Part shown: positions 1 to 64,000 of the stretch, one piece after another
Layout of the letters: the number at the start of each line of letters is the position of its first letter
Position numbering within the stretch: position 1 is the first letter of the stretch
NCBI GenBank assembly: GCA_025336685.1
Contig: GCA_025336685.1_4717.1
Direction: 5' to 3' (one strand)
Source: Escherichia coli
Lineage (GTDB): Bacteria > Pseudomonadota > Gammaproteobacteria > Enterobacterales > Enterobacteriaceae
DNA: 64,000 nt
Program-made: the position numbers and the translations under genes
The notes under the pieces: model-generated
What the model was told of the DNA's origin: nothing
The model's database searches: none
The model's input: only the letters and a program-made list of their open reading frames with translations

Positions 1-3000
1 GTTGATGCACAAGGTAACGTCGTACTTACGCTTGCCGACATGCAGAAAGGACTCGTCGATAAATACGGTAAAGCGATTCGTCGTTTAAAAGAAAAGCTCA
101 TCAACTTCGGTGTAAAAGCTTTTACGTTACCGTTAACCTTACTACGCAAGACAAAGGACATCCTTAAAACCCTTCCAGGTAAAACCGTTAACGGCCTACG
201 ACGGATGGGATTAAATTTCCAATCACCTGACGCATTATTGGTGGGAACAACGTCGAGCATGGTAGATCGTCTCGATGCTATTTACCAGCTCCTTGACCAA
301 CGTATGCCTGGTGGTGATAGGGATTATCGCGATTGGAATGGAGATGGCGTTCGAGAAGGATCGTTGGAAGACCTGAAACGTAAGCGTGCAGCCAAGGAAA
401 ACGGTAAGGATGACACTGGCAAAGATTCTAATAAAGGAGAAGAAAAGGAGAAGAAACGAGGATTACTCGGAAGCCTTTTCGATATGCTTGGCGACACCGC
501 ATTAGGTAAACGCCTCATGGCGAGTCCGCTTGGAAAAATTCTAGGTGGTCTTGGAGCGGTGTTAAGCGGCGGTGCATCGTTAACCGGGTTGTTAGGCAAA
601 GGCCTCATTAGTGGAACCGGCGCGCTGGTCAAGGGGGGACTAAGTGCGGCAGGATGGTTAGGACGTGGTGCGTTAATGGCGGGCGGGGCTGCATTGAACG
701 CTGTTGGTGGGTTATCGGGATTAGGTGCATTCCTCATCTCACCTGTTGGGCTTGCTATTGCTGGCGGTGCATTGGCTGCTTATGCAGGATGGAAGATCTA
801 TCAGCATTTCGCTGAGAAGCCTGACCCGATGCAGAAGCTCCGTCTTATTGCATACGGTGCAAAAGGGGACGATAAAGACTTCAATAAGAAGCTGCTTGCG
901 ACAGAAACATACCTCACCGACCATGTGGTTATGACTGGGGATACCATCGGATTCGATCCGAAAGCGGATTCTGAAAAGATTCTCGAAATCTGGGAATTGT
1001 CCCTGGAAGATTCCGACCGAATGAACGAATGGAAACGCTGGTATCTGCATCGTTTTATTCCTGTTTTCGCTCGTGCGTACAAACTCTGGAAAGAGCATAT
1101 GCCGGACGAGAAGAAATACATGGAAATGGATAAATATCCGAACGGTGAGAACAAGGTGAAATGGTCGGAAGCGTTTATCTGGCCTTCCGATAGTCCTGAC
1201 GGTCCGTATTACGTCGAAGCTAACCCGTTGGGTTCTTCTGGTGCGACGCGTTATATTGCTGGTCAAGACGTCAAAACCTTGATGCTGAAACAACTCGAAG
1301 CCATCAAGAAAGAGTACCAGAATCAGATCAAACAATACTCTCATGATGAGGCTATTGCTGATTGGTCACGGATGTCTGACACACAACGTAAATCCGTTGC
1401 GCCTAACGCATTACGTGGTCAGAAAGCGTCGTTACGTTTTAACGATAAGCGTTACAACAGTGCTGGCGCTAAAGGACGACAGAAGCTTGACGCAACCGCT
1501 GTTATTGAAAGCGTAGACCGTCGTGGTAGGAAATGGGTTGCTGGCGGATACATCGACGAACTCACCAGTCTCCGTGTTCGCGCGTACGGTATTAAGGTTC
1601 CGTTGTTAAGTCAGATAAAAGTGCTGATGGAACTCGAAGACGCTGTAGAACCTGGCGTAGTCGCTGAAGGTAAAGGGGTTAAATACGGTGGCGATCTTGT
1701 CGCGCTCTACAAGAAATTCGCGACGAAGTTCGGAAGAGACGTTAACAGCAAGCAGGATCAGGATATCTGGTTTGCTTGGATGAACAACCGTTTCCTACCC
1801 GTCTTTTTAACCTATTACCAACACGTTAGCGACATGGGTGGTCAAGGACTTCTGTCCGACATGGTACAGAACCTGAAAGACAGCCAACGTTGGGAAATCG
1901 GTGAAGCACTTGTCGCAACGCAATACCGTGATGAGAAAGGTGCACTCCAGCCTGTATGGTCCTGGAATAGTTGTGGTTTCTCCGGTACTGAAGCTAACAC
2001 CACCAGCAGTTCAACAAAGAGCCAACTCGATCTGTTAAAAGAATATGCGGATAAAGAGAAGGTTCGTGAGAAGAACGCGGAAGCATCGCAAGAGGACACC
2101 GATAAATTATCGAAGATCCAAGAGCTGATGATGAAGCAGGCTGGGTACGAGAAGAAAGACGGTGTCTGGCAGAAGAAATCACGCATTACCGGTGGGATGA
2201 GTAACGCCGAAGCGAATTACAACCCCAATGGGAATAGGGTAGGTGCAAGCAGCTTTACTGCTTCGGCTACTTCCAGTGCTGGGTTGGGGTCAACCGGCGA
2301 TCTTACCGGATTGCCTAACATGGGCTTACAGAAACCTGCAACGGGACCAGGTCCTGAAGCTGGACGTCGTGCGCTTGTTAAATCCGCTGTGAAACGCGGT
2401 ATTACCGATCCAATGGAAATGGCGATGTTCCTTGCAAACATCGAACATGAATCGGGGAACTACAGTCACGTACGTGAGGGGAACTATAAGACACCAGAGC
2501 GTCTTAAACAGGTCTTCCCTTACAAATTCCGTGATGTGCAGGATGCCGCACAGACGATCAGCATGGGACCAGAAGCGGTATTCGAACGCGTGTATGGTAA
2601 TCGTAAAGACTTAGGGAACACGCAGAAAGGAGACGGGGCGAAGTATTTAGGACGCGGCTTCATTCAGGTTACCGGTAAAGCTAACTACGCTCGTCTGTCC
2701 AAGACCTTGAATAAGGATCTTGTCAGCGATCCGACATACCTGGAAACGCCGGAAGGTGCGGCGGAAGGTAGTGTCGCGTGGTGGCTCAACCGAGGTAACG
2801 TATTACGCGATCCCGCAAAACGGGGTGACGTACGCCAAGTTCGTTATCTGGTTAACGGTGGTTATAACGGATTACGTGACGTTGAACAGCGCTCTGCTTA
2901 TTGGATTCAGGCGGCTAAGAACGGCACCCTGAAGAAAATGATGGACGAGTTATCGGGGTCAACATCAGACGATCAAGCTGAAGGACCGACCACCGCCGAA

Positions 3001-3534
3001 CAGGTGAAGAATGAAGCGGCCCAAGAGGCGAACGGAACACCGACGGTAAGCAACGATCCGCAAGCCCCGGCATCTTCTACCACCCCTGAAGCTAAACCGT
3101 CTGCGGCTGCCGGTACGGCTCCAGCACCCGGAGAAGCATCACCAACGCCTGTAAGTTTCGAGACAGCAAAAGCTACGGCAGGACAACCGACATCAACTCC
3201 GGCACTTAGCGATTTGCCGTCAAACCCTGGTGCAAATCGAGGGATATCGGTTCCGAATACGCCTGCACAGGTCGCGCAGTCTGCGACACAAACATCGGCT
3301 GCGAGTGAGAACTTCTACGGTAGCGCAGGTGAAATTCTCCGACAGCAGCTGACCACGCAGCAGAACATCGAGAAGAACACCGGTAGAACGAATGAACTTA
3401 TTTCGGAATTAATCCAAGCCGTTAAGGGTTCTTCTATCGGTAAGGGTTCTGCAAGTCCTTCTCAACAACAGGCGATGTCGCTACCTAATCGTCCGCAAGG
3501 AATCTCTCCAACACGGACAAGGTACGCGCAGTAG
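1..3534 (+). CDS. Giant virion-associated protein with internal GH19 lysozyme/chitinase-like domain (5'-partial; frame is open to the window edge)
   Basis: ORF open from nt 1 in the same frame as the track ORF 40..3534. FLAN-x2-HESG and YLGRGFIQVTG motifs at about nt 2380-2930 match glycoside hydrolase family 19. Gly/Ala-rich hydrophobic segment at about 480-800; Pro/Thr/Ala-rich linker at about 2960-3300. Confidence 0.7.
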   Translation, partial: VDAQGNVVLTLADMQKGLVDKYGKAIRRLKEKLINFGVKAFTLPLTLLRKTKDILKTLPGKTVNGLRRMGLNFQSPDALLVGTTSSMVDRLDAIYQLLDQRMPGGDRDYRDWNGDGVREGSLEDLKRKRAAKENGKDDTGKDSNKGEEKEKKRGLLGSLFDMLGDTALGKRLMASPLGKILGGLGAVLSGGASLTGLLGKGLISGTGALVKGGLSAAGWLGRGALMAGGAALNAVGGLSGLGAFLISPVGLAIAGGALAAYAGWKIYQHFAEKPDPMQKLRLIAYGAKGDDKDFNKKLLATETYLTDHVVMTGDTIGFDPKADSEKILEIWELSLEDSDRMNEWKRWYLHRFIPVFARAYKLWKEHMPDEKKYMEMDKYPNGENKVKWSEAFIWPSDSPDGPYYVEANPLGSSGATRYIAGQDVKTLMLKQLEAIKKEYQNQIKQYSHDEAIADWSRMSDTQRKSVAPNALRGQKASLRFNDKRYNSAGAKGRQKLDATAVIESVDRRGRKWVAGGYIDELTSLRVRAYGIKVPLLSQIKVLMELEDAVEPGVVAEGKGVKYGGDLVALYKKFATKFGRDVNSKQDQDIWFAWMNNRFLPVFLTYYQHVSDMGGQGLLSDMVQNLKDSQRWEIGEALVATQYRDEKGALQPVWSWNSCGFSGTEANTTSSSTKSQLDLLKEYADKEKVREKNAEASQEDTDKLSKIQELMMKQAGYEKKDGVWQKKSRITGGMSNAEANYNPNGNRVGASSFTASATSSAGLGSTGDLTGLPNMGLQKPATGPGPEAGRRALVKSAVKRGITDPMEMAMFLANIEHESGNYSHVREGNYKTPERLKQVFPYKFRDVQDAAQTISMGPEAVFERVYGNRKDLGNTQKGDGAKYLGRGFIQVTGKANYARLSKTLNKDLVSDPTYLETPEGAAEGSVAWWLNRGNVLRDPAKRGDVRQVRYLVNGGYNGLRDVEQRSAYWIQAAKNGTLKKMMDELSGSTSDDQAEGPTTAEQVKNEAAQEANGTPTVSNDPQAPASSTTPEAKPSAAAGTAPAPGEASPTPVSFETAKATAGQPTSTPALSDLPSNPGANRGISVPNTPAQVAQSATQTSAASENFYGSAGEILRQQLTTQQNIEKNTGRTNELISELIQAVKGSSIGKGSASPSQQQAMSLPNRPQGISPTRTRYAQ

Positions 3535-3544
3535 TCATTAGTTA

Positions 3545-3572
3545 AGGGCGGGAGATTCCCGCCCTCTTCTTG
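3545..3572 (+). terminator. Terminator-like hairpin AGGGCGGGA-GAT-TCCCGCCCT followed by CTTCTTG
   Basis: 9-bp GC-rich stem directly after the stop of the giant gene; the T-tract is weak. Confidence 0.45.
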
Positions 3573-3583
3573 AGGAATGTTAC

Positions 3584-4141
3584 ATGGGTATTCTTGTTCA
3601 AAACGCCCTAATCACCAAACAGGCGTTTTTATTACCTGGCGATAGCAGCACGCTGAGTGCCGACATGATTAAAGCGAGACATACACCGTATTCCTACGAT
3701 AACGTCGATGATACCACCTTAGGCGGGAACTGGGTGCTTAACCCACCACCGCAATATACGAAATTTGCCGACATCAAAGAACGGCGACGTGCGGTTATGC
3801 CGGGATCAACGGGCATGGGCCGAGGCTATAGTGAAAGCATTAACAGCTTTAAAGAAGTCGTTACGTTACGATTCGGTAAACCTCGCTTTACAGGCGCAAG
3901 TATCTTCTTTACCGATTTCTACGATGCGGATGTTGCCGTAACGGTTAAAACCGGTCGCGATCCCGGTATTCTTTATTACGCAGCCAAAGCGTATACCACC
4001 GTTCTTTCTTACCTCACGCCTCTACCTTACCTGTATATGGTTGACGTATCGGTCGATATTTCCCGGGTAAGCCTACCAGTCAATATTACTATCAAGTACC
4101 AACCATGCACGTGTATTGGGCGTCTTTCCAGACGCTGGTAA
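3584..4141 (+). CDS. Hypothetical protein (185 aa)
   Basis: ATG preceded by GAGGA 7 nt upstream; follows the terminator-like hairpin after the giant gene. Confidence 0.5.
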   Translation: MGILVQNALITKQAFLLPGDSSTLSADMIKARHTPYSYDNVDDTTLGGNWVLNPPPQYTKFADIKERRRAVMPGSTGMGRGYSESINSFKEVVTLRFGKPRFTGASIFFTDFYDADVAVTVKTGRDPGILYYAAKAYTTVLSYLTPLPYLYMVDVSVDISRVSLPVNITIKYQPCTCIGRLSRRW

Positions 4142-5724
4142 ACCAAACAGCGATAAACATGGGTCTTATCGCCGGTGCTGGTAAAGATAAAGGCTATGTG
4201 GAAGAAGGGGGTACCGTACTCCACCAATATTCAATCGGTGGCCAGAACGTTGAAGAATTCATCAACTACGCCTCTAAGACGCTACCGGGGATTTATAAGA
4301 AAGGTGGTGGGATCGATATCTACCAGATTGCAACACGTCGTCAGCGTATACAAAACGCATGGGTACGTCGTATTCAATCCATGATGGAAAACGATTACTC
4401 GTCTTACGAGGAGTTCTGGAACGATCTTGATAAACGACTTGATAGCGGAGCATTTCCATCGGATGTAACCGGTCGTACGTTAACGCAGTATCTCGCCGAC
4501 ACACAGAAGTCTGCTGTTTACAGTGCGACAGCTGGTGATAATAAACAAACGATGGACGACCTTTTATTCGGAAGGGCCTCATACACCAACAAGGATGCTG
4601 ATGCCAACTTCAAAGTCTCGGCGGCTACCTCCGACGGTGGTACGTCAACACAGAGTCAGGGTACAACAGCCAATGTCGGTAATTCGACATCAGGGACAAC
4701 GCAGGCTGCAACAGCAGCATCGACGGCTGGAGGTGCGAACGTACAGAGCAAAGGGATCGGTCAAACAAATGCGGCCGAGGAAGCTACGTTTCTTGATCTG
4801 ATGGATGCTGAACTGGCTGACGGTGCTCAGTTTATCAGTTTTCGAGTCGATTCTGTCACCAGCGTAACCGAAACGTTTTCAAACAGCGCTTCAGAAAGTT
4901 CAATCGCACAGACGATGAATAGCCGCGCGCAAGCGAACATCGAACGTCGTTTCACCCTCTCCGGTGGTAATACAGGTTGGGCTGTACTAGACGAAGCCAT
5001 CAAAGCCGGTTCCGATCTCGTCAATGGTGCTATTTCCGGGATGGGTCTGGATGGTATTTTTGGTGCCTTCATGGGTTCCGGATTCGCTGACATTCCGAAA
5101 TTCTATTCTGGGTCGTCAGTAAGTCTACCGCGTGCCGATCTGATGATGGAATTGCGTTCCTGGAGTGGGGACCGCTGGTCGATCTTTACGAACCTCATGG
5201 TACCTCTTTTAGCTATCCTCGCAGGTGGCTTACCTCAGGCTACCGGTAAATCGTCCTACGGGATGCCGTTCATGTGTGAGTGTTATATTCCAGGTAAAGT
5301 CCAGATTAAAATGGGTCTTATCGATAACATCACTGTGACGCGTCATGTTGGAAACGTACCATCGACACGCGAACGATTACCGTTGGGCATCGATGTCAGC
5401 TTCAGCGTTTATGACCTATCGTCCATCGTCGCAATGCCGATCACAACGACAGCTGCATCGATCGCAAAATTAGATCCTCGCGGCTTCTTAAGTGATCTTC
5501 TTGCTGATGATACTCCGCTCAACAACTATCTTGCTGTATTATCGGCATTGACACTTACGGAACAAGTTTACATGATTCCTGATTTAAGTCGTCGCATGCA
5601 TAAAACCATGGCCGATATCGATAGTTTCTGGAGCAAAGGTAATTTTGCTAGCTGGTTGTCTGACACCATGCCAGGCAGGATAGCATCAGGGCTGTTATGG
5701 AAACGTACAGAACGACCGTTCTGA
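4105..5724 (+). CDS. Hypothetical protein, possibly structural (start uncertain; alternative ATG at 4159)
   Basis: Long ORF with Ser/Thr/Gly-rich low-complexity stretch; no motif recognised. Confidence 0.5.
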   Translation: MHVYWASFQTLVNQTAINMGLIAGAGKDKGYVEEGGTVLHQYSIGGQNVEEFINYASKTLPGIYKKGGGIDIYQIATRRQRIQNAWVRRIQSMMENDYSSYEEFWNDLDKRLDSGAFPSDVTGRTLTQYLADTQKSAVYSATAGDNKQTMDDLLFGRASYTNKDADANFKVSAATSDGGTSTQSQGTTANVGNSTSGTTQAATAASTAGGANVQSKGIGQTNAAEEATFLDLMDAELADGAQFISFRVDSVTSVTETFSNSASESSIAQTMNSRAQANIERRFTLSGGNTGWAVLDEAIKAGSDLVNGAISGMGLDGIFGAFMGSGFADIPKFYSGSSVSLPRADLMMELRSWSGDRWSIFTNLMVPLLAILAGGLPQATGKSSYGMPFMCECYIPGKVQIKMGLIDNITVTRHVGNVPSTRERLPLGIDVSFSVYDLSSIVAMPITTTAASIAKLDPRGFLSDLLADDTPLNNYLAVLSALTLTEQVYMIPDLSRRMHKTMADIDSFWSKGNFASWLSDTMPGRIASGLLWKRTERPF

Positions 5725-5740
5725 TATTCACTGCATAAAC

Positions 5741-5772
5741 CCCTCTCCCTTCCCTGATGGGTTGGGAGAGGG
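5741..5772. terminator. Family hairpin CCCTCTCCCTTCCC-TGAT-GGGTTGGGAGAGGG at a convergent junction
   Basis: 14-nt arms with a TT/TT mismatch; between 4105..5724 (+) and 5779..6846 (-). Confidence 0.55.
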
Positions 5773-5778
5773 AATATG

Positions 5779-6846
5779 TTAACCTAATGTCACCGTAGGT
5801 AAATCAGGATAAAGTTTCTTCAAGCCTGCCATCGTGGTGGTAGTTGTATAATTCTTACCCATCACAGCAAGAGATGCATATTTCTTACTGCGGGAGAAAA
5901 GGGAATAAAACCCACTGGATGTTTCCATCCACATCGTGAGGAGTTCTGCGTCGTTACCGTGATAGTTCGTTTTACCCCATCCAGGTTTAAACGCATCGGC
6001 AAAATCAATTAAACGCGATGCTTCGGCGTCGTATTCTTTAAGGGTAATGTACGATGGGATACGGTAGTTACGAAACAACAACGTAATGAGTTCAGGGACA
6101 ACGCTACGAGCGCGTTCAGCCGTAATGAGTTCGGTGATAACGGCAGCCGTACGGAAATCGCCGTTGAGGCCAACGCTGCTTAACGATTCCGCTAAAGTGG
6201 TTGCCATCGCCACTTTATCCTCCGCTGACCCAGAGTCATACAGACTACGTACATCGATATAGTTGCCTGCTAATGCGGCTTGACGAATCAACGACGTGAC
6301 AACCGTCCGGTTCGTCTTATAGTCGTTGTAGCTGAATTCGGTTCGCGTTTTCCCTTGATCGTCGAGATACCGATCGACAATCGTTGATAGTTTATAATAC
6401 TCATCGCCCGACATCAGACTATCGAGGAGCTTAACGTTTCCATCTTTATCGATAAGCTTCCCTAACGCACCATTGGATTGTTGGTTAATGGTGCTGTAAA
6501 TCTGATCTTTTACTTGCGATAGGATGTTATCAGTCGACGATATATTCAGACCAGTAACATCTTTGATCTTATTCATCAACGCGTTTTCATTCAGGGAGAT
6601 TTTGCCTCCGCTGATATCGATGAAAGAATTAAGATCGCTTATGGAAATCAGGTTTCCTGTTAACGCCGATAATGTACTATTGATACTGTTCGTAATACTG
6701 CTACGAAAACTGGTTAACGCATCCGCGGCCGAAACAGCGGTACCGCTAACCGCTTTAAGGAGCGTGTCGCGCCCTGTCGAAAAATCGCTGGTGATGGTTT
6801 TGATCTTGGACGTATCTATACTCGGCAGTTTGTCGTAAAGACTCAT
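5779..6846 (-). CDS. Hypothetical protein (start moved to ATG at 6846)
   Basis: AGGAGG 5 nt upstream of ATG (MSLYDKL) on the minus strand; the track start at 6897 gives an unlikely hydrophobic leader. Confidence 0.55.
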   Translation of the reverse strand: MSLYDKLPSIDTSKIKTITSDFSTGRDTLLKAVSGTAVSAADALTSFRSSITNSINSTLSALTGNLISISDLNSFIDISGGKISLNENALMNKIKDVTGLNISSTDNILSQVKDQIYSTINQQSNGALGKLIDKDGNVKLLDSLMSGDEYYKLSTIVDRYLDDQGKTRTEFSYNDYKTNRTVVTSLIRQAALAGNYIDVRSLYDSGSAEDKVAMATTLAESLSSVGLNGDFRTAAVITELITAERARSVVPELITLLFRNYRIPSYITLKEYDAEASRLIDFADAFKPGWGKTNYHGNDAELLTMWMETSSGFYSLFSRSKKYASLAVMGKNYTTTTTMAGLKKLYPDLPTVTLG

Positions 6847-6928
6847 CACGTCCTCCTGAAAAAGAAAAAAGAAATACGGCATAAAGCCTACCCACACAAT
6901 GGTGGGTAGGCTAAGATCAACATCGATG

Positions 6929-7441
6929 TTAAACTTCTTCGTTTTCTGAACCTAATGATTCAGCATCTGGATCGTCAACAGGAATTGTTGCGTCAAAATA
7001 CCGTTTCGTATGCGTGGTCGTATATCCTACACTATCTGTGATGGAAATCGTAAACGTGACTTCTCTCGCACGGATTAAGCGTAGTTTATTCATGAAGTTA
7101 CGGAACGGCATCGATCCCCGATTCAACTCCTTAATGACGTTTCCTCGAATACTGGAAATGTCTTTATTCGTTTTATCAGGATGTCGTTTCTTCACATCAC
7201 GCATATGTCGGGTAATATACGAATTGAGCTGATTTGCGCCGATCCCTCTCTCCGTATAAATCTGCAACAGGAACTCCGTAAGGAAATCCTGTCTACCCGT
7301 AGGCGTCCAGAAATTGTTACCGTGATTGTAGTTAGTCGCTCGTCCTCGATTACTTTGAGGATTTTCATCATCGTTTTCGTCACAACGCTTAAGCGGATTA
7401 ATGCGTGCTCGGAAAGAGACTTCATTATATTTATTTGTCAT
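6929..7441 (-). CDS. Hypothetical protein (start moved to ATG at 7441)
   Basis: ATGA stop/start overlap with the upstream gene 7438..7953 suggests translational coupling. Confidence 0.5.
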   Translation of the reverse strand: MTNKYNEVSFRARINPLKRCDENDDENPQSNRGRATNYNHGNNFWTPTGRQDFLTEFLLQIYTERGIGANQLNSYITRHMRDVKKRHPDKTNKDISSIRGNVIKELNRGSMPFRNFMNKLRLIRAREVTFTISITDSVGYTTTHTKRYFDATIPVDDPDAESLGSENEEV

Positions 7442-7953
7442 AATACACCAGTGTACTGACTGAGTGCGAAGGTTAGGAGTTCGCAACAGTCTCTCGCTAG
7501 TTTCCTTGTTTTGCGTAATCCATAAGCCGCATCCAAATCGTCACGTTCTGCCAGCGCGTCTAACCACGTCGCAAGTATGCGTCCATACTCGATAACGTCA
7601 CGCATGAGAACGTCGAACTGGATAACACGACCATCGGCATCAGCAAGCCAACGATTGAATGTGATTTGTGGTGCTAGTATTGCATATGTTCTCTCCTCTA
7701 ATGCTATTATGTTTATGTTGCCTTCGTTATCGAACGCTTGATGCCAACGGCGAAGGTCAAGCATCAACGACTCAGCGTCCATATACCACAACGGTAAATA
7801 CGTTTTACGTGCAACGCGTATATCGTAGATGTTGTGAACCCAGGACGTTGTTTTATAAAGCAACAAGAGTTCGTTTAACCGTTGCCTATCATCTTGAAAC
7901 GTCTTCCTTTTATAACGTTGGAATGCACGCCTCAAGAAAAAGCGATGTAACAT
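7438..7953 (-). CDS. Hypothetical protein (171 aa)
   Basis: ORF in a co-directional minus-strand block; divergent from 8087..8716. Confidence 0.5.
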   Translation of the reverse strand: MLHRFFLRRAFQRYKRKTFQDDRQRLNELLLLYKTTSWVHNIYDIRVARKTYLPLWYMDAESLMLDLRRWHQAFDNEGNINIIALEERTYAILAPQITFNRWLADADGRVIQFDVLMRDVIEYGRILATWLDALAERDDLDAAYGLRKTRKLARDCCELLTFALSQYTGVL

Positions 7954-8033
7954 GGCATCACCTATGTATCATTCTTGCAGGCATCAATGAAACCATCACA
8001 AGAAGGTAACGTTATACGTCGCCTCCATGACAG

Positions 8034-8054
8034 TCATCATGAAGGTAATATAGT
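8034..8054 (+). promoter_or_regulatory. Conserved 21-mer CATCATGAAGGTAATATAGTC (candidate promoter), about 32 nt upstream of the 8087 start
   Basis: Identical 21-mer recurs at 35790..35810; contains a TATAGT (-10-like) hexamer with ATGACA 16 nt upstream at this site. Confidence 0.45.
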
Positions 8055-8086
8055 CCTGTTATTTTTTTCAATACGGAGAATGTAAA

Positions 8087-8716
8087 ATGAGCGAATACGG
8101 TGTTGTCCCCGTAGATGATGAACCGCAAGAGGCACCCGATAAATTCGAGGTCCGTCTTGACGAAACCCGTAATATCCGTCAACGATTTATTCAACGTCTT
8201 GAAATGCTGTTAGATAGCGAATTCAAAGATTTTGAGCGTAACCCCGGTGTAGATAATAAAGCCATTGTTGACGTCGAAAACGTCGACCGAATAGGTAAGC
8301 TGTTGTTGAAATCGTTGGGTGATAACGATAAAGTCGACTTAACGTTGAAACGTATCAGCGCCGACCAGGCTATGAACGACAGCGCATTGAAAACAGCACA
8401 GGCCCTAACCGAAACCATGCTGCGCCGCTTAGGTCAGATAGATGAACATCCTCTCGCAGCAGGGGCTGTTTACGATGGCGAAGTCGTGAAGTCAGTTACG
8501 CCTGAAGAACGCGATCGTCGACTTGGTTTTGCATCGTTGGAAGAGTTTAATAGCAAGGAGTTTTCACCAGGCGTTCTCATCCAGGGACGTGTCGAAGAAA
8601 CCAGTGATGCTTTCTACGCTAGAATGGCTCAACTGACGGAGTCGGTTCGTGAGGAGGTGTCTCAGAAGATGGCTGCAGATCATCAGTCTTCGGAGGCGTC
8701 ACACGAGGAGGAATAA
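8087..8716 (+). CDS. Acidic hypothetical protein (209 aa)
   Basis: ORF downstream of the conserved motif; Glu/Asp-rich, acidic C-terminus. 3' end overlaps the convergent ORF 8619..9407 by about 98 nt. Confidence 0.5.
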   Translation: MSEYGVVPVDDEPQEAPDKFEVRLDETRNIRQRFIQRLEMLLDSEFKDFERNPGVDNKAIVDVENVDRIGKLLLKSLGDNDKVDLTLKRISADQAMNDSALKTAQALTETMLRRLGQIDEHPLAAGAVYDGEVVKSVTPEERDRRLGFASLEEFNSKEFSPGVLIQGRVEETSDAFYARMAQLTESVREEVSQKMAADHQSSEASHEEE

Positions 8717-9407
8717 AATAACTGAACCATTTTATCCCAAAGAACCGCATGAACATCACGGGTGCGTTAGAAAGTTCGATTGCTTCGTAAAGTTTGTCAT
8801 AAGCCAGATCGGAATCAGGGATGGTTTCGCTGATTCGTCTGGCGACAACCAACACGTTACAAATCGGATTATCTTCTAACAACATCTGATTGGGGAGGTG
8901 CCAGCGTTTGAAATCGTAAAAGAACATCGCGTTATACGTCTTACGGATTTCTGATGGATGCAGTGTGGCCGGATGACGGTAAATAATCTCGACGCTATCT
9001 TGCGCACCGAGGTATTGCTGAATACCTTCTTTTAACGCGGTCGCTGCATCTCCCACAAATTCAAACGGGTACGTATTCACGTGAACCGAAAAATCCGGCG
9101 TAGCAATCCCCGTTAAGCGGTCTTTCATGTAATCCGCGACCACATAACACAGCCGCCACATCAACTCCGTCGGGATGCATTTATCGAGAATGGTTTCGTC
9201 GATATTTGCCATCGCGTCCTTAAACTCTTCGTAAGTATAAGTAACGCCCGCCTGCTTCTCCGGCTCCAGGTTATAGGGTCGGTAATGCCATTTCTTCCCC
9301 CACTTTCTGATAGCCTCCGGATCCAACGTTGTTGCTACCGCCATTTCGATATCAAGCAGTGCTTCGAGTTCTACGTACACCGTCACCAATGCTACACTTC
9401 CAGTCAT
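8619..9407 (-). CDS. Hypothetical protein (262 aa)
   Basis: Long ORF abutting 9410..10111; Pro/Thr-rich C-terminus; overlaps the 3' end of 8087..8716. Confidence 0.5.
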   Translation of the reverse strand: MTGSVALVTVYVELEALLDIEMAVATTLDPEAIRKWGKKWHYRPYNLEPEKQAGVTYTYEEFKDAMANIDETILDKCIPTELMWRLCYVVADYMKDRLTGIATPDFSVHVNTYPFEFVGDAATALKEGIQQYLGAQDSVEIIYRHPATLHPSEIRKTYNAMFFYDFKRWHLPNQMLLEDNPICNVLVVARRISETIPDSDLAYDKLYEAIELSNAPVMFMRFFGIKWFSYFIPPRVTPPKTDDLQPSSETPPHEPTPSVEPF

Positions 9408-9409
9408 TG

Positions 9410-10111
9410 TTACTCTCCAGCTTCACCGGTTAACATCTGCATATCGGGAGACGTTTTAATTTTCTTCTCGTACTCTTTTGTTTGTTTGAATACCAATTCA
9501 CCGATTTCTTCCAATTCTTCAACGGTGACGGTATGCAAATAAAGCAGCGGAATAATCCAGGTATTCGCACGAAGCATGTCCTGAATATCGTCAACGGTGG
9601 GTAACTCCGTAAAGAACTGTTCGTCTACCGCAAATAAATCCCGTGCGATACCATCCACCAGTTTATGATCGCTTTCATGGATCCATGCAAAACTTTCAGC
9701 AAGATGGTCAACAAGCATACTGATGTCATCGTCCGTTGAGAACACCGTACGACGAACGTGTGTTGTGAGGTCCATCGTAAAACCCATTAACGAAGGGGTT
9801 TCTTCAGAACGGAGTTCACGCCAAAGACGAAGCATGTTTTCGGGGATAAACAAATCATGGATGAACGTTACGCTGAATTTCGTAATCCAATCACGAATTG
9901 TCGCACCTCTGGAATACTGTTGCGGTGGAGAATACAAATACACCCAACGTTTCGTAAACGCGATAACTTCCTTTCGCATCGCCGCATCTAAAACAAGCAC
10001 GTAACGATCGGAAGCAAGCTCTTCTAACAAAAGCTCGAACGATGTATCGCTCTCTGGGGAGAACGATCGTTTTATTTCTGCGATACGTCGTGATAGCCGA
10101 CTACGTAACAT
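9410..10111 (-). CDS. Hypothetical protein (233 aa)
   Basis: Tightly packed minus-strand ORF. Confidence 0.5.
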   Translation of the reverse strand: MLRSRLSRRIAEIKRSFSPESDTSFELLLEELASDRYVLVLDAAMRKEVIAFTKRWVYLYSPPQQYSRGATIRDWITKFSVTFIHDLFIPENMLRLWRELRSEETPSLMGFTMDLTTHVRRTVFSTDDDISMLVDHLAESFAWIHESDHKLVDGIARDLFAVDEQFFTELPTVDDIQDMLRANTWIIPLLYLHTVTVEELEEIGELVFKQTKEYEKKIKTSPDMQMLTGEAGE

Positions 10112-10113
10112 AA

Positions 10114-10788
10114 TTAGCCCTCATCAAGGTTATTCTGGAGATGCATTGCGGTGAGAATAACACCAACTGCCGAAACCGATTTTGCCTTGCTGTCTTCGGG
10201 TAGCTGTTCCAAGCTTACGGTACCTGTTTCTAACAGCATGCGGTTCATCGCGTTGAACTTCTTATCGTCGCCACCACGAGCCTGCATTAACTCTCGGTTC
10301 ACGTTCGGCATCGATCGTCCTAACGTCGCTTGCATTTCCGGCTGACTCCAAGTGGAACCTTTACTATCACCCGTCGGCTGATTGGTGAGCTGGTCCTTGG
10401 TGTTGTTGTTTTTCGGAATCGATATTTTAGCACTCAACGTTTCGGCTTGTCGGCGGTTTGGAATCAGGTACAATCTGGTTGGACGATCACGAAGCACCAA
10501 TTGTCCTGTTTTCTGATCGGTGAGATAAACGCGTTGGAAGAAAGGGAAACCGTATTTCTTGCCGACTTCCAGTGCGCGTTTTATCGTCACCTCGTTTTTG
10601 TTCATATTGGGTACCCAGATGGGTAGAATCTCTTTCTTATCCCGACATAAACGCATATACGCATCAAACGTCTCATCATCGATTTCAGCAAAACGTTTTT
10701 TGTAAATAGCGTAGGTCGGACTCGATCCCCCCACCAGGTCTTTGATATACCCAAGAATGAATTTTTCTGCTGCAGCGCGGTTGGACAT
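10114..10788 (-). CDS. Hypothetical protein (224 aa)
   Basis: Tightly packed minus-strand ORF; no motif recognised. Confidence 0.5.
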   Translation of the reverse strand: MSNRAAAEKFILGYIKDLVGGSSPTYAIYKKRFAEIDDETFDAYMRLCRDKKEILPIWVPNMNKNEVTIKRALEVGKKYGFPFFQRVYLTDQKTGQLVLRDRPTRLYLIPNRRQAETLSAKISIPKNNNTKDQLTNQPTGDSKGSTWSQPEMQATLGRSMPNVNRELMQARGGDDKKFNAMNRMLLETGTVSLEQLPEDSKAKSVSAVGVILTAMHLQNNLDEG

Positions 10789-10797
10789 AAACGTCTC

Positions 10798-11139
10798 CTA
10801 TTGTCGTGTCTGTTGCGGAAATACCCGAAACACCTGGACGATGATGTTCTTGTCCTCGCGATTGGCGATGTCGATCATGTGTTTTGTTCCAGGACTTTTG
10901 AAATCCCAGAACGCAACTAGATGCGTAATGACATCGCCCATCCACTCGTTGCGTCTGAATCCAGCACCTTTACGATAAGGGCCATCCCAATCGGCAGGAA
11001 ACGTAGTGTATTTAAACCCGTAATCCTTCGCATAGCGGCGCACATGCAAATCAGCACCTGAACGCGCACCGCCAGCAATGAGATGAACTTTGTCGTGAGG
11101 GAGGTTATGTAACATCTGGTTCATACGCTTTTCGAACAA
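10798..11139 (-). CDS. Small Rossmann-like protein, possibly SLOG/DUF2493-like
   Basis: HLIAGGARSGAD ... AFWD-x4-GT pattern resembles small SLOG-family (LOG/DprA-like) proteins; weak, motif-level only. Confidence 0.4.
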   Translation of the reverse strand: MFEKRMNQMLHNLPHDKVHLIAGGARSGADLHVRRYAKDYGFKYTTFPADWDGPYRKGAGFRRNEWMGDVITHLVAFWDFKSPGTKHMIDIANREDKNIIVQVFRVFPQQTRQ

Positions 11140-11192
11140 GGGATAATCATCCCAGTAGCGTGATCCTGATACCCCTACACGATAGGGTTCGC

Positions 11193-11513
11193 TTATCTTC
11201 CACCGCGCAATGACTTTACGTTGCGTGCAATAAAGGGTGCAACGTAATCACGGAAATTATGGATCCATCCTTTAATGGGTTGATTGTCTAGTAAGCACTC
11301 TCGCACCGAGAACGTACTTACTTCTAGTACACCGAACTGCAATCGCCAATAACGATTGATTTCGGCTTGGGCGTGTTCTAAAGTCATGTACTCAGGAACA
11401 CGAGCCAGCAGATCGTGTTTAAATTGCTCGGCAATCGCTGGCTGATGCGATGCAATTGTCTGTGCGATAACATCAACCAGTTCGTGCGCGTGCTTGATAG
11501 CAGGTGCGGTCAT
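11193..11513 (-). CDS. Hypothetical protein (106 aa)
   Basis: ORF between the SLOG-like gene and the RecA-fold ATPase gene. Confidence 0.45.
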   Translation of the reverse strand: MTAPAIKHAHELVDVIAQTIASHQPAIAEQFKHDLLARVPEYMTLEHAQAEINRYWRLQFGVLEVSTFSVRECLLDNQPIKGWIHNFRDYVAPFIARNVKSLRGGR

Positions 11514-11525
11514 TTATTCAGCCTT

Positions 11526-13016
11526 TTATTTTTTGCTTGGACGATTTAATGCAGGTACCGGGTTCTTTGGTTGCTTTGTCTTTTCATCCATCCAGTACGG
11601 GAAGTACTCACCGGTACGCATACGCAATAAGTCCATTGTGGACAAGAACGGTAGCGGGTTAGGATCATCCAGATATGTCCAGTAACCGCGTGTGTTTAAC
11701 AACACATCCCAATCGAATCCTTTTGCTTTAAGATCGTCGTACAGTTCCTGCGGGGTGCAATACAATTGCGGATTTTCGTAAACCTCTTGACGCCAGAGAT
11801 TATGCATCTGACATAGCTCCGACGTAATTTCCAGAGCACGCTGTAAATACTCATCTTCTTCGCAGAGGGAACGAATGGTTGTGCGCTGTAACGCAACATC
11901 CGGATAAATATCCAAATACACCGTTGAAGCACCATCAGCTGACTTACCACCTGATGCATGCATACCCCAACCACGCATCCAATCTTTATCACGTAGGTAG
12001 TGGTATTCTGTTAATGATGGTTTAACCCCCTCGCTCTGACTAACCACAATCGGGAACGGTAAGCCGGTGGGTCCGTTTTTAGCACGCATGTTGAAGACTT
12101 GGATCATCTGTAGATCGGTATCACCGATAAGGTTATCACCAGGTCCACGCGGATAAAGAACGCGTTTATCGGTGTTCTGAAGAATCGTCAGTTTATCGAT
12201 TTTCCAGAGGTTATTCGTATAAAACGTGAAGCGTTCCGGGACGTTCTTAAACTTCTCATCGCCCTTAAACCCTTTCAGTTTTCGTACCGGCTGCTGTCCT
12301 GGCATACCACCAACGTTTACACCGTCACCGAGGTGGGCGGTCATGGTAATGTAGATACCAGCTGACGCTGTGAGTACCGGCATCTGTGATAGAATCTGGC
12401 TTTTCGCTGCTGCCGAACGCATCGCTTCAGCATTCAGTTTTGCACCACCTGCGGTTTCTTTATCAAACAGTGCGTCAACGGCATCGATTGGTAATCCAGA
12501 GAAACTGTCGATGAGTACGACGGTCGGTAACCACCAGGTATAGTTCTCACCATGTTTATTAATGAACGGAACAGCTTTGCGTTGGGATTTATCTTTGACC
12601 TTGTCGTCACGGAATTTCTTAATCGCATCAAACCAAATGTTACCACTCATCTGAACAGCATCGGTGATAAACACACGTTCTTCTTCGAAAAGATCGACAC
12701 CCGCGATATTAGACATGTTCATCGCAAGCGTTAAGATACGTGTTGTCGTTAACGACATTTCTGTATCGTAAACGCTACTATTGCTGTTCGCGTAACGATC
12801 AATAACACGTAACAAGCGAAACATTATGAACGTGGTTTTGTTCATGTTGCCGCGAGCGCCTGCGCCCTCAACAAGCATCATACCGCCGTTACAAATGCTT
12901 TCACCGTGTTTACCGACATAGTACCGACCACCAGATGTGGGAATATCCATTAAGCAACCAATGTTGAGATTAAAACGCATCTCTTCACCGGGAGAAAGGT
13001 ACTTATTAAGATTCAT
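11526..13016 (-). CDS. RecA-fold ATPase (UvsX/RecA-like recombinase or DnaB-like helicase core) with about 200 aa C-terminal extension
   Basis: Walker-A-like GARGNMNKTT near the N-terminus; VVLIDSFSGL Walker-B-like strand followed by KLNAEAMRSAAAKSQ, resembling the RecA/UvsX VVFIDSLGNL...TRAKTMKSL region. Confidence 0.5.
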   Translation of the reverse strand: MNLNKYLSPGEEMRFNLNIGCLMDIPTSGGRYYVGKHGESICNGGMMLVEGAGARGNMNKTTFIMFRLLRVIDRYANSNSSVYDTEMSLTTTRILTLAMNMSNIAGVDLFEEERVFITDAVQMSGNIWFDAIKKFRDDKVKDKSQRKAVPFINKHGENYTWWLPTVVLIDSFSGLPIDAVDALFDKETAGGAKLNAEAMRSAAAKSQILSQMPVLTASAGIYITMTAHLGDGVNVGGMPGQQPVRKLKGFKGDEKFKNVPERFTFYTNNLWKIDKLTILQNTDKRVLYPRGPGDNLIGDTDLQMIQVFNMRAKNGPTGLPFPIVVSQSEGVKPSLTEYHYLRDKDWMRGWGMHASGGKSADGASTVYLDIYPDVALQRTTIRSLCEEDEYLQRALEITSELCQMHNLWRQEVYENPQLYCTPQELYDDLKAKGFDWDVLLNTRGYWTYLDDPNPLPFLSTMDLLRMRTGEYFPYWMDEKTKQPKNPVPALNRPSKK

Positions 13017-13114
13017 TGGGTAAAAACTCCTTCGATTCTTCGACTAATTCTTAGTGTTCAGAGAATAACTATTTTTAGTTAAGACTGACAACCACTATTT
13101 CCACGAGGACCATC

Positions 13115-13957
13115 ATGCATAAATTTACCATTCCTGAAGACCCGATTACACTGCAGACCCTTTGGGATTCTCATCGTGCTCTATCAATGGAAGGCTTTGC
13201 GCAAGACTTCGCTTCACTTACCGCAGTAACGAATCTTCGTAGTATGTTTACTAACGGTAAGAAGTTCGTTACCGATTGGCTTAAAAAACGTGATGTGACG
13301 GTTTATCCTAAAGTCTTCGATGACCTCGATACCATCTTTAGCAACAACGCATACAGCGATCTCATTGGGTATCGTGCTTTTATTCCGAATGGTTTAAATG
13401 CACCGATGTCAGATTATGTTGTTGCTCTAACCCAGAGCCTGGATAGCGTAATTGGCACCATCCTACCCGATTTAGATAAATTGACCGTAACGTGCGCTAA
13501 AGCCGTCAATGACGTCAACTTCCGTCGTAGTAGTGGTATGGCTCAAACGCTACCTAAAAACGACCCAGAGAACGTTTTAGAGACGTTACGTGCGATGTTC
13601 AAACGTGGGACGGTAACACAGACCACTGTAGGTCGTGCATATAAGAACGAAGACGATATCCGTCAGATCGGAAAAGATCTGGATGCTTCCCGCATCCGTG
13701 CGCTCGACGTTAATCCTAAAGACGTGAAGAAAGCAATCGAACGTTTCATGGAAGTGGCTGACCGCTTAACCGAAATCCTGGTTCAAGACTACAATGAGGG
13801 TGCGGTGAGCAACGCGATGATTCGCGATATTAGTGACGCTATCTACCAAACAGCCAAGCAGGCTGAACTGTATGCGTTTCTCGTGAACGCTTTGGCTGAG
13901 GCGATCATTGCATATAACGACACTTGGGACGCTGTTAAAAAGAACGCGAAAAAATAA
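13115..13957 (+). CDS. Hypothetical protein (280 aa)
   Basis: ORF with GAGGA upstream of ATG; followed by a bulged hairpin. Confidence 0.5.
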   Translation: MHKFTIPEDPITLQTLWDSHRALSMEGFAQDFASLTAVTNLRSMFTNGKKFVTDWLKKRDVTVYPKVFDDLDTIFSNNAYSDLIGYRAFIPNGLNAPMSDYVVALTQSLDSVIGTILPDLDKLTVTCAKAVNDVNFRRSSGMAQTLPKNDPENVLETLRAMFKRGTVTQTTVGRAYKNEDDIRQIGKDLDASRIRALDVNPKDVKKAIERFMEVADRLTEILVQDYNEGAVSNAMIRDISDAIYQTAKQAELYAFLVNALAEAIIAYNDTWDAVKKNAKK

Positions 13958-13965
13958 CATAATAA

Positions 13966-14001
13966 CCCACCCTACTACCCCGTTAAGGGCGGTAGGGTGG
14001 G
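13966..14001. terminator. Hairpin at convergent junction (CCCACCCTAC...GTAGGGTGGG), likely bidirectional terminator
   Basis: About 10-bp GC-rich outer stem plus inner CCC/GGG stem; sits between convergent genes 13115..13957 (+) and 14009..14440 (-). Confidence 0.5.
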
Positions 14002-14008
14002 ATAAGGT

Positions 14009-14440
14009 TTATTTGCCGTATAGTTGTACCACTCGTTGTGTCGTAGGAACGCAGACTCTTACCAGAAGCTTTTTAATCTCCTGACGAATCGTTGTTTTAT
14101 CATCATAATAAAGCCATGGTGGAACGCGCTGCATTATGCACTGCACCGCTTCATCGTAGTTTGTCGTCCCATTAAGTAACGTCTCACTATCCAGATCTTT
14201 CCATGCAGTAATACCAAGCCGCGCAGCAAACATCAACGCCGAAACCGACTCAGCTATCTCCAATCGCTCATTCATATCCGCAAGACCTTTTAGCATGACG
14301 TAATTATCGTCATGTTGGTGCAAGGTACCAAACAAACTTCCGAAGAGAAGTATACGTTTAGCTTTTGCGGTTAAGAAGAACGATAGGAGAGCGTGTTTCA
14401 ACGGTTGTTTCTCACGTTCTACCTGTTCGACCATCACCAT
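14009..14440 (-). CDS. Hypothetical protein (143 aa); weak nucleotidyltransferase-like GS-x2-G-x5-DD motif
   Basis: FGSLFGTLHQHDD loosely resembles the Pol-beta-type NTase GS...D.D motif, but the second acidic residue is misplaced. Confidence 0.4.
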   Translation of the reverse strand: MVMVEQVEREKQPLKHALLSFFLTAKAKRILLFGSLFGTLHQHDDNYVMLKGLADMNERLEIAESVSALMFAARLGITAWKDLDSETLLNGTTNYDEAVQCIMQRVPPWLYYDDKTTIRQEIKKLLVRVCVPTTQRVVQLYGK

Positions 14441-14537
14441 TGATTACTCCAACACATAACGTGGGTTACTGTATATGTTAGCCCATATACCAACGTCGTC
14501 TCCCGACTCAATAATCACAGCGAAACGAAACGCAACA

Positions 14538-15980
14538 TCAGACTCGCGATATGTTACCGCGTACGCTTTCGTTTCCGGCGATGCTAAATAGCTCAAGTTC
14601 AGACGTTGAGGCAGGTCTAACCCTACGACATGGTACAAGACGTAACACCCTGCTTATCGGGGTCAGTCTGTAATTCACGTCCACCTTCAAGCTTTTCGTA
14701 ACCTGCGTAATCGCACTATGCACTTTGGTAACCGTTTTACCTTTCTTATCCTTTTCTGTTTCGAAAAGAACGTCGGTAATTTCGGTTACGACCAGACGCG
14801 GTGTGGATTCGCGGTTAGCGTCAAGCCATTCATCCAGTAACGTCTTTAAGAAGTTCAAGGAATCAATCGCACGCCAAGCAAGGTTAGGCGGATTGCATGC
14901 TTCCATTAAAATGGCTGTGTTCGATCCACCTAGCGGAAGATGCACGCTCTTACCGAGGCCTGTCGGACGCATCGTAAGATCGCACTCACCCTCAAGAATA
15001 TCGCGATGATGTTGACGATGATGAAGGTTATCCGTGTATGCGATATACACTGACTCCGTTGTCCCATGCTCTAATACCCGAGATGCATGCGTACGCATAA
15101 TCTCAATAGCATCATCCGGCTTGCTTAAATAGATAACACTGTACGCGCTATCGCTAATCCTTTTCCCTAACTCAAGACGTCCCTTGTTGTCTTTATCGGT
15201 GTTACCACCGAAATAGATGTAGCGACCATCTTTCGCACGCTCTTGCTGCTGATTGGTGGTAAAGTAGCAGCGCGAGAACGTAAAGAACGGACTTATTTCC
15301 GGTTCGGGACTCCAATACCCCTTAGCCGGAAGTTCGCGACGTATTTGGGTTCTTACAGCCCAGTCCTGGTTTTGTGATAGATATGTTCCACGCGTTGCCA
15401 ACATATCCGCACGTTCGTTACCAACATTGCCCTCATGTCCAGGAACGTAACGCAGCGAAATATCGATAGCGTCGCGCTTCGCATCCCTTATCGCACTATC
15501 GAGTTTCCGCCACCGTTCCGCATTCATTAACGGTTTATTGTCGGATTTAACCCAGTTGTTCTCTCGCCAGTTAGCAAGATGGTTGGTGGCACCTACAACA
15601 ACATATTGGCTGTCCGACAACAGCTGGATCCGTTTTGCCCCCTTTGCTTTTCCAAGTTCAATCGCACGTATTGCAGCATCCAACTCAGCCTGATTGTTCG
15701 TTACGTTGAAACCCAAAGCCTCTAACTCATCCACGTATTCCTTGGGTTCGACCAGCACAGCGTCTTTAGGAAAGTTGAGTTTAGGGTCAACATAACCGTA
15801 TTGTGTTGGTTTGGGCTTTCCACTTTTTGAAGGTTCCAAGGTGCCTTTTATTTCTTTCACCATATCGTAGGTGTAGCCATGCACGCCATAGCCACCATAC
15901 CCACTCGATGTTGGACGGGATCCTCCATCACAGTAGAAAACGGCACCAAGCTCAGTATTTCCTGCCATTGTAAACCTCAT
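14538..15980 (-). CDS. RNase H (RNase HI-like) domain protein with about 250 aa C-terminal domain of unknown function
   Basis: Catalytic-site pattern: FYCDGGS (Asp), NNQAELDA (Glu), LLSDSQYVV (Asp), VPGHEGNVGNERADMLA (His/Asp). Confidence 0.65.
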   Translation of the reverse strand: MRFTMAGNTELGAVFYCDGGSRPTSSGYGGYGVHGYTYDMVKEIKGTLEPSKSGKPKPTQYGYVDPKLNFPKDAVLVEPKEYVDELEALGFNVTNNQAELDAAIRAIELGKAKGAKRIQLLSDSQYVVVGATNHLANWRENNWVKSDNKPLMNAERWRKLDSAIRDAKRDAIDISLRYVPGHEGNVGNERADMLATRGTYLSQNQDWAVRTQIRRELPAKGYWSPEPEISPFFTFSRCYFTTNQQQERAKDGRYIYFGGNTDKDNKGRLELGKRISDSAYSVIYLSKPDDAIEIMRTHASRVLEHGTTESVYIAYTDNLHHRQHHRDILEGECDLTMRPTGLGKSVHLPLGGSNTAILMEACNPPNLAWRAIDSLNFLKTLLDEWLDANRESTPRLVVTEITDVLFETEKDKKGKTVTKVHSAITQVTKSLKVDVNYRLTPISRVLRLVPCRRVRPASTSELELFSIAGNESVRGNISRV

Positions 15981-16018
15981 TAATCATTGTCCGTATGATA
16001 GCCCAAAGTTGTACGGTA

Positions 16019-16570
16019 TTACCGATTACCGTCAGTTGACGTTGGTTGATTGCGATCGATTTTCATTGACCGTAATTTTCCACCATTAGTTACACACTGA
16101 TTGCGCTGTTCGACGGAGGCCAGACTGTTACAGACATAATAAGTATCGATAAAACGCTCAACGCGTTCTTGAAACTTCCTCCTGGCAACTTGCTCTTTTT
16201 CAAAAGTTTGTAACGCGCGATCGACCTCACCTTGGAGAATCCGGTTCTGTTCAACCATACTGTCGATTAAACGGCCTCGCACTTCGTTCGATGTGTAGAG
16301 TTGATGAATCAGTTCTCGGTTGGTGTCTCGCGCATAGCGCAATGTTGTATTTTCCTGACGTAAACTATTCGCCTCAGCCATCAAGGTAAAGATTTTTTCG
16401 CCAGCAAATAACGTCACGATACCCAGCACGATGAAAAAACCCGTAATCAAGAATATCGAGGACTGTCGAGCTCCATCTCGACGATAGCGTGTGGGTGGTC
16501 GCTTACTTCGCCGAAACAACTCGCGAAGAAAAGGGAAAAGCCAGGGCAACGCCTTGAGTGTAGTAAACAT
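16019..16570 (-). CDS. Predicted membrane protein with coiled-coil (start moved to ATG at 16570)
   Basis: Hydrophobic segment IFLITGFFIVLGIVTLFAG; the track start at 16861 would overlap the divergent gene 16589..17965 by about 270 nt. Confidence 0.45.
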   Translation of the reverse strand: MFTTLKALPWLFPFLRELFRRSKRPPTRYRRDGARQSSIFLITGFFIVLGIVTLFAGEKIFTLMAEANSLRQENTTLRYARDTNRELIHQLYTSNEVRGRLIDSMVEQNRILQGEVDRALQTFEKEQVARRKFQERVERFIDTYYVCNSLASVEQRNQCVTNGGKLRSMKIDRNQPTSTDGNR

Positions 16571-16588
16571 GCGTGTGTCCTTGATAGT

Positions 16589-17965
16589 ATGAAATTTCCA
16601 ATACAACTTAACCGAGGACGTCGAATGATTAGTATTTTTGGTTTTTATACGTACAAAGGGTACGCTAATAACCACCCAAAAACCACGGCGAAATTCGGTG
16701 AGTTCAGCCAGCATAGTGCTACGTTCAGTCGCGAGATCGGCATCTATACCAACACGGCGTACGCACGTACGACCCTGCTGGTATTGAATGCAGAAAACGA
16801 AGCTGGTGAAGCACAAACGCTGGATGACAACACCGCAAATCAGATTCTTCAGGTTGGTCAATGGTTGCTGGAAAAAGCCTCATCGGGCGAAATCCAGGAT
16901 GACAGAGACCAGGTTATCAGCTACCTAAAAGACGACTTCACAACGTATTTGGATTCTATCGACATCCCGACACCCACCACCGATGGGAAAGTCTATCTAC
17001 CGGCGTGGATCAGTTTCAAGATAACCGCCACGGGTGATGTTGTCAAGATATGGCTGTCTGATAGCGTATTCCAAAGTCAATATCCAAAATACGAATATGA
17101 AGTCGTTCCTCCTGTTCCTAAGGATCAGTTAGACACCTTCTTCGAAGATCTGGCAACGTTGAAGAAACTGGTTGACAGTCGAAGCAGCGAGAAACTGACC
17201 GAAGAAATCAACGAGGTGCGCGACCAATTCCCAGACACACAATTGTGGACGAAAACCTATAAAGCGTACGATTACACCGACGATTCGAAGTACATTGATA
17301 CCGATTGGACGGTGATTATCTACGGTGCAGCAGGTAACAATATTGATAATATCAAGGAGTTCCTGCAAAACTGGATTCTTAGCAATAGTACGCATGGACG
17401 CCCAGACTGGGAAATCGTTCTGCCTGATCTTTTTATTCCGACAGAACACATCTTCATCCCAATCTGGAACCGCCACAGCGCTCCGGAGATGACCAATCAG
17501 GCACGTATTTATAGCCCCATCTTCGATGATTCGTTGATGGATACCTACCTGAAAAACTTTGCTGATGGTTACGGTGAAACCGCCGAAGTCCGTAAATCGC
17601 TTCAAGCGGTGCCGACGCTGTGGCGTTCGATCGGTTTCTTAAGTGTTGGTAACTCACGTAACCGTGATGGTAAACTTAAGTTCTACGATCGTTGGCCGCA
17701 ATACGCACTCATCAGCACAACCAGCATCGATATTAACCGTATCGACGACGCGACACGTGAATTCATCACGTTCACTTACGAGATGCTGAAACTGGCGGAA
17801 TCGCTCACTGAAGACGACCCGGTACCGTTGGGTTATAGTCGTGTTACGCGTGGTAGCAATAACTTCTTAGCGAAAAGCCACAACGATGTTCAGTATCTCT
17901 TCTTAACAAAAGAAGCGTTCCTGAAGAAAATGCCGGATGAAGCCGACACACCTGTTGGAGGTTGA
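16589..17965 (+). CDS. Hypothetical protein (458 aa), possibly structural
   Basis: Long ORF; stop is followed 2 nt later by the next ATG (coupled). Confidence 0.55.
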   Translation: MKFPIQLNRGRRMISIFGFYTYKGYANNHPKTTAKFGEFSQHSATFSREIGIYTNTAYARTTLLVLNAENEAGEAQTLDDNTANQILQVGQWLLEKASSGEIQDDRDQVISYLKDDFTTYLDSIDIPTPTTDGKVYLPAWISFKITATGDVVKIWLSDSVFQSQYPKYEYEVVPPVPKDQLDTFFEDLATLKKLVDSRSSEKLTEEINEVRDQFPDTQLWTKTYKAYDYTDDSKYIDTDWTVIIYGAAGNNIDNIKEFLQNWILSNSTHGRPDWEIVLPDLFIPTEHIFIPIWNRHSAPEMTNQARIYSPIFDDSLMDTYLKNFADGYGETAEVRKSLQAVPTLWRSIGFLSVGNSRNRDGKLKFYDRWPQYALISTTSIDINRIDDATREFITFTYEMLKLAESLTEDDPVPLGYSRVTRGSNNFLAKSHNDVQYLFLTKEAFLKKMPDEADTPVGG

Positions 17966-17967
17966 TT

Positions 17968-18594
17968 ATGGCTGTAACACGCATGACGCCAAGTCCCGGT
18001 GCGGTCGGGGTATTCACAGTATCCGCGCCGTTCACCGTTGGTGCGTCAACGCTTTATACCGTCACAGCGTTGCGTAGATTCAGTGAAGTTATTGGTAGCG
18101 GAATCGATCTATTTAAGGAACTGTACGAACCGTTATCGATAGACAAATCCACATTCGATGCGCATCTCGAAGCGAATGCTTATCTCGTTACGCTGCAACC
18201 GGATTACGGTGCGCCCGTACTGGTACCTGATACGTATATCACGTCGTACCCAAAGAACGATTCGTTGCGGTATCGTCGCATTATTCTGGGTATCGATTTC
18301 GGGCCTCTTCCTCCAGGTCTTGACCTTTCGTATTTAACAACGATATTGAAAGGTAAGGCCAGTGATATTCTTGGTGTCGAACCTGAAGTTAAAATAATGG
18401 AAATCACTCTCGATGATACCGTTACTCAGGAACAACATCAGATAAACGAAGCCCGTCGTCAGGCTGCGATAAAAGAGCGAGATACCATTTACGCGCGCTG
18501 TGAAACGCAAGAGAAGCAGATAACAGCTTTACTTGCAACCCAAAAGCAACTTATCAAATTGCTTCAGGACGCCGGAATCAATCCAACACCTTAA
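17968..18594 (+). CDS. Hypothetical protein (start at ATG 17968; the track start at 17962 is a TTG)
   Basis: Coupled to the upstream gene; followed by a strong hairpin at 18601..18633. Confidence 0.5.
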   Translation: MAVTRMTPSPGAVGVFTVSAPFTVGASTLYTVTALRRFSEVIGSGIDLFKELYEPLSIDKSTFDAHLEANAYLVTLQPDYGAPVLVPDTYITSYPKNDSLRYRRIILGIDFGPLPPGLDLSYLTTILKGKASDILGVEPEVKIMEITLDDTVTQEQHQINEARRQAAIKERDTIYARCETQEKQITALLATQKQLIKLLQDAGINPTP

Positions 18595-18600
18595 CATATT

Positions 18601-18633
18601 CCCTCCTCCTTCCCATGTTGGGTTGGAGGAGGG
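18601..18633 (+). terminator. Hairpin CCCTCCTCCTTCCC-loop-GGGTTGGAGGAGGG, member of a recurring hairpin family
   Basis: 14-nt arms with a central TT/TT mismatch, immediately after the stop of 17968..18594. Confidence 0.55.
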
Positions 18634-18647
18634 TTATGCCGTCAAGC

Positions 18648-18694
18648 AAAAAAAAAAAAAATGATAGCCACGGACCCTCCAATGAAGGAGGGTC
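18648..18694 (-). terminator. Minus-strand terminator candidate: hairpin GACCCTCC/GGAGGGTC followed on the minus strand by a U14 tract
   Basis: 8-bp stem at 18673..18694; A14 homopolymer at 18648..18661 on the plus strand; located just after the stop of 18707..19411. Confidence 0.45.
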
Positions 18695-18706
18695 GTGACC
18701 GTCAGT

Positions 18707-19411
18707 TTAGGATGTAGATAATCTCGCGTACTTCTGGCGAACATGGTTCTTACGGCGAACTTCGTCATCCTCGTCACGCCATTCGAGGTAAGCAACGAAT
18801 CGACGTAACTGTGCTGCTGTCATCGTTGACGATCGGTCTTCTACATCTAGAACGACGTAACGAACGCCACCAACATCATCGCAATCAACGTAATTGAATA
18901 CCATAAGGCCATCACCGTATTCAACGACGGTAACTTCGAACCGTTTCTCGAACAAATAAAACAGTTCCGATTCGATGATCATCGGAATGACGCATATTTC
19001 AGCACGATCGAGGATTTCCATCATCACCCGTAACGCGCGAGGAGTATGGCGAGCGAACTGGCCGTTAAAACGTTGTCTCATTGCTTGTTCCACGCCATCT
19101 GTTTTTGTTCCAAACCAAGGACGTATTACAGATTTCGGTGGTGTAAGACGAAAGCGATATGCTTGTATAAACAACAGAATATCAGCGACGTTAGGAAATT
19201 CTTCCTGGTCTTCGTATATCTTGCGGATAATATCCGGAATCGTAACCATCAAGTATTTCTTATCGCCTCCCACTTTCTCGAGATTAGCAATATGTCCTTC
19301 TACTACCGGCTGGTAAACGAAATTATACCAATGACGGTATCTTGCAGCACGCTGGTAATTCGGGATAAAATTAAGAACAACATTCACTGCACGTTTTAAC
19401 GGGTTCATCAA
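18707..19411 (-). CDS. Hypothetical protein (234 aa)
   Basis: Long minus-strand ORF. Confidence 0.5.
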   Translation of the reverse strand: MMNPLKRAVNVVLNFIPNYQRAARYRHWYNFVYQPVVEGHIANLEKVGGDKKYLMVTIPDIIRKIYEDQEEFPNVADILLFIQAYRFRLTPPKSVIRPWFGTKTDGVEQAMRQRFNGQFARHTPRALRVMMEILDRAEICVIPMIIESELFYLFEKRFEVTVVEYGDGLMVFNYVDCDDVGGVRYVVLDVEDRSSTMTAAQLRRFVAYLEWRDEDDEVRRKNHVRQKYARLSTS

Positions 19412-19422
19412 AAGGTTCCTTC

Positions 19423-19857
19423 TTATGTTCTAATATGCACATCGTCAATCCCCTCGGTAATCCAGCCGATGGGAAGGACAATCGTTGTTATCGTGTTATG
19501 GGTGTAGGGATTAAGAAAATGGAAATAGTAATTTTTGTTAGACTGTTCAATGCGTAGCTCGAGCTGCGCATCTTCAGGTAACCGTAACCAAGCACCGTAC
19601 AGCTCATTAAACTTACGCTGAATTTTACCCGGGTTCATTGGAACCCTACGACCACGGTGGCGTAGCTGACGTAATGATTCAATCAAACACTCAGAGATAC
19701 CCATTACCGTTCCGTTATCGCTTGCATCAATAACGATGAACTCATGTGACCCGCGACCATGATAGAATCCAGCAACAAGCGCAACGGCGACAACGACAAC
19801 CGTACCGATACCTACGTACCAATAGTAAACGTCCATAACAGCCTCACTTATGCCCAA
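19423..19857 (-). CDS. Predicted membrane protein (N-terminal transmembrane segment)
   Basis: Hydrophobic stretch YYWYVGIGTVVVVAVALVAGFY. Confidence 0.45.
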   Translation of the reverse strand: MGISEAVMDVYYWYVGIGTVVVVAVALVAGFYHGRGSHEFIVIDASDNGTVMGISECLIESLRQLRHRGRRVPMNPGKIQRKFNELYGAWLRLPEDAQLELRIEQSNKNYYFHFLNPYTHNTITTIVLPIGWITEGIDDVHIRT

Positions 19858-20423
19858 TAGTCGGCGAGCGGTTTCACCTTATTAATGGGTAACTGTACTT
19901 TACCGATGTTCTCTACATCCGCATCAGCGTAGAGAACGATTTTATCGTCGTCTCTTTCCCAACGTATAATAAATCGACCAGGAAGAAGATTACCCTGTTC
20001 AAGAGATGCTGTAACCTGTTGTGTTAAAACAGACAACCAAGCAGGCATCAGTGTTGCAATATCTAAGTCATTTGACCACTCAGCACGTTGCTCCACTGGA
20101 CGCAACATACGTTGGACGGTGCGTTGAACTGTTGCGGTGATATAGCCTTTATCTTCGTCACTGATTGGATCCGGACGAGACACGAAACGTTCAGCAGGCT
20201 TACGGGAAATATGTTCATGTAGTTTGATGAGTGGTGTTGTCATAGTACTCGCTCCATCAGAATGTAATTGGGTAACCCGCAGGGTTGTCTGCATGTTATT
20301 CAGAAGCGCAAAAGCGCCATAAACAACAACGATACCAAGTACAGCCAAAACAGAAATCATTAACGTGTATTGCATTGTCATCTTCCCCTCATACGCATCT
20401 TGAAGATTAGTTAAAAACAACAA
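19848..20423 (-). CDS. Predicted membrane protein (N-terminal transmembrane segment)
   Basis: Hydrophobic stretch LMISVLAVLGIVVVYGAFALL; short overlap with the downstream gene. Confidence 0.45.
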   Translation of the reverse strand: MLFLTNLQDAYEGKMTMQYTLMISVLAVLGIVVVYGAFALLNNMQTTLRVTQLHSDGASTMTTPLIKLHEHISRKPAERFVSRPDPISDEDKGYITATVQRTVQRMLRPVEQRAEWSNDLDIATLMPAWLSVLTQQVTASLEQGNLLPGRFIIRWERDDDKIVLYADADVENIGKVQLPINKVKPLADYWA

Positions 20424-20470
20424 AAGAAAAAACGATATAAAGCAAGGTCCTCTGATATCAGAGGACCTTG
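20411..20470 (-). terminator. Rho-independent terminator (minus strand): perfect 28-nt palindrome followed by a T-rich tract
   Basis: CAAGGTCCTCTGATATCAGAGGACCTTG at 20443..20470; minus-strand T-rich run corresponds to plus-strand 20411..20440. Confidence 0.6.
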
Positions 20471-20476
20471 GATCAA

Positions 20477-21160
20477 TTAGCTTGCAGCATCTTCATTTGT
20501 ATCAGGTTTGCTTCCCCCTAACAAACCGTCAAACAGACCTGTATGTTTCAGGTAGAAGATAGCGATAGCGCCCATCGCTGCTGCGCTCGTCGCCGTTAAC
20601 GCAACCCCAGCACGATACTGCCATTTACGGTCAGGCTTTTGATCAAGCGCCATACGACGCATGTATTCAGCCTCTGCTTCATTCCGATGAATTTCGGATT
20701 CGGCCAGACGGGCTAAGGTATCGCGGTCAAGGTTATCATAACGTACGTTCATGGAAGTTTCCTCTTGTTTGGAAGTTGATTGCTTAGTGGATTCTTGGTC
20801 AACAGTCGTTTCAGTTGGTTCAAACGGCTGGTTGTTCATTTTCTGATCTTTATTGGTCATGATAGACTCCTTCGATTTTTGAGACGAAATTGATTTAAAC
20901 CATCGTGGATGGCGGTATTCGGTTTTACATGTACAGTTAAGTTTCTCGTGCATGAAAGCGTAAAAACGTTTTGCACCTACACGTAAGGCTTTCAGCATTA
21001 TCCATCCACGAGCACTCAAACGGTGTAGCTGTTGCGGTATGTCGAGTTTCCTAGCCAAGCGAAAGTATCTCTCAATCACTTCGATAGGAAACCATTGTTG
21101 TTCCGCATCGGTGAGACTGAAAGTCTTATCCATGATTGAAATCTCGCTGGCTTGCTTCAC
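20477..21160 (-). CDS. Hypothetical protein with C-terminal transmembrane segment
   Basis: C-terminal hydrophobic stretch VALTATSAAAMGAIAIFYL; acidic/Ser-Thr-rich middle. Confidence 0.5.
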   Translation of the reverse strand: MKQASEISIMDKTFSLTDAEQQWFPIEVIERYFRLARKLDIPQQLHRLSARGWIMLKALRVGAKRFYAFMHEKLNCTCKTEYRHPRWFKSISSQKSKESIMTNKDQKMNNQPFEPTETTVDQESTKQSTSKQEETSMNVRYDNLDRDTLARLAESEIHRNEAEAEYMRRMALDQKPDRKWQYRAGVALTATSAAAMGAIAIFYLKHTGLFDGLLGGSKPDTNEDAAS

Positions 21161-21178
21161 CTAGGTAATATAGCCGTG
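21161..21178 (+). promoter_or_regulatory. Promoter-like motif CTAGGTAATATAGCCGTG in a divergent intergenic region
   Basis: Shares the AGGTAATATAG core with the 21-mers at 8034 and 35790; lies upstream of the plus-strand gene 21283..22104. Confidence 0.35.
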
Positions 21179-21282
21179 AAAAAAGTTGGATTAAGTTAAA
21201 TACCGCAACCTAACTAATTTTATAGGCCTACAGCCTAAACCAATCATCTTCGAAATCATCATCTACGAAACAGGAACCTATC

Positions 21283-22104
21283 ATGGAAAAAGTATTTGTT
21301 TGTAAGCTGTTTACTAACGGCAATAGCCAACCAATGTATCTGACCGATCCGGTTCTGGGTAATCGGAACAGTACTGTATTCAAAGAAGCTATCGAATACG
21401 CTAAAAATAAAGCCGTGAGAACACTGACGTCCGATGACTGTATCAATGGTATCACGTGGGCAGAGTTATTAGGTGATGCTGTTAGACACTTCGTTCGGGA
21501 TGCAAGAAAACAGGAAATCAGCCTCACGACCATTGTCGTGCGCGAAAACGCAGAAATTTTATCAAACGTTTTAGTTGATTTTAATGACGTTTACGTGTTT
21601 AATCCAGAGAACACTTTTGAACAATACCTTGCCGCCCTGAACAAACAGCTCGGTAAAGATGTTCATCCCGAATTCGCCAAGTTAACGTATCAAGTACTTT
21701 TTGACGACGTCGATCCGAATACGAAGATCAGCACCCGCTTAAACTGCCAGATAAAGAAATACGGATCGGTTCTTGCTACAGCGACACCTACCATCGATGG
21801 CGGTTATGATATCGAATTGGATTCTCCATTAAAAGAACAAGAACCTACTGGGGTTCGGGCAATACATCATACCCTCGTCGTTAAATCCGATGGTTGTGAT
21901 GAACATTACGCTATGACAAACGATGAAAATAATCACCGTTTAAGTCAAGCGATCGGTGTTCTACGTTATACCGAACCAACCACTGTAGACGATTATACTT
22001 CGACAACAACGCACACCACGTGTTTCATTTTCATTTATCCAAATGAAAGTGTGTACATTACTGACTGCTACGGCAACACGGTAGATAGCTTACGTCGTTA
22101 TTAA
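21283..22104 (+). CDS. Hypothetical protein (273 aa)
   Basis: ORF followed by a canonical terminator. Confidence 0.5.
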   Translation: MEKVFVCKLFTNGNSQPMYLTDPVLGNRNSTVFKEAIEYAKNKAVRTLTSDDCINGITWAELLGDAVRHFVRDARKQEISLTTIVVRENAEILSNVLVDFNDVYVFNPENTFEQYLAALNKQLGKDVHPEFAKLTYQVLFDDVDPNTKISTRLNCQIKKYGSVLATATPTIDGGYDIELDSPLKEQEPTGVRAIHHTLVVKSDGCDEHYAMTNDENNHRLSQAIGVLRYTEPTTVDDYTSTTTHTTCFIFIYPNESVYITDCYGNTVDSLRRY

Positions 22105-22110
22105 TCATGG

Positions 22111-22138
22111 AGCCTGTCCTTCGGGGCAGGCTTTTATG
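22111..22138 (+). terminator. Rho-independent terminator (GCCTGTCC-TTCG-GGGCAGGC + TTTTAT)
   Basis: 8-bp GC-rich stem, TTCG tetraloop, T-tract; immediately after the stop of 21283..22104. Confidence 0.65.
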
Positions 22139-22205
22139 CTGTTAAATATCAGGAATAAGAATTAACAAAATAGGAAAATGGTGTGAATATAACACAAAGG
22201 AGGGA

Positions 22206-22328
22206 GATGATTATGTTACTCATTCTAATGGAGAGAGCATTGCTGGCGGGTATATGCGCATTCTCTGTTAAACACGCTGTTGCTATCATGACTGAAGAAA
22301 GGCGTAATACGCATAATGTATTACGCTG
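22206..22328 (+). CDS. Small hydrophobic protein (40 aa), below the ORF-track size cut-off
   Basis: ATG with strong Shine-Dalgarno AAGGAGGGAG upstream; fills the gap before 22335; encodes MIMLLILMERALLAGICAFSV... Confidence 0.35.
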
Positions 22329-22334
22329 AAAACA

Positions 22335-22748
22335 ATGTCTGCATTAGTGTATGACGAGAAATCGTCGAGGCCCCCGTCTTCACGAGGGCCAACACCTATG
22401 CGCGACTATTTACCATCTACGAAACAAAGGGTTATAAACATGAGCAATTTGAATGTTGAATTTACTTCAACAACGCCCGTCATGAATGGCGTTGGTACTG
22501 AAACTAAGATCGTATTAGAACCCATCCCGGGGTTACGTGATCTCGGTGATTTTTACCAACTGATGCCACGTATACGTAACGCCTTAAACAGTATCGATCT
22601 TGATTCTGATAAAGATTTCCAACACGATACAGAAAATACCGATCATGTGTTGCTACCATCAGGGATCGGAAAATTCACCTACACGCAAACATTGAAAGCC
22701 TCCGATGGTGAAATCCGTCGTTTTATTGTTGAAGTAGAAAGCGCATAA
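22335..22748 (+). CDS. Hypothetical protein (137 aa)
   Basis: ORF followed by a family hairpin at 22753..22784. Confidence 0.5.
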   Translation: MSALVYDEKSSRPPSSRGPTPMRDYLPSTKQRVINMSNLNVEFTSTTPVMNGVGTETKIVLEPIPGLRDLGDFYQLMPRIRNALNSIDLDSDKDFQHDTENTDHVLLPSGIGKFTYTQTLKASDGEIRRFIVEVESA

Positions 22749-22752
22749 AAAC

Positions 22753-22784
22753 CATCCTCCCAACCCGTAAGGGAAGGGAGGATG
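22753..22784. terminator. Family hairpin CATCCTCCCAACCC-GTAA-GGGAAGGGAGGATG at a convergent junction
   Basis: 14-nt arms with a single AA/AA mismatch; between convergent genes 22335..22748 (+) and 22802..23443 (-). Confidence 0.55.
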
Positions 22785-22801
22785 AAATATGCCGTTATAT
22801 G

Positions 22802-23443
22802 TTATTCAACAAATCCCGCGTTCAACAAATTGTCGTAAACACGATTAGCGACATCAACAGGAGAATGTGTGTTACTGGTGTCTATACACAACGTTTTCGC
22901 GTCGCCGAGATAGTCCATAAAATCCATGTAACGATAACGTCGTTTATTGAATGTCGCTTCATCGATGTTATCAAACATCTGATGTTTAGCGTGTCGAACA
23001 CGGAATCGCCTTAAATACGTAGGATAGTCAATATCCAGATAAACGTAGTAAGACGGCATGATAATCGACGGTAGGTTCGGCAACAACGCATCAAACAGCT
23101 TAACGTTGGCATCATTAACCTGATAAACGTACGTCGAAGCAATCGAACGATCGCTAAGCACAGTCTTCCCTTCGTTAAGGGCTGGATGAATCACCTTATT
23201 GAAGAGATGATTACGTTGCGACATCATCGCCAACAGTTCAGTTTCTGGATCGAATCTGTTCGTTGGCGTCTGATCTTCCAGGATAAGTTTACGAATCGCT
23301 TCTCCGTAGAGTGTACCACCGGGTTCACGTACGACGCAGACGTTGTTTAAACGACTGTGTAAAGACGAGATAACCGAACTCTTTCCTGAATAATCCAGAC
23401 CTTCAATAACGATATATTTATTACGAGACATTCCCCGCTCCAA
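22802..23443 (-). CDS. tmk: Thymidylate (dTMP) kinase
   Basis: N-terminal KYIVIEGLDYSGKSS P-loop, REPGGT and DRSI(A)S motifs match the bacterial Tmk pattern (KYIVIEGLEGAGKTT ... REPGGT ... DR). Confidence 0.75.
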   Translation of the reverse strand: MERGMSRNKYIVIEGLDYSGKSSVISSLHSRLNNVCVVREPGGTLYGEAIRKLILEDQTPTNRFDPETELLAMMSQRNHLFNKVIHPALNEGKTVLSDRSIASTYVYQVNDANVKLFDALLPNLPSIIMPSYYVYLDIDYPTYLRRFRVRHAKHQMFDNIDEATFNKRRYRYMDFMDYLGDAKTLCIDTSNTHSPVDVANRVYDNLLNAGFVE

Positions 23444-23447
23444 TTAA

Positions 23448-24629
23448 CTATTTCGTTTTCGCCGTCAACGGTTGCGATACCGTAATCTCGACACGATTCT
23501 CATCGGTACGTTTAACGATGATAAGGCTGCGTTCATCACCGAATGGTGCTGCTACCTCGGAAGCCTCTTTAAGATTTTCAAGAATCTCACCGAAAGCTTC
23601 AAATACCGCAAAACCAGAGCTAACATCAATTCTTACTAAATGTACACACACATCGTTTACGGTAACGGTGTCATCCGTCTTGAACCCGCAACAGGAGGGT
23701 AGACAGAACTGACCGTCAGCGCAATTAGCTAGGCATGCCTCGCCACCGAACATTTCTATTAACGTCACCGGTTTAAATGTTTTCTCTGGGAAAGCGCTAT
23801 TAAGGGTATCGTTTCCATTCACGAACCAGATCGTTACTTTATCTTCAGAATACACCAGCCGGTACGGTTGGGTTGCGGACGCTTGCGCTTTATGCTGGTT
23901 AAATAACTTTGATTTTGTCGCAATCACAGCACGACCTTCGGCGTCGAAGTACAGAACTTCATACCCAACACATCCGATAAACACACGACGGTTATTAAGT
24001 TCCGGAATTCTGACTAATAATGCTTCACCGTTGTATCCGGTAGGAACAATACCACGTAGGATGATAGATTCATTGTTCAATACCGAGTTGTCTGCAGTGA
24101 TACTTCGCATTACCGCTGGCGTCACTATTTTATCTGCGGTAGGTTCAGGTTGCTCAGCAATGCGGTCAAAAGGTTCGATGGATACCATGGGAACGAAGTA
24201 TTCAACTATATACTTGTTTTCAGCACCAACGTCCATGACGGTGATCTGCAAACGCGTAGCATCCGAATTCAATGCTTGTCTCACACGTTCCGCATTAGGA
24301 GTATCGCGGTCAATATGAATCAAGGCTTTTACCACACCGTCGTCTTCCAACCATCCTGTTAAAACGCGACCGACGATATCATTCACGTCACGAATCGGGA
24401 AGCACACTTCAGCGCCATCGAGCACCGCTACGATTTTACTGCTAATGACGGGCACCTTACCGTCGTTAAGATGTGCCAACAGACCGGTTAATGCATCTTC
24501 ACTAACCGGATATTTTGTCGTCGTACTGACCACCGGTATGATAAAACGATCTTCGCCGTATTTCTCTGCACCACAGATAACCGGGACTTGAGGACATTGA
24601 TCAACTAGGCCCCATTCAACAGTAATCAT
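23448..24629 (-). CDS. Hypothetical protein (393 aa) with C-terminal Cys-rich cluster
   Basis: Six cysteines within about 25 residues (CLANCADGQFCLPSCCGF...C) suggest a metal-binding site. Confidence 0.5.
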   Translation of the reverse strand: MITVEWGLVDQCPQVPVICGAEKYGEDRFIIPVVSTTTKYPVSEDALTGLLAHLNDGKVPVISSKIVAVLDGAEVCFPIRDVNDIVGRVLTGWLEDDGVVKALIHIDRDTPNAERVRQALNSDATRLQITVMDVGAENKYIVEYFVPMVSIEPFDRIAEQPEPTADKIVTPAVMRSITADNSVLNNESIILRGIVPTGYNGEALLVRIPELNNRRVFIGCVGYEVLYFDAEGRAVIATKSKLFNQHKAQASATQPYRLVYSEDKVTIWFVNGNDTLNSAFPEKTFKPVTLIEMFGGEACLANCADGQFCLPSCCGFKTDDTVTVNDVCVHLVRIDVSSGFAVFEAFGEILENLKEASEVAAPFGDERSLIIVKRTDENRVEITVSQPLTAKTK

Positions 24630-24661
24630 AACGTTTTCCTTCTTGGGTTTTGTACATGTTG

Positions 24662-25276
24662 CTAACGGCGTTTTGTACCGACCTTCCCATTTCGATGGTC
24701 ATCAAGAATACGCCATTCTTCGAACAGGAGTTCAGCTGCGAAATAACCTACGGCGATGCTGTCTATCGCATGCTCATCAAGATTCGCTAACACAACACCG
24801 TTTCTGGGTGTGATGTTCATGAGGTTCAACACTTTCTGGCGAACATCGTCCTTACCGACACGTGACGTCATGATCCCAACGGCGCGTTTTGCGCTTCGGT
24901 TATCAACCCCTAAGAAAGACACCGTAGGGTCAAAATCGATAACCGTTGTCTGAATCGCTGAAAACAGCTCGCTGAGCGCCATACCGCTTTGCTTGAAACG
25001 ACCGATAAACGGTGTTTCACAAGCGACCGCCTGCGGTTGGTACTCTTGCAATAACGACGTCAGCGAACGACGGTGTTCTTGGATACGTGCGGCACGGTTA
25101 CCGTATCCAAGAGCAATATCACCATCAGGATCATATCGGCGTGAGGCGTGCCATGTCCCCGCATAAAGCAGTTCAATATCTTCGACACGCACGTCCAAAC
25201 GCAGTAACGACGCACCGAGTGTATCGGTGCCGGGGTCGATTGCCAGAATATCGTAAGCGTATTCTGGTGGGATCAT
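24662..25276 (-). CDS. RuvC-like Holliday junction resolvase (start moved to ATG 25276, ATGA-coupled to the upstream gene)
   Basis: ILAIDPGTDTLG (first catalytic Asp), ACETPF (Glu), DEHAIDSIAVGYF (His/Asp) follow the RuvC-family arrangement. Confidence 0.6.
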   Translation of the reverse strand: MIPPEYAYDILAIDPGTDTLGASLLRLDVRVEDIELLYAGTWHASRRYDPDGDIALGYGNRAARIQEHRRSLTSLLQEYQPQAVACETPFIGRFKQSGMALSELFSAIQTTVIDFDPTVSFLGVDNRSAKRAVGIMTSRVGKDDVRQKVLNLMNITPRNGVVLANLDEHAIDSIAVGYFAAELLFEEWRILDDHRNGKVGTKRR

Positions 25277-26088
25277 GGTGTTACAACAGCCTCTACCGAC
25301 CACGGGAAGGTTTTCGCAATAACGCCTTCCAGGAAGCGTTCAACTTCGGCTTGCTCATACACCGAAAGCTTTTCAAACGGCGTTTGGTCCTCGGTTAAAC
25401 CCACCGCATGAATGGGACCCAGATCTTTAACCAGGGTAACTTCACCTTTAACGCCTTCACGTTTAACGATAACCGCGTGGTCATTAACCTTAGGATCATA
25501 CAACACACGCATCATGGTTACCGCGTCATCCGGCTCATAACCGAAATCGATCGCAACGCGAGCACTCGTCCCTTCTTCATCCAAGAGCTTGCTCAACGCT
25601 TTACAGCGGTCTTCAATCCAATCCAACGCAACCACGGTTTCTTGGCGTAGCTGAACCTCAACCTCTTTTCCTTGTTCATCGATACGTTTCACGGTAACAA
25701 AATCACGCAATAAGCGGTCAGGAAGAAGGGAAGCGATAAGTTCAACGTTGGGTTCGGGTTTATCGTTTTCCAGGATGATGGTCGCTTGTGCGTCCAGATG
25801 TTCTTTAAAACGGATGTAACGTGTTAATCGCAGAACTTCATCCTGGGATTTTGCGTCTTCGGGAATAATCTCCGTCATGACGTTATAAATCTTTTCAGCG
25901 AACGTTGGAATTACGGTGATTGTAATTCGTGCTGGTGTACCACGCTCCTGGTACTCATCGGCTAACTTCTTTGCCATCCCGTTAAAGTAGGTCTGGAGAA
26001 ACGGTTGTTGGGTTAAAAACATTTTTTCCAGATCGGAATAGCGATGCTTGCGCGCGTGGCCTAGCTTCTTCATGGGCTTTTTCATCAA
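25273..26088 (-). CDS. Hypothetical protein (271 aa) co-transcribed between the Rad50-like ATPase and the RuvC-like resolvase
   Basis: No Mre11/SbcD phosphoesterase motifs (DxH, GDxxD, GNHE) detectable. Confidence 0.5.
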   Translation of the reverse strand: MMKKPMKKLGHARKHRYSDLEKMFLTQQPFLQTYFNGMAKKLADEYQERGTPARITITVIPTFAEKIYNVMTEIIPEDAKSQDEVLRLTRYIRFKEHLDAQATIILENDKPEPNVELIASLLPDRLLRDFVTVKRIDEQGKEVEVQLRQETVVALDWIEDRCKALSKLLDEEGTSARVAIDFGYEPDDAVTMMRVLYDPKVNDHAVIVKREGVKGEVTLVKDLGPIHAVGLTEDQTPFEKLSVYEQAEVERFLEGVIAKTFPWSVEAVVTP

Positions 26089-26106
26089 CAGAAATCCTTA
26101 TTTATC

Positions 26107-28626
26107 TTAAATAATCGTGACATGTTCGTTATACGTTTCAGGGAGAATGATGTTCGTTTTGTCGAGAACCATACACTCGGCTTTACGGAATGATGCGTGA
26201 TTGATAACATAGTGGCTGATGAACCACACTTGGCTTACACGGTGACCATCGACCAAACGACGAACAAAATCCATGGCATTAGATTGGTGCTGCGGATCAA
26301 ATGTTGATGCGAATTCATCCAGCATCAAGGGATAATCCGTAAACCCTTTGTAATGCATCATCGCGATGATAAACGCGATATTGATAATTTCCTTTTGCCC
26401 CTTACTCCCATAAACAATATCTTTTCGCGGTGTCGGATACTTCTCGGTTAGCAGCGGGAAACGATAATTCAATCCTTGCGCATCGATAGCACAAGGGAGT
26501 ATCTGAAGTTGGTATTCCCAAATACTCGCAATGATACCGTTCATGTATTCGACGAACGCGTTGATTGGACCAGCAATTGTTTCAGCAATCAGGCCGTTAG
26601 ATGGACTTAACTCATCCAGAACAAGTTGTGTGTAACTGAGTTGTTCTTCCACCTCTTTTTGCGTTGTTTCCAGCTGAGCCAAAAGCTGTTGGTCGGTTTT
26701 AGCTTCCTGTAACTGCTGTTCGACATGACTTATTCGTCGAACCGTATCAGACATCGCAGCGCGTAATGATTTCGTGTAGAGGTGTTGCAGATACTCCAAC
26801 CACAGTTGTGTTAACGCTTTATCGCTACTATCAGAACGCACCTGGTCTTCCATAATCGCCGTAATGGTTTCCAATCTACCTTCCGTTGCTGTGATGGCTT
26901 GGGTCAATCGTTCAACGGTCGTTAGCAACTCCGTCCTGTTCTTATAAAGCAGTTCTCGGCGTTGCTGTAATGGTTCAACATCAACAGCTTGTACACGTTC
27001 GAGCATGCCTTGAAGATGCTTCCGTTCTTGTTCGGCTTGGGTGTAACGCGCAAGCTTCTCAAATGCGAGCAGCCAATCATTAATGATTCCAATACTGCGA
27101 AACCCTAATCCGTTTTTACGTCCTTCTTCCAGCAGATTGTCCCACATGGGTTTAATGGCGTAATAATCTTTCGTCCAACGTGTTAACTGACGATGCTGCT
27201 CCATCCAAAGCGTATAACGCTGAACCTTCTCACTCAGCTCAGCTAACGATTTCTCTTGTTCTTCAACCCAAGCACGGCCCTTCTGAATACGTTGTTCGAT
27301 GCTTGCTTTGCTGGTCTTTTCTGTCTCACCAACATGAAAGCGATAATTGCATTTTGGGCAGCTGGTCTGGGGTTGATGGTTAAGGTGGTCAAGATGCGCT
27401 TCCAAGTCAGCTAACGCATGTTTCGCGTTACGCAAACGCATTCGTGCCGCCTCTTCCTCCTTGATGTAAGCTTCAGCATCGTAAACATGATAGGTGTTGT
27501 CGGTATCAATCCATTCTTGCAATAGTTCCGTTAACGGAGCCTGAACTTGCGTGAGCTGTTGTAAACAAACCGCGGCGTCCAGATTCATCGTTAAAAGCTC
27601 ACCTGGATGATCATGCTGGAGTTGTTCGTCCAAACGGGCAAGGCGGGCTTTAATCTGATCGATATCGCCTTCTCCAGACTGTTTCAACTGGTCAAGGATA
27701 TTATCGATACCCAACAGCTCGTCAACCTGACTTTCGAGTTTCGCATTCGCATTCGCGAGTTGCTCTCTTAGTTCAGCCAGATTCCGCTGTTCTTGTTGCG
27801 ATGTTCCTCCTTGGTAACGAACAACTGCACGAAGAAGCTCGCGATTAAAATGATGGGCACGTTGTGTGGATTCCAGAAGCTGTCGTTGATCGACATCGCT
27901 ATCGAATAACGGCAATCCCATCATCGCTTCGAGCGCTGAGCGTTGCTGCTTTAACTCTGCTTCCAATCCCTGGTGGTCGGTTCCAGTGTATTTCGCTTCA
28001 ATTCGCTGTGACGTTTCAACCAACTTATTCAATGTATGCTCATTCACCGCTTTCAGTGAACGTACTTGTTGCTTAACCACCTGAAACAACTCAAGCGCAT
28101 AATCGACGTTAACCGGACATATCTGTGTTAATCGTTCGCGTCGTTTCATCGGTCCCATTTCGGTGAACTGGTAAGCTGTTTCGTAACCTAACAACAAACG
28201 AATGGTGTCGTCATTAAGTTCGAAATGTTCTTCGATCAGTTTCCACTGGGCTGGTTGTGTACCACCACCGTTCAGGTTCTCGCTGTCGTTAACGTAGAAC
28301 TCGTGCTTAAACCCTTTTTCTAAACGACTGATAAGACGGTATTGCTTATTACGGTGTTCGCAGCGGTACTCGTAATACCCATCTTTATCAAAATCGGCGC
28401 GCTCGGGAACGGTTGGATACAGCAAAGGCAGTAGACTACTCTTACCCGAACCGTTACTACCTAAAATGAGTTGTACGGGATTATCTGGCCGGATGACCAG
28501 CTCCCGAATCATCCCGGTATCAAAACGATTGAATCCACGTAAGTGGAGATAGGTGCATCGCATGCTATGATAATCCTTCTTCGATACCTTCTGAACCCGT
28601 GGTTCAGAATGCGAAGCTGAAGCCAT
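26107..28626 (-). CDS. Rad50/SbcC-like SMC-type ATPase with coiled-coil and CxxC zinc hook
   Basis: Walker A GSNGSGKSS; long heptad-rich middle; CPKC hook-like motif; C-terminal signature-like SKGQKE, Walker B YPLMLDEFAS, H-loop ISHY. Confidence 0.7.
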   Translation of the reverse strand: MASASHSEPRVQKVSKKDYHSMRCTYLHLRGFNRFDTGMIRELVIRPDNPVQLILGSNGSGKSSLLPLLYPTVPERADFDKDGYYEYRCEHRNKQYRLISRLEKGFKHEFYVNDSENLNGGGTQPAQWKLIEEHFELNDDTIRLLLGYETAYQFTEMGPMKRRERLTQICPVNVDYALELFQVVKQQVRSLKAVNEHTLNKLVETSQRIEAKYTGTDHQGLEAELKQQRSALEAMMGLPLFDSDVDQRQLLESTQRAHHFNRELLRAVVRYQGGTSQQEQRNLAELREQLANANAKLESQVDELLGIDNILDQLKQSGEGDIDQIKARLARLDEQLQHDHPGELLTMNLDAAVCLQQLTQVQAPLTELLQEWIDTDNTYHVYDAEAYIKEEEAARMRLRNAKHALADLEAHLDHLNHQPQTSCPKCNYRFHVGETEKTSKASIEQRIQKGRAWVEEQEKSLAELSEKVQRYTLWMEQHRQLTRWTKDYYAIKPMWDNLLEEGRKNGLGFRSIGIINDWLLAFEKLARYTQAEQERKHLQGMLERVQAVDVEPLQQRRELLYKNRTELLTTVERLTQAITATEGRLETITAIMEDQVRSDSSDKALTQLWLEYLQHLYTKSLRAAMSDTVRRISHVEQQLQEAKTDQQLLAQLETTQKEVEEQLSYTQLVLDELSPSNGLIAETIAGPINAFVEYMNGIIASIWEYQLQILPCAIDAQGLNYRFPLLTEKYPTPRKDIVYGSKGQKEIINIAFIIAMMHYKGFTDYPLMLDEFASTFDPQHQSNAMDFVRRLVDGHRVSQVWFISHYVINHASFRKAECMVLDKTNIILPETYNEHVTII

Positions 28627-28677
28627 ACTTCAGCGTTATTTTCTATATCGTTATTTAAATCAGTAGGAGATTACAGC

Positions 28678-29766
28678 ATGAGCGATCTGGCAACAGACAA
28701 TCGCACAAAAGGGAGTCAGTTAGCTCCAGACAGCAACGTAAGCGTTTTCCGTATCTTTGCCTTGGGTACCGTTGCTGCCGACTTTTCCAATAAAAGTCTG
28801 GAGGAAGATCCTAACCAGGCGCTGGAGGTCTTTCTTGACGAGATGATGTCAGGTGCTGACGGGAAAGTTGAAGCGGCGGGAAGCGTGAAAGAAGTTAGTG
28901 CAACAGACGCTCAAGGGAACAGCTATACGGCAAAAGCGGCAACAACAACCAGCGTGCAGTGTTACTGGTTACCCTTTGGTAGTAATCGGATGACAGCGCC
29001 TAACTTGAGGAAAGGTCAGCGTGTGGTGGTCTGGCGTACTGCCGATGAAGAACAACTCTATTGGCAGCCCAAAGGAGGGGATAGTGAGCTGATGACCATG
29101 GAATCGGTTATCCTCACCGTCAGTGCACGTCCTAGCGCTAAGAAGGACCGTAAATCGATTTCAACGGAAGACTGCTATTACCTAATGGTTGATACCTTTC
29201 TTAAGAAAGCGGTTATCGGTACAAGCGCACAGCTTGGTGAAGTTACCCAAGTCTACATGGAACTTAATCTGGACGAGGGTTACTTACAGGTTGCGGACAG
29301 CGTCCATCAAAACCTACTATTGCTCCATTTTGTCGAGCATATGCTGCGATACCAAAACCAGGACGACAGCATTATCGACGTAACAAAAAAGAACATCACA
29401 TTCCAATGCGAGGATACGCTCAAAGCAATCGCTAAGAACGATATCCGAATGAAAGCAAAAAATATTTATACGGAATGTGAGAACTTTGAACGTACCAGCA
29501 AAACAGAAAGCGTTACGAGTCAGAATGTTTCTTTGAAATGCGATCGCTACACCGCGCAAGTATCAGGACAAACCATATTCAAATGTCCGAATACGGTATT
29601 CACCGGAGCCGTGAGTTTCACTGGTGAAGACGGAAACACGATGACATTGAACGGTAACTTCATACACGTCGCGGGATCTTGGCGTTCACCAAGCGGAACA
29701 AACGTATACACTCACGACCACGGTGGCGTTAAATCCGGTAGTAGTAGAACCGACCCGTTTCAATAA
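28678..29766 (+). CDS. Hypothetical virion protein, possibly baseplate central spike-like
   Basis: C-terminal THDHGG (HxH) resembles the iron-binding apex of gpV/gp5-type spikes; weak. Confidence 0.45.
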   Translation: MSDLATDNRTKGSQLAPDSNVSVFRIFALGTVAADFSNKSLEEDPNQALEVFLDEMMSGADGKVEAAGSVKEVSATDAQGNSYTAKAATTTSVQCYWLPFGSNRMTAPNLRKGQRVVVWRTADEEQLYWQPKGGDSELMTMESVILTVSARPSAKKDRKSISTEDCYYLMVDTFLKKAVIGTSAQLGEVTQVYMELNLDEGYLQVADSVHQNLLLLHFVEHMLRYQNQDDSIIDVTKKNITFQCEDTLKAIAKNDIRMKAKNIYTECENFERTSKTESVTSQNVSLKCDRYTAQVSGQTIFKCPNTVFTGAVSFTGEDGNTMTLNGNFIHVAGSWRSPSGTNVYTHDHGGVKSGSSRTDPFQ

Positions 29767-29789
29767 AACAAAAAAGAAATACAACATAG

Positions 29790-29824
29790 CCTCCTTCCCC
29801 GGCCTTGGTGGCTAGGGAAGGAGG
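29790..29824. terminator. Family hairpin CCTCCTTCCC-loop-GGGAAGGAGG at a convergent junction
   Basis: 10-bp perfect stem with a 15-nt loop, between 28678..29766 (+) and 29840..30277 (-). Confidence 0.5.
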
Positions 29825-29839
29825 ATTATAGTTTATTTA

Positions 29840-30277
29840 TTAACGCACTGCGTTCTGGATGATTTCTTTTCCGATCTTAACCAAAGCAGGTATCTGCACA
29901 GCGGTTGCGCCTCGATGACGAAACGCGGTCGTTAACGCGGTATCGATACTCACAGCACGTCCGTGGAGACGATCGAAGTAGACTTGCGTGATTGCAGCGG
30001 CGTAATCCTTTCGCTGTTTCTTGGTTTGGTTTAACAGCGCCGCACTATGACTAACGATGAAGTAAGCGATTAAGAAGAACGCCGCCGACCGCGAACCGGG
30101 TAGAAAACCTTGTCGCTTAGGAAGCATCTCACAATCGCGAACAGTATTATCATTCGCGAGCTCATCCATGTCAACACAGCATAATTTTGCATAGGTGTGG
30201 AGATAGTGGGTAAAAGCTGAATTTAACATGTTTCTTTCCTCGATTACAATGAGTTCAATGTATAGCTTAAACGTCAC
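29840..30277 (-). CDS. Small hypothetical protein with one hydrophobic segment (start uncertain; internal ATG at about 30229)
   Basis: ORF with hydrophobic stretch AAFFLIAYFIVSHSAALL. Confidence 0.4.
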   Translation of the reverse strand: MTFKLYIELIVIEERNMLNSAFTHYLHTYAKLCCVDMDELANDNTVRDCEMLPKRQGFLPGSRSAAFFLIAYFIVSHSAALLNQTKKQRKDYAAAITQVYFDRLHGRAVSIDTALTTAFRHRGATAVQIPALVKIGKEIIQNAVR

Positions 30278-30335
30278 AGAACGACGTGTAGCGGTTTGTT
30301 TTAATTTCTAAGGGGTTTCCTTATCTAAGATTGAA

Positions 30336-30698
30336 TTAAAGCGTTCTGAAGAGTTCTGTAGCGTTCTCGTCACGTAGACAGGCTTCGTTCAACAATTCAG
30401 CTAACAGCTTCGACCGAACTTCAACAAATGTCCTGAGGCGATGCTCCCATTCTAAACGGATGGTGTAAGTATTATCCAGGTTTTTGTAATCAACGACAGA
30501 TACCGAGCAGCGGGGTTCACGTTTGTTCACAGCACCCCAAACATCTTGAATGATCGCCTTACCTTTCTCAGTACATGTAAACGTTATAACGTAATGATTG
30601 TTCGATGCTTCAACACGAACATCAATAAATTCGTTTTGTAATGTCGAGACCTTGGTTAGACGCTCAATCGCGAGCGATAACCCAACACGTTGTTGCAT
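30336..30698 (-). CDS. Small protein, paralogue family A (1 of 3)
   Basis: Shares the hxFxC(T/S)xxGKxhh(E/Q)xx(W/Y/F) ... WE motif with 30700..31125 and 31127..31543. Confidence 0.5.
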   Translation of the reverse strand: MQQRVGLSLAIERLTKVSTLQNEFIDVRVEASNNHYVITFTCTEKGKAIIQDVWGAVNKREPRCSVSVVDYKNLDNTYTIRLEWEHRLRTFVEVRSKLLAELLNEACLRDENATELFRTL

Positions 30699-30699
30699 A

Positions 30700-31125
30700 T
30701 CAAATCCCCTCTTTCAGAATCTCATTAAGGCTGTCAGTAATCCAGTCGAACTTCGTCTTAATCATGGCTGGGTTCAATCCGTATACTTCCCACACAAGCT
30801 GCGGTTTATGTGTTCCATCGTCCAAACAAAGCACATCGATTGAGAGCATCATACCGCCCGTCAATTTCATGTTCTCACAACTACGAAGATATGCGGATTC
30901 TAGCATTACTTTCCCTAACGCGGTGCAAGCAAACGTTAACCGGGAAGAATACAGGTACGATGAAGTTTTACAGTAGGTTGCTGATATCGGTTGAATATGT
31001 TTGCGGAGTTTGGCGTCTTCACGTAAGAGCAGTAACGTGCGATGTAAACGCGTATGCTCGGTAACCGATGGGCTATATTCACCGATACGCTCTTCGGCGA
31101 CTGATTCAGGCCATTTAATTTCCAT
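30700..31125 (-). CDS. Small protein, paralogue family A (2 of 3)
   Basis: LTFACTALGKVMLESAYL ... VWEVY; abuts its neighbours with 1-2 nt gaps. Confidence 0.5.
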   Translation of the reverse strand: MEIKWPESVAEERIGEYSPSVTEHTRLHRTLLLLREDAKLRKHIQPISATYCKTSSYLYSSRLTFACTALGKVMLESAYLRSCENMKLTGGMMLSIDVLCLDDGTHKPQLVWEVYGLNPAMIKTKFDWITDSLNEILKEGI

Positions 31126-31126
31126 G

Positions 31127-31543
31127 TTATCTTCCTCGATTTTCTAGTTGAGACACAATACCATCAGCAACGTAATGCAACTGGACATTAAAATCCAACG
31201 ACGATACTGCGGAAATTGACCAGCAGGCATTTGAAGCCCAATACAACCCACCTACACCCAAAGAGACTTCCCACGTTAACTTCGTTATGACGTCTCTAGC
31301 TCGCTGTTCACTATATCGAAACGCGTTTTCCAACAATGTTTTTCCCGTTTGTGAACATAAAAAGCAAAGTTTCACATCTGTGCCGGTCTTTTCAAAATCA
31401 AACAATCGAAAATGGTCAACCAAAGAGGGGGTGGAGGCTAGGCATTGCAATGCGTCTTCCAATGCAAGATGGTCTAGCGTTTCTAAGTTTTTGCATGGCT
31501 GCTTTGGTGCGAGTGCGATTGATTTGTGGAATACAACATTCAT
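31127..31543 (-). CDS. Small protein, paralogue family A (3 of 3)
   Basis: LCFLCSQTGKTLLENAFRY ... TWEVS. Confidence 0.5.
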   Translation of the reverse strand: MNVVFHKSIALAPKQPCKNLETLDHLALEDALQCLASTPSLVDHFRLFDFEKTGTDVKLCFLCSQTGKTLLENAFRYSEQRARDVITKLTWEVSLGVGGLYWASNACWSISAVSSLDFNVQLHYVADGIVSQLENRGR

Positions 31544-31591
31544 GATTAGTTCCTCGTAGTGTTAAGTGGGGACAGATGTGTCCCCGGATAG

Positions 31592-32062
31592 TTAGATTAC
31601 ATCCCAAGCCGTGTTAGGTATGGGTTGATTACGATCGATGTAATACATCACGCTTTCTTTAAGCTTGGTTAACGCGTCAGCAACGATGTTCTCCACGGTT
31701 ATCACCTTTTCCATGTTGCCCATTGTATCCTGCCATGTAAACCAATCATTGATGTTATCGATGTATAGGGACTCATCGTCATCCGTCATGACCTGTATAT
31801 TTTCACGGCGATCGCGGGTTGTATACAACGGTGTTTGTACATTCGTTCTAACACGCGTCCAAAGCTTCTCTAGAAAGTTCGACGGTTGATTATTCGTAGC
31901 GATAATAAGCTCACTACGTACTGAATGTTCTCCTCGCTTTTCAATAGCAAATAAACCATCGTAAGTGATGTTCATCAATTTACGGAGGTCATCGTTGCTG
32001 TTCCAGTCTTTTACAACAGCAGGAAGTCGGCTATTGTAACCTTCAGGCAATCTCTCAATCAT
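31592..32062 (-). CDS. Hypothetical protein (156 aa)
   Basis: ORF in the same co-directional block. Confidence 0.45.
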   Translation of the reverse strand: MIERLPEGYNSRLPAVVKDWNSNDDLRKLMNITYDGLFAIEKRGEHSVRSELIIATNNQPSNFLEKLWTRVRTNVQTPLYTTRDRRENIQVMTDDDESLYIDNINDWFTWQDTMGNMEKVITVENIVADALTKLKESVMYYIDRNQPIPNTAWDVI

Positions 32063-32492
32063 CGGTTTCTGCTCCTATATCACGTTTGAGGTCGGCCATC
32101 AGTTTTTCATAATGGTCTTTTATCACGTTCGCAATAACGAATTGCACTTTTCTCACTAGCTGCTCATCGGCATCACTGAATGTAAAAAGCTCACACACAT
32201 CAATCGGTTGTGATGCACCACCAATACGGTAGGTTTTAGTCGATGCGCGCTCAGCAATGACGGGGAGCGGTTCCACAGCGTTCAGTGCGGTACAGATTTC
32301 CGTAACGAGTTCTTGAATGCTGCTTCTGCCTTCGATAATAACAGAACAGCGATAGACATCCACCTCGTTAAGCCGTTCAACGACATCCGCCCTGATTTTG
32401 AAATTTCCAATAAGCGAGCTCACCAAAGTGCTATGCCAGTTGTTCACCACCCCGACCAACAGCGGATGATTCTCAAGATCTCTTCTATTCAT
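32055..32492 (-). CDS. Hypothetical protein (145 aa)
   Basis: ORF overlapping the downstream start by 8 nt (coupled). Confidence 0.45.
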   Translation of the reverse strand: MNRRDLENHPLLVGVVNNWHSTLVSSLIGNFKIRADVVERLNEVDVYRCSVIIEGRSSIQELVTEICTALNAVEPLPVIAERASTKTYRIGGASQPIDVCELFTFSDADEQLVRKVQFVIANVIKDHYEKLMADLKRDIGAETDD

Positions 32493-32571
32493 CAGTTAGC
32501 TCCTAAATAGCGCTACAACTAATTTTTAATGGAAGGGAATATGTTTCCCTTCCTTGGGTTAGTTTAATGCG

Positions 32572-32847
32572 TCATGCAGCTTTACAGCTCGCGTAACATA
32601 CCAGTGTTCCGTTGTTGATTGCCTCAACAACATCCTGGGTCAGTTTGGTCGCAAGTTTATTATCCGCACTCGGTACGTAATAACCTTCTCCTGTTTCAGT
32701 GACTAGGCGATAACGTACTAATCCTACCGCACGCTCGACGCGTAGCACCTTTTCAAGTTTGTGTTTGATGATCTTCGTCAGGCTGACGGCGTCTGATGCG
32801 TAGATTGCTTTATAAACCTTGTTCTTTGCTGTCGGTTTCATCAACAT
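32572..32847 (-). CDS. Small hypothetical protein (start moved to the internal ATG to avoid overlap with 32870..33703)
   Basis: The track ORF 32572..32910 would overlap the upstream gene by 40 nt; the internal start gives MLMKPTAKNK... Confidence 0.4.
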   Translation of the reverse strand: MLMKPTAKNKVYKAIYASDAVSLTKIIKHKLEKVLRVERAVGLVRYRLVTETGEGYYVPSADNKLATKLTQDVVEAINNGTLVCYASCKAA

Positions 32848-32869
32848 GGTTTCTGTTTTCCTTGGTTTA

Positions 32870-33703
32870 TCACGATGCCAGGTCAGCGATATCCCAATGG
32901 GTATAACCAACCTCGCGGATGAGCTCTGCTGTCTCTTCGAACAGTGGGGTAGGGCTAATAACCGGTAACCATTTCCCCTCTCGGGTTATCTTGACTTCGA
33001 CGGTCTGTAAGTTCGTGTTCCAACGAACATCATAAACCAGCGCATAGCCAAGAGGATGAACAAGTCCATCTTGGTTATATGTCTCCAAAAGACCTCGTAC
33101 GTCTTCTTCGTAGGATGTTTTCGACAAGACAGCACGTACTCGTCGCAGCCTCTTCGTGATAACCTTTCCCAGCTCGATGCTCTCCCAGCCTGTCATGACG
33201 CAAGGATTACCATCGCGACGAAGAGACCGAGAAATATAAATAGAATCGTTCGTGGTAAGGTGTACCCACCCAAGATCGCAGTATGCGACAGGTCGTGGTG
33301 ATTCTCCTTCGATAACCGTCGTTTCATCCAACATCGCCACAACACCGCAGTCTGCGAACTCCGGCGATACTTCATCCAGCATCTTAATACGGCTTTCTTG
33401 GCCGGTATGGTCAGGATCGACATGCGCGTAGTAGTAATTAGGCTCTATCGCACGGTATTGCGCAATGCTTCTACGGAAGTCGGTATCCTGCATTCCCAGC
33501 GGGTGGTGATACGCAAGCTGTTGCTTTATACCATCCTTGATTACCAACAGAAGATCTTCGCGATCTGATGCGGGATCCTCCACCACGATGTATTTAACAA
33601 TCGCTTTCAGGTTCTTAACGATGCTATCTGGAAGTTTCTCAATATCCCGCGCATCATAGACACGGTTAACTACAGTGTTTACAAGGTGTTTTGATAAGCT
33701 CAT
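32870..33703 (-). CDS. Paralogue family B protein (1 of 3), function unknown
   Basis: Shares an HPLG(F/Y)-containing C-terminal domain and a (Y/W)(H/Y)PLGMQD N-terminal motif with 33781..34638. Confidence 0.55.
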   Translation of the reverse strand: MSLSKHLVNTVVNRVYDARDIEKLPDSIVKNLKAIVKYIVVEDPASDREDLLLVIKDGIKQQLAYHHPLGMQDTDFRRSIAQYRAIEPNYYYAHVDPDHTGQESRIKMLDEVSPEFADCGVVAMLDETTVIEGESPRPVAYCDLGWVHLTTNDSIYISRSLRRDGNPCVMTGWESIELGKVITKRLRRVRAVLSKTSYEEDVRGLLETYNQDGLVHPLGYALVYDVRWNTNLQTVEVKITREGKWLPVISPTPLFEETAELIREVGYTHWDIADLAS

Positions 33704-33780
33704 CGATGATCTCTCTTTGTTATTTCTACCGATAACGCGGCATAAGGGGACAATGATGTCCCCGTGTTAGAATCAACTAC

Positions 33781-34638
33781 TTACGGCTTCAAATCCGAAA
33801 TATCCCATCGTACGTAACCTGTACGCTCAATTTCATGAACCAGTTCCTCGGTTTGTTTCTCAACACCGACAACGGGAACCCAATTCAACTGTTGGGTGCG
33901 TTTACCGATGTTAACCTCGACACGCTGCAGATCATCATTCCAACAAACCCCAGCCGGTTTCACAAAACCCAGCGGGTGGATAAAACTAAGATCGTCGCTG
34001 AAATCACGAAGAACGCGCAACGTATCGATGGTTGAAGGGTTATCACAGCGAACAAGGCGTACGCTTTGCAATTTATCGTATACCGCTCGAGCTACACGTT
34101 CATCGCGCCAGTTCGTCATGAATACCGGTTTTATACCACGTTTTAGAAGATGATCGATCTGGATTGCGATGTTATCGTGAACATACATGCAACCCTGTTC
34201 GGTTTCGGTGTTGCAGCCACCGTCCTCTAACCGGTTCGGATACGTCTGATGGTCTACCGTCACAGCAACTCCTTCAGCGAGCGTGGTCAACGGAAGAAGA
34301 CGTTGTAGACTCGTTATTGGATAATCAGGCGACATCCCAGGACGGATATGCGCCATCGTACCCCAACTGTCAGGGAATCCGTGTCGGTATGTGTATTGCC
34401 TGAATACCTCATCCTGCATCCCTAACGGATACCATCGTGCAAGCCGCTGTTGCTCGCCATCCTGAATAACAAAAAGCATTTCTTTGCGATTCGGCCATCG
34501 ATGATGTTCCACGGTCAAGCCATCAACAACCGGTCTTAAGTTGACTTTGATATGCTCGGGAAGTTTATCCACCTCTTCGCGACGGTAAAATCGATCGACG
34601 ACGATGATATCAACCTTCCCGTGATTGAACCAATTCAT
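33781..34638 (-). CDS. Paralogue family B protein (2 of 3), function unknown (start moved to ATG 34638, MNWFNHG)
   Basis: WYPLGMQDEVF and IHPLGFVKPAGVCWNDDLQRVEVNI align with the other two family members. Confidence 0.55.
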   Translation of the reverse strand: MNWFNHGKVDIIVVDRFYRREEVDKLPEHIKVNLRPVVDGLTVEHHRWPNRKEMLFVIQDGEQQRLARWYPLGMQDEVFRQYTYRHGFPDSWGTMAHIRPGMSPDYPITSLQRLLPLTTLAEGVAVTVDHQTYPNRLEDGGCNTETEQGCMYVHDNIAIQIDHLLKRGIKPVFMTNWRDERVARAVYDKLQSVRLVRCDNPSTIDTLRVLRDFSDDLSFIHPLGFVKPAGVCWNDDLQRVEVNIGKRTQQLNWVPVVGVEKQTEELVHEIERTGYVRWDISDLKP

Positions 34639-34926
34639 GTTAACTCCCTCTGTGGTGCGAAAACAAAACATCTAATTGCTCCCGTTGTTCTTTTAAGTAT
34701 GCGGGAAGCTGGTCTTCCCGTACCGTTCCGATTTCCAACGTGATATACCAGCGTTGTTCGGAAGCCTGCCATTGAAAACTGCTCTGTAACCGCAGGATGC
34801 TAGGATCGTGTACCTTGCTTGCACTGTAACGGTTGAACCAATTCAGGTATCCTGCTTTCCCTTCCTCATCAGCAACGTAACGCTGCACGCTGTTCTTCCC
34901 TTTGTTTTCGTATCCTGTTGCGTGTA

Positions 34927-35709
34927 TCATGCGAACGTTTCTCCTGTAACGTGTTGTGGGCGTTGTAGCATGGTAGCATCCCATTGTACGATCCGGCTCC
35001 GGCTTACCCGCATCATGACGGATTCATCGTCAAGCCCCGGTTGCGCAACCGGCAACCAACGTTCGTTAAGCACCTTCGCTTCAACCCGTTTCTTGCGTGG
35101 GTTGTAACGCACCTCGCTAACCCAAGCGAATCCAAGCGGATGCACAACCCGTGGATAATACGTGCGAAGCAATTGATGCATCCGATCCAGTACCTCCAAG
35201 CTCGCATCGGCCATGTATGGTTTCACCATGGTAAGCTTTTTGGTGTAATACGTCCCAACGGTATGGTTCGCCCACCCGGGAAGCACGTGATGGAATCCTA
35301 CCTGTAATTGTGTATTGCCGTTCACCTTCAGCCAACCGTATTGTCCAGCCGCACGTCCCTCGTCAGTATCGATCCATGTAAGTATATCGATGAACGCACG
35401 ATCGGTGATCTCGATGCGTTCCACCCGTTCATCCAACGCACCACGTACCACGAATCCGCTCGCGCTCACCCGCGCAGGATGCTGGCTGCGATGCGCGTAC
35501 CAATTCTTGTTGCCGGTAAGCAGGTAAGGGTACGTGTGAGCACCCCGCCAAACAACCGTTCCGTTCGTCCCATCAACACAGTGTACATACATCCCATCTT
35601 GACCGTTGTTGTAGCATGCTACCTTCACGCATTCGTTTTGAACATCGCTCGGTAACGCCAGGTATTCACCTTCGGTAAACATGGTATCAAAAATGATTTC
35701 TTCGTTCAT
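34927..35709 (-). CDS. Paralogue family B protein (3 of 3), divergent N-terminus
   Basis: C-terminal VHPLGFAWVSEVRYNPRKKRVEAKV aligns with VHPLGYALVYDVRWNTNLQTVEVKI of 32870..33703. Confidence 0.55.
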   Translation of the reverse strand: MNEEIIFDTMFTEGEYLALPSDVQNECVKVACYNNGQDGMYVHCVDGTNGTVVWRGAHTYPYLLTGNKNWYAHRSQHPARVSASGFVVRGALDERVERIEITDRAFIDILTWIDTDEGRAAGQYGWLKVNGNTQLQVGFHHVLPGWANHTVGTYYTKKLTMVKPYMADASLEVLDRMHQLLRTYYPRVVHPLGFAWVSEVRYNPRKKRVEAKVLNERWLPVAQPGLDDESVMMRVSRSRIVQWDATMLQRPQHVTGETFA

Positions 35710-35789
35710 CTAAAAAGATCCTCTGTTTTTCACGTTAATTAAACAACGTATTGATTTCTATTTAACGCAATACGAACATCGTACGTATG

Positions 35790-35810
35790 CATCATGAAGG
35801 TAATATAGTC
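35790..35810 (+). promoter_or_regulatory. Conserved 21-mer CATCATGAAGGTAATATAGTC (second copy)
   Basis: Exact 21/21 identity with 8034..8054; sits at the left edge of the AT-rich region, pointing into it. Confidence 0.4.
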
Positions 35811-36415
35811 GTGAAAGGATTTGCATTAAAGCAAGGGTAATTGTTTTGTTTTAAGAAGGGATGGATGATAGCGGTATCTGAAAGGAGAAGGATTTTAAGG
35901 AAGGTCTTGATTGAAGTAAGTGAAGAGGATGATTATTTCGGTTTAAGTAAGTAGGTAAGTTATCGTGTTATTGTTTTTTGTCTTAATGGTTTTATCGTTT
36001 TATCTGTTGTTTATATAAATCAAATTAAATTATAAAGTCAGTTAAGATGTTGGTTAACAACGTTCAACTCAAAAAACCATTTGTGATACTCTTCTTCACG
36101 TTGTTCATCAGAGTATCTCGTCTATACTCATTGCATTCGTATACGACATAACCGTTATACGCTAACGCTACGCTTATAGCTTGATAACTCTAAGGATAAA
36201 AACATAAACTCGCTTCGCTCGTTTAGTTTTTCTTTTTCTTAGAGTTATCCTGTTGCTCGTCTCTAAAGGACTTCGCTCCTCCCCCGTCCCCCGAAGGGGC
36301 CGAGGTCGTGGAAATTTTACTTTCCAAATACATTTACAACATCTGTAAACTTTTACTCCAGGTACTTAATCTTATCATTAGAAATTATAAAGAGAAGAAT
36401 AAACACAAACATAAA

Positions 36416-36447
36416 CCTTCCTCCAACCCAACAGGGAAGGAGGAAGG
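36416..36447 (-). terminator. Family hairpin CCTTCCTCCAACCC-AACA-GGGAAGGAGGAAGG after the stop of 36461..37354
   Basis: 14-nt arms with one mismatch; on the minus strand it is followed by a T-rich run. Confidence 0.55.
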
Positions 36448-36460
36448 GATACAATGGTTA

Positions 36461-37354
36461 TTATTCGGAAACGTTGTAACCGAACACCGCTTTACCGTAG
36501 GTGTGAGTACCGTCAGCTAATGACAGCACCAGCACGTGGTTGTACGTAGCGTTAACACCCTTGTCGGTAGACTCGGTGGTAGCACCGTTGTAGACGAAAG
36601 TAGCCGTTTGCAGATTGGCTTTCAGCTCGGTGATGATCTCATCACCCACACCCGTCTGCTCTTTGATCAGCGTGGTCAGGTTACCCGCCAGGCTTTCATC
36701 GATCTTGGTTTCATCACTGGTAATAGCTTGTAAACCTGCGGTGTAGGTGCTGAAGTCTAACGGATAGGTTAACAGACGCGCTGAGGTCTTGGTACCATCG
36801 CCTTCATCAACGTAGGTTAACTTACCCAGGTTGGTAACCTTGATGATGTTAGCCAGATCCAGCGTGGTGTTATAAACTTTAACTTCAACGGAACCGTACC
36901 AAGCCAGCGAATCTTCTTTGGCCTGCAGGGTGATCGTCTGGATACCATGATCGTCGAAGGTAACCGGCGTAGCTAACGTATCGGCTTTGATGTCTTTCGT
37001 TTTATCTAAGAACTTCTCACCGGAAGGCGTGATCATACCGTAGCGTTGAGCTACAAGGTCAACCACGTCACCAATAGTGGTGTTAGCATTAACGTTAACG
37101 CGTACGGCGATCTTCTGGAACCACTTAGCCAGATCCAGACGATGATAGGTAACATCGCGGTCATTGAAGTAAGGTGTACCTTCACCAGGGCTAAGCGTTA
37201 AAGTTGCATCTGGAGCAGAATCGCTTTTGGATTTAAGAACGTATTTAAGGTCGGTGGGTTTGAAGTTGGCACCAGTGTCGGCGTTGAGTGTGTTAATCTC
37301 ATCAACGATAAGTTGCCAAGGTGTTTTTAAAGTAAGTGATACTTGAGCTGTCAT
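36461..37354 (-). CDS. Putative virion structural protein, paralogue family C (YxDR ... AW(T/Y)GSV motifs)
   Basis: Shares motifs with 37498..38040, 48415..49320, 50237..51088 and 51099..52046; codon usage biased towards preferred codons. Confidence 0.55.
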   Translation of the reverse strand: MTAQVSLTLKTPWQLIVDEINTLNADTGANFKPTDLKYVLKSKSDSAPDATLTLSPGEGTPYFNDRDVTYHRLDLAKWFQKIAVRVNVNANTTIGDVVDLVAQRYGMITPSGEKFLDKTKDIKADTLATPVTFDDHGIQTITLQAKEDSLAWYGSVEVKVYNTTLDLANIIKVTNLGKLTYVDEGDGTKTSARLLTYPLDFSTYTAGLQAITSDETKIDESLAGNLTTLIKEQTGVGDEIITELKANLQTATFVYNGATTESTDKGVNATYNHVLVLSLADGTHTYGKAVFGYNVSE

Positions 37355-37497
37355 TTTCTACCTCTATGGTTGTTACATCACTCTCAAAAGATGTAAGTGT
37401 TTACAGAAATCAATATATTTTATATTAAATGTGAATATTATGGAGAACGACTCCGACTCTCCTTTTCGACCATCAAAAAATCAGAGGATACATAATC

Positions 37498-38040
37498 ATG
37501 GCCTTAGACTTTAACAAAGCAGCGAAATCCCTTCTGCTTGATCTGATCAACACCAAAGCAACCCGCGCACTGTCCGAAGAAGAACTGCAGTTCGGTACTC
37601 CGGCGGCATCTTCCGAAAATGCTAAGAACACCGTTATCCAGCTGAATGCTGCGGCTGAAGCAGAAAACCTGCAGGGTACTCAGCAGTTCTACTACGATCG
37701 TCTGGCTCTGTCTGACGTTTTCGCTGATGTAACCAGCGATGTTACTTTCGAACTGCCGCACGGTACTGACAGCATTAAGGCTTCTGAGCTGGTAAGCAAG
37801 CTGGTCACCAAGTTCGGTCTGGCTTCCCTGACCGGTGAAATCAATGAAGAAACCTTCCAGCTGTCCGCAGGTACTGTTGGTCAGGTAACCCTGACTGCGA
37901 TCGAGGGTGGTATGGTATATACCGGTACTCTGCAGGTTGCCCTGACCTACGCAGCAGCACCGAAAGACAATCTGGCAACCGTTCTGGCGGATAACGTAGC
38001 TGATGGCTTCGTGAAACCTGAAGTTGCTGTCGTTGGCTAA
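37498..38040 (+). CDS. Small putative major virion/decoration protein, paralogue family C, with strongly biased codon usage
   Basis: FYYDRLALSDVF and GMVYTGTLQVAL motifs; heavy use of CTG, GGT, ACC, GCT, GAA codons; SD AGAGGA upstream; apparently monocistronic. Confidence 0.6.
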   Translation: MALDFNKAAKSLLLDLINTKATRALSEEELQFGTPAASSENAKNTVIQLNAAAEAENLQGTQQFYYDRLALSDVFADVTSDVTFELPHGTDSIKASELVSKLVTKFGLASLTGEINEETFQLSAGTVGQVTLTAIEGGMVYTGTLQVALTYAAAPKDNLATVLADNVADGFVKPEVAVVG

Positions 38041-38239
38041 TAAACACATAGAGCAATAGTATGGGTTTTGTACAGCTCGGCTATTGCTCTTCTACAATTT
38101 GGTTGTAACAATCTGCGTGGTTGCACGCTTATCTTTCTCATTGAACGCTTCGTATGAAGCGTGGTGTTGAAAGGGTTGTGGATCTCCTCAAGCGGCCAGG
38201 GACCCAGACCAACCTGAATAAACACAAACACATGTTAAG

Positions 38240-38272
38240 CCCCTCCTCAGCCCTTATCGGGTTGGGGAGGGG
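38240..38272. terminator. Family hairpin CCCCTCCTCAGCCC-loop-GGGTTGGGGAGGGG (imperfect) at a convergent junction
   Basis: Between 37498..38040 (+) and 38336..38971 (-); two mismatches in the 14-nt arms. Confidence 0.45.
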
Positions 38273-38335
38273 TCTTATACGTCTTTATACGTTTCGTTCG
38301 TTCTGGTGTGTTTTAGAACGGTTTACAGCAGGGTT

Positions 38336-38971
38336 TTATTCAACACTGAAACCGTTCAAACAGATGGCTTCGTAACGTTTACGTTCACGGCGTTTGCGTG
38401 CCTGCCAACCGTAAATGAACTTCTCGTCTTTCTCACGACGTTCCGCTAATTCGATGTAATAGGTGCTCTGCATGTCCAGCATTGCATCGATGAGATAATC
38501 CTTACCGGTTGCGCCACGCTTAGCGATGTAGGCATCAAGAGCCGCCAGTGTTTTGGGACCCATTGCGCCATCAGCGTCGATATTTTTCCAGTAAGTTTGG
38601 CGGTTGTTCATGACGTTCAGATAACGCTGAAGGTTCTTAACCGGTACGGTTTTGCCTGCGTTGATACCCAGGTCAAAGAGACGATCAGCCAAGAACACGG
38701 AACGTTTCATGACCTCATCAAGCTTCATCTTATCCCAGAAGTGGGTCTTGTAGATGAAGAACGCCATTTCCGTGGTAAGGTTACGCATATTACCGTCCCA
38801 CCCGAATTTCGTTTTCAGCGTGGTTTTGTACTGATCCGCAAGCGCTTTCGTAATGCCGTGGTTCGTGATCCCACCAGAGTCATCGGGATCGTCGACGTAA
38901 CCTGCTTCGATGCTAGTTTTATCACGAATGATAAATTCGCAAGTAAAATCTTTTTCAGTAATCTTGGCCAT
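38336..38971 (-). CDS. Endolysin: GH108-family lysozyme with C-terminal peptidoglycan-binding (PG_binding_3-like) domain
   Basis: N-terminal IEAGYVDDPDDSGGITNHGIT matches the GH108 E...GGY.DDP.D.GG.T..GIT signature; C-terminal half resembles PG_binding_3. Confidence 0.7.
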   Translation of the reverse strand: MAKITEKDFTCEFIIRDKTSIEAGYVDDPDDSGGITNHGITKALADQYKTTLKTKFGWDGNMRNLTTEMAFFIYKTHFWDKMKLDEVMKRSVFLADRLFDLGINAGKTVPVKNLQRYLNVMNNRQTYWKNIDADGAMGPKTLAALDAYIAKRGATGKDYLIDAMLDMQSTYYIELAERREKDEKFIYGWQARKRRERKRYEAICLNGFSVE

Positions 38972-39097
38972 TAGAACTCCTCGTTGGAATAACGTTTTAG
39001 AGGAATAGGGAAGCCCTAGAACGCGATAAACGATTTAATCCAGGCAAACACCAGACTAAACTTTTCTAAGCGTTAGAACGCGTTCTAGAGCGCAATA

Positions 39098-41146
39098 TCA
39101 AATACCTTTGGTTCCCTTCACGTGATGTGCAATTTCTTCAACCATTGCACGCAACGCACGAAGCTGCTGGTCGTGTTCGTACCAACCGCCCAACAGAACC
39201 CCGCTATACACCATGGTGTCAAGACTTAACAGTCCTTTATCTGATACGTTGATCATTTCCGGGAACTGTTCTTGAACACGCTGTGCGATGACACCGATCT
39301 TCTCTACATCAGGATCGTAGTTGTGACGGAAACGGGCAAGCCCGCTGCGCGCCATTTCACGTAAACGTTCGCTAAGAGATTCTGGATGGTCTTTCAGGTA
39401 ACGGATGTCATGTTTACTACGCTCATCTGAACGGATGTAAGCGTTAGGAACATCGATGTTACTGTTGAAGTACAGTGCGCTACCACCACCTGCAGAGTTA
39501 CCCCAATAGAAGCGTGTGATCTCCCCACCGCCATTTTCCGTGATGATAACATGTTTACCTAAACGCGTGCCACCATTGCCGTCAACGAAGACCAGTTTGT
39601 TTCCGCTGTAAGAACCCCAGAACAAACGTGTGTCGATGATGTGCGTTGCAGCGAGACGAGCGTTACGCGGTGTAGAATACACGGTGTTAACATCTTGCTG
39701 CGCTTGCGCATCGGAAGCGATACCGTAGTTCTGTACGTTCCCTAAACCTACCTGCGCTTTCGTAACAGCATGTGGGTTATCTCGACGGTTAGCGTGAGCG
39801 TTAACCAGATCGCCCGCCAGTTTTTGAATAGCCCAGTTGGTAGACTGTGGTGTCATGTAACGGTTCGTTGCAGAACCACCTTGCGCCTCAGCTTGGTTAG
39901 CGGTTGGGTAGTTCTCAACGCTTCCTAACCCCACTTGTGCTTTAGACACTTGGTGTGGGTTGTTCTTGTCAGCGATGTGTGCATTAAGCGGAACTAACGC
40001 AAAGGTCTCAATGGACGCTTTGGTTGTGTTCGGTGCCATTAATCGGTTAGCTGCAACACCGGCACGCGCTTCATCCTCAGACGCCATTGGGTAGTCTTGT
40101 ACATTCCCTAACCCAACCTGCGCTTTGGTTACCCTGTGTGGGTTGTTGTAATCGGCTTTATGTGCGTTAAGCGGAATCAATGCGAACTGTTCAATCGCTG
40201 CAACGGTACGCAACGGCGTCATGAAACGGTTGTTCGCGGTTCCGCCCTTCGCCTCGCTATCCGAAGCGGTAGGGAAGTTATCAACGTTCCCAAGGTTAAC
40301 CTGCGCTTTGGTGACGCTATGCGGGTTATCTTTACGGTTAGCGTGAGCATCGACTAGGTCACCAGCCAGTTTAGCGATTGCCCATCCAACCGTTTGTGCG
40401 GTCATGTACCGATCAGGTGCGGTACCGGCTTCTGACTCCGCCTTGTTTGCGGTAGGGTAGTTCTGTACGTTACCTAGTCCAACTTGGGCTTTGGTGGTTT
40501 CGTGTGGGTTATCGGTACGGTTAGCATGCGCGTAATGCAGATCGGTAAGATTTTTATCCGCTGCTTGCATGTCTTTGCGTAACTGATCGATTGCTGCCCA
40601 GAGACGGTTATCGGACGCAGCGTCGCCGATAAGTATCGCGGCTTTCAGTGAATAGATCGCTAAGCAAAGATGTTCGGTACCGTAGATAGCACTAACGTGG
40701 TGGATGTGTGGTTCAGGCGGATAAAGTTCCGGTTTGTTCTTGATGTCGTCCCAGTTGATCGGACGATCGTCAAGTTTGAGTTCTTCGATAGCCTGATATA
40801 ACGCGTCAATAAGACTTACGTAAACACCACCGATGATACGATAGTCGTTAACTAACGTACCCTCGATGTCATCGTTGATGATGGCGATAGCCGCACAGAT
40901 TTCTTTACCGGCGTAAAGCGTAGCGTCCTGATACAAGAAGATGGGTTTGTAGTCCACGCCTCGCACCAGTGTCTTACCGGTAAGCTTTTCAGTGATGACC
41001 AGACTTTCGGTGAAGAACGGTCCGCCGTCGAGGGCGTAACATTTATTCTCGGTTCGTGGAACGGTGTGCTCTTCACCAACGATGTGGTTGCTATCGAGCG
41101 TGCCGGTCCAGTCCTCGGGGTACTTCAGGGTAATTGGTGTTGACAT
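39098..41146 (-). CDS. Tail fibre protein with 5 NPHxVTKAQVGLGNVxN repeats and a C-terminal S74-type intramolecular chaperone domain
   Basis: Five roughly 57-aa repeats (H-A-N-R-x-D-N-P-H-x-V-T-K-A-Q-V-G-L-G-N-V); C-terminal SDERSK at about nt 39411-39428 matches the SDxRxK autoproteolysis motif. Confidence 0.8.
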   Translation of the reverse strand: MSTPITLKYPEDWTGTLDSNHIVGEEHTVPRTENKCYALDGGPFFTESLVITEKLTGKTLVRGVDYKPIFLYQDATLYAGKEICAAIAIINDDIEGTLVNDYRIIGGVYVSLIDALYQAIEELKLDDRPINWDDIKNKPELYPPEPHIHHVSAIYGTEHLCLAIYSLKAAILIGDAASDNRLWAAIDQLRKDMQAADKNLTDLHYAHANRTDNPHETTKAQVGLGNVQNYPTANKAESEAGTAPDRYMTAQTVGWAIAKLAGDLVDAHANRKDNPHSVTKAQVNLGNVDNFPTASDSEAKGGTANNRFMTPLRTVAAIEQFALIPLNAHKADYNNPHRVTKAQVGLGNVQDYPMASEDEARAGVAANRLMAPNTTKASIETFALVPLNAHIADKNNPHQVSKAQVGLGSVENYPTANQAEAQGGSATNRYMTPQSTNWAIQKLAGDLVNAHANRRDNPHAVTKAQVGLGNVQNYGIASDAQAQQDVNTVYSTPRNARLAATHIIDTRLFWGSYSGNKLVFVDGNGGTRLGKHVIITENGGGEITRFYWGNSAGGGSALYFNSNIDVPNAYIRSDERSKHDIRYLKDHPESLSERLREMARSGLARFRHNYDPDVEKIGVIAQRVQEQFPEMINVSDKGLLSLDTMVYSGVLLGGWYEHDQQLRALRAMVEEIAHHVKGTKGI
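39646..40534 (-). repeat. Tandem in-frame coding repeats (5 units of about 170 bp) within the tail fibre gene
   Basis: Repeated protein motif NPHxVTKAQVGLGNVQNY(P/G)xA and recurring DNA words such as CAGGTTGGGTTAGGGAACGT variants. Confidence 0.6.
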
Positions 41147-41159
41147 AACCTGGAGGTCC

Positions 41160-43754
41160 TTATAACGTGACTGTACCTAATTTGGTTGTCTTATTGAGAT
41201 TGATGACAGAGATCTGGGTATCGCTGGTCGTAATCGTTCCGATGTTAACGCGCTGCCCTTTATCATCTTCTTGCTTGTGGATGGTTAACTCCAATTCTAA
41301 CTGGTTACCGTTAGGAACAACGGAAACGTACCACGTTTTATTACCTGGCGAACTATTATAGTCTTTTAGGTTATAATGGCCTTTAGGTAAAGTCATGGCC
41401 TTACCAGCAAACAAGCAAGCGATGTCTTCGTTGATGTAGATATCGTAACCGGAAGCAGCAACGACCGTAGAAACCATGTAGACATGTTTGACGGTACCTG
41501 CGAGGTATTCGGCTACGCTTGGCCCATATGCTCTGAATACCTGTCCGCCATTGGATAAACGGTACGCTTCCCCAAGGTCGACGTACCCCAGACCCCATAC
41601 CGGATGGACGTTGTAACGACGTCCGCTGCTGGCCAAATACTCATAAAGGTCATCTACCGATAACCCAACCCACGCACCACTGGCGTTCTTAGCACCACGG
41701 AATTGAAAATCGTTTGCGTTTCCTGGAGTAGCAACGCGCACGGACATCGCCCCGGCGATTAACCAACCATCAGCGCATTTACGATACCCTAATGGTCCCC
41801 ACGCCCCCAGAGTGTTGTCAATGTTATTGATTTGGTCCCGAAGCGTGTAAGTTACCGTTGTGATGACCCCCGTTACGGTAATGTTCCCTTCCCGAGCGCT
41901 GGTCGTCACTTCAGACGTCATGATAGCCGCCTTCCTGGAGACAGGATCGTACACCGATATGAACATCAAGCAGGGGGCCCCTGTGGACGCTGGAGGAACC
42001 ACGATAGAGCCGCGTATAACGGAGTATCTCTCAAGCTTCGGCGACGTGTAGGTATCCCAACAAAGTTTGGCCGCTCTGTCGAGTTCTGCCTGCGTGATGC
42101 TTATCGATGCCCCCTTTAAGGCTAACGTATCAGGGTCGACCTCAACCCTGCTGCTTAATCTCCCTTCCTGTAGCCAGCTGCCAGTCACTATCGTCTGGTC
42201 GTCGCTCATGTGAATTGTCGCGAAACGTTCGCTCACTGAACCGCCTACGTGGACGCGACTGGTTGGCGGGAATCCCATCACATCGACCACGCTGTTCTTA
42301 TAGCGATAACTCAAATCCCAATCAGCGGTTATTAACCGCTTTTCGAAATTGCTCTGACCCCCTGGGATGCGGGATAAGACATAGACCTTGTTCTTCGCCG
42401 TGAAGCCAACGAAGCCGTGTGGACCACAGGACCCAACAACGCGGTCCTTGATGTTAATCCAGTTCCCCGCCTCGTACGCGGATATTGGGGTGAGTTTTGC
42501 AAGTTCGTCGAAGACATTACCAGCGTAGTCACCAATGCGATACGATCGAACCATCGGCGAGGCCAGGTTATCATTCACACAGCTGGTAACCAGACCGTCC
42601 TCGCGAATGACCATGTTCCCGGTAAGGTTGGCCCCACCCCATACCCAGAATCCGTCTTTATAATCACGGTCACGAGTTGACATCGTACAAGGGCCACGAA
42701 AGGACACCGAACCATCGGAGTTCACTTGTAATGACGGTGTTCCAGCATTGGGACTTAATGTCCATTGCTTCGTATCCAGGTTCAAATCGACGTACCAGAT
42801 CGTTGTCCCCTGATCGGCGATATTCACGGTACTGTTAGTGTACCATGCCGTCGTGCAGTAGATTCGCGCAATGTTACCTTTTACAACAGCGTAATTTCTA
42901 ACACCCGCACGAATAGGGACAAGCGTCGTTAATTGACTAGGGTACGCTGTATGGTTTAACACTTCCCAGAAAAGAATATGGTCGAGGTTGGTTTTCGTCG
43001 TTCCCTCAAAAATCTTTCCACTAAACCCGGTTTCTTTGGTGAACTGTACGGCCGCACCATTTTTAATGTCCGATAACATACAGGTATGTACATCGAGCCC
43101 GTTTTTCCCTTCATACGCCCACCAGACTAACAGGTACACTTTGTTTTTGTAGACGAACGTACTACAGCGCGCCATGCTGTCGGTAATACCCTCTACCGAC
43201 CCGGTACACATGGCGGCGACATGCTTCTCTACGTTGAATGTGCCGTTAGTCAGAACGATGTAGGGCTGTGTGTTCTCGTCGTTTGCGTCCATCGCGACAC
43301 CCATCATCACGCCGTGGTTATGACACCAGACTGATTGTGGGATTTTAGGTAGTGCTGTAGGGTTGTACTGGCGACTGGTACCTATGGCGGTATCGAGCAG
43401 CCCTTCACCATTGTTTTTACAGATAGCGTAATACACCCCGTTTTTCATGCTGTTGGATGCAGAGCGAAGGATGGAAACACTCCCGTCTGCTTCCTGACAG
43501 ATTCCGTAGGTACGACGTTCGGTCATGGCTATCGCGCCATCAGCTGACCCTTCGATGGCGAGAGGGAAGTAACTTTGATCGCCAATTTGTTCGATATCGG
43601 TTACGTCAATATCAATGTACTTTTCCATCTCGGTGTTGAACTCTGCGGTGCTGTACGCGCCGAGATCGCCAGCCTTTAACCCTGTTGGATTGCTTCGACT
43701 AGCGATACGTTCGGTAACGCTGGTCACCAGTTCGCTAAATTTTTTCATTGCCAT
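41160..43754 (-). CDS. Large tail-associated protein (864 aa), possible tail spike or baseplate component
   Basis: Location between the tail fibre genes; no catalytic motif recognised. Confidence 0.5.
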   Translation of the reverse strand: MAMKKFSELVTSVTERIASRSNPTGLKAGDLGAYSTAEFNTEMEKYIDIDVTDIEQIGDQSYFPLAIEGSADGAIAMTERRTYGICQEADGSVSILRSASNSMKNGVYYAICKNNGEGLLDTAIGTSRQYNPTALPKIPQSVWCHNHGVMMGVAMDANDENTQPYIVLTNGTFNVEKHVAAMCTGSVEGITDSMARCSTFVYKNKVYLLVWWAYEGKNGLDVHTCMLSDIKNGAAVQFTKETGFSGKIFEGTTKTNLDHILFWEVLNHTAYPSQLTTLVPIRAGVRNYAVVKGNIARIYCTTAWYTNSTVNIADQGTTIWYVDLNLDTKQWTLSPNAGTPSLQVNSDGSVSFRGPCTMSTRDRDYKDGFWVWGGANLTGNMVIREDGLVTSCVNDNLASPMVRSYRIGDYAGNVFDELAKLTPISAYEAGNWINIKDRVVGSCGPHGFVGFTAKNKVYVLSRIPGGQSNFEKRLITADWDLSYRYKNSVVDVMGFPPTSRVHVGGSVSERFATIHMSDDQTIVTGSWLQEGRLSSRVEVDPDTLALKGASISITQAELDRAAKLCWDTYTSPKLERYSVIRGSIVVPPASTGAPCLMFISVYDPVSRKAAIMTSEVTTSAREGNITVTGVITTVTYTLRDQINNIDNTLGAWGPLGYRKCADGWLIAGAMSVRVATPGNANDFQFRGAKNASGAWVGLSVDDLYEYLASSGRRYNVHPVWGLGYVDLGEAYRLSNGGQVFRAYGPSVAEYLAGTVKHVYMVSTVVAASGYDIYINEDIACLFAGKAMTLPKGHYNLKDYNSSPGNKTWYVSVVPNGNQLELELTIHKQEDDKGQRVNIGTITTSDTQISVINLNKTTKLGTVTL

Positions 43755-43766
43755 TATTCACCTCAG

Positions 43767-44252
43767 TTAAATCGGCGAATCAGGTAATTGGCCATCGACA
43801 ATCTCGATAGTGGCCACTTTACATGTCGCAGCGAGATGTGCTGTGCCCTGAACTTTGTTCCAGGTACCGATACGCATCACGTTTTTATAGCTGCTGTTAC
43901 TGTCGCTCAATGTGTAAACAAAACCGTTATCCGTGACAGCAAGATAGATCCAACCGGTTGATGCGCTAACACCAGAAACATCCAACGTGGTCGCGGGAAC
44001 CGTTCCTGTTATCGTGTTGTATTCCGCTTCACCTTGGCCGATGCTGATCCTCCCGTTGTTGTAGCTGGCTGCTGGAATTATTTTATTTCGGCTGAAGAAA
44101 AGGAACGGAAGATAACGTTGTGTAACAAGAGGCGTAAGTTTAGGAGCCACTTCTGTCTTAGCGTACACGTTTGTCTGCGTCGTTGTTACTGAATGAGGAT
44201 TCTTCTTGGCCAGGTAGGCTCCCCATTCAGAAAGCAATGTCGATAACTTCAT
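43767..44252 (-). CDS. Short fibre-like protein with one degenerate fibre repeat (KKNPHSVTTTQ)
   Basis: N-terminal degenerate copy of the NPHxVT repeat; lies within the tail fibre cluster. Confidence 0.5.
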   Translation of the reverse strand: MKLSTLLSEWGAYLAKKNPHSVTTTQTNVYAKTEVAPKLTPLVTQRYLPFLFFSRNKIIPAASYNNGRISIGQGEAEYNTITGTVPATTLDVSGVSASTGWIYLAVTDNGFVYTLSDSNSSYKNVMRIGTWNKVQGTAHLAATCKVATIEIVDGQLPDSPI

Positions 44253-44256
44253 ACGG

Positions 44257-44772
44257 CTACCCCATGTAACGTTTTTGGCCGAGGATAAAGACCTTGTTAA
44301 GGACCACCGAGGTAATGCCTGACGCGTCGCAACTCACCTGCCCAACACGAATCGCTGTTGATGAATCAGCCCCAGCACTACTGTTCCAACTCCACCCGAC
44401 CGACCCACCTTTCTGATGAATAAACAGATAGCCGGTTTTGTTCGCCCAGTCGGAAGTAAGACTTTTGATGTCTAACGTTCCTTTCGCCAGAATATAGTCG
44501 GTACCGGCGATCATGACGGGTATTTCAGGATACGAGATTACCGTACCGCTAGCGGTAACGTTGCTGATGCGATCATTACGGATATCAGTGCAATCACCGA
44601 AATACGCTACGGGGAGTATCCCCTTAGGTAGCTTTTTGTCGATTTTCGTATCGACCGTGCTTTTATCGGGCGCGTCGATTTGCGCTGCAGTGACTTGGTT
44701 AGGGTTATCCTTCCTTGCGTACCATGTCGTCATGCGAGCACCCAATTCACTCATTTTTGTGCCCATTTTCAC
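44257..44772 (-). CDS. Short fibre-like protein with one degenerate fibre repeat (RKDNPNQVTAAQ)
   Basis: N-terminal degenerate repeat; lies immediately downstream of the long fibre gene. Confidence 0.5.
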   Translation of the reverse strand: MKMGTKMSELGARMTTWYARKDNPNQVTAAQIDAPDKSTVDTKIDKKLPKGILPVAYFGDCTDIRNDRISNVTASGTVISYPEIPVMIAGTDYILAKGTLDIKSLTSDWANKTGYLFIHQKGGSVGWSWNSSAGADSSTAIRVGQVSCDASGITSVVLNKVFILGQKRYMG

Positions 44773-44779
44773 GTCCTAT

Positions 44780-44819
44780 CGAAAAAATAAAAAGATGGAA
44801 AGGTGGGCAGAACCCACCC
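44780..44819 (-). terminator. Rho-independent terminator candidate (minus strand) after the tail fibre gene
   Basis: GGTGGG-CAGAA-CCCACC stem-loop followed on the minus strand by TTTTTATTTTTT. Confidence 0.5.
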
Positions 44820-44824
44820 ATCCG

Positions 44825-46978
44825 TTATAACGTTTCGAAGTCTTTTGCCTTGATGACTGCGTTGAAGTTGGCAAGGAATTCCTTAAGTAATGCTTGGAAA
44901 ACATCGCGGAACGCCGCGTTCGTCTTCAAGCTGGTTAAATAATCGTTCTTAAGGTAATCGCTAAGCTTACCGATCTTCTGCATCGTCACGCCTTCATCGT
45001 TCTCTCCGGGTTCTTGGCTATTGATATTAGCCCACTTGATCCCTTCGAGATCACCATCAGCAAGGAAGTTAGCTGGCGTCTCATCATCGTTCAGGATTTT
45101 GATCGTATCGCTGGATTCAATACCGCCGTAAGCTTCCAGAAGCTGGTTGACGGTCAACTTATTGACGTTGATTGAACCATTAGCACCATCGATACCGAGT
45201 CCGGTACCCGTGATAGACGTTACTGAAAGATCGATTGGTCCGGTTAACTTACCCCCATTGATAGGGAGCGCGCCAACCTGTTCGGCTGTGTGTGTATGAT
45301 CGGCTAACGCGGCGAACGCTGCAATCGACTTGTAAGTCGAGTACGGTGTCATGTACGCTGTCTGGTTAGTCCTGTCGGCAGCTTGCACGTCGGTGGCGAC
45401 AGCAAAGTCCTGTACGTTCCCTAACCCCACTTGTACCTTGGTTACTTCATGCGGGTTACTCTTATCGACAACGTGTGCCGCAAAACCATCACCTGCTAAA
45501 GCGATGATCGCTGCTTTTGTCGCAGCCGGTGTCATATAGCGGTTGGTCGCTACACCGGTTTGTGCTTCCACATCAGAAGCAACAGGGTAGTTCTCAACAC
45601 TCCCCAACCCAACCTGGGTTTTCGTTACCCTGTGTGGGTTCTCGGTATTTGCGATGTGACTACTGAACCCTTGACCAGCCATTTGCTCGATCGCGTAACG
45701 AACAAGTATTGGTGTCATGTACTTGTTGTTAACCTGACCATCGATCGCTTCTTGGGTAGTAGCAACCCCGAAGTTCTGCACGCTTCCCAGCCCAACCTGG
45801 GCTTTGGTAACACCATGTGGGTTATTGGTGTTACCGATATGTTCGGTTACGGTTGGGGTGATTAGCGCTGCGATAGCGGCGGCTGTGGTCGCAGGCGTCA
45901 TGTATTTGTTGTTAGCAACACCCGCACCAGCTTCCCCATTAGACGCTACACCGTAGTTCTGTACGTCCCCCAGCCCTACCTGGGCTTTCGTAACAGCGTG
46001 AGGGTTGTTATTATCCTCGGTATGGGTTGTTAACGTAGCGTTGACATGATCGATGCGTGTACTTAAGCCGTCCGTGATTGCCTTGATTGCTGCTCGTACA
46101 CCCGCTGGAGTCGTGTACAGATTAGTGGCTGTACCGGTAACGGTTGTATTATCATCGGCTACACCATAGTTCTCAACGTCCCCGAGTCCCACCTGGGCTT
46201 TGGTCACCTTGTGTGGGTTGTTGCGGTTACTGATGTGTGCGGCAGCACTATCACCACTAAGGTTAGCGATCATCTTACGTGTCATCGCCAACGTCATGTA
46301 CAGATTTTCACCGACAGTTTCCAGATCGCTCTCGGTCGCTGTTGTGAAGTTCTGTACATTCCCCAACCCAACTTGGGCTTTCGTGACGCCATGGGGATTA
46401 TCACGTCGATTCTCGTGCTGCACTAACGCAGTCATTGCTTTATTGAACCCTTCTTCAAGCGGTCCTTTCAATGACTCGATTGCAGCCACCACATCGTCCC
46501 ACGTCATCGTGTCGGTTTCGACATTATGTTGGTGGTTGATTGGTGGGAATACGGAAGGAACGTCAGCAACCTTTTCCCAGAACGTAACGCGAGGGTCATA
46601 AAGGTTGTTGGCTAAAACGTTAAGAATTTGTTGTTGATCAAGTGTAAACTCACCCCCCAGTGAATAGTAGTTCAGTTGCAACTGTCCACTGAATGCGGTG
46701 TCCAACAGCATGATGGAACCGTATAATTCCAGGCCGGTCAGCGCAGCCATGGCACGGAAGGGGTGAGTGCATAAAAAGTCAACGCCTTCTTCCAGATACG
46801 CGTTTGTTTCAGGGTTGTAGATCTTTAACCCATTACGAAAATAGGGTGCGTATTTAGGAACGAGAAAGTTAAATCCGGTCCCCGTGGAAGGACGGACAGT
46901 GACGAGTTCTTCTGGAACCCATGCGCCATCCAAATTCCCCTGCGGGTTATACGGAAGGCGTTTAATTTCATCTGTCAT
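44825..46978 (-). CDS. Tail fibre protein with 6 NPHxVTKAQVGLG(N/D/S)V repeats (no S74 domain)
   Basis: Six roughly 55-aa repeats; architecture parallels 39098..41146 but the C-terminus differs. Confidence 0.75.
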   Translation of the reverse strand: MTDEIKRLPYNPQGNLDGAWVPEELVTVRPSTGTGFNFLVPKYAPYFRNGLKIYNPETNAYLEEGVDFLCTHPFRAMAALTGLELYGSIMLLDTAFSGQLQLNYYSLGGEFTLDQQQILNVLANNLYDPRVTFWEKVADVPSVFPPINHQHNVETDTMTWDDVVAAIESLKGPLEEGFNKAMTALVQHENRRDNPHGVTKAQVGLGNVQNFTTATESDLETVGENLYMTLAMTRKMIANLSGDSAAAHISNRNNPHKVTKAQVGLGDVENYGVADDNTTVTGTATNLYTTPAGVRAAIKAITDGLSTRIDHVNATLTTHTEDNNNPHAVTKAQVGLGDVQNYGVASNGEAGAGVANNKYMTPATTAAAIAALITPTVTEHIGNTNNPHGVTKAQVGLGSVQNFGVATTQEAIDGQVNNKYMTPILVRYAIEQMAGQGFSSHIANTENPHRVTKTQVGLGSVENYPVASDVEAQTGVATNRYMTPAATKAAIIALAGDGFAAHVVDKSNPHEVTKVQVGLGNVQDFAVATDVQAADRTNQTAYMTPYSTYKSIAAFAALADHTHTAEQVGALPINGGKLTGPIDLSVTSITGTGLGIDGANGSINVNKLTVNQLLEAYGGIESSDTIKILNDDETPANFLADGDLEGIKWANINSQEPGENDEGVTMQKIGKLSDYLKNDYLTSLKTNAAFRDVFQALLKEFLANFNAVIKAKDFETL
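45390..46426 (-). repeat. Tandem in-frame coding repeats (6 units) within the second tail fibre gene
   Basis: Recurring DNA words (CCCAACCTGGGCTTTGGT / CCCACCTGGGCTTTCGT variants) encoding KAQVGLG. Confidence 0.6.
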
Positions 46979-47082
46979 GATGCGCCCTTTACAAGTTGTT
47001 AGTAAGTGTGGGATACCCTGGGGTATCCTGTGTTAACAGCGGTAAAATATTACTGTAACTATAAAATAAGGGGGCCTCTCCC

Positions 47083-48363
47083 ATGTATACATTGGTAAAA
47101 ACTTACGGATTACCCGTAGGTTCTGGCACGGCCTGGACAGCACTTGAGGCGGGTGAAAGTGTCCTGAGTACGTTGTTCTCAGCGTATCAAAAACTCAAGA
47201 TCCAGGTTCATGAAAGCTATGCTGACCAGCAACAAGTTATTGATCTGTACACATTTCAATCCGAGCTTCAAAACAGCAATGACACGCTCAATGCGTGGTT
47301 GAAAGCGAAATCGGATGCACATACCAACCTTCGAGGACAGCCTGGTGAGCTGTCGATTAAAACCCACAAGCTTTATTGCCATGACGTTATTACCGTAGGC
47401 TTTCTCCCTAAAGTCGGTAATAGTGGTTATCATCCGAGCAATGCGATCCCTGAGTCGGAACGTACCGATATCCTGTTGACGAAAGCGAATACGAATTACG
47501 AAAATATCGGCAAACATTGCTTGTTCACCGTAGGCGGTTATATTCATCCTCATGTTTACGGTAAAGACGTTGGCGTCTATATCCAGGGTGGGTTCGAGAC
47601 AGCACAGCGTAGCCAAGAAAACGATATCGGCATGATTGATTTTAGCCGTATCGGGAGTTTGGAAATCCACGCCATCACAGAAGAGATGATTGCTGATTCC
47701 ACGAAGCTCTTGCCGTATAAGGACGAGATGTACTTACGGCTACCACGTAAGGTCGCCGAAGATGAAACCGTTGCGCTGGTGTTCGGGGGATATCTACACC
47801 TTCTTGACGATTGTTACACGATCGTTAGTGACACGACGGCAAAAATAAACTGCAGAAACATGTTTCTGTATGAAAGATACTTCCGCTCCCGCAAATACCT
47901 TGATTTAACGTCTCTTGGTATTCTGTTGAACGAAGAAGACCCGCAGTCCGATATTGTTGCCAATCGTTTACTGTCTGATAAGACTTTAAAAGCATGGGTG
48001 ACGCATCCCTGCAGTTTCTGGGTGTATATCAAAGCAACATCGATTCAGGTTACACAAGAACCTTTACCACGAAGTGGCGTACCAGGACAATATTTCTTAG
48101 GTAAGAAACCGGAAGGACTGATTCGAGCCGATCTCGGTGAGTTACCGGCCTACGTGCAGACCTATGAAAAACCGTTATGGGTACTTCACTCACGCTGGGG
48201 GCTTCGTAAGAACATGTTGTTTGAAAACACATTGTACAAACATACACGCGTTAAGCGGCTTAACGATACGCCTTATCTTCACCAGGTCTGGTTGAAAACG
48301 CATGCGACGTTGCAGACAGTACATAAGCTCGAATTGATCGATTCCAGTCAGAAAAACAAATAA
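47083..48363 (+). CDS. Hypothetical protein (426 aa), likely tail-associated
   Basis: Divergent from the fibre gene; followed by a family hairpin. Confidence 0.5.
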   Translation: MYTLVKTYGLPVGSGTAWTALEAGESVLSTLFSAYQKLKIQVHESYADQQQVIDLYTFQSELQNSNDTLNAWLKAKSDAHTNLRGQPGELSIKTHKLYCHDVITVGFLPKVGNSGYHPSNAIPESERTDILLTKANTNYENIGKHCLFTVGGYIHPHVYGKDVGVYIQGGFETAQRSQENDIGMIDFSRIGSLEIHAITEEMIADSTKLLPYKDEMYLRLPRKVAEDETVALVFGGYLHLLDDCYTIVSDTTAKINCRNMFLYERYFRSRKYLDLTSLGILLNEEDPQSDIVANRLLSDKTLKAWVTHPCSFWVYIKATSIQVTQEPLPRSGVPGQYFLGKKPEGLIRADLGELPAYVQTYEKPLWVLHSRWGLRKNMLFENTLYKHTRVKRLNDTPYLHQVWLKTHATLQTVHKLELIDSSQKNK

Positions 48364-48373
48364 ACAAACATAA

Positions 48374-48405
48374 CCCTCCTCCTTCCCTTACGGGTTGGAG
48401 GAGGG
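48374..48405. terminator. Family hairpin CCCTCCTCCTTCCC-TTAC-GGGTTGGAGGAGGG at a convergent junction
   Basis: Arms identical to the 18601 copy; between 47083..48363 (+) and 48415..49320 (-). Confidence 0.55.
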
Positions 48406-48414
48406 AATATGCTG

Positions 48415-49320
48415 TTATGCCACGTATAACGTTAGATAACCGTCGATGAGCGTATTCATAACACTGAGTTGAAGTACAACAGCTTTACGAGCGTCTGTAC
48501 GTACACCAAATGGTAGTGTTTTGAAATGCTCTGGATCGGCTATTACTCTCGCATTCTGCAAGTTGAGCGGTCCAGGCGTTGCCGACAATACCCAGCGATC
48601 GTTGGCCGTAAGACCATCGATCTCTTCAGAGAGACCCAATTGCAGCATGTTCATTTCTGCAATTAGCGCCTCTGATTGCATATCACCTGAGGTTAACGTA
48701 TACCCATCAGTAAGTGACGCTAGAACATCATCAGACATGAACCAGTTGTACGAAACAATAGCGCCCGGGAGTTTATCACTATCTCGATCGATGAGATAAT
48801 TCAACCCAGCCAACATATTGTTGCGAATGAGGTTGTTGAGGTCGTTATGTCCTGAAGTTAACTCAACAAGTAATTGACCAACCCATACTTGGTTACCAGG
48901 TTTAGGTGTTATCGCAACATGTATCGGTGATTTGGATTTATCCAGATCCGCGTCGACAATCTCGGTTTTATTGAGAAGGATACCGTACGTTGATGCTAAG
49001 ACAGGTAATATCTCAGAGACCTTGGTTAGTGTATCTAAGGTTTCGATCTCGATGGGCCAGCGGTGCTGTCCGCCAGGCCAAATACCCAGTTTACCAAGAT
49101 CGACGCGGTTATAATAGATGTCGACAGAGTTCACCAGCCCTGAACCCGGTTGGGGATGCACGGTTAACTTGCTGTTACGCTTGTACCCTGTGCTTTCAGA
49201 AGCCTCACCGATAACCAGTTTATCCAGCGTTACGCCTCGAGCGTCGAAATCGCTATGCTTTCGAATCAGCCGAAAGAGGATTTCTTTCGATTCTAACCCT
49301 AGGATTTCACTGTACTCCAT
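48415..49320 (-). CDS. Putative structural protein, paralogue family C
   Basis: IYYNRVDLGKLGIW and QVWVGQLLVEL motifs align with the other family members. Confidence 0.5.
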   Translation of the reverse strand: MEYSEILGLESKEILFRLIRKHSDFDARGVTLDKLVIGEASESTGYKRNSKLTVHPQPGSGLVNSVDIYYNRVDLGKLGIWPGGQHRWPIEIETLDTLTKVSEILPVLASTYGILLNKTEIVDADLDKSKSPIHVAITPKPGNQVWVGQLLVELTSGHNDLNNLIRNNMLAGLNYLIDRDSDKLPGAIVSYNWFMSDDVLASLTDGYTLTSGDMQSEALIAEMNMLQLGLSEEIDGLTANDRWVLSATPGPLNLQNARVIADPEHFKTLPFGVRTDARKAVVLQLSVMNTLIDGYLTLYVA

Positions 49321-49335
49321 TTAACACCCCTTAGG

Positions 49336-49545
49336 TTACGGTAGGATTTCTGCGCCCGTCGGGCCTGCCTTACGAGCTTCCAACGCACCAAGGTCGTATT
49401 TCAACGTCAGCGTATCGTTGGTGGTAAATAGGTTGTGGTAAGTCGAAATCAGATCGGTAACCTGTGCGCCTACGATCTCGTTCATGTCGAAGGCAGAACC
49501 TTGACCATCATCAGCACGAACGATTTTGTCGCCAGCAGAGACCAT
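49336..49545 (-). CDS. Small hypothetical protein (69 aa)
   Basis: Fills an otherwise empty gap between two minus-strand genes. Confidence 0.35.
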   Translation of the reverse strand: MVSAGDKIVRADDGQGSAFDMNEIVGAQVTDLISTYHNLFTTNDTLTLKYDLGALEARKAGPTGAEILP

Positions 49546-49614
49546 CCCAATTTCAGAAATAACCGCGCAGTACTCTTCAATTACCCGGAGAGTTTAGCCA
49601 CATTGAGATATTCG

Positions 49615-50220
49615 TTAATATCCTGATGGTGTCCAGACCAAAGAGACTCCAGCTATAATCGTAGTACTTCCGGTCGCTACCAGAATTCCTGTTGTTGGAA
49701 TATCCGGTCGGGGCGGGTTGAGGTTCTTGTCGGTCGGATGCCATTCGATAGTCTGAGCAACACCATCGATGTACTTGGTATATCGCATGGAGCGGACAAC
49801 GTTATCGAAATCGATGCGACGACCGTAATAACAGATGTACTTTTTACCGTTTTCCAGCGTCTCAATACGACGTAACCCAAATCTAGCACGTTCGTCCGTG
49901 GTCAAATCGTTACCAACTTCACGCATCACGAAAGGTTTGATTTTCCATGGTGAAAGATCGCTTGCTTCGTGAGCGATCGGCATCGAGGAAGGGATGCCGT
50001 TAGCGTTGCGGATGAATTCGTGACCTTGGTTGCCGATACAGAAGTAACGTACAGCAGGATTACCCTCGGGGTAAATCTTTGATTGAATCTGAAGCTTTTC
50101 GTTCAAGGTGCTGTGTTCTTCCCACGCATGAGGAAGACCGAGCGTAAGGTTCGTTTGTACTTGACCGCCGATAATCGTACGGACGATACGATCGGTAGCA
50201 CGGATTTGTGTAGAAGCCAT
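49615..50220 (-). CDS. Hypothetical protein (201 aa)
   Basis: ORF in the co-directional structural block. Confidence 0.5.
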   Translation of the reverse strand: MASTQIRATDRIVRTIIGGQVQTNLTLGLPHAWEEHSTLNEKLQIQSKIYPEGNPAVRYFCIGNQGHEFIRNANGIPSSMPIAHEASDLSPWKIKPFVMREVGNDLTTDERARFGLRRIETLENGKKYICYYGRRIDFDNVVRSMRYTKYIDGVAQTIEWHPTDKNLNPPRPDIPTTGILVATGSTTIIAGVSLVWTPSGY

Positions 50221-50236
50221 GTCTTTTCCTATTTAA

Positions 50237-51088
50237 TCAGTTATATTGCATCAACAGGATACCGCCGTAGTTCGTGCAGTAATCTTGGCTAAGCGTAACG
50301 ATAACAGCGTTAGCGAACGCAGGGTTAACAGGATAACCCTGTGCGATAAGTTCTGTTGTTTTACCGGTTGCGAGTACGGTAGCCCCGTAAAGGTTGTTTT
50401 CGTCTTCACGACCGTTATAAACCCATGGGGTTGGCGCAACGTTGTTGAATAAGCTAACCATTGCGCTTAGGTTACCACCAACCTTTAACCCGGCAAGATC
50501 GGAACGGATTGCTGTGCAGTCTATAGCGTAACTGTAGACCAACGCTTGGATACGATTTGCGGTGTAGTACGGGAAATTGAGACCGGCCATCACCGTGGTC
50601 TTCATCATCCCCGCAATATCGCGCGCGCTATCGAGGAGGTAGAATGTAACACTTCCCGTCCAAGCCAATCCGGTTGTTTTCAATTCTACGACATGAGGGA
50701 ATGGGTATTCATTCCCTCGAACAATCGGAGAATCGACGCAGCTATCCCGATCGATAACGATTCCGTACGTCGATTGGATCAGAGGGATAAGATCGTGCGT
50801 TGTTTTAACCCCGGCGTCGATAGCAAGCTTCGGTTCCATTCCCAAGAAGAAGTCTTGGATAGGGATACGATCGTACCACACGTAGCTGCTTTCACGGTAT
50901 TGTGCTGGCGTTACTGTTGCCGAAGGCGATACCTTAGCGCGGGTGTTCCGTTTATACGCATGGTTTCCGTTTTCAGCAGCATCCGTGATCTCAAGCGCAT
51001 CGAAGTTAAAGTCGAAGTCAGGATTGGCAGCCTGAATAAGTTCGGCGACCAGTACTTTAGGACTTTTGTTTAACAATTTCTGACTCAT
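50237..51088 (-). CDS. Putative structural protein, paralogue family C
   Basis: VWYDRIPIQDFF, LAWTGSV and DYCTNYGG motifs; closest to 51099..52046. Confidence 0.55.
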   Translation of the reverse strand: MSQKLLNKSPKVLVAELIQAANPDFDFNFDALEITDAAENGNHAYKRNTRAKVSPSATVTPAQYRESSYVWYDRIPIQDFFLGMEPKLAIDAGVKTTHDLIPLIQSTYGIVIDRDSCVDSPIVRGNEYPFPHVVELKTTGLAWTGSVTFYLLDSARDIAGMMKTTVMAGLNFPYYTANRIQALVYSYAIDCTAIRSDLAGLKVGGNLSAMVSLFNNVAPTPWVYNGREDENNLYGATVLATGKTTELIAQGYPVNPAFANAVIVTLSQDYCTNYGGILLMQYN

Positions 51089-51098
51089 TGTTTATTCC

Positions 51099-52046
51099 TT
51101 AGCCTTGTTCTTCTGGAGAACGACCCTGGAGGCTTGCGGTATGTCCGTCGACGTTGTAATAGAAAATCAATGGACCGCCGACAGCAGTACAGTAGTTTTC
51201 ATCCAGACTGATCTCGATACCGTATTGGTAACCTGCTCGTGCTGGAATACGTCCGCCTAACTCGCCGTTGAAAGCCACTTTAGCGTTATACAGGTTATAC
51301 GGTGCGATGTTGTCGTCTAATACCCAACGATCGGCGGTCATTTCAGCCAGAAGATCGGCGACCACCACATCGCTAATGACCGTACCTGTTACCAGCGAAG
51401 CCAGCAACTCACCGTAATCGGAAGTATCACGACTGTAGCTGTAGATTTCACCGCTAGCGCGTACGCCTTGTCCGAAGAACTTAAGACCATCAAGCTCTTT
51501 GATTGCGATAATATCATCAAGATTCGGTACACGCGATTTCATCAAGATACGAACACTTCCCGTCCAAGCCAGGCAATCAGATACGACACGGAGCAATTGT
51601 CCGTTAACGGTATCCCAGTTAAGTTCGTCGTTGACAATTTCTTCTGCGGTAAGGCCGAGACCGAAACGTTCTTTGATGATAGGCCAGATATCACGCATCT
51701 TGGTGGCATCTGGTGCATCGATAAGAATAGGTGCTACGTTACGTAGATACGCACCGATGTTAATACGATCGTAATACAGCGTCGTCGAACCTTCGTAATC
51801 GTCTAACTCGGTAAGCTTAGCGGTTGCCGTTGCCGTAATCTGGGTATCGCGCTCGTAGGCGCTTTGGTTGGTGGTTGGTGTCCCTAAAACCAATAATTCA
51901 GGGGTTAGAACATGTTCTCCGTTCTGAGGTGGGTTATCGTGGTTGATAAGACCATACACGAGATCGGATGAGGGTAAAGAGACGTCGACCGGGTAAAGTT
52001 CGGTGTCGTCAATAGTTGTTACCGTATCACTCACGGTGACCTCCAC
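51099..52046 (-). CDS. Putative structural protein, paralogue family C
   Basis: LYYDRINIGAY, LAWTGSV and NYCTAVGG motifs. Confidence 0.55.
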   Translation of the reverse strand: MEVTVSDTVTTIDDTELYPVDVSLPSSDLVYGLINHDNPPQNGEHVLTPELLVLGTPTTNQSAYERDTQITATATAKLTELDDYEGSTTLYYDRINIGAYLRNVAPILIDAPDATKMRDIWPIIKERFGLGLTAEEIVNDELNWDTVNGQLLRVVSDCLAWTGSVRILMKSRVPNLDDIIAIKELDGLKFFGQGVRASGEIYSYSRDTSDYGELLASLVTGTVISDVVVADLLAEMTADRWVLDDNIAPYNLYNAKVAFNGELGGRIPARAGYQYGIEISLDENYCTAVGGPLIFYYNVDGHTASLQGRSPEEQG

Positions 52047-52093
52047 GCCAGGAATTAATTAAAAAAGACTTTACGATTTGCTGCGCTATCACG

Positions 52094-54574
52094 TTAAGCG
52101 TCCTCGATAGGCAAAGGTTTAACAATCAAACGATTGAGCGGATTCGATAGACGCATACTGACAGGCTTATACGCAACATGATTCGTCTCACTTAGAACCG
52201 CTGACCTGAAACGACCATTCACCTGTTTGTAGATTGGATCTATCCAAAGACCTTGAAGGTCGCGCTTACGGAAACGTTGTTCGAACGGTTTGATCGGGTT
52301 TATGGTCAGCCCATGCAGCGACTCCGACAGTAAACGCTCACGAAGGTCGCGTGGTGCCCGACCCGGGAACGGTGCAAGCCACAAACCATCGAGTGGGTTT
52401 TTACGGAAACGTAACGAGATGGGATCACTGATGACTTGTGCCCAATATTGCGTACTGAATCGAACCGTTTGGGTATTCTCGTAACCGCTACAGTCACACC
52501 AGGTTGGTTTCGGAGGTGCTTCCAAACTTTCAACCACCGATTCGCGCCAGTTCGTCATCGGGTTGTTATCATGTACGAATTTGATAACTTCCGTAGCCTG
52601 GTTATCCGTATCATGAACGTTTGCCTGTGCCCAGTCTTCCCACAGTTCTTCACTACCACTTACTAAACTCGAACCAAGACGAACGGCGATTTTGTTTAGT
52701 GGTTTGATTGGATCACTGTTGATTGTCTGGATAAAATGGATGGTGTAACTACTCAATGTCTTAAGCAGCTGCAGCATTCCGTATTGAATATCCTTAAGAC
52801 TGGTGACATCTTCCAAATCTTGACCGGTGGCCTTTGTGAAGATATCGAGAGCCAGAATTCCCGCCTCTTCTTGACTGATTGCGTCAAGCTCCCAATCCAT
52901 CGCTAAGAACCATTCCTTGTAAAGCTGCCCAATACCGAAGTCGACACCAACATCCATGTAAAAGTTTTCAACGATGGCTTCAGCCATACCTCGAGCTTGA
53001 TAATGCTCTTGGAGCTGGTACATGAACTGATGACGACGCCAGCCCTGGTAGATCTCGGTAACGACGTTGAGAAACTCTTCAGTACTGACGACCGGACGCA
53101 ATGTTACTTGCTTATCCAAACACCACCAGATCAGTTTATCGGGAATGATAGCGGGATCGGTAATGCTACGGAGATGGTCGAATGTCGGTAGCGTTAACAC
53201 CCTGACATGGTTAGCATGGATCTTAGGTACTTCAATCAGCGTCATGCCCATCGAATAGTTCAGCAAATACAAGAACAGCTTGTATGCATCTTTCATCGAC
53301 ATCGTCATGGTATCACCCGTCACCGGGTTGGTTGTCGTTAACCGTGACTGGTACATGCCTATAGCGCTAAGATGAATCCATTCGTTCAGTAGGAAATCAT
53401 ACTTAGGATACAATTCACTGTCTGTAAGGTCTTCCGCTTCACTTTCCAACACCTTGGTCGTTAAGGTGTTGTTGTCATGCATCGACATTTTCTCTATCGT
53501 GCGGTTAAGCTCGGTATAATACTCCGCTTCGTTATCCCGCGCTAAAGGGAACTGTTGCTGCATCACGGTGGTGACCTTACGCCTTACCGTGCCGTTGCCG
53601 ACGATCTCTTGAAGGTTAAGTGGTTTACGCTCCATGTAAACGGTAGGTTTTAACGTCTGAGGTATCTCGGAAGCGTCTTGTTTGATCGAGAACGCACCGA
53701 TTGGAATTCCACGTTCGGTTAATACCTTTTGAATGAGCTTATCGTAGTTTTCCGTTCTGCCCATGTTTCTTTCAACGTAAGCAATGTTACGATAAAACCA
53801 GAGCATTTGAGATTCGGTCATGTATCGCTCGAATCGATCAAGACCTTGATGGCTTGCCAGATAACTCCAGATATGGAAGCTATGGGCATAATGGGTATGA
53901 CAGTTTTCCCAACGAATACCTTTTATCATCTCAGGTATTTGTGTGAATAGAATGGCGTATAACGCAGGCCAATGAAGCATATCGACGCTTTCATACGCCG
54001 GGTGTTCCCAACGTCTAAAGTAATCATCGATTTCTTGCTGTAAGCGTGGAATAAGATTGGCCTCGCGCGATTCAACCTCTCGTGTATCGTACCAGAGAAT
54101 CTCATGATTGCGTGCCGCAATTGCTTTCTCGATATCGATGGGGTTAAGGATACCCAAGATCAACATACGTTGTTCTGGATACCGCGCAATTAAACGATTG
54201 AAATAATCTCCGCCGTACGCGTATTCCCTTGCTGTCATGCGATGTCGTAACATGTTTTCCTTGGTGAACTCGATCTCTTCGAGCGTATCCAGGGAATTTA
54301 CGGTCATCATTGTCTGACAAGGATGATACTCGCCAGCGAGATTCATGTAGTATAACCACGTGCGTGGGTCGTCCCCGACGGCCATCTGGTAGACTTCGGA
54401 AACCTTGAGGTTTAACCGTTCTGCCGTGATGTCGCTTTTAATAATCAGGGTGTCCGTTAGACGCTGCACGCTTTCCGAATAAAGCTGATAGTCAGTGTTG
54501 GACACGATCGGTCCTCCAAGGAGCCAGTGTAAATGAACGATATAAATAAAGGGCGCGTCGCCCTCGAACGTCAA
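52094..54574 (-). CDS. Large hypothetical protein (up to 826 aa) with C-terminal tandem peptide repeats; 5' end uncertain
   Basis: The track start at 54574 is a TTG overlapping the divergent gene; first in-frame ATG is near 54385. C-terminus has 2-3 repeats of (D/N)PI...RFRK..L.GLW. Confidence 0.5.
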   Translation of the reverse strand: MTFEGDAPFIYIVHLHWLLGGPIVSNTDYQLYSESVQRLTDTLIIKSDITAERLNLKVSEVYQMAVGDDPRTWLYYMNLAGEYHPCQTMMTVNSLDTLEEIEFTKENMLRHRMTAREYAYGGDYFNRLIARYPEQRMLILGILNPIDIEKAIAARNHEILWYDTREVESREANLIPRLQQEIDDYFRRWEHPAYESVDMLHWPALYAILFTQIPEMIKGIRWENCHTHYAHSFHIWSYLASHQGLDRFERYMTESQMLWFYRNIAYVERNMGRTENYDKLIQKVLTERGIPIGAFSIKQDASEIPQTLKPTVYMERKPLNLQEIVGNGTVRRKVTTVMQQQFPLARDNEAEYYTELNRTIEKMSMHDNNTLTTKVLESEAEDLTDSELYPKYDFLLNEWIHLSAIGMYQSRLTTTNPVTGDTMTMSMKDAYKLFLYLLNYSMGMTLIEVPKIHANHVRVLTLPTFDHLRSITDPAIIPDKLIWWCLDKQVTLRPVVSTEEFLNVVTEIYQGWRRHQFMYQLQEHYQARGMAEAIVENFYMDVGVDFGIGQLYKEWFLAMDWELDAISQEEAGILALDIFTKATGQDLEDVTSLKDIQYGMLQLLKTLSSYTIHFIQTINSDPIKPLNKIAVRLGSSLVSGSEELWEDWAQANVHDTDNQATEVIKFVHDNNPMTNWRESVVESLEAPPKPTWCDCSGYENTQTVRFSTQYWAQVISDPISLRFRKNPLDGLWLAPFPGRAPRDLRERLLSESLHGLTINPIKPFEQRFRKRDLQGLWIDPIYKQVNGRFRSAVLSETNHVAYKPVSMRLSNPLNRLIVKPLPIEDA

Positions 54575-57439
54575 ATGAGCAATAATGACGTTGCGAAGGC
54601 ACTCATGAACAAATTTGTCGCTCCTGCTCCGCAGTCACGTCTTTATAATACACGTGATGCGGAAGGAGCGAGCGGTCGTTTCGGGTTAGTTGTTCCCGAC
54701 CAAATGACGATGAACACGGTTACGCGTGCGACCGCGACAAACATCGAGGATAATAAAAACATCCTCGAGTTGTTCCCTGAACTTAAACGCGTGATGCAGA
54801 TCTACGTTGCCGCGTTGACGAACCCTAACGATCTTAAGACGGTCGAGATGTTTATCGATAGCGAAGATTTCCCGGGTAGGGTCGCAGAAATCGTTCAGCC
54901 GATGATCGATACCATCGACACGCATTTTAAGAATATCTATAAAATAAAGACGCTTATCCCTCGTATCATCGAAGACGTCTTCTTTATCAAGGGCAGTTAT
55001 AACTTCGTTGTTCTGCCAGAAAGCACGCTCGACCGCGCTATTAATGGTAACGGTCAACTGAAACTTGAAGAATACGGGTTTAGAGACAACCATTTCGCAA
55101 GTTGGGGGCTTTTAGGTAACGACAGTCGCAAACGTCACGAAAATCAATTACCTTCGACGGTCTCGATGGAAGATTATTTCTCGGGCGTTAATGAAACCAT
55201 ACCGTACGATCCCGTTGTCCGTATAGACAGCATTAAGTTTACCAATACCCTGCTTCGTGATAAGGACGGTAAATTCATTGAAGCGAAGATCGATATTCCG
55301 GATATGGTTACGGTTGTCGATAACCCAGATATTCTCCGCATGCCTATTTTGCATCAACGTCGAGCAGCGACAGCGGTGCAACGCGCGTTACGCACGAACA
55401 CGTTAGGAGGTAGTGGTTTGGTAACACTGTCAGGTGATCCAACCCTAACCGCTAACCGACGTGAGCTGTCGCAAGAACAGGTTAACGAGATTTGGAATAA
55501 ACTCAACATCCAACGTCACACCAAGGTATCTCCCGTTTACGCGCTGGCAACCCCAGATACGCTTGATCGTCAAAGCGTTGGCCATCCTGGTGTGATGCAC
55601 GTACCACCTGAGGCATTAGAACCCGTACATGCACCAGGTGATCCGGAGAACCATATCGGGTATTTAGTTCAGTTGGATGAGTTTGGTTATCCGGTGCGTT
55701 TGGTTGAGGATGCTGCGTATTACAAGCAGTTGGAAGGTCGGTTGTCGAAGATCACCGCGGATATCGCGGGTACGTCAAGCAACGGCATGGCGAGCGAGAT
55801 GATCGGTGCGGCCAAGAACATGATCCAAGGTACGTCGTGTAATCAAGTAGACATGTCGGCCTTCGTGTCATCGTACGAATCATTGATGCAACGCTACATC
55901 GTTGAACGAATCGTCAACGGTTATCTTGGTAGTGCGGTGGAGATCGGTGCGACATCATCGTTTTACCTATCGATGCTTGCTCGCAGTCTCGCCCACAAGC
56001 AGACCCGTGTTTTGTTTATTCCTCGAGAGATGGTGACATACATCGCTTATGAATACAACAAATACGGTATTGGTCGTTCACTGCTTGAAAGTACGAAGAT
56101 GATCTCGTCGCAACGAGCCATGCTCATGGTTCAAGAACTGATGGCGAAAATCAAAAGTTCGTTGAACTATACGACGCTAAGTGTAATGCTTGAAGATACC
56201 GACAGAAACCCGGTCGATACCGTCGAACAGGCACTACATAGTTTCGCTCGCGTCTACCAGTCTGGTTTCCCGTTGGGTGAAACTAACCCAATGGACATCA
56301 TCAACGCATACGAACGAAGCTCGATTCGATTGAAGGTTGAGGGGAATAACCCACGCTTCCCGAAATTGAATACGGACGTCAGCGTTGAGCAGCGTAACTA
56401 TCAGTCTCCTGATAATGAATTGATGGATCGTTACCGTCGTGACCACTTCATGGGTTTGGGAGTTTCTCCAGAGATTATCGATACTTCCTACCAATCTGAA
56501 TTCGCGGCTTCTGTGATTACCGCTAACGCGATGCAAGAGAAGCAGTTCACGGTTTGTCGTGAGGTTATCACGAACGGATTAACTGATCACATCAAGAAGT
56601 ACACGGCTTACAGTCCTGTATTGTTGACGTCGCTACGAAACACGGTTCGTGCGAACATGTCTAAGCTCTCCCAAGCACAATTGAAACAGCTTTTTGGTAG
56701 CGATTTCGAAAACGGCGTTATTCGTAACGTTAATGCTTATCAGGAGATCGACGACCAGTCAGCAACAATGGACCTGGATTATTCTAAACCGGAAGTTCAG
56801 GAAGTTATTGCCGATGCTTATGTATCCATGTTCTTAAACAGTCTGCAGGTGCGTTTACCGAACAGCAATGCTCGCCGCCTTGAAGATCAGGTACGTGAAT
56901 ATAATCAGTACAAGGAAGCGATTACAGCGCAACTTGATGATTATTTAACGCCTGATTACGTCATGGGTCTGGGTGGGGTTGATGAAACAACACTGCAGAT
57001 GATCCGTGCATGCATTATTGGTACCGCGATGCGTACATGGGCAAAAGAGAACAACTTCAATCAGGAGCTGGCTGATCTCTTCAGTCTCGACGATAAGAAG
57101 AATGCCGTGCAAGATTGGAAACGTGCATCCATGGAACATATTGAAATCATGGGTAAATGCATGGGTGATTTTGCATTGTATATTCAGAATCTGACGAAGA
57201 AGATTGAAGAGAAGATGGGAGATCAAGCACAGGACGGCAGCGTTTCATCTGATGGTTCTTGGTCGTCTGATTCAAGTAGTGATACCGGTTCTTCTGATGA
57301 CTTTGGCGGTGATGATTTCGGGGATACCGATTTCGATACCGAAACGATGGAGGAAACCTCAACAGAGGAGACAACCACGTCTGAGGATACGACTACCGAT
57401 ACAACGTCAGAAGACGAGACTTCAGGTGATATTGTCTAA
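54533..57439 (+). CDS. Large hypothetical protein (968 aa) with highly acidic Asp/Glu/Thr/Ser-rich C-terminal tail
   Basis: Strong SD AAGGAG 9 nt upstream of ATG 54533; C-terminal about 70 aa is acidic low-complexity. Confidence 0.55.
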   Translation: MNDINKGRVALERQMSNNDVAKALMNKFVAPAPQSRLYNTRDAEGASGRFGLVVPDQMTMNTVTRATATNIEDNKNILELFPELKRVMQIYVAALTNPNDLKTVEMFIDSEDFPGRVAEIVQPMIDTIDTHFKNIYKIKTLIPRIIEDVFFIKGSYNFVVLPESTLDRAINGNGQLKLEEYGFRDNHFASWGLLGNDSRKRHENQLPSTVSMEDYFSGVNETIPYDPVVRIDSIKFTNTLLRDKDGKFIEAKIDIPDMVTVVDNPDILRMPILHQRRAATAVQRALRTNTLGGSGLVTLSGDPTLTANRRELSQEQVNEIWNKLNIQRHTKVSPVYALATPDTLDRQSVGHPGVMHVPPEALEPVHAPGDPENHIGYLVQLDEFGYPVRLVEDAAYYKQLEGRLSKITADIAGTSSNGMASEMIGAAKNMIQGTSCNQVDMSAFVSSYESLMQRYIVERIVNGYLGSAVEIGATSSFYLSMLARSLAHKQTRVLFIPREMVTYIAYEYNKYGIGRSLLESTKMISSQRAMLMVQELMAKIKSSLNYTTLSVMLEDTDRNPVDTVEQALHSFARVYQSGFPLGETNPMDIINAYERSSIRLKVEGNNPRFPKLNTDVSVEQRNYQSPDNELMDRYRRDHFMGLGVSPEIIDTSYQSEFAASVITANAMQEKQFTVCREVITNGLTDHIKKYTAYSPVLLTSLRNTVRANMSKLSQAQLKQLFGSDFENGVIRNVNAYQEIDDQSATMDLDYSKPEVQEVIADAYVSMFLNSLQVRLPNSNARRLEDQVREYNQYKEAITAQLDDYLTPDYVMGLGGVDETTLQMIRACIIGTAMRTWAKENNFNQELADLFSLDDKKNAVQDWKRASMEHIEIMGKCMGDFALYIQNLTKKIEEKMGDQAQDGSVSSDGSWSSDSSSDTGSSDDFGGDDFGDTDFDTETMEETSTEETTTSEDTTTDTTSEDETSGDIV

Positions 57440-57468
57440 ACGGACGTAAAAAAATAACACATAGTTAA

Positions 57469-57503
57469 CCTTCTCCCCAACCCGATGAGGGAAGGGGAGA
57501 AGG
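57469..57503. terminator. Family hairpin CCTTCTCCCCAACCC-GATGA-GGGAAGGGGAGAAGG at a convergent junction
   Basis: 15-nt arms with an AA/AA mismatch; between 54533..57439 (+) and 57516..57797 (-). Confidence 0.55.
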
Positions 57504-57515
57504 GCTATGCGCTAT

Positions 57516-57797
57516 TTAATTATTTCGAGAGGTTAACCACGATTCAATTGCGGTGAGGTTGCATTTCAGTTCACGCCAACTAGGGTGTGGTGGGATCACA
57601 GCACCTTTGTCAATTACGGTTAGCTGAACCTGGTATTTCTGTTGCATACGTGCTACCGTATCGCTTACCGAGAGGAAAAGCTGGTAACGTTCGTACGCTG
57701 TCAGTTCGCGGTCCTGATAAACCGCGTAGGTGGCTAACGTAACTTCGCGTAAGTCCTTTGCGTCCACAGAGACGGTGATGAGTTTATATTGACTCAT
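57516..57797 (-). CDS. Small hypothetical protein (93 aa)
   Basis: ORF bounded by the hairpin and the upstream gene. Confidence 0.45.
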   Translation of the reverse strand: MSQYKLITVSVDAKDLREVTLATYAVYQDRELTAYERYQLFLSVSDTVARMQQKYQVQLTVIDKGAVIPPHPSWRELKCNLTAIESWLTSRNN

Positions 57798-57859
57798 ACG
57801 GTTTCCTTATCGACTAGGGTATTGCAAACTACAATACCCGTCATCGGATGATAACTTAA

Positions 57860-60418
57860 TTACTGCTCTTCACGTTCCAACAGATACTCGGAAGCGGTAA
57901 TACCGTTTACCGTACGTACCGCTTTCAGACGAGTATCGTCACTCAGAATCACGGTAACAGACTGCAGACCTTTTACTTTGGTCTCGAAGGTCTTGAATAC
58001 CTGATCCAGCATACGAGCAATGCTTGGGTTGGTTGCAGCCGATGCGTGAGTGTAACCGTTCTGGTTCAGCTTCAGAATCTTGGCGTTGGTTGGTACACGA
58101 AGAACAACATGCGGACGCATTGCGAACACACTGTGGTTAAACCAGTAAGCATCGTTACTATCTTCGTCAGTGACGATGTCTGGATTAACACGCATGTCTT
58201 CGGTAGCCGCACCCGCCAAACGACGTTCGATTTCGTCAGCATCCAGAGAGCCGTCCTTCTCCAGTTCTGCACGATACTCACTCATGGCAACCAGATGACG
58301 TTCACGATTCGCTGCAGATTTTTCGTGAGCGGCTTTCAGGTAGTCATGCATGTTGTACAGTTCTGCCATGGAAAGACGAATGTTCCACTGACCTTCGCCG
58401 TCACGATTGCAGTAGAGACACTTCAGCATGTTGACCCAGGTGTAGTAGCAATTGGAGAACTCATCTTCAATGAACTTCTGATCCATTTTAAGATCGTGAA
58501 TCAGCCAACCGGACAGTTCTCCGATATCATCAACGAAGCTAGAAATGGTGGTTTCAGAGAAGTTCTTCGGTACGATACGTTTGATCAGCTTGTTAACGTC
58601 TTTGGTCATGCTATCATTCAGGAAATGCCAGATACGCAGAGGAATGACATCACGATACTGTTGCATGATCTGACGATAAGCTTTGATATCGTCGCTACGA
58701 CCTTTATCAATAGACAACGCGTCCAGGAATTCATGGATAGCATCCAGCTCTTTGTCGGTATAGGTTCCCAGATAGGAATTGACCGTGGCAAGGAATGCTA
58801 ATGCGTCGTTTTGGTTGACGTCGGTGTTGGTCTGCTGAATGATCGCTACTGCAGCTTTGGTTTCAGCATCCTCAACGCTTGACGCTGCGATTGCGTCGGT
58901 AACAGTAAACAGTTTCATTTCGCGCTGTTCGCCGACAACGATCGGTTCGCGTTGAACCGGTTTGTTAAGACTAACGCGAACAACTTCTGCTTGCGCGATA
59001 CGATCCAGTTTTACCATTTCCTGCTCCGCCATACGACGAGCGGTCGGATCTGATTCAAGTTCGATGTATTCCACTTCTTCCTCCGTGAGGGATGTAATGT
59101 CAACAATGGTTTCATGAAGAATTCCGTTTTCGTCGATACGTGCTCGACGAGCGAAGTGTCTGAAGTCATACAACGTTGGCCAGCGACAATTAGGCGCATA
59201 GTCTTTGGCCTTCAGACGCATCTGCATAAATTCTTCATGTTGAACAACACGACCGTAACGCTTAGCATCTTCGGTCGCATCAATTGGATTAACGGTCTTT
59301 GTTACCGTAGCAGAACGAGCCGTACGAATGGGTTCCGGTTTAGTCTGCACTGGTTCAGGTTGAACGGATTTCTGTTGTCCAGCCTTAACATGCCATTCGG
59401 GTTCTTCGTACCGTTCAGCAAATTGCTCGGCTGCTGCAAAGATATCATTGATACCACCAATATCTCCTTCTGGATTCGTCGAATATATCCGTGGTTGCGG
59501 TGCCTCGTAACGCGGCGCTGAGGTAGCAGATGCGTCGTTAACGACAGGATCGTCATCGCCAACATCATACAAACGGTTGAACGCACAATCCTTCGAATCG
59601 ATGTACGATGGAGTTTGTGGTTGGATAACCGTCGGTCGAGGCTGTGCGCCGTATCCCGGCATTGTTGGAGCCATACCACGCATAACTGCTGGGTTAGGTT
59701 GGTATTGTGGTTGTGGGTAGGTTCCGCCATACGTGGGATATGCAGGCTGTTGCGGTTGACCGTACCCACCACCAACCATCGCATTTGCTTGCGGTCCACG
59801 GTAAGTCATCCCCAGTTGCATCACCTGTTGCTTCAGACCGCGGGACTTCTGCGCTATTTGTGCTAGACTCCCACTTTTATTTAGCTGCGTGTACTTATTC
59901 GCGGCTTCCGGGTTAATGCGCGATAATTCAATCGCACGATAATACTCCGGGTATTGATTGGCTTCAAAGAGCCACGTTACAAGGTGATACAGCGCAACTG
60001 TGCTCACAGCAGCAGAGACGATCTGGTCGTTGGACGCATTCTGCGGCATCGGGTTGATGTAAGAGAATACGTTCCAGCAACAGTCTTCAACAAGCGATTC
60101 CATCATCATGTCGTTATTGGTGTAACGTGAGACGAACTCGGTTTGTATTTTATCCTGTTGGGCGAAGTCTTTCAGGACATTGAAGACAGCTTGACGGATT
60201 TTGACGATCGTCGCTTCTTGGGTGATGAAGTTATAGTTCTGCTGATATGATGGTTGCTGGTACTGTGGTGGTTGATAGGTGTTATTCGGGTATGCGCTGT
60301 ACTGCGGTTGCTGGTACTGTTGTTGGCGAACCTGTTCAGCCGCATAATTAATCGTACTCGCATAAGGGTTTTCGTTGTAGCCCATTTGCTGATACATGTT
60401 GTTACTGCCATTATACAT
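57860..60418 (-). CDS. Large hypothetical protein (852 aa) with Gln/Tyr/Pro-rich low-complexity N-terminal regions
   Basis: N-terminal 65 aa (YQQPQYSAYPNNTYQPPQYQQPSYQQNY) and a second QPxY-rich segment around aa 215-270. Confidence 0.55.
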   Translation of the reverse strand: MYNGSNNMYQQMGYNENPYASTINYAAEQVRQQQYQQPQYSAYPNNTYQPPQYQQPSYQQNYNFITQEATIVKIRQAVFNVLKDFAQQDKIQTEFVSRYTNNDMMMESLVEDCCWNVFSYINPMPQNASNDQIVSAAVSTVALYHLVTWLFEANQYPEYYRAIELSRINPEAANKYTQLNKSGSLAQIAQKSRGLKQQVMQLGMTYRGPQANAMVGGGYGQPQQPAYPTYGGTYPQPQYQPNPAVMRGMAPTMPGYGAQPRPTVIQPQTPSYIDSKDCAFNRLYDVGDDDPVVNDASATSAPRYEAPQPRIYSTNPEGDIGGINDIFAAAEQFAERYEEPEWHVKAGQQKSVQPEPVQTKPEPIRTARSATVTKTVNPIDATEDAKRYGRVVQHEEFMQMRLKAKDYAPNCRWPTLYDFRHFARRARIDENGILHETIVDITSLTEEEVEYIELESDPTARRMAEQEMVKLDRIAQAEVVRVSLNKPVQREPIVVGEQREMKLFTVTDAIAASSVEDAETKAAVAIIQQTNTDVNQNDALAFLATVNSYLGTYTDKELDAIHEFLDALSIDKGRSDDIKAYRQIMQQYRDVIPLRIWHFLNDSMTKDVNKLIKRIVPKNFSETTISSFVDDIGELSGWLIHDLKMDQKFIEDEFSNCYYTWVNMLKCLYCNRDGEGQWNIRLSMAELYNMHDYLKAAHEKSAANRERHLVAMSEYRAELEKDGSLDADEIERRLAGAATEDMRVNPDIVTDEDSNDAYWFNHSVFAMRPHVVLRVPTNAKILKLNQNGYTHASAATNPSIARMLDQVFKTFETKVKGLQSVTVILSDDTRLKAVRTVNGITASEYLLEREEQ

Positions 60419-60453
60419 TTCTTACGATCCTTTTTATTTTATTCGGTTATGTG

Positions 60454-62250
60454 TCAATCGATTATGTCACGATCGTTAATTTCTACAATTTCTTCATCGA
60501 ATCGACCGACGTCTTTCTTCAAGCCTGCATTTGTTGCTGCAACGTCATTTGCGATTTGTGGGGTAACGATTAACCGACCACGCTCATCGATAGGTGCGTA
60601 CATACTGAACTTCTGACGTCCGGTTGGTTCGGAGTGTGGAAGATTCAGATAGCTTGCACAGAACGGGATGGAACCACTAACCAAACGACTCTCGTCAGCC
60701 AATGCAGCACCGCCTGCGTTTTGGCTCTGGAGAACAACATGCGTGCTCACTTTGAACAGCATGCAATCACCAGGTGACTGAATCGATGTTGCCACTTTCT
60801 CACGTTTATCACGATTGCTCTGGATATTGAGAATCGCTTCCGTTGCAACTTGATTTCGCAACGCCTTCTGTACATCGCGATTGGTCATCTCTTTACGGTT
60901 GTTCTGTCGTTTACCACGTTCCGTGGTTTTAAGATGGAACCCCAGTTTAAAGATGCTTTTACGCACATCCTCCATGACATATTCCAACACCATCAATTCC
61001 TTACCGAACATCGTCGTGGTATCAACACGACTCATTTCGATAGTAACATTGTCAATCAGATACGCCATAAATTCGTAGAAGTCGTCGCAAGGAATATTTT
61101 CCTGTTTGAACTTCTTCTGTTGAATTTCGTCAACGTAAAGATCGAGACTGTCGATGTGGTGGTTTACATCACGCAACAAACGCGCATCCGCATTGTTGTT
61201 ATTAAAGATAATCAAACCGAGTAATGTACGCCAATGGTCTGGCGCATTCGCGAACTCTTCAACCGGATAGTCTTCCGGGAAACGATCGTAATAACGGTCG
61301 ATGAGATATAAGAACGCACCGACAAGGCCAAGAACAATACGTTCCGTACCTCCACGTCTTACAGCGATTTGAATATCAGGATGTTTATAACGTACAGCGT
61401 TAGCGCTACGGCTTTTACCGCTTTTGCTGATACTAAAGCCTTTAGGAATAACCCCCATGGTGCGATAGATTACCCATTGGTCGCGCGGAAAATCACGTTC
61501 AGCAAGGTTCCGTCCGGTTACGGCTTCGACACCTGCAAAACGTCGGAAACATTCACCCACCCCATACTTCGCAAAGAGATAATGACCCAGTGTGGTTACG
61601 CTGGTGTGGTTGATGTTGTCACCGTTCACTTTACTTTGTTTGGTAAGATGATAGATTTGCGACCAGGGTAACGACAGATAATGACGATAATCGATACCCG
61701 TTGGTGTATCATTGCTCAGGAACTGATACGGTGTACGTTTAACCGTGATTTTGTCACGCGGAAGCATGATGAACGCCATGTCTTTCGTGTAACTGATTAC
61801 AGGGTCAGCGAGCACCGCACTGAGAATGAAGTTCGCACCACGTAGACGCATTTTACCACCCTGACCTACTGCGGGCAATAGGAGAGGATGTCGGATAATG
61901 CAGTAGTCCTTTCCCGGCTCACGGCGGTCACCTGATTCCATCGCACCGTACCAGCGGAATTCTAGCATCACCATAAACACGTCGGAAGGTGCAAGGTCGA
62001 AGGTCAGCTTACCGCTATCCTTCCCTTTGGTTTTCTTTCCTCCGCTTAAGTAGTGGAACTGTTCGCGGGCCATACAACGACGTAGGCCATGATACACCAG
62101 ATCCTTAGGTAAACTATCTTTGCTGTTCCGCCAAAGACGATCAACATAGGACTCAACATCTTGCATCTTATCGACGACGATGTTGCGTGCTATCTTCTCG
62201 TTCATCTTCGGTGCAAGCTCAGCGACAGCTTTGCAGAATCTAGGATCCAT
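60454..62250 (-). CDS. Hypothetical protein (598 aa)
   Basis: Long ORF; no motif confidently recognised. Confidence 0.5.
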   Translation of the reverse strand: MDPRFCKAVAELAPKMNEKIARNIVVDKMQDVESYVDRLWRNSKDSLPKDLVYHGLRRCMAREQFHYLSGGKKTKGKDSGKLTFDLAPSDVFMVMLEFRWYGAMESGDRREPGKDYCIIRHPLLLPAVGQGGKMRLRGANFILSAVLADPVISYTKDMAFIMLPRDKITVKRTPYQFLSNDTPTGIDYRHYLSLPWSQIYHLTKQSKVNGDNINHTSVTTLGHYLFAKYGVGECFRRFAGVEAVTGRNLAERDFPRDQWVIYRTMGVIPKGFSISKSGKSRSANAVRYKHPDIQIAVRRGGTERIVLGLVGAFLYLIDRYYDRFPEDYPVEEFANAPDHWRTLLGLIIFNNNNADARLLRDVNHHIDSLDLYVDEIQQKKFKQENIPCDDFYEFMAYLIDNVTIEMSRVDTTTMFGKELMVLEYVMEDVRKSIFKLGFHLKTTERGKRQNNRKEMTNRDVQKALRNQVATEAILNIQSNRDKREKVATSIQSPGDCMLFKVSTHVVLQSQNAGGAALADESRLVSGSIPFCASYLNLPHSEPTGRQKFSMYAPIDERGRLIVTPQIANDVAATNAGLKKDVGRFDEEIVEINDRDIID

Positions 62251-62289
62251 TACTCACTCCTTTCAGAAAGTTGCTTAAGCAGATTAAAG

Positions 62290-63723
62290 TTACTTTTTCG
62301 ATGACGCCTTCTCAAGAATCTTGAAAAAGGTCATACCTATACCGACAACAGCCGCGGTTATACTCGCAGCGGCTTTCCAAACATCGACGTTACGTTGACG
62401 TCGTGCTTCTTCCGCTTCACGTTGTCTTTTTGCCTCTTCATCACGTCGACGTATCTCAGCAGCAAACTCGTCATGCTTACGTTTGGCTTCTTCGTCTCGA
62501 CGACGAAGTTCAGCGACGAATTCTTCATGTTTGCGTTTAGCCTCATCATCACGACGTTTTAAATCAGCTTGATAATCTTCGTGTATTTGTCTACGTAGAT
62601 CATCTTGACGTTTCATTTCGGCTTGGTGTTGTTCCATCCTACGTTTTTGTTCGTCTTTAAGCTGATCGAGTTCGGCTTTATGTTGTTCGTCGCGCAGCTT
62701 TGCGTCGGCGCGATGCGCTTCATGCATCTGTGCGATAACTGCCTTGTGTTCATCCGCCATACGTCGCATTTCAGCCATCACCCCTTTAAGGGTTTCTTCT
62801 GACGACTTACGTTCGTAGCTGCGTTGGTCGAAATCATTTTTGTAGGCTTCTTTTTGGATGGGATCGCGCCAATGCAATGCCGATTCACGCGTCGGAAAAA
62901 CATTGTACTTCCACATCTCTTTTTCCAAATCTTCGACCGGTACGAAGATGGAGTCATTATTCCCGAAGGTAACCAACATACCTGGCGCGCCTGCTCCATT
63001 CGTTGGTTTTATTTCGAACGCTTTCCCCAGCACGTTAACCCATAGGCTATACGGATTATGAAAGTCGGGTGGCGTCCAGTGGATAGTGAGTTGCGTTCCG
63101 AGAATCCGGAAACCCTCTGTCTTTCCTGTTAAACTACGCGCACATGTTGCGATGTAGGGGTGATCAATCCCTTTCGTAACATGGTCTGCGCTTTTGTATT
63201 CTCCTTTAACTTTTACGATTGCCACGTTGATTTGCGCGACATAAATAGGTTGATTAAAGTTCAACGTGTTGAGGTCAATTTGACATATCTCGTCCAGCGT
63301 ATCGTACCAGTCTTGCTGGTCTAATAGACGCGGTATTTTCTCTGTGTTAACGATGCGACGGATATGCGGTTTCCTTATCGCGTAACCTGTACCATTTTTA
63401 ACACGGAGTATATCCCGACGTCTACCCGCGTAGACGAAGTTTCTGAATGCACCATTCGCATTAGATACGTCATGGCTGTCAACTATTACAGGACTACGAA
63501 ATTTTGAACGTCGTACGATCCTGAATGTATTACTGTCCTCAACTCTACCAGGAATGTACTGGAACATATTGTCGGAGGTGATAACCAACACGGTATGGCC
63601 GGATTCATTAATACATGCCCACCCTAATTCCAGGTCATACAACGGTTCAGCATAACCGTCAATGCGATATGCGTACCATCCCCACGGTTCGAACGCGGTA
63701 TCACATATTGGCATGGAGGGCAT
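62290..63723 (-). CDS. Hypothetical protein with charged tandem repeats and C-terminal transmembrane anchor
   Basis: Three 19-aa RRRDEEAKRKH(D/E)EF(A/V)AE(I/L) repeats, then hydrophobic AAASITAAVVGIGMTFFKIL at the C-terminus. Confidence 0.5.
   Translation of the reverse strand: MPSMPICDTAFEPWGWYAYRIDGYAEPLYDLELGWACINESGHTVLVITSDNMFQYIPGRVEDSNTFRIVRRSKFRSPVIVDSHDVSNANGAFRNFVYAGRRRDILRVKNGTGYAIRKPHIRRIVNTEKIPRLLDQQDWYDTLDEICQIDLNTLNFNQPIYVAQINVAIVKVKGEYKSADHVTKGIDHPYIATCARSLTGKTEGFRILGTQLTIHWTPPDFHNPYSLWVNVLGKAFEIKPTNGAGAPGMLVTFGNNDSIFVPVEDLEKEMWKYNVFPTRESALHWRDPIQKEAYKNDFDQRSYERKSSEETLKGVMAEMRRMADEHKAVIAQMHEAHRADAKLRDEQHKAELDQLKDEQKRRMEQHQAEMKRQDDLRRQIHEDYQADLKRRDDEAKRKHEEFVAELRRRDEEAKRKHDEFAAEIRRRDEEAKRQREAEEARRQRNVDVWKAAASITAAVVGIGMTFFKILEKASSKK
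62385..62555 (-). repeat. Three imperfect 57-bp tandem repeats encoding the charged 19-aa repeat
   Basis: Units around 62387-62439, 62440-62495 and 62496-62549 share TCATCACGTCGACG...TTCTTCATG...GCGTTT words. Confidence 0.5.
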
Positions 63724-63876
63724 CGCTCACCTCCATCAGATTGAAAATTATCATGCATAACGCATTTCCCTTTTCTTGTTCTTATCAAACTGACAGCCGA
63801 CGGTTTCCAGTATCGCCCCCAGCGCGAGAACGACCTTACGTGTTGTCTATGCCTTATTAATCGCAGGCTTCTGTCA

Positions 63877-63895
63877 CCTAGGTAATGTAAGCGTC
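63877..63895 (+). promoter_or_regulatory. Promoter-like motif CCTAGGTAATGTAAGCGTC, related to the 21161 site
   Basis: Shares TCACCTAGGTAAT with 21156..21170; lies in the region upstream of the 62290..63723 start. Confidence 0.3.
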
Positions 63896-64000
63896 AAATT
63901 TTTTCTATTCGCAACGATAAACGGCATAAATCTCCCCCAACCCTTACGGGCTGAGGGAGGCTGACTTATGTATCACGGTGCCGGATGAATGTCCGCAATG

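Follow-up and report, generated by a model that had tools for sequence, protein, structure and literature searches.

A Goslar-like jumbo phage locus encodes the C-terminal half of a giant tail protein with a predicted GH19 peptidoglycan hydrolase module

The best-described relative of the protein considered here is gp181 of phage phiKZ, a structural peptidoglycan hydrolase of which a fragment has a muralytic activity of 60,000 U/mg (Briers et al. 2008, as cited in the review PMC5380687). The gene (orf181) is essential, and its product has been put forward in the literature as a tape measure. Phage T5 Pb2, a tape measure protein with a lytic part, is listed in the same review. In Escherichia phage Goslar, mass spectrometry of virions detected the orthologous giant protein (YP_009820915.1) with 34 peptides and 24% coverage under the label "Tail protein," at an estimated 3.4 to 8.0 copies per particle (bioRxiv 10.64898/2026.04.21.720040). 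In the cryo-EM studies of Goslar and phiKZ, the giant protein is not the spike, the hub, or any other modeled baseplate protein, and it is absent from both of these recent near-complete virion structures, in which large peripheral baseplate parts remain without a model. Neither gp181 nor a tape measure is mentioned in the phiKZ atlas, the chimallivirus core-genome paper, the papers on early phage infection (EPI) vesicles, or a 2026 jumbo-phage review.

Positions 1 to 3534 (plus strand) of the window, the 64,000-nucleotide stretch of Escherichia coli assembly DNA that was analyzed, encode the C-terminal half of a giant tail protein; the phage is a Goslar-like jumbo phage of E. coli (chimallivirus). 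Frame 1 of this strand has no stop codon from base 1 until positions 3532 to 3534, a run of 1,177 codons, and its earliest ATG, at position 40, gives 1,164 amino acids (aa), in agreement with a preliminary description of the protein as 5' truncated and longer than 1,164 aa. The orthologue is Goslar gp204 (Goslar_00232, QBO64023.1, RefSeq YP_009820915.1). Since gp204 has 2,252 aa, the open reading frame is truncated at its 5' end by the edge of the window, and window residue i corresponds to Goslar residue i + 1075; the fragment makes up the C-terminal 52% of the protein, with about 1,075 N-terminal codons lying upstream of the window. Identity to gp204 is 95.8% at the nucleotide level and 98.1% at the amino acid level, gapless across all 1,177 aa. 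The 147 nucleotide differences comprise 124 synonymous and 23 nonsynonymous changes, with a dN/dS of 0.05. Differences that are gapless and mostly synonymous indicate a real gene, and the fragment is under strong purifying selection. The 22 amino acid substitutions leave the invariant GH19 positions untouched. By region, dN/dS was 0.009 in the GH19 module, 0.026 in the hydrophobic segment, and 0.095 in the linker, the last being the top value among regions with enough substitutions for an estimate. No meaningful match to NCBIfam profiles was found in the fragment, and Pfam profiles matched neither the N-terminal half of the Goslar protein nor the downstream open reading frames. The giant tail protein is already annotated in Goslar and is ordinary for the chimallivirus family, its protein family having been known since the characterization of phiKZ gp181, and our result mainly confirms the existing annotation. 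The features of the locus are listed in Table 1.

Table 1. Features of the giant tail protein gene fragment and its surroundings in the window
Feature	Coordinates	Strand	Residues, basis, and remarks
Giant tail protein gene, C-terminal part	1..3534	+	1,177 codons plus stop; phrog_3201 E 1e-129
Charged, mostly helical stretch, continuing the N-terminal half	1..465	+	aa 1-155; composition; AF2 helices 11-100, pLDDT ~55-75
Gly/Ala/Leu-rich hydrophobic segment	466..804	+	aa 156-268; composition, hydropathy
Family-defining body	805..2349	+	aa 269-783; homologous to phiKZ gp181 aa ~1340-1765
GH19 peptidoglycan hydrolase module (predicted)	2350..2952	+	aa 784-984; AF2, Foldseek, homologues; dN/dS 0.009
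Putative catalytic glutamate 1, codon E817	2449..2451	+	HES motif; invariant in 65/65 and 60/60 aligned homologues
Putative catalytic glutamate 2, codon E826	2476..2478	+	VREGNY; E-x8-E spacing; invariant in 65/65
Pro/Thr/Ser/Ala-rich disordered linker	3031..3312	+	aa ~1011-1104; composition; pLDDT <50, no secondary structure
C-terminal amphipathic helix	3313..3426	+	aa 1105-1142; AF2 helix pLDDT ~70-75
Gly/Ser-rich tail	3427..3531	+	aa 1143-1177; ends in a Pro-hydrophobic-x-x-basic motif (…GISPTRTRYAQ)
Hairpin AGGGCGGGA-GAU-UCCCGCCCU	3545..3565	+	11 nt past the stop codon of the giant gene
Spacer gene, orthologue of Goslar gp203/phiKZ gp182	3584..5724	+	Context
Separate candidate endolysin	38336..38971	-	Glyco_hydro_108 + PG_binding_3, above gathering scores

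The family to which the giant protein belongs was defined by profile and pairwise comparisons. The phrog_3201 profile matched both the part in the window (E 1e-129) and the Goslar N-terminal half (E 1e-157), and a blastp comparison of Goslar gp204 with phiKZ gp181 gave two collinear alignments (E 4e-45 and 4e-36) covering Goslar aa 66 to 724 and 918 to 1761. By these sequence comparisons, the giant protein is an orthologue of phiKZ gp181, that is, a giant tail peptidoglycan hydrolase of the gp181 type (phrog_3201). RefSeq and PHROG label the family "tail fiber protein"; the GenBank label is chitinase, and the enzyme domain of Goslar gp204 has a COG3179 "predicted chitinase" annotation. Of 139 full-length representatives of the family, 110 hold an SLT domain in the enzyme slot and 19 a GH19 domain; the others have M23, VanY, or GH73. 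Whatever the enzyme, this cassette stands at a fixed position, at 0.86 of the protein length, with the linker and the C-terminal helix after it. The occurrence of varied wall hydrolases in one slot shows that wall cleavage, and not a particular chemistry, is under selection.

The GH19 module of the window occupies residues 1859 to 2059 of the 2,252 aa in full-length (Goslar) numbering. In phmmer searches, it matched solved GH19 phage endolysins with E values of about 1e-18 to 1e-23, while matches to GH19 chitinases were weak. At E ≤ 1e-10 it had 479 homologues, nearly all with PF00182; when the whole fragment was scored directly against Pfam, the sole match was a partial one to PF00182 at 19.4 bits, under the gathering threshold of 25.5 bits. 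The PHROG 181 endolysin profile matched the fragment with an E value of 2e-53. An AF2 model of the module reached a pLDDT of 89.2 and a pTM of 0.80, and the best 50 Foldseek matches of this model in the PDB were all GH19 proteins, with an all-alpha bilobed lysozyme-like fold. Homology, the predicted fold, and the invariant glutamate pair all agree with the earlier identification of a GH19 catalytic core. On sequence and modeling grounds, then, the module is assigned to glycoside hydrolase family 19, phage endolysin-type subgroup, with cleavage of beta-1,4 glycosidic bonds in peptidoglycan as its predicted activity. It is also a candidate enzybiotic domain (aa ~784 to 984).

Two motifs mark the predicted catalytic core: FLANIEHESG (aa 810 to 819, nt 2428 to 2457) and YLGRGFIQVTG (aa 882 to 892, nt 2644 to 2676). 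E817 and E826 align with the HES glutamate and the second glutamate of the solved GH19 endolysins 4OK7 and 9EOI, and the acid and base roles within such a pair are those assigned from GH19 generally. The preliminary description had proposed a mutable pair of conserved glutamates together with the motif FLAN..HESG; E817 does lie within that motif, but the second conserved residue, E826, falls outside it, and E815 (in "IEHES") varies among GH19 homologues. E826 is therefore the second target for mutagenesis, beyond the quoted motif. The domain proposed for expression (about nt 2380 to 2930) would clip the first and last helices of the module, the folded module running from about 2350 to 2952.

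The AF2 model of the full fragment had an alignment for GH19 only; elsewhere its confidence is low (pLDDT <60), and it was used there for secondary-structure tendencies. The Gly-rich hydrophobic region and the Pro/Thr-rich linker of the preliminary description are both present. Of the 113 residues in the hydrophobic segment (aa 156 to 268), 29 are Gly, 23 are Leu, and 19 are Ala; its Kyte-Doolittle hydropathy in 19-mers peaks at 1.91, it has 25 small-xxx-small motifs, and a strong transmembrane-like stretch lies at aa ~231 to 264. A mid-protein Gly/Ala-rich hydrophobic segment is kept in 134 of 139 family representatives, at 0.57 to 0.59 of the protein length, and the one in the window is a candidate membrane-inserting region. 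The body that follows is predicted to be mostly helical, at low AF2 confidence; its homologues were found in 160 jumbo-phage records by tblastn and in 541 cluster representatives by an exhaustive representative search. The linker, whose P+T+S content reaches 0.44 in its richest 75-aa block, is predicted to be disordered, and one Goslar virion peptide maps within it. The amphipathic C-terminal helix is conserved, can be aligned in 12 orthologues irrespective of enzyme type, and is a candidate docking element.

The gene neighborhood is conserved. The order virion RNAP (vRNAP) beta subunit (minus strand), giant gene (plus strand), and tail-tube spacer gene (plus strand) was found in 12 of 12 chimalliviruses sampled. 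The spacer protein, Goslar gp203 or phiKZ gp182, is according to the cryo-EM papers a hexameric ring that lies between tube and hub and serves as spacer or tail-tube initiator. In the window, the loss of 1 nt after nt 4042 relative to Goslar breaks this gene into two open reading frames. Between the two genes, the stable hairpin that follows the giant gene (fold, -21.9 kcal/mol; z, -2.5) precedes the ribosome-binding site of the next gene, GAGGAA (3572 to 3577). Compared with Goslar, its stem is kept and its loop is altered. Its T-tract is too short for the hairpin to pass as a terminator in a strict scan. The GH108 endolysin that the preliminary description had set apart from the giant protein is indeed a separate gene (Table 1).

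That the product of the giant gene is a virion protein, as had been proposed, is supported by the presence of the 98%-identical Goslar orthologue in purified virions. At least 3 of the 34 Goslar peptides lie in the N-terminal half and at least 1 lies in the C-terminal linker. The protein has a mass of 249 kDa. Its absence from the cryo-EM models fits a symmetry-mismatched occupant of the tail lumen, and the peripheral baseplate parts without a model could also house it. We put its residence in the tail-tube lumen at somewhat better than an even chance. A tail-tube volume estimate leaves room for 3 to 6 copies.

Whether such a lumen protein might also measure the tail was considered next to the classical tape measure proteins (TMPs), for which ruler function is established. 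TMPs of the T5 Pb2 type are long and helical, combine a hydrophobic segment with a muralytic domain near the C terminus, are present in few copies, and act at the start of infection. That the giant protein is of the tape-measure type, as proposed for phiKZ orf181, is plausible. Outside GH19, AF2 predicts mainly helices (pLDDT <60), mass spectrometry puts the Goslar orthologue at an estimated 3.4 to 8 copies, and the gene adjoins the spacer/tube-initiator gene on its upstream side. Two TMP profiles matched weakly, phrog_1506 (E 3.5e-3) and, within the low-complexity sequence of the Gly-rich segment, phrog_1533 (E 2e-5), and no Pfam TMP domain was found in the fragment. A frameshifted chaperone pair is not present upstream of the giant gene, since vRNAP subunit genes occupy that side, on the opposite strand. 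At about 1.5 Å per residue, 2,252 aa would span about 338 nm, while the Goslar tube of 188 nm needs only about 1,250 aa. The tubes of Goslar and phiKZ differ by about 18 nm (46 × 39.2 Å versus 43 × 37.7 Å), the proteins being collinear and 15 aa apart, and protein length was not proportional to tail length in these two phages. This crude length test gives no support to a simple ruler, although a sub-region could still be one; for the protein as a length ruler, we lean slightly toward the negative.

Taken as a whole, the reading of the giant protein as a giant tail-associated peptidoglycan hydrolase is one that we hold to be probable. Three or six copies per virion would most likely lie within the unusually wide tail-tube lumen, with the conserved C-terminal helix and tail anchoring the protein to the hub/spacer complex encoded by the next gene. 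After sheath contraction, the spike would open the outer membrane and the giant protein would exit the tube first. The GH19 module, through a general acid/base pair of E817 and E826, would then cut glycan strands locally, allowing the tube or a DNA conduit to cross the wall, and the Gly/Ala-rich hydrophobic segment may insert into the inner membrane and help form the DNA passage. Local digestion of peptidoglycan during injection, which had been suggested from the sequence, finds support in the orthologue phiKZ gp181, a structural lysin whose muralytic activity has been measured (review PMC5380687). For the ejection and membrane insertion of the giant protein, the chances appear evenly divided. 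A further idea gives the hydrophobic segment a role beyond pore formation: once the wall-hydrolase cassette has opened the peptidoglycan, the ejected protein would insert in the inner membrane and nucleate or shape the EPI vesicle, derived from that membrane, that receives the genome. This is improbable; if true, the vesicle-to-nucleus pathway would have its starting virion factor in the gp181-type family. Nucleus-forming jumbo phages have no larger gene than the giant gene, which is essential in phiKZ, and cassette exchange at a fixed position together with the near-universal hydrophobic mid-segment offers experimental handles on envelope crossing and on DNA delivery into the membrane vesicle.

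Other placements of the protein were weighed against the same observations. It might be stored in the capsid or neck as an internal protein like T7 gp16 and, after ejection, cut the wall and span the envelope. Chimalliviruses carry many proteins in the particle and inject them, a muralytic domain is combined with activity on membranes in T7 gp16 and related proteins (review PMC5380687), and the lack of a model for the giant protein in both virion structures would fit such storage. However, the giant gene directly precedes the tube/hub spacer gene in all 12 genomes, the Goslar mass spectrometry table places the protein in the tail by its label, the GenBank record of phiKZ names gp181 a "tail-associated endolysin" and its neighbors gp178 and gp180 head proteins, and a copy number as low as 3 to 8 is typical for tail-core proteins; we consider storage in the head or neck unlikely. 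A peripheral baseplate component, or a fiber, whose enzyme acts on a surface polymer is very unlikely. Peptidoglycan, the target of SLT, GH19, M23, VanY, and GH73 alike, lies under the outer membrane, beyond the reach of the baseplate rim, even though about six copies would be compatible with C6 symmetry and major peripheral baseplate parts are without assignment in Goslar and phiKZ. The "tail fiber protein" label of RefSeq and of the PHROG family would agree with a fiber, but the conserved transmembrane-like segment is poorly compatible with an exposed one, beta-helix, collagen, and receptor-binding domains were not detected, and the Goslar filament proteins that have been identified belong to another family, DUF7941.

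The remaining readings come from older literature and from annotation. Phage phiKZ gp181 was originally read as the "needle-like cell-puncturing device" itself, a putative trimer. Cryo-EM models, in which spike, tip, and hub are formed by other proteins (gp13 and gp48 in Goslar; gp164, gp163.1, and gp101 in phiKZ), have effectively refuted this reading and leave it highly improbable. The probability that the protein is a chitinase or a lysis endolysin is close to nil: GH19 is best known for chitinases and COG3179 annotates the domain accordingly, but its nearest relatives in sequence and structure are peptidoglycan-lytic phage endolysins and a type VI secretion system (T6SS) effector, the orthologous slot in relatives holds SLT, M23, VanY, or GH73, and a 249-kDa virion protein stands beside a separately encoded GH108 endolysin. 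The needle, tail-fiber, chitinase, and endolysin readings were all rejected on the grounds given for each.

Among known systems, the giant tail protein is closest to Goslar gp204, whose neighbor genes are the same. Phage phiKZ gp181 (2,237 aa) resembles Goslar gp204 (2,252 aa) in size, in its collinear nonenzymatic body, and in its gene neighborhood, and likewise has its enzyme module at ~0.86, a Gly/Ala-rich mid-segment, and the C-terminal helix/tail architecture. It differs in having an SLT-type (GH23-like) lytic transglycosylase instead of GH19 as its module and in its less hydrophobic mid-segment, with no KD19 value above 1.3. GH19 in the same slot is found in Pseudomonas phage EL gp183, Erwinia phages Ea35-70 (gp161) and PhiEaH1 (gp147), and Ralstonia phage RSL2 (ORF039), whose bodies are ~22 to 26% identical to that of the window protein; EL gp183, at 2,543 aa, has a longer tail beyond the enzyme. 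T5 Pb2-like TMPs share no detectable sequence homology with the giant protein beyond the weak PHROG matches, and Pb2 has a peptidase-type domain and belongs to a noncontractile tail. The predicted fold of the module is common to the free-standing GH19 phage endolysins of SPN1S (4OK7), P. aeruginosa (9EOI), and KTN6 (gp46, 8P8E) and to the T6SS effector TseP (8XCL), with TM-scores of 0.57 to 0.66 (normalized to the 247-aa query), as are the E-x8-E pair and the GRG…TG…N and NGG motifs. Those proteins, however, are soluble, of ~200 aa, and act from within at lysis or as toxins, whereas the module described here is embedded in a protein of 2,252 aa.

The window opens inside a gene. From its first base, 1,177 codons are open in frame 1 of the + strand, and counting from the first ATG, at position 40, gives 1,164 amino acids. 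This segment aligns without gaps and with 95.8% nucleotide identity to a gene of phage Goslar (Goslar_00232 in GenBank, gp204 in RefSeq; 6,759 nt) whose product is 2,252 amino acids long. The window therefore carries the C-terminal 52% of the protein, with window residue i corresponding to Goslar residue i+1075, and the preliminary description of a 5'-truncated protein of more than 1164 amino acids was accurate. Among the 147 nucleotide differences from Goslar, 124 are synonymous; the overall dN/dS of 0.05 falls to 0.026 within the hydrophobic segment and to 0.009 within the enzyme module. The giant ORF is a genuine coding gene that is strongly constrained. The positions of the features are collected in the table.

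Features of the giant gene and of other genes in the window (aa, residues counted from base 1 in frame 1)
Feature	Position	Strand	Description
Giant ORF	1-3534	+	stop codon at 3532-3534
Gly-rich hydrophobic region	aa 156-268	+	29 G + 19 A + 23 L in 113 residues; Kyte-Doolittle 19-mer maximum 1.91
GH19 module	aa 784-983	+	confident region of the AF2 model
GH19 motif FLANIEHESG	aa 810-819	+	
GH19 motif YLGRGFIQVTG	aa 882-892	+	
Linker	aa ~1011-1104	+	Pro/Thr/Ser-rich
Amphipathic helix	aa 1105-1142	+	alignable; AF2 pLDDT ~70-75
Hairpin	3545-3565		9-bp GC-rich stem; -21.9 kcal/mol, z -2.5
Spacer gene, first ORF	3584-4141		Goslar gp203 orthologue, first part
Spacer gene, second ORF	4105-5724		Goslar gp203 orthologue, second part
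Endolysin candidate	38336-38971	-	211 aa, Glyco_hydro_108 + PG_binding_3

Both motifs on which a GH19 lysozyme domain had been proposed are present. Direct Pfam scoring gave a partial Glyco_hydro_19 match of 19.4 bits, below the 25.5 cut-off, but all other approaches concur on the GH19 identity. The module matched PHROG 181 (endolysin; E 2e-53), and phmmer against PDB sequences returned the GH19 phage endolysins 9EOI, 7R6S, 9MS6/7, 4OK7, and 8P8E (E 1e-17 to 2e-23), with weak matches to GH19 chitinases. Nearly all of the 479 homologues found at E<=1e-10 were already annotated with PF00182. An AF2 model built from a 65-sequence alignment was all-alpha (mean pLDDT 89, pTM 0.80), and a Foldseek search of the PDB with it gave GH19 proteins for every one of the top 50 matches, with peptidoglycan-lytic enzymes ahead and chitinases behind. 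The predicted pair of conserved Glu residues exists as E817 and E826, which are spaced E-x8-E and invariant across all aligned homologues, as are the GRG, TG…N, and NGG motifs; E815, which lies within the first motif, is not conserved. The expression construct suggested for the domain (about nt 2380-2930) is slightly narrower than the folded module (nt ~2350-2952). A 161-aa fragment (P0001) is 100% identical to the window module (window 2320-3060); its NCBI entry, on a 484-bp contig, reads 'glycoside hydrolase family 19 protein, partial [Escherichia coli]', so at least one E. coli assembly contains phage of exactly this type, through contamination or carry-over. The GH19 protein is distinct from the endolysin candidate, as had been proposed; both domains of the latter score above their gathering scores, and it is likely the lysis endolysin.

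The Gly-rich hydrophobic region and the Pro/Thr-rich linker of the preliminary description were likewise recovered. Across 139 full-length representatives of the family, the hydrophobicity peak (19-mer) has a median relative position of 0.586 (IQR 0.571-0.605; median Kyte-Doolittle value 2.04), a mid-protein segment exceeds 1.4 in 134, and the richest Gly+Ala 80-mer has a median of 51% G+A. The layout after the enzyme is common to all 12 orthologues compared, consisting of a low-complexity linker, the amphipathic helix, a Gly/Ser-rich stretch, and a terminal Pro-hydrophobic-x-x-basic motif.

The locus was compared in 12 chimalliviruses (Goslar, phiKZ, PhiEaH1, Totoro, EL, Ea35-70, pVp-JHP1101, FBKp24, RTH11, RSL2, PCH45, and PS119XW). 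All 12 have the same order: virion RNA polymerase beta-subunit genes on the opposite strand, next the giant gene, whose product has 2,039-2,553 aa, and after it a gene for a protein of 620-780 aa. Goslar, Ea35-70, PhiEaH1, EL, and RSL2 carry GH19 in the enzyme slot, and the remaining seven carry an SLT-type lytic transglycosylase at the same place. Among the 139 representatives, a sample skewed to Goslar relatives in which GH19 is, if anything, over-represented, the slot holds SLT in 110, GH19 in 19, both in none, and neither in 10, and the mean relative positions are 0.863 for SLT and 0.864 for GH19. Pfam scanning of 8 of these 10 found Peptidase_M23 in P0167 and P0239, VanY in P0223, and a GH73 glucosaminidase in P0259, with no match in the slot of P0191, P0232, P0256, or P0270. 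In a ninth, P0240, M23 motifs were recognized by eye. The four proteins without a match, together with the tenth, P0211, may represent further cassette types, and a 'GKYQ(F/I)I' motif common to P0256 and P0270 is suggestive of another lysozyme-like fold. One fixed slot is shared by enzymes that attack different bonds of a single polymer, and this comparison points to local peptidoglycan cleavage as the function under selection.

The claim that the giant protein belongs to the virion is supported by its Goslar orthologue, YP_009820915.1, which was detected in purified virions by quantitative LC-MS/MS with 34 peptides, 24% coverage, and an estimated 3.4-8.0 copies per virion, under the label 'Tail protein' (bioRxiv 10.64898/2026.04.21.720040). 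The locatable peptides fall at Goslar residues 424, 770, 1000, and 2133, which shows that particles contain both halves of the protein. For phiKZ, a review (PMC5380687) gives a lytic fragment of the related gp181 an activity of 60,000 U/mg against permeabilised P. aeruginosa. No insertions have been found across the 6,714 bp of the gp181 gene. In the Goslar study (bioRxiv 10.64898/2026.04.21.720040) and the phiKZ atlas (PMC13250141), other proteins are modelled as spike, tip, hub, spacer, initiator, and wedges, and the giant protein is absent from the models in both. The older description of gp181 as a 'needle-like cell-puncturing device' is therefore superseded.

The best-supported reading is that the giant protein is a low-copy virion lysin associated with the tail core. 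We infer that it probably resides within the lumen of the tube, ~68 Å wide, of which 3-6 copies are estimated to fill 13-26% by volume, and that its C-terminal helix and tail probably anchor it near the spacer and hub. On contraction it would exit the tube, the GH19 module would then cut the wall, and the hydrophobic segment would insert and act at the inner membrane. A tape-measure role had also been raised, and a length ruler is the weakest part of the proposal: 2,252 residues in one continuous helix would span ~338 nm versus the ~188-nm tube, the tubes of Goslar and phiKZ differ by ~18 nm whereas their collinear proteins differ by 15 aa, and similarity to TMP families is weak. A link of the protein or its hydrophobic segment to the inner-membrane-derived EPI vesicle is speculative and quite improbable.

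Several observations concern the downstream junction. Over the last 67 codons of the giant ORF (3331-3531), dS from Goslar is only 0.02, with 1 synonymous change against ~7 expected (dS ~0.15-0.24 in other regions); the drop could be accidental, could mark a tract exchanged by recent recombination, or could stem from constraint on the nucleotide sequence close to the gene junction. A stable hairpin lies 11 nt past the stop codon, just 5' of the ribosome-binding site of the next gene, and has the same stem as in Goslar with a different loop; a strict terminator scan did not call it because its T-tract is short. Goslar gp203, an essential tail-tube spacer/initiator protein, is a single 713-aa CDS, whereas a 1-nt deletion at 4042/4043 (GGTTGGACG -> GGTT-GACG) splits the window orthologue into two overlapping ORFs. 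An error of sequencing or assembly is the most likely cause; if the deletion is real, it would mark a defective genome or an unrecognised frameshift. From 3535 to 18661 and beyond, the window is collinear with Goslar at 95.4% identity to the end of the Goslar linear record, past which it resumes at a second place in the same record. The start points chosen for the two genomes therefore differ, which fits circular permutation. Neither tRNA genes (ARAGORN) nor Rfam families reaching the gathering threshold were found in the whole 64 kb.

Goslar is the sole megablast-level relative among 50,697 phage-collection records. GenBank names its gene (8776-15534) 'putative chitinase' and RefSeq names it 'tail fiber protein', the latter also a PHROG family label that spreads to many jumbo-phage records; both are probably misnomers. 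Over its full length the protein is a member of phrog_3201, a family of 2,408 positions (E 1e-129 for the window part and 1e-157 for the Goslar N-terminal half). An exhaustive HMMER search with the nonenzymatic body (aa 270-780) found 541 cluster representatives, nearly all of 2,100-2,700 aa with the match at the same relative position. The product of the downstream gene, part of the 'tail tube initiator complex' in Goslar (gp203) and the 'spacer' in phiKZ (gp182), is a hexameric ring between tail tube and hub. By tblastn and blastp, the body of phiKZ gp181 (2,237 aa) is collinear with the Goslar protein, residues 46-704 and 931-1765 of gp181 matching Goslar residues 66-724 and 918-1761. Earlier annotations had recorded GH19 forms of the gp181 family in EL and in Erwinia phages ('lysozyme domain', COG3179). 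The preliminary observation is confirmed and its interpretation supported, but that interpretation was not new: the gene almost duplicates one annotated in Goslar and falls within the gp181 family.

Follow-up and report, generated by a model that had tools for sequence, protein, structure and literature searches.

An exact 21-bp repeat in a Goslar-like jumbo phage very probably belongs to early promoters of the virion RNA polymerase class

Introduction

Two distant loci in a 64-kb stretch of phage DNA, here called the window, carry the same 21 nucleotides, which raises the question of what such a repeat does. On the plus strand, the 21-mer CATCATGAAGGTAATATAGTC has exactly two copies in the window, at 8035-8055 and 35790-35810; read on the minus strand it is GACTATATTACCTTCATGATG. 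A first-pass annotation of the DNA had placed the second copy correctly at 35790 and the first one base too low, at 8034-8054. It took the repeat for a phage promoter on the plus strand, possibly read by a phage-modified or phage-encoded polymerase.

The window comes from a relative of Escherichia phage vB_EcoM_Goslar, to which it is 92-95% identical by megablast. Goslar is a 237-kb jumbo phage of the Chimalliviridae that forms a nucleus, and in E. coli it serves as the model for phages of this kind. The window is colinear with Goslar positions 218642-237305 and then 1-43374, and contains three islands that diverge from Goslar (31141-34677, 35866-36066, and 41480-43531). About 83% of the genes lie on the minus strand. 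Neither a known RNA family (Rfam) nor a tRNA turned up when the window was searched.

The repeat is a discrete 21-bp element

The identity of all 21 positions at two loci is beyond chance, as had been supposed: CATCATGAAGGTAATATAGTC is absent from 100 dinucleotide-preserving shuffles of the window. No third copy exists in the window, even with up to three mismatches allowed. The shorter core AGGTAATATAG is also present at 21163-21173, and a related sequence, CACCTAGGTAAT, at 63875-63886. Both related cores had been noticed in the first-pass annotation at 21161 and 63877; the cores are real and their positions are shifted by a few bases.

The same annotation had raised the possibility that the repeat is part of a larger duplicated segment, which can be ruled out. 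The 100-nt flanks of the two copies have ungapped identities of 35% and 28%, which is the random level. With nothing above random identity outside the 21 bp, the repeat stands alone and is not the tip of a larger duplication.

The repeat belongs to a motif family on the minus strand

Searching the whole Goslar genome with the seed CTATATTACCT and mismatches recovers sites that share far more than the core. A PWM from the seed sites converged on 14 Goslar sites, and a softer PWM was then built over -36 to +3. Numbered from a conserved G at +1, the consensus consists of TTAAT near -35 (tAaT.cA at -35 to -29), TTTCACG at -23 to -17, and the core CTAYATTACYT at -15 to -5, near-invariant in the 14 Goslar and four window sites, followed by three variable bases and then T(-1), G(+1), and A(+2). 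As a matter of sequence geometry, a T-G whose G lies exactly 6 nt past the octamer TATATTAC is found in 17 of these 18 sites and in all six sites upstream of chmA, the nuclear shell gene, that are discussed below. The 21-mer covers -17 to +4 of the motif, on the minus strand.

The soft PWM separates the family cleanly from background. In Goslar, 14 sites score 31-50 bits with a runner-up at 16 bits; in leave-one-out scoring the same 14 sites reach 21-46 bits. In the window, exactly four sites score 41-49 bits with a runner-up at 9.7 bits, and 20 dinucleotide shuffles of the window have a mean of 8.4 bits and a largest value of 13.7 bits. These are the same four sites that the first-pass annotation had spotted, and they are orthologues of Goslar sites 226696, 2568, 15068, and 43267, whose predicted starts are 226681, 2553, 15053, and 43252. 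Each is listed below as a predicted promoter spanning -36 to +3.

P1: 8036-8074, minus strand, predicted early promoter; core CTATATTACCT at 8053-8043, predicted start G at 8038
P2: 21156-21194, minus strand, predicted early promoter; core at 21173-21163, predicted start G at 21158
P3: 35791-35829, minus strand, predicted early promoter; core at 35808-35798, predicted start G at 35793
P4: 63873-63911, minus strand, predicted early promoter; core TTACATTACCT at 63890-63880, predicted start G at 63875

P1 scores 41.1 bits against the largest shuffle value of 13.7 bits, contains the first 21-mer copy (8035-8055), and has its Goslar orthologue at 226681-226696. Of the four, P1 has the least typical -20 element (ATAACAGGA against TTTCACGR in the others), which counts against the explanation favored here. 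P2 is the best site in the window at 49.3 bits, and the core of its Goslar orthologue lies at 2568. P3, at 47.7 bits, contains the second 21-mer copy (35790-35810) and differs from its Goslar orthologue (core at 15068) at two of 21 positions, including a T-to-C change in the core at a position that varies across the family; the P3 region is conserved with Goslar from -45 to +60 and diverged upstream of about -45. P4 scores 41.9 bits and, over the 21-mer region, is identical to Goslar site 43267.

All 14 Goslar sites and all four window sites lie on the minus strand. The RefSeq annotation puts 13 of the Goslar sites between genes, in a genome with a noncoding fraction of about 7%; the single exception lies in gp047, an annotated 62-codon ORF. 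At every one of the 18 sites, a start codon follows on the same strand 25-205 nt downstream of the predicted +1. The ORF positions likewise agree with the earlier description of the four window sites as intergenic and adjoining gene 5' ends.

The direction of reading assumed in the first-pass annotation does not hold. It had treated the motif as a plus-strand element with TATAGT as its -10 hexamer, with no conserved region upstream, and with the plus-strand genes at 8087 and 21283 as targets. No plus-strand site reaches the level of the family: the highest plus-strand scores, 8.9 bits in the window (below the shuffle maximum) and 16.4 bits in Goslar, fall short of the family's 31-50 bits. Together with the placement of the sites upstream of minus-strand genes, this absence fixes the orientation: the motif points toward the minus-strand genes that start at 7953, 21133, 35709, and 63723, and these are the genes driven in place of 8087 and 21283. 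TATAGT is the reverse complement of part of the true core, CTATATTAC. Upstream conservation becomes visible once the motif is read on the minus strand, as TTTCACG near -20 and TTAAT near -35, with some columns invariant even in comparison with phage phiKZ.

A plus-strand promoter with TATAGT as -10, driving 8087 and 21283 and read by the host sigma-70 RNAP or a phage-modified form of it, is extremely improbable in light of these scans. A sigma-70-like pair, ATGACA-16-TATAGT (10/12 matches), does occur on the plus strand at 8027-8054, 33 nt before ATG 8087, and two of the four window sites sit in divergent intergenic regions. However, chance alone predicts 0.8 such pairs against the one observed, and the copy at 35790 lacks it. 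The sites at 35793 and 63875 have no plus-strand gene to serve, nor do nine of the 14 Goslar sites; a divergent plus-strand gene adjoins only the other five. The extended conservation makes sense on the minus strand only, where it corresponds column for column with putative phiKZ early sites. Finally, the DNA of a chimallivirus shares first a vesicle and later a nucleus-like shell with the polymerase of the phage itself (10.1101/2023.09.20.558163), a setting that argues against the host enzyme.

A strict 24-nt form of the pattern is restricted to this lineage: among 2.9 million IMG/VR contigs only three carry it, in 3-7 copies apiece, and all three are Goslar-like. These contigs are 90-97% identical to Goslar and to the window. 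Conservation of the four specific sites is weak evidence on its own because the available Goslar-like genomes are this similar, and phylogenetic footprinting with the three IMG/VR relatives was set aside as carrying little information for the same reason.

Genes and predicted terminators near the four sites

Downstream of the four sites lie the following minus-strand genes.

Downstream of P1: 6929-7953, minus strand, two genes at 7438-7953 (171 aa, Goslar gp200) and 6929-7486 (185 aa, gp201)
Downstream of P2: 20477-21133, minus strand, one gene of 218 aa from ATG 21133 (Goslar gp004)
Downstream of P3: 29840-35709, minus strand, a run of small genes, the first at 34927-35709 (260 aa, Goslar gp021)
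Downstream of P4: 57516-63723, minus strand, genes at 62290-63723 (477 aa, gp040), 60454-62250 (598 aa), 57860-60418, and 57516-57797

The predicted 5' UTRs are 85 nt for P1, 25 nt for P2, 84 nt for P3, and 152 nt for P4. The P3 run includes the hypervariable island at 31141-34677, which has little or no counterpart in Goslar and also diverges from other Goslar-like contigs.

Few of the products resemble characterized proteins. Among ten downstream proteins searched, none has a Pfam family, and the PHROG matches are families of unknown function plus one 'polymerase' (phrog_2943, E = 5.5e-120, for the product of 60454-62250). The gp200 and gp201 orthologues accordingly have no Pfam family, with weak matches to unknown-function PHROGs for gp201 only; the gp004 orthologue (20477-21133) has no Pfam or PHROG family, and neither do the four proteins tested from the P3 run. 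Target genes that are mostly small and without assigned function are the usual early-gene profile of jumbo phages. In phage AR9, for instance, 76% of early gene products have no predicted function (PMC5312081).

In both the window and Goslar, GC-rich hairpins are directly followed by TTATGCYGT. One such hairpin, with TATGCCGT, follows the P1 genes at about 6883-6925, and a terminator-like hairpin with TTATGCCGT lies about 50 nt upstream of P4 (TATGCCGT from 63928). The conserved terminator motif of phiKZ is a hairpin plus TTATKYYGT (PMC10914365), and TTATGCYGT exactly matches its published 3' part, making these elements predicted terminators. The hairpin stems of Goslar-like phages differ in sequence. 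Hairpin plus TATGCYGT was also considered as a late promoter, TATG being the phiKZ late core, and was rejected: copies stand at convergent gene ends with no downstream gene, and the element fits the phiKZ terminator consensus.

Correspondence to the early promoters of phiKZ and other chimalliviruses

The closest known counterparts of the motif are the early promoters of phiKZ, which number 28-32 and have an AT-rich consensus (Ceyssens 2014, as cited in PMC8244752 and PMC10914365). Early promoters of phiKZ and 201phi2-1 are conserved at -10, -20, and -30 (PMC11512511; PMC8244752), and a primary TSS that carries the early motif has been mapped by experiment for PHIKZ054, the chmA of phiKZ (PMC8244752). 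All seven copies of TATATTAC in the first 50 kb of phiKZ lie on the plus strand. N5-TG comes after every one of them, a plus-strand gene begins 42-80 nt downstream of each, and in one case that gene is PHIKZ054. In Goslar, a site with a predicted TSS at 172964 lies 66 nt upstream of chmA (gp246), a gene outside the window, and another site lies upstream of an RNAP beta-like gene (gp165). The two chmA sites are nearly superimposable (GAAAAAAATTTCAGGGTTATATTACCTAGGTGAAT in Goslar and GAAAAAAATTTGAGATTTATATTACTAAATTGAAT in phiKZ), whereas the ChmA proteins of the two phages are only about 24% identical.

In phiKZ positions 1-50 kb, the Goslar PWM gives its highest score, 24.9 bits, to the PHIKZ054 site, where the null maximum is 13.5 bits; the top five matches are all on the plus strand, and the four checked against the annotation all sit just upstream of a gene. 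For Erwinia phage RAY, Proteus phage 10, and Serratia phage KpHz_2, a scan of the chmA locus again ranks the site upstream of chmA first, far above background. In the PhiPA3 chmA locus the top match is also upstream of chmA but is weak (10.2 bits), with the variant core TATATCAC. P1 aligns to the PHIKZ054 promoter with no gaps. An ungapped alignment of the four window sites and six chmA sites, ten sites from six phages, is invariant at A-34, T-32, A-29, A-28, and A-19, at -1 and +1, and at six of the eight core positions (-14 to -7). A further element, TATATGTAG, which stands about 110 nt upstream of the chmA early promoter in several phages, was tried as a second promoter class and rejected, with two matches in the window against 11 expected.

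The likeness extends to several features. The phiKZ sites, presumed early, have the same core octamer as the Goslar lineage and the same spacing from core to T-G (N5, with the G 6 nt past the core). Both have A/T-rich patches near -20 and -30, both place their sites between genes and co-oriented with the downstream gene, and both have a site before chmA with a 5' UTR of 66 nt when starts are predicted in the same way. The differences are of detail. In the Goslar lineage the core is extended to CTAYATTACYT, C is tolerated at the fourth base (TACATTAC), TGA is preferred at the start, and -23 to -16 holds the G/C-containing TTTCACGR where phiKZ has TTTAAACAG or TTTGAGAT; the strict Goslar pattern is confined to Goslar-like contigs. 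Start sites are mapped in phiKZ and predicted in the window phage.

A similar architecture is known beyond the chimalliviruses. AR9 early promoters are described as AAATATATATTAT-(6N)-G+1, and the starts of phiKZ and phiR1-37 also lie 6 nt past the consensus element (PMC5312081). AR9 promoters are read by a virion-packaged multisubunit RNAP and need no new protein synthesis (PMC5312081). Like the Goslar lineage, AR9 has an extended AT-rich -10-like element containing TATATTA and a start G 6 nt downstream; it differs in lying outside the chimalliviruses, in the uracil of its DNA, and in a core that ends with T rather than C. According to reviews, every RNAP-encoding jumbo phage has a bioinformatically predictable motif upstream of its early operons, about 10 nt long, AT-rich, and centered near -10, which has proved to be an early promoter wherever tested (PMC7598289).

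The AT-rich core also invites comparison with bacterial promoters. Sigma-70 promoters (TTGACA-17-TATAAT) share with the motif an A/T-rich, -10-like hexamer about 10 bp before the start, which is TATATT on the minus strand and TATAGT if misread on the plus strand. A minus-strand host sigma-70 promoter would take TATATT, a 5/6 match to TATAAT, as its -10 and the TTAAT(C) found 16 nt upstream in several sites, a 3/6 match to TTGACA, as a weak -35. Such a promoter is very unlikely. The conserved block of the Goslar-type motif is 11 nt long (-15 to -5), no TTGACA-like -35 stands upstream of it, and the conserved spacer and start bases are foreign to sigma-70 promoters. The sigma-70 hexamers miss the most conserved positions, which are ACCT past the -10, CACG within the spacer, and TGA at the start. 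Several family members have TACATT at -10, only a 4/6 match, and a sigma-70 scan calls no minus-strand promoter at either 21-mer copy. Moreover, phiKZ uses the same motif in Pseudomonas, where infection is rifampicin-independent (PMC7598289, PMC4666361).

The virion RNA polymerase is the probable reader

The first-pass proposal of a promoter read by a phage polymerase holds in this respect: the promoter motif recurs at four sites, and its reader is most likely a phage-encoded enzyme and not unmodified host sigma-70 RNAP. One candidate subunit of such a polymerase is encoded in the window.

RNA polymerase beta-like fragment gene: 10114-10788, minus strand, orthologue of Goslar gp196; phrog_3233 'RNA polymerase beta subunit', E = 1.2e-65

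In Goslar, gp196 was tagged as a subunit of the virion polymerase and shown to be packaged in the virion and injected; the polymerase lies alongside the DNA inside the early-infection vesicle and is active there (10.1101/2023.09.20.558163). By analogy, the gp196 orthologue of the window phage is presumably packaged in the virion as well. Goslar chmA transcripts reach wild-type levels even when infection is arrested at the vesicle stage (10.1101/2023.09.20.558163), and reviews hold that the vRNAP transcribes chmA and nvRNAP genes first (PMC12908238). Taken with the direct observations (a motif family on one strand, placed between genes and oriented with them, confined to the lineage, and matching the phiKZ chmA site without gaps), this literature points to one reading. 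The 21-mer is very probably part of two of four early promoters of the Goslar-like chimallivirus type, which fire leftward and are read by the injected virion RNA polymerase. The exact starts (8038, 21158, 35793, and 63875), the early timing, and the virion polymerase as the reader are predictions from sequence and its correspondence to better-studied phages.

The proposed mechanism follows from the layout of the motif. The promoter would be about 40 bp long, with three conserved patches (TTAAT, the T-rich TTTCACG, and the core) about one helical turn apart, and this spacing of about 10 bp suggests contacts along one face of the DNA. A multisubunit virion RNAP, packaged in the capsid and injected with the DNA, would recognize the motif and start at the G 6 nt past TATATTAC. 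Leftward transcription would begin within minutes of infection, inside the early-infection vesicle and without host RNAP. The transcripts would run leftward from the promoters to hairpin terminators, over operons of mostly small genes of unknown function beginning at 7953, 21133, 35709, and 63723. No sigma factor is known for the virion enzyme (PMC7598289).

The motif might instead serve the non-virion RNA polymerase as a middle or late promoter, a reading that appears highly improbable. The two phage polymerases are related, the assignment of the motif to one of them in Goslar is drawn from sequence, and one target, gp040, adjoins the major head gene in a neighborhood of structural genes. However, the late promoter of phiKZ is a bare T-3 A T G+1 (PMC7598289), whereas the Goslar-type start is T-G-A after variable bases and has strong upstream conservation. 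In the middle promoters of phiKZ a weak element, AT-rich or TACT, lies around -22 to -24 (PMC7598289, PMC8244752), again unlike the Goslar-type motif, which fits the bioinformatically predictable class that is early in every phage profiled so far (PMC7598289). In addition, chmA, one of the Goslar targets, is an early gene (10.1101/2023.09.20.558163; PMC12908238).

Two published observations may count against virion-polymerase promoters of this geometry. According to a legend in the Goslar preprint, the chmA 'TSS sequence' begins 91 nt ahead of the start codon (10.1101/2023.09.20.558163). If this legend gave the start site itself, the start would lie 25 nt upstream of the predicted +1 and would contradict the 66-nt leader geometry. 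The 91 nt in the legend is here read as the left edge of the displayed sequence, because the same 91 nt is given for the next gene and the intergenic space is 92 nt. Second, 175 of 249 Goslar genes are detected 5 min after infection (10.1101/2023.09.20.558163), and 14 strong sites are few for 175 genes; either long operons and leaky terminators or other promoter classes contribute.

Perfect identity of the two copies

Both copies belong to the same sub-type, with the spacer TCA followed by TGATG. If column frequencies are treated as independent, the chance that two family members agree at all 21 positions is about 3e-4 per pair, or 0.002 over the six pairs in the window. The Goslar orthologues of the two 21-mer sites differ from each other at two of 21 positions, the variable core Y and position +4. 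Because this orthologous pair differs, the perfect identity in the window is either a lineage-specific accident within the sub-type or a sign of mild extra constraint.

The same excess of identity, tighter than family membership predicts, is what speaks for a repeat with no promoter function, be it a regulator binding site, a recombination or homing target, or a duplication remnant. Such a repeat has almost no probability. The flanks of the two copies are unrelated, the sites keep a strict orientation and distance relative to gene starts, and the 21-mer lacks the internal dyad symmetry typical of repressor sites. The same core and geometry also stand before chmA in six phages with ChmA about 24% identical to that of Goslar.

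Significance of the probable early promoters

As virion-RNAP early promoters of chimalliviruses, the window sites are further cases of a well-known class and an ordinary, expected signal. They hold no surprise for a specialist, because reviews expect such a motif in every RNAP-encoding jumbo phage. The Goslar-type consensus itself appears to be previously undescribed within the searchable literature. No description of Goslar promoters was found there, the RNA-seq preprint contains neither 'promoter' nor 'motif' (10.1101/2023.09.20.558163), and the Goslar RefSeq record annotates terminators only and no promoters.

A more speculative proposal goes beyond the class. The two identical copies and their Goslar orthologues may define a distinct early-promoter sub-class, and the fixity of TATATTAC-N5-TG may imply a polymerase recognition surface that is fixed across the family; this proposal is unlikely as it stands. 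A true sub-class would mean extra constraint on the spacer and the initial transcribed bases (CCT-TCA-TGATG). Such constraint could offer a handle by which a regulator times or shuts off a subset of virion-RNAP transcription, or could reflect tuned promoter strength or escape. Similarly, the near-invariance of TATATTAC-N5-TG, with a single core substitution in PhiPA3 among phages whose shell proteins are about 24% identical, would mean that the recognition surface of a sigma-less virion polymerase is fixed family-wide.

The consensus and the predicted starts can be used to delineate early transcription units of Goslar-like phages. The promoters may also serve as compact orthogonal parts that should fire only when the virion polymerase is present, and they offer a substrate for studying how a virion polymerase with no known sigma-like factor recognizes DNA. 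The ungapped match to phiKZ also shows that chimalliviruses very distant from each other have kept both signals, the early promoter and the terminator.

A putative hairpin-associated terminator signal

In both the window and the genome of jumbo phage Goslar, the sequence (T)TATGCYGT directly follows GC-rich hairpins, occupying the place of a long U-tract. Examples include the arms CCTCCTCC..GGAGGAGGGAA followed by TATGCTGT, and GAGCCTGTCCTTCGGGGCAGGCTTT followed by TATGCCGT. Six copies lie in the window and about 25 further copies of the hairpin-TATGCYGT arrangement are present across the Goslar genome.

Hairpin-associated TATGCYGT in the window (first base, strand)
18635, plus strand
22135, plus strand
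22788, plus strand
48408, plus strand
63928, minus strand
6883, minus strand

Placement varies: some copies, such as that at 6883, are immediately 5' of a gene's ribosome-binding site, and others, such as that at 48408, occupy convergent gene ends. The hairpin and its (T)TATGCYGT agree with the conserved phiKZ terminator motif, BCCYCCCCHWWDGGGRRGGBYTTATKYYGT (PMC10914365), a sequence match that points to a terminator signal which, like the early promoter, would be common to phiKZ and Goslar-like phages.

The same signal recurs at the ends of the linear Goslar record, which share a repeat of ~50 nt that takes in 14-17 consecutive A residues as well as a putative terminator of the hairpin-TATGCCGT type. 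Window sequence at ~18608-18700 runs uninterrupted across the start/end junction of that record. Together, the end repeat and this continuity indicate that the record ends are in all likelihood an assembly cut point rather than a sign of physical termini there.

Promoter-like elements

Another conserved block, TATATGTAG(A/T), lies ~90-110 nt 5' of the early promoter of the nuclear-shell gene chmA in four phages.

Positions of the TATATGTAG(A/T) block
Goslar, 173060-173080
phiKZ, ~45490
RAY, also present
Proteus phage 10, also present

The block includes TATG, the core of the phiKZ late promoter, and may be the second promoter reported for PHIKZ054 (phiKZ chmA); in the window it shows no enrichment, with 2 matches where 11 are expected. 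Two Goslar sites, 151620 and 187625, are weaker members of the early-promoter family (31-32 bits), deviating by CTACATAACCT..GGA and by an AT-rich -20 element that lacks CACG. Both may be attenuated early promoters, and site 151620 lies upstream of the RNAP beta-like gene (gp165).

A sigma-70-like pair, ATGACA-16-TATAGT (10/12 matches; window 8027-8054, plus strand), overlaps the reverse complement of the predicted early promoter P1 and faces the plus-strand gene at 8087, an arrangement that could conceivably be bidirectional. The pair matches once against 0.8 expected by chance, does not recur at the other promoter sites in the window, and is probably fortuitous.

Regions flanking promoter P3

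Upstream (5') of predicted early promoter P3, window 35830-36460 (Goslar 14972-15825) forms a gene-free stretch of ~650-850 nt. Its plus strand is purine-rich with AAGG and TAAG repeats, conservation with Goslar is weak immediately upstream of P3, and Rfam returns no match.

Downstream, the operon 3' of P3 carries a hypervariable island encoding two minus-strand ORFs.

Variable islands and island ORFs in the window
31141-34677, hypervariable island
32870-33703, minus strand, 277-aa ORF
33781-34671, minus strand, 296-aa ORF
35866-36066, smaller island
41480-43531, smaller island

Neither ORF has a Pfam or PHROG family; both have little or no Goslar counterpart and match other Goslar-like contigs only in patches of 70-80%. 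The 31141-34677 island looks like an interchangeable set of accessory early genes.

Follow-up and report, generated by a model that had tools for sequence, protein, structure and literature searches.

Predicted facing intrinsic terminators, one with an unusually long U-tract, between converging gene units of a Goslar-like jumbo phage

A run of 14 A residues flanked by two hairpins, in a spacer on which two genes converge, raises the question of which transcripts such an arrangement would bring to an end and whether the run itself has a share in doing so. The original prediction took the site for a pair of back-to-back terminators and suggested that T14 may be the U-tract on which the minus-strand unit ends. 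Our analysis supports this reading, and we regard it as quite probable, judging from sequence comparison, that the 112-bp spacer consists of two facing intrinsic terminators, one for each converging unit of a Goslar-like chimallivirus. In a DNA-level search of a phage collection, region 17000-20500 of the window (the whole 64-kb stretch of DNA that was analysed) had a sole match, Escherichia phage vB_EcoM_Goslar (MK327938, 237,307 bp), at 91.6% identity, and the window as a whole is about 91% identical to that phage. Goslar is classed with the nucleus-forming jumbo phages of the Chimalliviridae. The elements of the junction are the following.

17968 to 18594, plus strand: last gene of the plus-strand unit, encoding a DUF7194 protein (open reading frame and homology)
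18595 to 18639, plus strand: HP1, a putative terminator hairpin of a repeated family (fold, family repeats and conservation)
18634 to 18642, plus strand: tail TTATGCCGT directly 3' of HP1, the predicted plus-strand 3'-end zone
18648 to 18661, minus strand: A14 on the plus strand and T14 on the minus strand, the U-tract of the predicted minus-strand terminator (adjoins HP2)
18662 to 18704, minus strand: HP2, an extended 17-pair stem-loop (fold and covariation)
18707 to 19408, minus strand: last gene of the minus-strand unit, encoding a 233-aa hypothetical protein (open reading frame and homology)

The DUF7194 gene is preceded by a virion structural protein gene at 16589-17965 and has homologues in Goslar_00249, gp161 of phiKZ and gp245 of 201phi2-1; the minus-strand gene is a homologue of Goslar_00001 and is genus-specific. 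With the plus-strand stop at 18594 and the minus-strand stop codon at 18707-18709, the two genes face each other across the 112 bp, just as a convergent junction had been proposed, and the layout from one stop codon to the other is:

...TAA CATATT CCCTCCTCC TT CCCA TGT TGGG TT GGAGGAGGG TTATGCCGTCAAGC A14 TGA T AGC CAC G GACCCTCC AATGAA GGAGGGTC GTG ACC G TCA GT TTA...

Each of the three elements that had been named (hairpin, A14 and second hairpin) is found in this sequence. Small open reading frames that span the spacer, at 18533-18664 on the plus strand and at 18634-18795 on the minus strand, were rejected as spurious, since their course takes them through the hairpins and a homopolymer of variable length. 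The full arrangement of HP1, A/T-run, HP2 and convergent genes is kept in 11 related genomes, namely the window, Goslar, two IMG/VR contigs and seven metagenome contigs; the relatives were located via the flanking proteins, whose identity ranges from 99% down to 64%. An Rfam search of 17800-19600 at a permissive E-value gave no match on the hairpins and two chance-level matches elsewhere. A simple promoter and terminator scan called neither hairpin, because HP2 contains a bulge and a mismatch and HP1 is without a T-run.

HP1 has the sequence CCCTCCTCC-TT-CCCA-TGT-TGGG-TT-GGAGGAGGG at 18601-18633 and folds in two tiers. An outer CATA/TATG helix (18595-18598 with 18635-18638) encloses a 9-bp pyrimidine/purine stem (18601-18609 paired with 18625-18633), which leads through a 2x2 TT/TT internal loop to an inner CCCA/TGGG stem and a 3-nt loop. 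The energy of the fold is -29 kcal/mol (z = -5.4), none of 200 shuffles was as stable, and the arms do not change among the 11 genomes. HP1 had been called a family hairpin, and the name is well earned: CCCTCC...GGAGGG occurs 4 times against 0.06 expected, and the same two-tier architecture stands at all 8 convergent junctions of the window, with one HP1-type hairpin at each of the other seven. In window coordinates these seven, and a further member of the family, are:

5741 to 5772: family hairpin at a convergent junction
13966 to 14001: family hairpin at a convergent junction
22753 to 22784: family hairpin at a convergent junction
29790 to 29824: family hairpin at a convergent junction
38240 to 38272: family hairpin at a convergent junction
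48374 to 48405: family hairpin at a convergent junction
57469 to 57503: family hairpin at a convergent junction
36416 to 36447, minus sense: further family hairpin, with tail TTTATGTTTG

The design common to the family is CATA, a pyrimidine arm of 9-10 nt, 2 nt, CCC, a loop of about 4 nt, GGG, 2 nt, a purine arm and TATG. The outer arms covary from copy to copy, and the pyrimidine arm always lies 5' on both strands. Across the Goslar genome, a stem-finder combined with ORF-based gene calls (from which "convergent" was assigned) located 15 strong hairpins at convergent junctions, most of them with the family architecture and one of them HP2, along with many more strong hairpins at co-directional junctions. 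The depositors of Goslar labelled the equivalents of the 38241 and 48374 hairpins as putative terminators. Within 12 nt after intergenic hairpins, TATG is present in 15 of 30 tails compared with a background of 2.2% (P ~1e-17).

The nearest precedent for HP1 comes from transcript-end mapping in related phages. ONT-cappable-seq of phiKZ defined 133 termination regions (Putzeys et al. 2024, PMC10914365), six of which are bidirectional and lie between convergent genes, and most of the intrinsic terminators share the motif BCCYCCCCHWWDGGGRRGGBYTTATKYYGT (PMC10914365). In 201phi2-1, 132 termination sites were reported, 15 of them bidirectional; the main motif there (motif A) was described as strongly resembling that of phiKZ, and in vivo tests confirmed eight of the terminators (PMC11512511). 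Like the phiKZ motif, HP1 is a GC-rich hairpin whose 5' arm is rich in pyrimidines and whose 3' arm is rich in purines; TTAT and then G-YY-GT come after the stem, and the tail TTATGCCGT at 18634-18642 fits the TTATKYYGT portion of the motif. Hairpins of the HP1 type are also like the phiKZ motif in being present in many copies per genome, convergent gene pairs included. Placing a plus-strand terminator at HP1 is thus in keeping with an experimentally mapped motif, matched here in the plus sense. The Goslar-group hairpin differs from the phiKZ motif in being longer and two-tiered, with an outer stem of 9-10 bp, a 2x2 internal loop and an inner CCC/GGG stem, and in its CATA...TATG frame. Because of this longer, two-tiered stem, the full 30-nt phiKZ consensus has no match in the window at up to 3 mismatches; TTATKYYGT by itself is not enriched in the window either, with 8 matches where 6.2 are expected. 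HP1 is, by resemblance and not by strict membership, the putative Goslar-group counterpart of the phiKZ motif, and the family hairpin as a whole looks like the Goslar-group version of that motif, used bidirectionally. Transfer of a mapped termination site from 201phi2-1 was tried and rejected, as gp245 is followed by a co-directional gene there and there is no convergent junction. A literature search turned up no transcriptome of Goslar-like phages.

On the minus strand the evidence is of a different kind. HP2 has a core at 18669-18697 and a full stem at 18662-18704, with 17 pairs arranged as 3 + 6 + 8, one C·A mismatch, one bulged C and a 6-nt loop. The second hairpin of the original prediction is therefore present, and only its end coordinate of 18694 does not stand, being too short for a stem that reaches 18704. 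Folded as minus-sense RNA, HP2 has an energy of -27.6 kcal/mol (z = -5.3), and 0 of 200 shuffles were as stable; read in the plus sense, the stem acquires additional mismatches. Among the 11 genomes, which supply only nine distinct and closely related sequences for this comparison, 99.3% of cells are paired in the minus sense versus 88.9% in the plus sense. Compensatory double changes are seen in three pairs (A-U to G-C, C-G to U-A and the closing U-A to C-G), and the last of these adjoins the T-run. The one-sided changes all point the same way: in eight of eight, the minus sense has G·U where the plus sense has A·C. Since both the pairing and the G·U changes are asymmetric between the strands, these data indicate that the structure of HP2 is under selection at the level of minus-strand RNA, the conserved stem being the one in contact with the T-run, and the assignment of the second hairpin to the minus strand is borne out by the covariation and by wobble pairs that occur in the minus sense only.

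The last pair of HP2, the closing U-A, directly abuts U14 in the minus-sense RNA, which is what would be expected if T14 is the U-tract of a minus-strand terminator, as had been suggested. The run is exactly 14 A long (18648-18661). It was described as the longest homopolymer noticed, and it is the sole one above 7 in the 64-kb window, whose base composition predicts about 0.0003 runs of this kind. A T-run directly 3' of the HP2 stem is found in 11 of 11 genomes, with lengths of 14, 17, 13, 16, 12, 13, 15, 12, 12 and 13 and the form T3CT9 in the most distant genome, although those lengths that come from metagenome assemblies may be off by about 1 base. The length varies even where the flanking protein is 99% identical. 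The association of T-runs with hairpins extends to the whole genome of Goslar, in which every homopolymer of at least 9 (at 40, 36823, 48086, 108101/108114, 146584 and 200204) is A on the plus strand, and so T in minus-strand transcripts, and either follows a minus-sense terminator hairpin directly or stands at most about 14 nt beyond it. When all homopolymers of at least 8 in that genome were listed, none was a C or G run. The run at 18648-18661 is the longest of this class of T-runs tied to terminator hairpins.

HP2 has the features by which a canonical Rho-independent terminator is recognised: a stable, GC-rich hairpin with compensatory changes, an immediate U-run, a position just 3' of a stop codon and selection at the RNA level. 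It departs from that pattern in the length of its 17-pair stem, with its mismatch and bulge, and in a U-run of 12-17 nt, and it would presumably act on a multisubunit RNAP of the phage and not on the host enzyme. The U-run of a bacterial Rho-independent terminator is usually 7-9 nt. Bidirectional terminators between convergent bacterial genes, as reportedly described by Ju, Li and Liu in 2019, have one hairpin with an A-tract on one side and a U-tract on the other. The junction is like these in having convergent genes and an A-tract on one strand that is the U-tract of the other, and unlike them in having two hairpins, one per strand, with the A-run between them. No single shared hairpin flanked by both tracts was found at 18595-18704, whereas the other junctions of the window fit the single-hairpin type.

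Taken together, the structures, strand asymmetry, covariation, conservation, genome-wide link between T-runs and hairpins and resemblance to the phiKZ motif suggest how the junction would work. Transcripts of the plus-strand unit, which would carry the virion structural and DUF7194 genes, are predicted to fold HP1 and to be released in or just after TTAT(GCCGT), at about 18634-18642. Transcripts of the minus-strand unit would fold HP2 and be released within U14, from 18661 down to 18648, with the hairpin invading a weak rU:dA hybrid as in the classical mechanism. The two predicted 3' ends would face each other about 6-25 nt apart with no shared stretch. Where termination is efficient, the convergent RNAs would thus stay clear of each other, and the polymerases would halt before they could collide. 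The case for back-to-back terminators thus draws on a tail that fits a mapped motif for the plus strand and on covariation of HP2, with its adjoining U14, in the minus sense for the other. The polymerases would be the phage-encoded multisubunit enzymes vRNAP and nvRNAP, a view taken because several homologues of RNAP beta and beta' subunits are annotated in Goslar and because of what is known of phiKZ. Both termination at the junction and the involvement of phage RNAPs are what we infer from these sequence features.

The position of the hairpins relative to the genes deserves comment. HP1 and HP2 start 2-6 nt after their stop codons (HP2, from its start at 18704, follows the stop codon of the minus-strand gene by 2 nt), and the family hairpins across the junctions start just 2-10 nt after theirs. 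The phage nucleus of chimalliviruses is free of ribosomes. In E. coli, a terminator this near a stop codon is repressed under coupled transcription and translation (PMC4824070). Such closeness would be less of a problem if the phage genes are transcribed inside that nucleus.

Whether two terminators are needed at all is the main point on which another reading could be built. HP1 alone might act as a bidirectional terminator for both units, with HP2 and U14 doing something else, such as serving as a fail-safe second stop, a stabiliser of the 3' end or a protein-binding tail (bound, for example, by a poly-U binder of the Hfq type, with mRNA stability set in this way). In favour of this, each of the seven remaining convergent junctions in the window has a single HP1-type hairpin, and the minus-sense tail of HP1, AATATGTTAA, equals the plus-sense tail of the 5741 hairpin. 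A point against the preferred reading is that the U-tract after HP1 consists of UUAU only. A minus-strand polymerase, however, meets HP2 and U14 before it meets HP1, and since 17 pairs with U14 behind them come near to an ideal intrinsic terminator, not many polymerases would be expected to get as far as HP1. We therefore consider it unlikely that HP1 serves both units by itself. A role of HP2 in RNA stability or protein binding would be compatible with termination, as a terminator hairpin also stabilises the 3' end, and the two are not exclusive.

The variable run invites a second alternative, namely that it is a slippage switch governing a neighbouring gene through phase variation or transcriptional slippage. 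Homopolymers of this length slip in both replication and transcription, and the run length of 12-17 in close relatives, which bears out the earlier description of the run as a potential slippage hotspot, is what such a switch would show. The run, however, belongs to no conserved open reading frame and lies beyond the stop codons of both genes, it is not spanned by any credible promoter (the only promoter-like hit nearby, at 18695-18722, is at chance level), and it never falls below 12 consecutive T, the one T3CT9 variant excepted, which fits a tract that is kept long and not one that is toggled. A switch of this kind is very improbable. Least probable of all is an element that acts at the DNA level, whether as a physical end of the genome or a site of packaging, as a signal for replication or recombination, or as a cruciform with a bent A-tract. 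In its favour, the Goslar GenBank record begins and ends within the poly-A, and inverted hairpin centres and a hairpin nested in two lineages point to DNA-level recombination at palindromes. Against it, the final 55 nt of that record equal its first 55 nt, and its genome was found to be circularly permuted by BAL-31 digestion and was assembled with SPAdes at k = 55 (PMC6563267). Five other contigs, of 237-249 kb, have the junction in their interior, the G·U pairs confined to one strand point to selection on RNA and not DNA, and the GC skew has no turning point at the junction.

The Goslar match begins at base 1 of the record, which corresponds to window position 18608: MK327938 was linearised inside the poly-A, and positions 1-56 compared with 237253-237307 reveal the 55-nt end duplication. 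A physical genome end or pac site at the junction was ruled out by the k = 55 overlap together with circular permutation. As the duplication equals the SPAdes overlap, the record exceeds the true Goslar genome by 55 bp. The split of the record at this place is an assembly artefact, and it is the reason why the junction and its predicted terminators are unannotated there. The main use of the present analysis is accordingly in annotation, as the junction is missing from the Goslar reference, and the locus stands as a warning that this homopolymer breaks or distorts short-read assemblies. As read from its sequence, the junction is a case of ordinary intrinsic terminators of a known kind, here predicted ones, with an unusually long U-tract of variable length. 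The results indicate that the chimalliviruses of E. coli, too, have the phiKZ-type terminator grammar of a pyrimidine/purine hairpin with TTATG-YY-GT after it, in a longer, two-tier form. The junction additionally offers a natural pair of facing, non-overlapping predicted terminators that is testable with phage vRNAP and nvRNAP, and the U-tract series of 12-17 is natural material on how these polymerases respond to U-tract length. To our knowledge, the termination rules of vRNAP and nvRNAP are still poorly characterised.

Several observations on the hairpins themselves accompany these results. In OGZS01000006.1 (locus L012) and ERZ1026903 NODE-5 (locus L015), at about 3275-3330 of each locus, a second family hairpin is nested within HP1. 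It has the form CCATCCTCCC-NN-CCC-loop-GGG-NN-GGGAGGATG, the type found at 22753 of the window, and its centre is inverted between the two contigs, a pattern suggesting that terminator hairpins have recombined or been copied into one another. The loop of HP2 is flipped in IMGVR_UViG_3300045988_173921 (locus L006, 4705-4730, equal to L004), which has TTCATT in place of AATGAA, and in JACXXQ010000003.1 (locus L016, about 3280-3310) the HP1 centre AACCCGTAAGGGAA is replaced by its reverse complement TTCCCTTACGGGTT. The inverted and nested hairpins together point to recombination at palindromes. Small inversions at hairpins and recombination at repeated regulatory stem-loops are known from elsewhere, among them the loop flip-flops of chloroplast hairpins and the PeSL cassettes of T4-type phages. 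The Goslar-group hairpins resemble these in having loops or centres inverted between arms that are kept and in one family hairpin being nested in another, whereas what is seen of them here is sequence patterns in a few genomes. A bolder proposal is that the Goslar-like terminator hairpins are recombinogenic, perhaps self-propagating palindromic cassettes, and that the T-run is a fast-evolving rheostat, tunable by slippage, of read-through by the non-canonical multisubunit RNAPs of the phage at a convergent junction; we hold it to be rather improbable. Finally, greedy gene calling left 751 nt of the window, at 35709-36461, without an accepted open reading frame of at least 60 aa. This region holds the family hairpin at 36416-36447, a GGCCCCTTCGGGGG hairpin and a long imperfect inverted repeat, GGATAACTCTAAG...CTTAGAGTTATC, and it may be a non-coding RNA or a regulatory region.

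Follow-up and report, generated by a model that had tools for sequence, protein, structure and literature searches.

The question raised by this locus is what a short promoter-like sequence near position 21161 of a 64,000-nucleotide stretch of DNA (the window) represents, and what is meant by its resemblance to a second site near 63877. A sequence-only reading of the window had taken the motif on the plus strand, had noted that these two sites share an extended prefix which is lacking from a related pair at 8034 and 35790, and had proposed that the pairs are two subclasses of the same element, possibly serving different temporal classes. We put the probability at roughly 0.88 that the sequence in question, when read on the other strand, is an early promoter from a Goslar-like, nucleus-forming jumbo phage (Chimalliviridae).

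The repeat itself is shorter than was first proposed. The 22-mer TCACCTAGGTAATATAGCCGTG is present in a single copy at 21157–21178 (plus strand), even when three mismatches are tolerated across the whole window, and the corresponding stretch at 63874–63895 reads TCACCTAGGTAATGTAAGCGTC, which is identical to it at 18 of 22 positions. What the two sites have exactly in common is the 13-mer TCACCTAGGTAAT, at 21157–21169 and 63874–63886, so the shared prefix holds for these 13 bases, with the full 22-mer being confined to the first site. At the 8034 and 35790 sites TCATGAAGGTAAT stands in place of TCACCTAGGTAAT, followed by ATAGTC(C/G)TG. Given that 155 pairs of exact direct 13-mers are present in the window (compared with approximately 38 in shuffles), the common 13-mer is unremarkable when considered alone, and its significance must come from its context. 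That context lies on the minus strand, where the reported motif becomes CACGGCTATATTACCTAGGTGA, containing TATATTAC, and the 13-mer becomes ATTACCTAGGTGA, which corresponds to positions -11 to +2 of an element of approximately 40 bp whose consensus is TAATnCAAAAnATTTCACGnCTAtATTACCTAnGTGA and whose core is TATATTAC. The family consensus over the same positions is ATTACCTAnGTGA, to which the 'prefix' TCACCTAGGTAAT is close; its exact recurrence at two sites thus reflects the fact that both copies lie near the family consensus, rather than their belonging to a separate subclass.

The origin of the DNA is informative as to which polymerase may be involved. Along its whole length, the segment from 20000 to 24000 shares 93.2% identity with Escherichia phage Goslar, a nucleus-forming E. 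coli jumbo phage with a genome of 237 kb. Goslar carries one multisubunit RNA polymerase within the virion (vRNAP) and makes a second, likewise multisubunit, after infection (nvRNAP). Goslar gp78, gp196, gp205, gp207 and gp210 are vRNAP subunits that have been detected in virions; gp196, listed amongst these subunits, has in addition been GFP-tagged in virions, and GFP-gp196 colocalises with the injected DNA. A homologue of gp196 is encoded in the window itself (10114–10788, minus strand; phrog_3233 'RNA polymerase beta subunit', E 1.2e-65), and the phage studied here therefore has the virion-packaged multisubunit RNA polymerase that is expected alongside a chimallivirus early promoter. The polymerase to which this subunit belongs is presumed to be the one that reads the promoters described below. 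RNA-seq of Goslar reveals chmA transcripts at 5 min and detects 175 of 249 genes at this time point.

In order to avoid circularity, we built a profile from sequence alone (R1) using 10 sites from the part of the Goslar genome that has no homologous sequence in the window. When run on the window with filters off, R1 recovered exactly four sites, all on the minus strand and scoring between 25.3 and 34.7 bits, with the next match at 6.7 bits (E 0.79). On the 237-kb Goslar genome it returned exactly 14 sites up to E = 10, again all on the minus strand, and these lie upstream of gp004, gp021, gp040, gp046/047, gp075, gp105, gp144, gp159, gp175, gp182, gp246, gp225, gp214 and gp200. The site at gp246 precedes chimallin, after which comes a gene for an RNAP subunit. 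Each of the 14 sites precedes a minus-strand start codon by 32–205 nt, and the annotation places 13 of them between genes; in the window, where only around 7% of the sequence is intergenic by a rough estimate, all four sites likewise precede a minus-strand gene, and so the element is both multi-copy and co-oriented with operons. A lack of enrichment of either variant upstream of genes in the complete genome had been named in advance as the outcome that would speak against the proposal of the sequence-only reading, and for the family as a whole the opposite is seen in Goslar. A chance repeat can also be dismissed for the family as a whole on the strength of the profile evidence (E 7e-10 and 2e-7 for the two sites in question). 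The core tells a similar story, with 10 copies of TATATTAC in Goslar, all on the minus strand, of which eight are intergenic and upstream of minus-strand genes. Further Goslar sites were added by degenerate patterns, and when 15 Goslar candidates are set beside the four sites of the window they align without gaps from the upstream region through the start region, giving the consensus TAATnCAAAAnATTTCACGnCTATATTACCTAnGTGAT; in this alignment A32, A34–C38 and T44 (T-1) never vary and G45 (+1) hardly does. One Goslar site (49714–49755) falls inside an annotated small ORF, gp047.

The reported site is the best R1 match in the window (34.7 bits, E 7e-10). It occupies 21156–21194 on the minus strand, has the sequence TTAATCCAACTTTTTTCACGGCTATATTACCTAGGTGAA, of part of which the 22-mer of the sequence-only reading is the reverse complement, and aligns without gaps to 14 Goslar sites, with an orthologous site present in Goslar and in two IMG/VR genomes. 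Its -10-like core TATATTAC (21165–21172, minus strand) spans -14 to -7 relative to the predicted start and is identical to the phiKZ early-promoter core (PMC7058600 Table 2). The spacing of the element places the predicted start at the G at 21158, 6 nt after TATATTAC, which would leave a 25-nt 5'UTR to the ATG at 21133. The site is intergenic between the divergent gp004 (minus) and gp005 (plus) genes, and the first gene after it (20477–21133, minus strand) encodes a 218-aa homologue of Goslar gp004 which is 97% identical to its relatives, has no known function and gave no Pfam or PHROG match.

The second member of the reported pair, at 63873–63909 (minus strand; AATAGAAAAAATTTGACGCTTACATTACCTAGGTGAC; 27.2 bits, E 1.9e-7), is invariant from around -35 to +6 in four genomes (the window's phage, Goslar and the two from IMG/VR). 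Its core is the variant TACATTAC at 63882–63889, and with a predicted start G at 63875 the 5'UTR would extend for approximately 150 nt to the start codon at 63723. This promoter is located between the major-head-protein gene and the gp040-like gene, both on the minus strand. The gp040-like gene (62290–63723, minus strand; 477 aa, function not known) is the first of an operon whose second gene (60454–62250, minus strand) encodes an nvRNAP subunit homologous to phiKZ gp123, matching PHIKZ123 (7OGP_E) by phmmer with E 1.4e-40 and phrog_2943 'polymerase' with E 5.5e-120; PHIKZ123 is one of the subunits in the phiKZ nvRNAP structure PDB 7OGP. Upstream, a terminator-type hairpin with a AUUUAUGCCGU tail (63917–63960, minus strand; 12-bp stem, -24.7 kcal/mol, z -4.27) separates this promoter from the major-head-protein gene, which lies past the window end. 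The hairpin is invariant in the four genomes and its tail matches the phiKZ terminator motif ...YTTATKYYGT; by ending read-through from the late major-head-protein gene, it would insulate the early operon.

The remaining two copies share the start region CTTCATGATG and are likewise on the minus strand. The promoter at 8035–8074 (25.3 bits, E 7.9e-7), with its core TATATTAC at 8045–8052 and a predicted start G at 8038, precedes a gp200-like gene of no known function (7438–7953, ATG at 7953) by a 5'UTR of approximately 85 nt. It is identical over the promoter in Goslar, where annotation places the 8045 site in intergenic DNA, although two annotated genes overlap at that locus. The promoter at 35790–35829 (30.6 bits, E 1.5e-8) has the core TATATTAC at 35800–35807 and a predicted start G at 35793, and would similarly give a 5'UTR of approximately 85 nt ahead of a gp021-like gene, again of no known function (34927–35709, ATG at 35709); its Goslar orthologue carries TACATTAC. 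An AT-rich core of around 10 nt near -10 is therefore found at all four window sites on the minus strand, its position being reckoned from the predicted starts. None of the four first downstream genes gave a Pfam match or an informative PHROG match. The same holds for the early promoters of phage 201phi2-1, behind which the first genes are also without assigned function (PMC11512511).

Read on the minus strand, the element has a TAAT at around -35 to -32, an A-rich segment, a T-tract that closes with TTTCA at -23 to -19, the -10-like core TA(T/C)ATTAC at -14 to -7, a loose 5-nt spacer and then T(-1), G(+1) and A(+2). Alignments of the window and Goslar sites show both upstream features, the TTTCA and the TAAT. 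The numbering depends on phage AR9, whose early promoters were located by dRNA-seq and primer extension and conform to AAATATATATTAT-(6N)-G in alignments from -50 to +1. The family described here follows TA(T/C)ATTAC-(6N)-G, with an invariant T directly before the G, and it is this shared spacing from which we infer the start at 21158, 63875, 8038 and 35793. The resulting positions agree with published -10/-20/-30 descriptions. Counting six bases past the core in the R1 matches of Goslar gives predicted starts there at 2553, 43252, 226681, 15053, 49718, 86691, 113783, 134248, 142786, 160777, 166055, 172964, 187625 and 201930. In the scheme that we propose, the virion-packaged multisubunit vRNAP, which is injected together with the DNA, would recognise the element, initiate at the G that lies six bases past TATATTAC, and then transcribe leftward, along the minus strand, into early-gene operons. 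By analogy with phiKZ, 201phi2-1 and AR9, we would expect the four operons in the window to depend on vRNAP and to be expressed early. Transcription by vRNAP is known to include the nvRNAP genes at the early stage, and the PHIKZ123 homologue behind the 63874 site fits such a scheme, in which the injected vRNAP transcribes genes for nvRNAP.

Comparison with other phages places the element within a recognisable type. All jumbo phages encoding RNAPs have an AT-rich motif of around 10 nt, centred near -10 and upstream of early operons, which has proved to be the early promoter wherever transcripts were profiled and which "must" be read by the vRNAP (PMC7598289). In phiKZ, the early motif consists of an extended -10 box with a T-rich element upstream of -19 (Wicke et al., PMC8244752), whilst the early promoters of 201phi2-1 are conserved at -10, -20 and -30 (PMC11512511). 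We ran R1 on positions 40000–75000 of phiKZ, and the three top matches were gapless (E 1.4e-4 to 3.7e-4) and directly upstream of PHIKZ054 (chimallin), PHIKZ058.1 and PHIKZ068 (the gene for gp68, an nvRNAP subunit). PHIKZ054 has an experimentally mapped primary start with the early motif (PMC8244752), and the match upstream of it means that orthologous chimallin genes in two genera have the element at an equivalent position; from the coordinates, a 5'UTR of 66 nt is predicted for chimallin in both Goslar and phiKZ. This in-register match between Goslar and phiKZ promoter sequences suggests that the interface between vRNAP and promoter may be conserved across the Chimalliviridae.

The two phages thus have in common the 8-bp core, a T-rich element that stops close to -19, an A-rich/TAAT region around -30 and a position upstream of co-oriented early operons that include chimallin and nvRNAP subunit genes. 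They differ in that the Goslar type has a G+C-richer linker (CACGnC, compared with GAGATT/CAGATT in phiKZ) and continues after the core with CCT or CTT, where phiKZ has TAA. Cross-genus R1 scores are also lower, at 16–17 bits compared with 25–35 within the clade, and phiKZ has 28–32 sites per genome against approximately 14 predicted in Goslar. The minus-strand motif also fits the extended promoters predicted for 201phi2-1 (TTTRARR_BTATATTACDWHDGTG), OBP and N1M2 (TTTYARRYAKATATTATYWWADTG) and EL (WTTTYAAACCTACATTATY) (PMC7058600 Table 2). These share with it a TTTYA-N5-(T)AYATTAY-N4-GTG architecture of the same spacing, conserved at -10, -20 and -30, and the TACATTAC variant at 63882 mirrors the ACATTAT of EL. 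They differ in host genus, in exact flanks and in the first base after the core, which is C here and A, G or T in those phages. In AR9, a Bacillus jumbo phage with a vRNAP, six bases separate the ATATTAY core from a G at the aligned +1; AR9 is not a chimallivirus, it has uracil DNA, and the upstream half of its promoter is merely AT-rich, without a TTTCACG element. Bacterial sigma-70 promoters of the extended -10 kind resemble the element in having an AT-rich, hexamer-like sequence around 10 bp ahead of the start.

Since the motif was originally read on the plus strand, a host sigma-70-type promoter needs to be considered, with TAATAT serving as a -10 box for rightward genes such as the ORF at 21283. 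GGTAATATAG does hold a 4/6 match to TATAAT, and two of the sites have a plus-strand gene to their right, starting after 105 nt (21283) and 40 nt (8087) respectively. Such a gene is nevertheless present at only two of the four window sites, compared with a minus-strand gene at four of four, and at 14 of 14 in Goslar. A consensus scan found no sigma-70-like sites on either strand at 21050–21350 and 63650–64000, and no -35/-10 pair here passes it. Conservation moreover runs for a further 25 nt or so on what would be the downstream side of a plus-strand -10, in register with the phiKZ early promoter. Phages of the phiKZ type transcribe without the host polymerase (PMC7598289), and the jumbo-phage RNAPs, unlike the sigma-70 system, are without sigma, alpha or omega homologues. 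We find this explanation barely credible. The element at 21157 and 63874 would drive the minus-strand genes starting at 21133 and 63723 and nothing rightward on the plus strand; the sequence-only reading was right to regard the motif as promoter-like, whilst the functional strand is opposite to the one that it read. A separate idea concerns the 8-bp palindrome ACCTAGGT which crosses the start and could act, on a subset of promoters, as the operator of a dimeric phage regulator or as a restriction/modification target. The palindrome is perfect at 21159–21166, at 63876–63883 and in the Goslar chimallin promoter, and the gp004 site of the relatives reads ACTTAAGT, which is also perfectly palindromic by virtue of two symmetric substitutions (CCTAGG to CTTAAG). 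At the local divergence of around 9%, however, one symmetric double transition would be expected by chance with a probability that we estimate at a few percent. Just three of the 14 Goslar promoters are palindromic, with the others breaking the symmetry, the phiKZ counterparts ACTAAATT, ACTAAGGT and ACTAACAT are not, and no regulator is known or was identified. An operator or modification target of this kind strikes us as highly improbable.

There is also the matter of whether the sites at 21157 and 63874 (CCTAGGTGA) and those at 8034 and 35790 (CTTCATGATG) form two functional subclasses of one promoter, used at different times of infection. The pairs differ consistently at -4 to -2 (AGG vs TCA) and in the first transcribed bases after +2, and the 8035 and 35790 sites have an exact common stretch of 21 nt, GACTATATTACCTTCATGATG; early transcripts in AR9 are also known to have diverse kinetics, with a possible 'pre-early' group. 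When scored with the single independent profile, however, all four sites are recovered and the pairs are interleaved (34.7, 30.6, 27.2 and 25.3 bits), and the distinguishing bases, at -4 to -2 and just past the predicted start, lie where the element is least conserved. In the 14 promoters of Goslar, positions -6 to -2 form a continuum that takes in CTAGG (gp040, chmA), TTAAG (gp004), TTAGG (gp105), TTACG (gp159, gp182) and CTTCA (gp200, gp021), as well as CTTAG, CTAGA, CTTTG, CTTCC and CTAAC, with CTAGG simply being the consensus. The orthologue of the 21157 site reads TATATTACTTAAGTGAAGT in Goslar and the two IMG/VR genomes, having TTAAG and not CTAGG, so that the exact 13-mer at the gp004 site is found only in the window's phage, compared with a 63874 site that is invariant in all four genomes. 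Overall similarity also cuts across the proposed pairs. Over 44 nt, the 21157 site is closest to 35790 (33/44) and matches its supposed partner at 63874 at 27/44, and the upstream halves group 21157 with 35790 (TTTCACGRC) and 63874 with 8035 (GAAAAAA). In those relatives that have been investigated by experiment, the middle and late classes rely on quite different motifs, which a second polymerase reads (PMC7598289). The temporal classes of phiKZ use unrelated motifs: middle promoters have an AT-rich/TACT motif near -22/-24, whilst late promoters, which the nvRNAP reads, have TATG at the start (PMC8244752, PMC7598289).

Discrete, conserved subclasses are thus not what we observe, given the Goslar continuum, the TTAAG in three relatives and the cross-cutting similarity, and the interleaved scores and the unrelated motifs of the phiKZ classes lend no support to a difference in timing. 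We regard two subclasses with different infection times as very unlikely; the four sites represent one promoter family, rather than a family accompanied by a variant whose timing differs. Certain copies may be connected by function or by history, since the 21-nt identity between 8035 and 35790 exceeds what the consensus would lead one to expect. We also considered whether the start-proximal variation (CTAGGTGA with ACCTAGGT, compared with CTTCATGATG), together with 5'-terminal hairpins beginning at the predicted +1, is functional instead of neutral, which we think is unlikely. If this were the case, the variation could tune the strength, the timing (immediate-early or delayed-early) or the shut-off of subsets of vRNAP promoters, either through an operator at the start site or through differential stability of mRNA 5' ends. 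A leaderless mini-ORF from the AUG at +2 in the CTTCATGATG pair was considered and rejected, as the Goslar gp021 orthologue reads GAUAGAU without an AUG and the codons are not conserved.

With regard to novelty, a literature search with the extended sequence strings returned unrelated primer matches only, and a Goslar-clade promoter motif was not found in the literature searched, in which the genome paper does not contain the word 'promoter' and the RNA-seq preprint contains neither 'promoter' nor 'motif'. The kind of element is well known, and the Goslar-clade version only extends a known rule to another genus. It does, though, yield an early-promoter consensus for the clade (TAATnCAAAAnATTTCACGnCTAtATTACCTAnGTGA, as given above) and a list of sites, four in the window and 14 in Goslar, which should aid operon annotation and which predicts the genes that the injected polymerase would reach first, including those for chimallin and nvRNAP subunits. 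It may also provide a portable early promoter for engineering chimalliviruses of E. coli, a use to which the phiKZ consensus early promoter has already been put. A final observation relates to the number of sites. Goslar has 14 detectable sites compared with the 28–32 early promoters of phiKZ, and yet 175 of its 249 genes are seen at 5 min, which may mean either that the operons are long or that weaker or different early promoters exist alongside those described here.

Compared with shuffled sequences, the predicted early transcripts fold more stably over their initial 40 nt (mean z about -1.3, n=14 transcripts), and in approximately eight of the 14 a hairpin starts exactly at the predicted +1 G, as exemplified by the hairpin GAUAACAG...CUGUUAUC (z -3.4). 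Folding 5' segments, all on the minus strand, are found at 35754-35793 and 7999-8038 in the window and at L002:49679-49718, L003:36652-36691 and L005:22925-22964 in Goslar (loci in local coordinates); these five are examples and further ones exist. Hairpins that begin at the predicted +1 may represent mRNA-stabilising 5'-terminal stem-loops. The start at Goslar 49718 belongs to an early-promoter match (L002:49714-49755, minus strand, 30.4 bits) which lies within the annotated 62-aa ORF gp047 (49584-49772). Given that this predicted start falls downstream of the gp047 start codon, gp047 may be mis-annotated, or the real ORF may be shorter than annotated.

Two of the window promoters, at 8035-8055 and 35790-35810 on the minus strand, share 21 identical nt, GACTATATTACCTTCATGATG, which is more than the family consensus would predict. 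The shared sequence suggests either duplication or conversion of the promoter, or a common functional variant.

Within the gp004 promoter, window 21159-21166 reads ACCTAGGT, whilst Goslar (L002:2554-2561) and two IMG/VR genomes carry ACTTAAGT. Each variant is a perfect 8-bp palindrome, and the two substitutions are therefore symmetric. This symmetry may be coincidental, with a chance of roughly a few percent at a local divergence of about 9%, as a rough estimate. Upstream of this promoter, in the divergent gp004/gp005 intergenic region, there is also a small hairpin at window 21208-21236 (columns 45-63 of A3, the alignment of the window with its relatives), in which the stem is kept and the loop varies (TAGGC-TGTAG-GCCTA in the window vs TAGGCT-AAA-AGCCTA in the relatives).

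Hairpins standing 3' of window gene ends were observed to have the tail (T)TTATGC(C/T)GT. One such hairpin with a terminator-like tail lies at 63917-63960 (minus strand), and similar tails occur at 5730-5747 and 6876-6893 on the minus strand and at 18625-18642, 22125-22142 and 48398-48415 on the plus strand. A simple T-run terminator scan did not pick up these hairpins in the window. Their tails are similar to the conserved motif of phiKZ intrinsic terminators, ...GGGRRGGBYTTATKYYGT (PMC10914365). This motif appears to be common to the Goslar clade and phiKZ. For the chimallin mRNA, Goslar (172964/172898) and phiKZ (locus L013, 5583/5649) have predicted 5'UTRs of equal length, 66 nt, but of unrelated sequence.

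Upstream of the gp021 early promoter, and flanked by two minus-strand genes, Goslar 14972-15825 forms an unusually long stretch (~850 bp) without an annotated gene, whose window counterpart lies at about 35830-36460. Between ~21.2 kb and 34.9 kb, the coordinate offset indicates that the window exceeds Goslar by roughly 2.1 kb.
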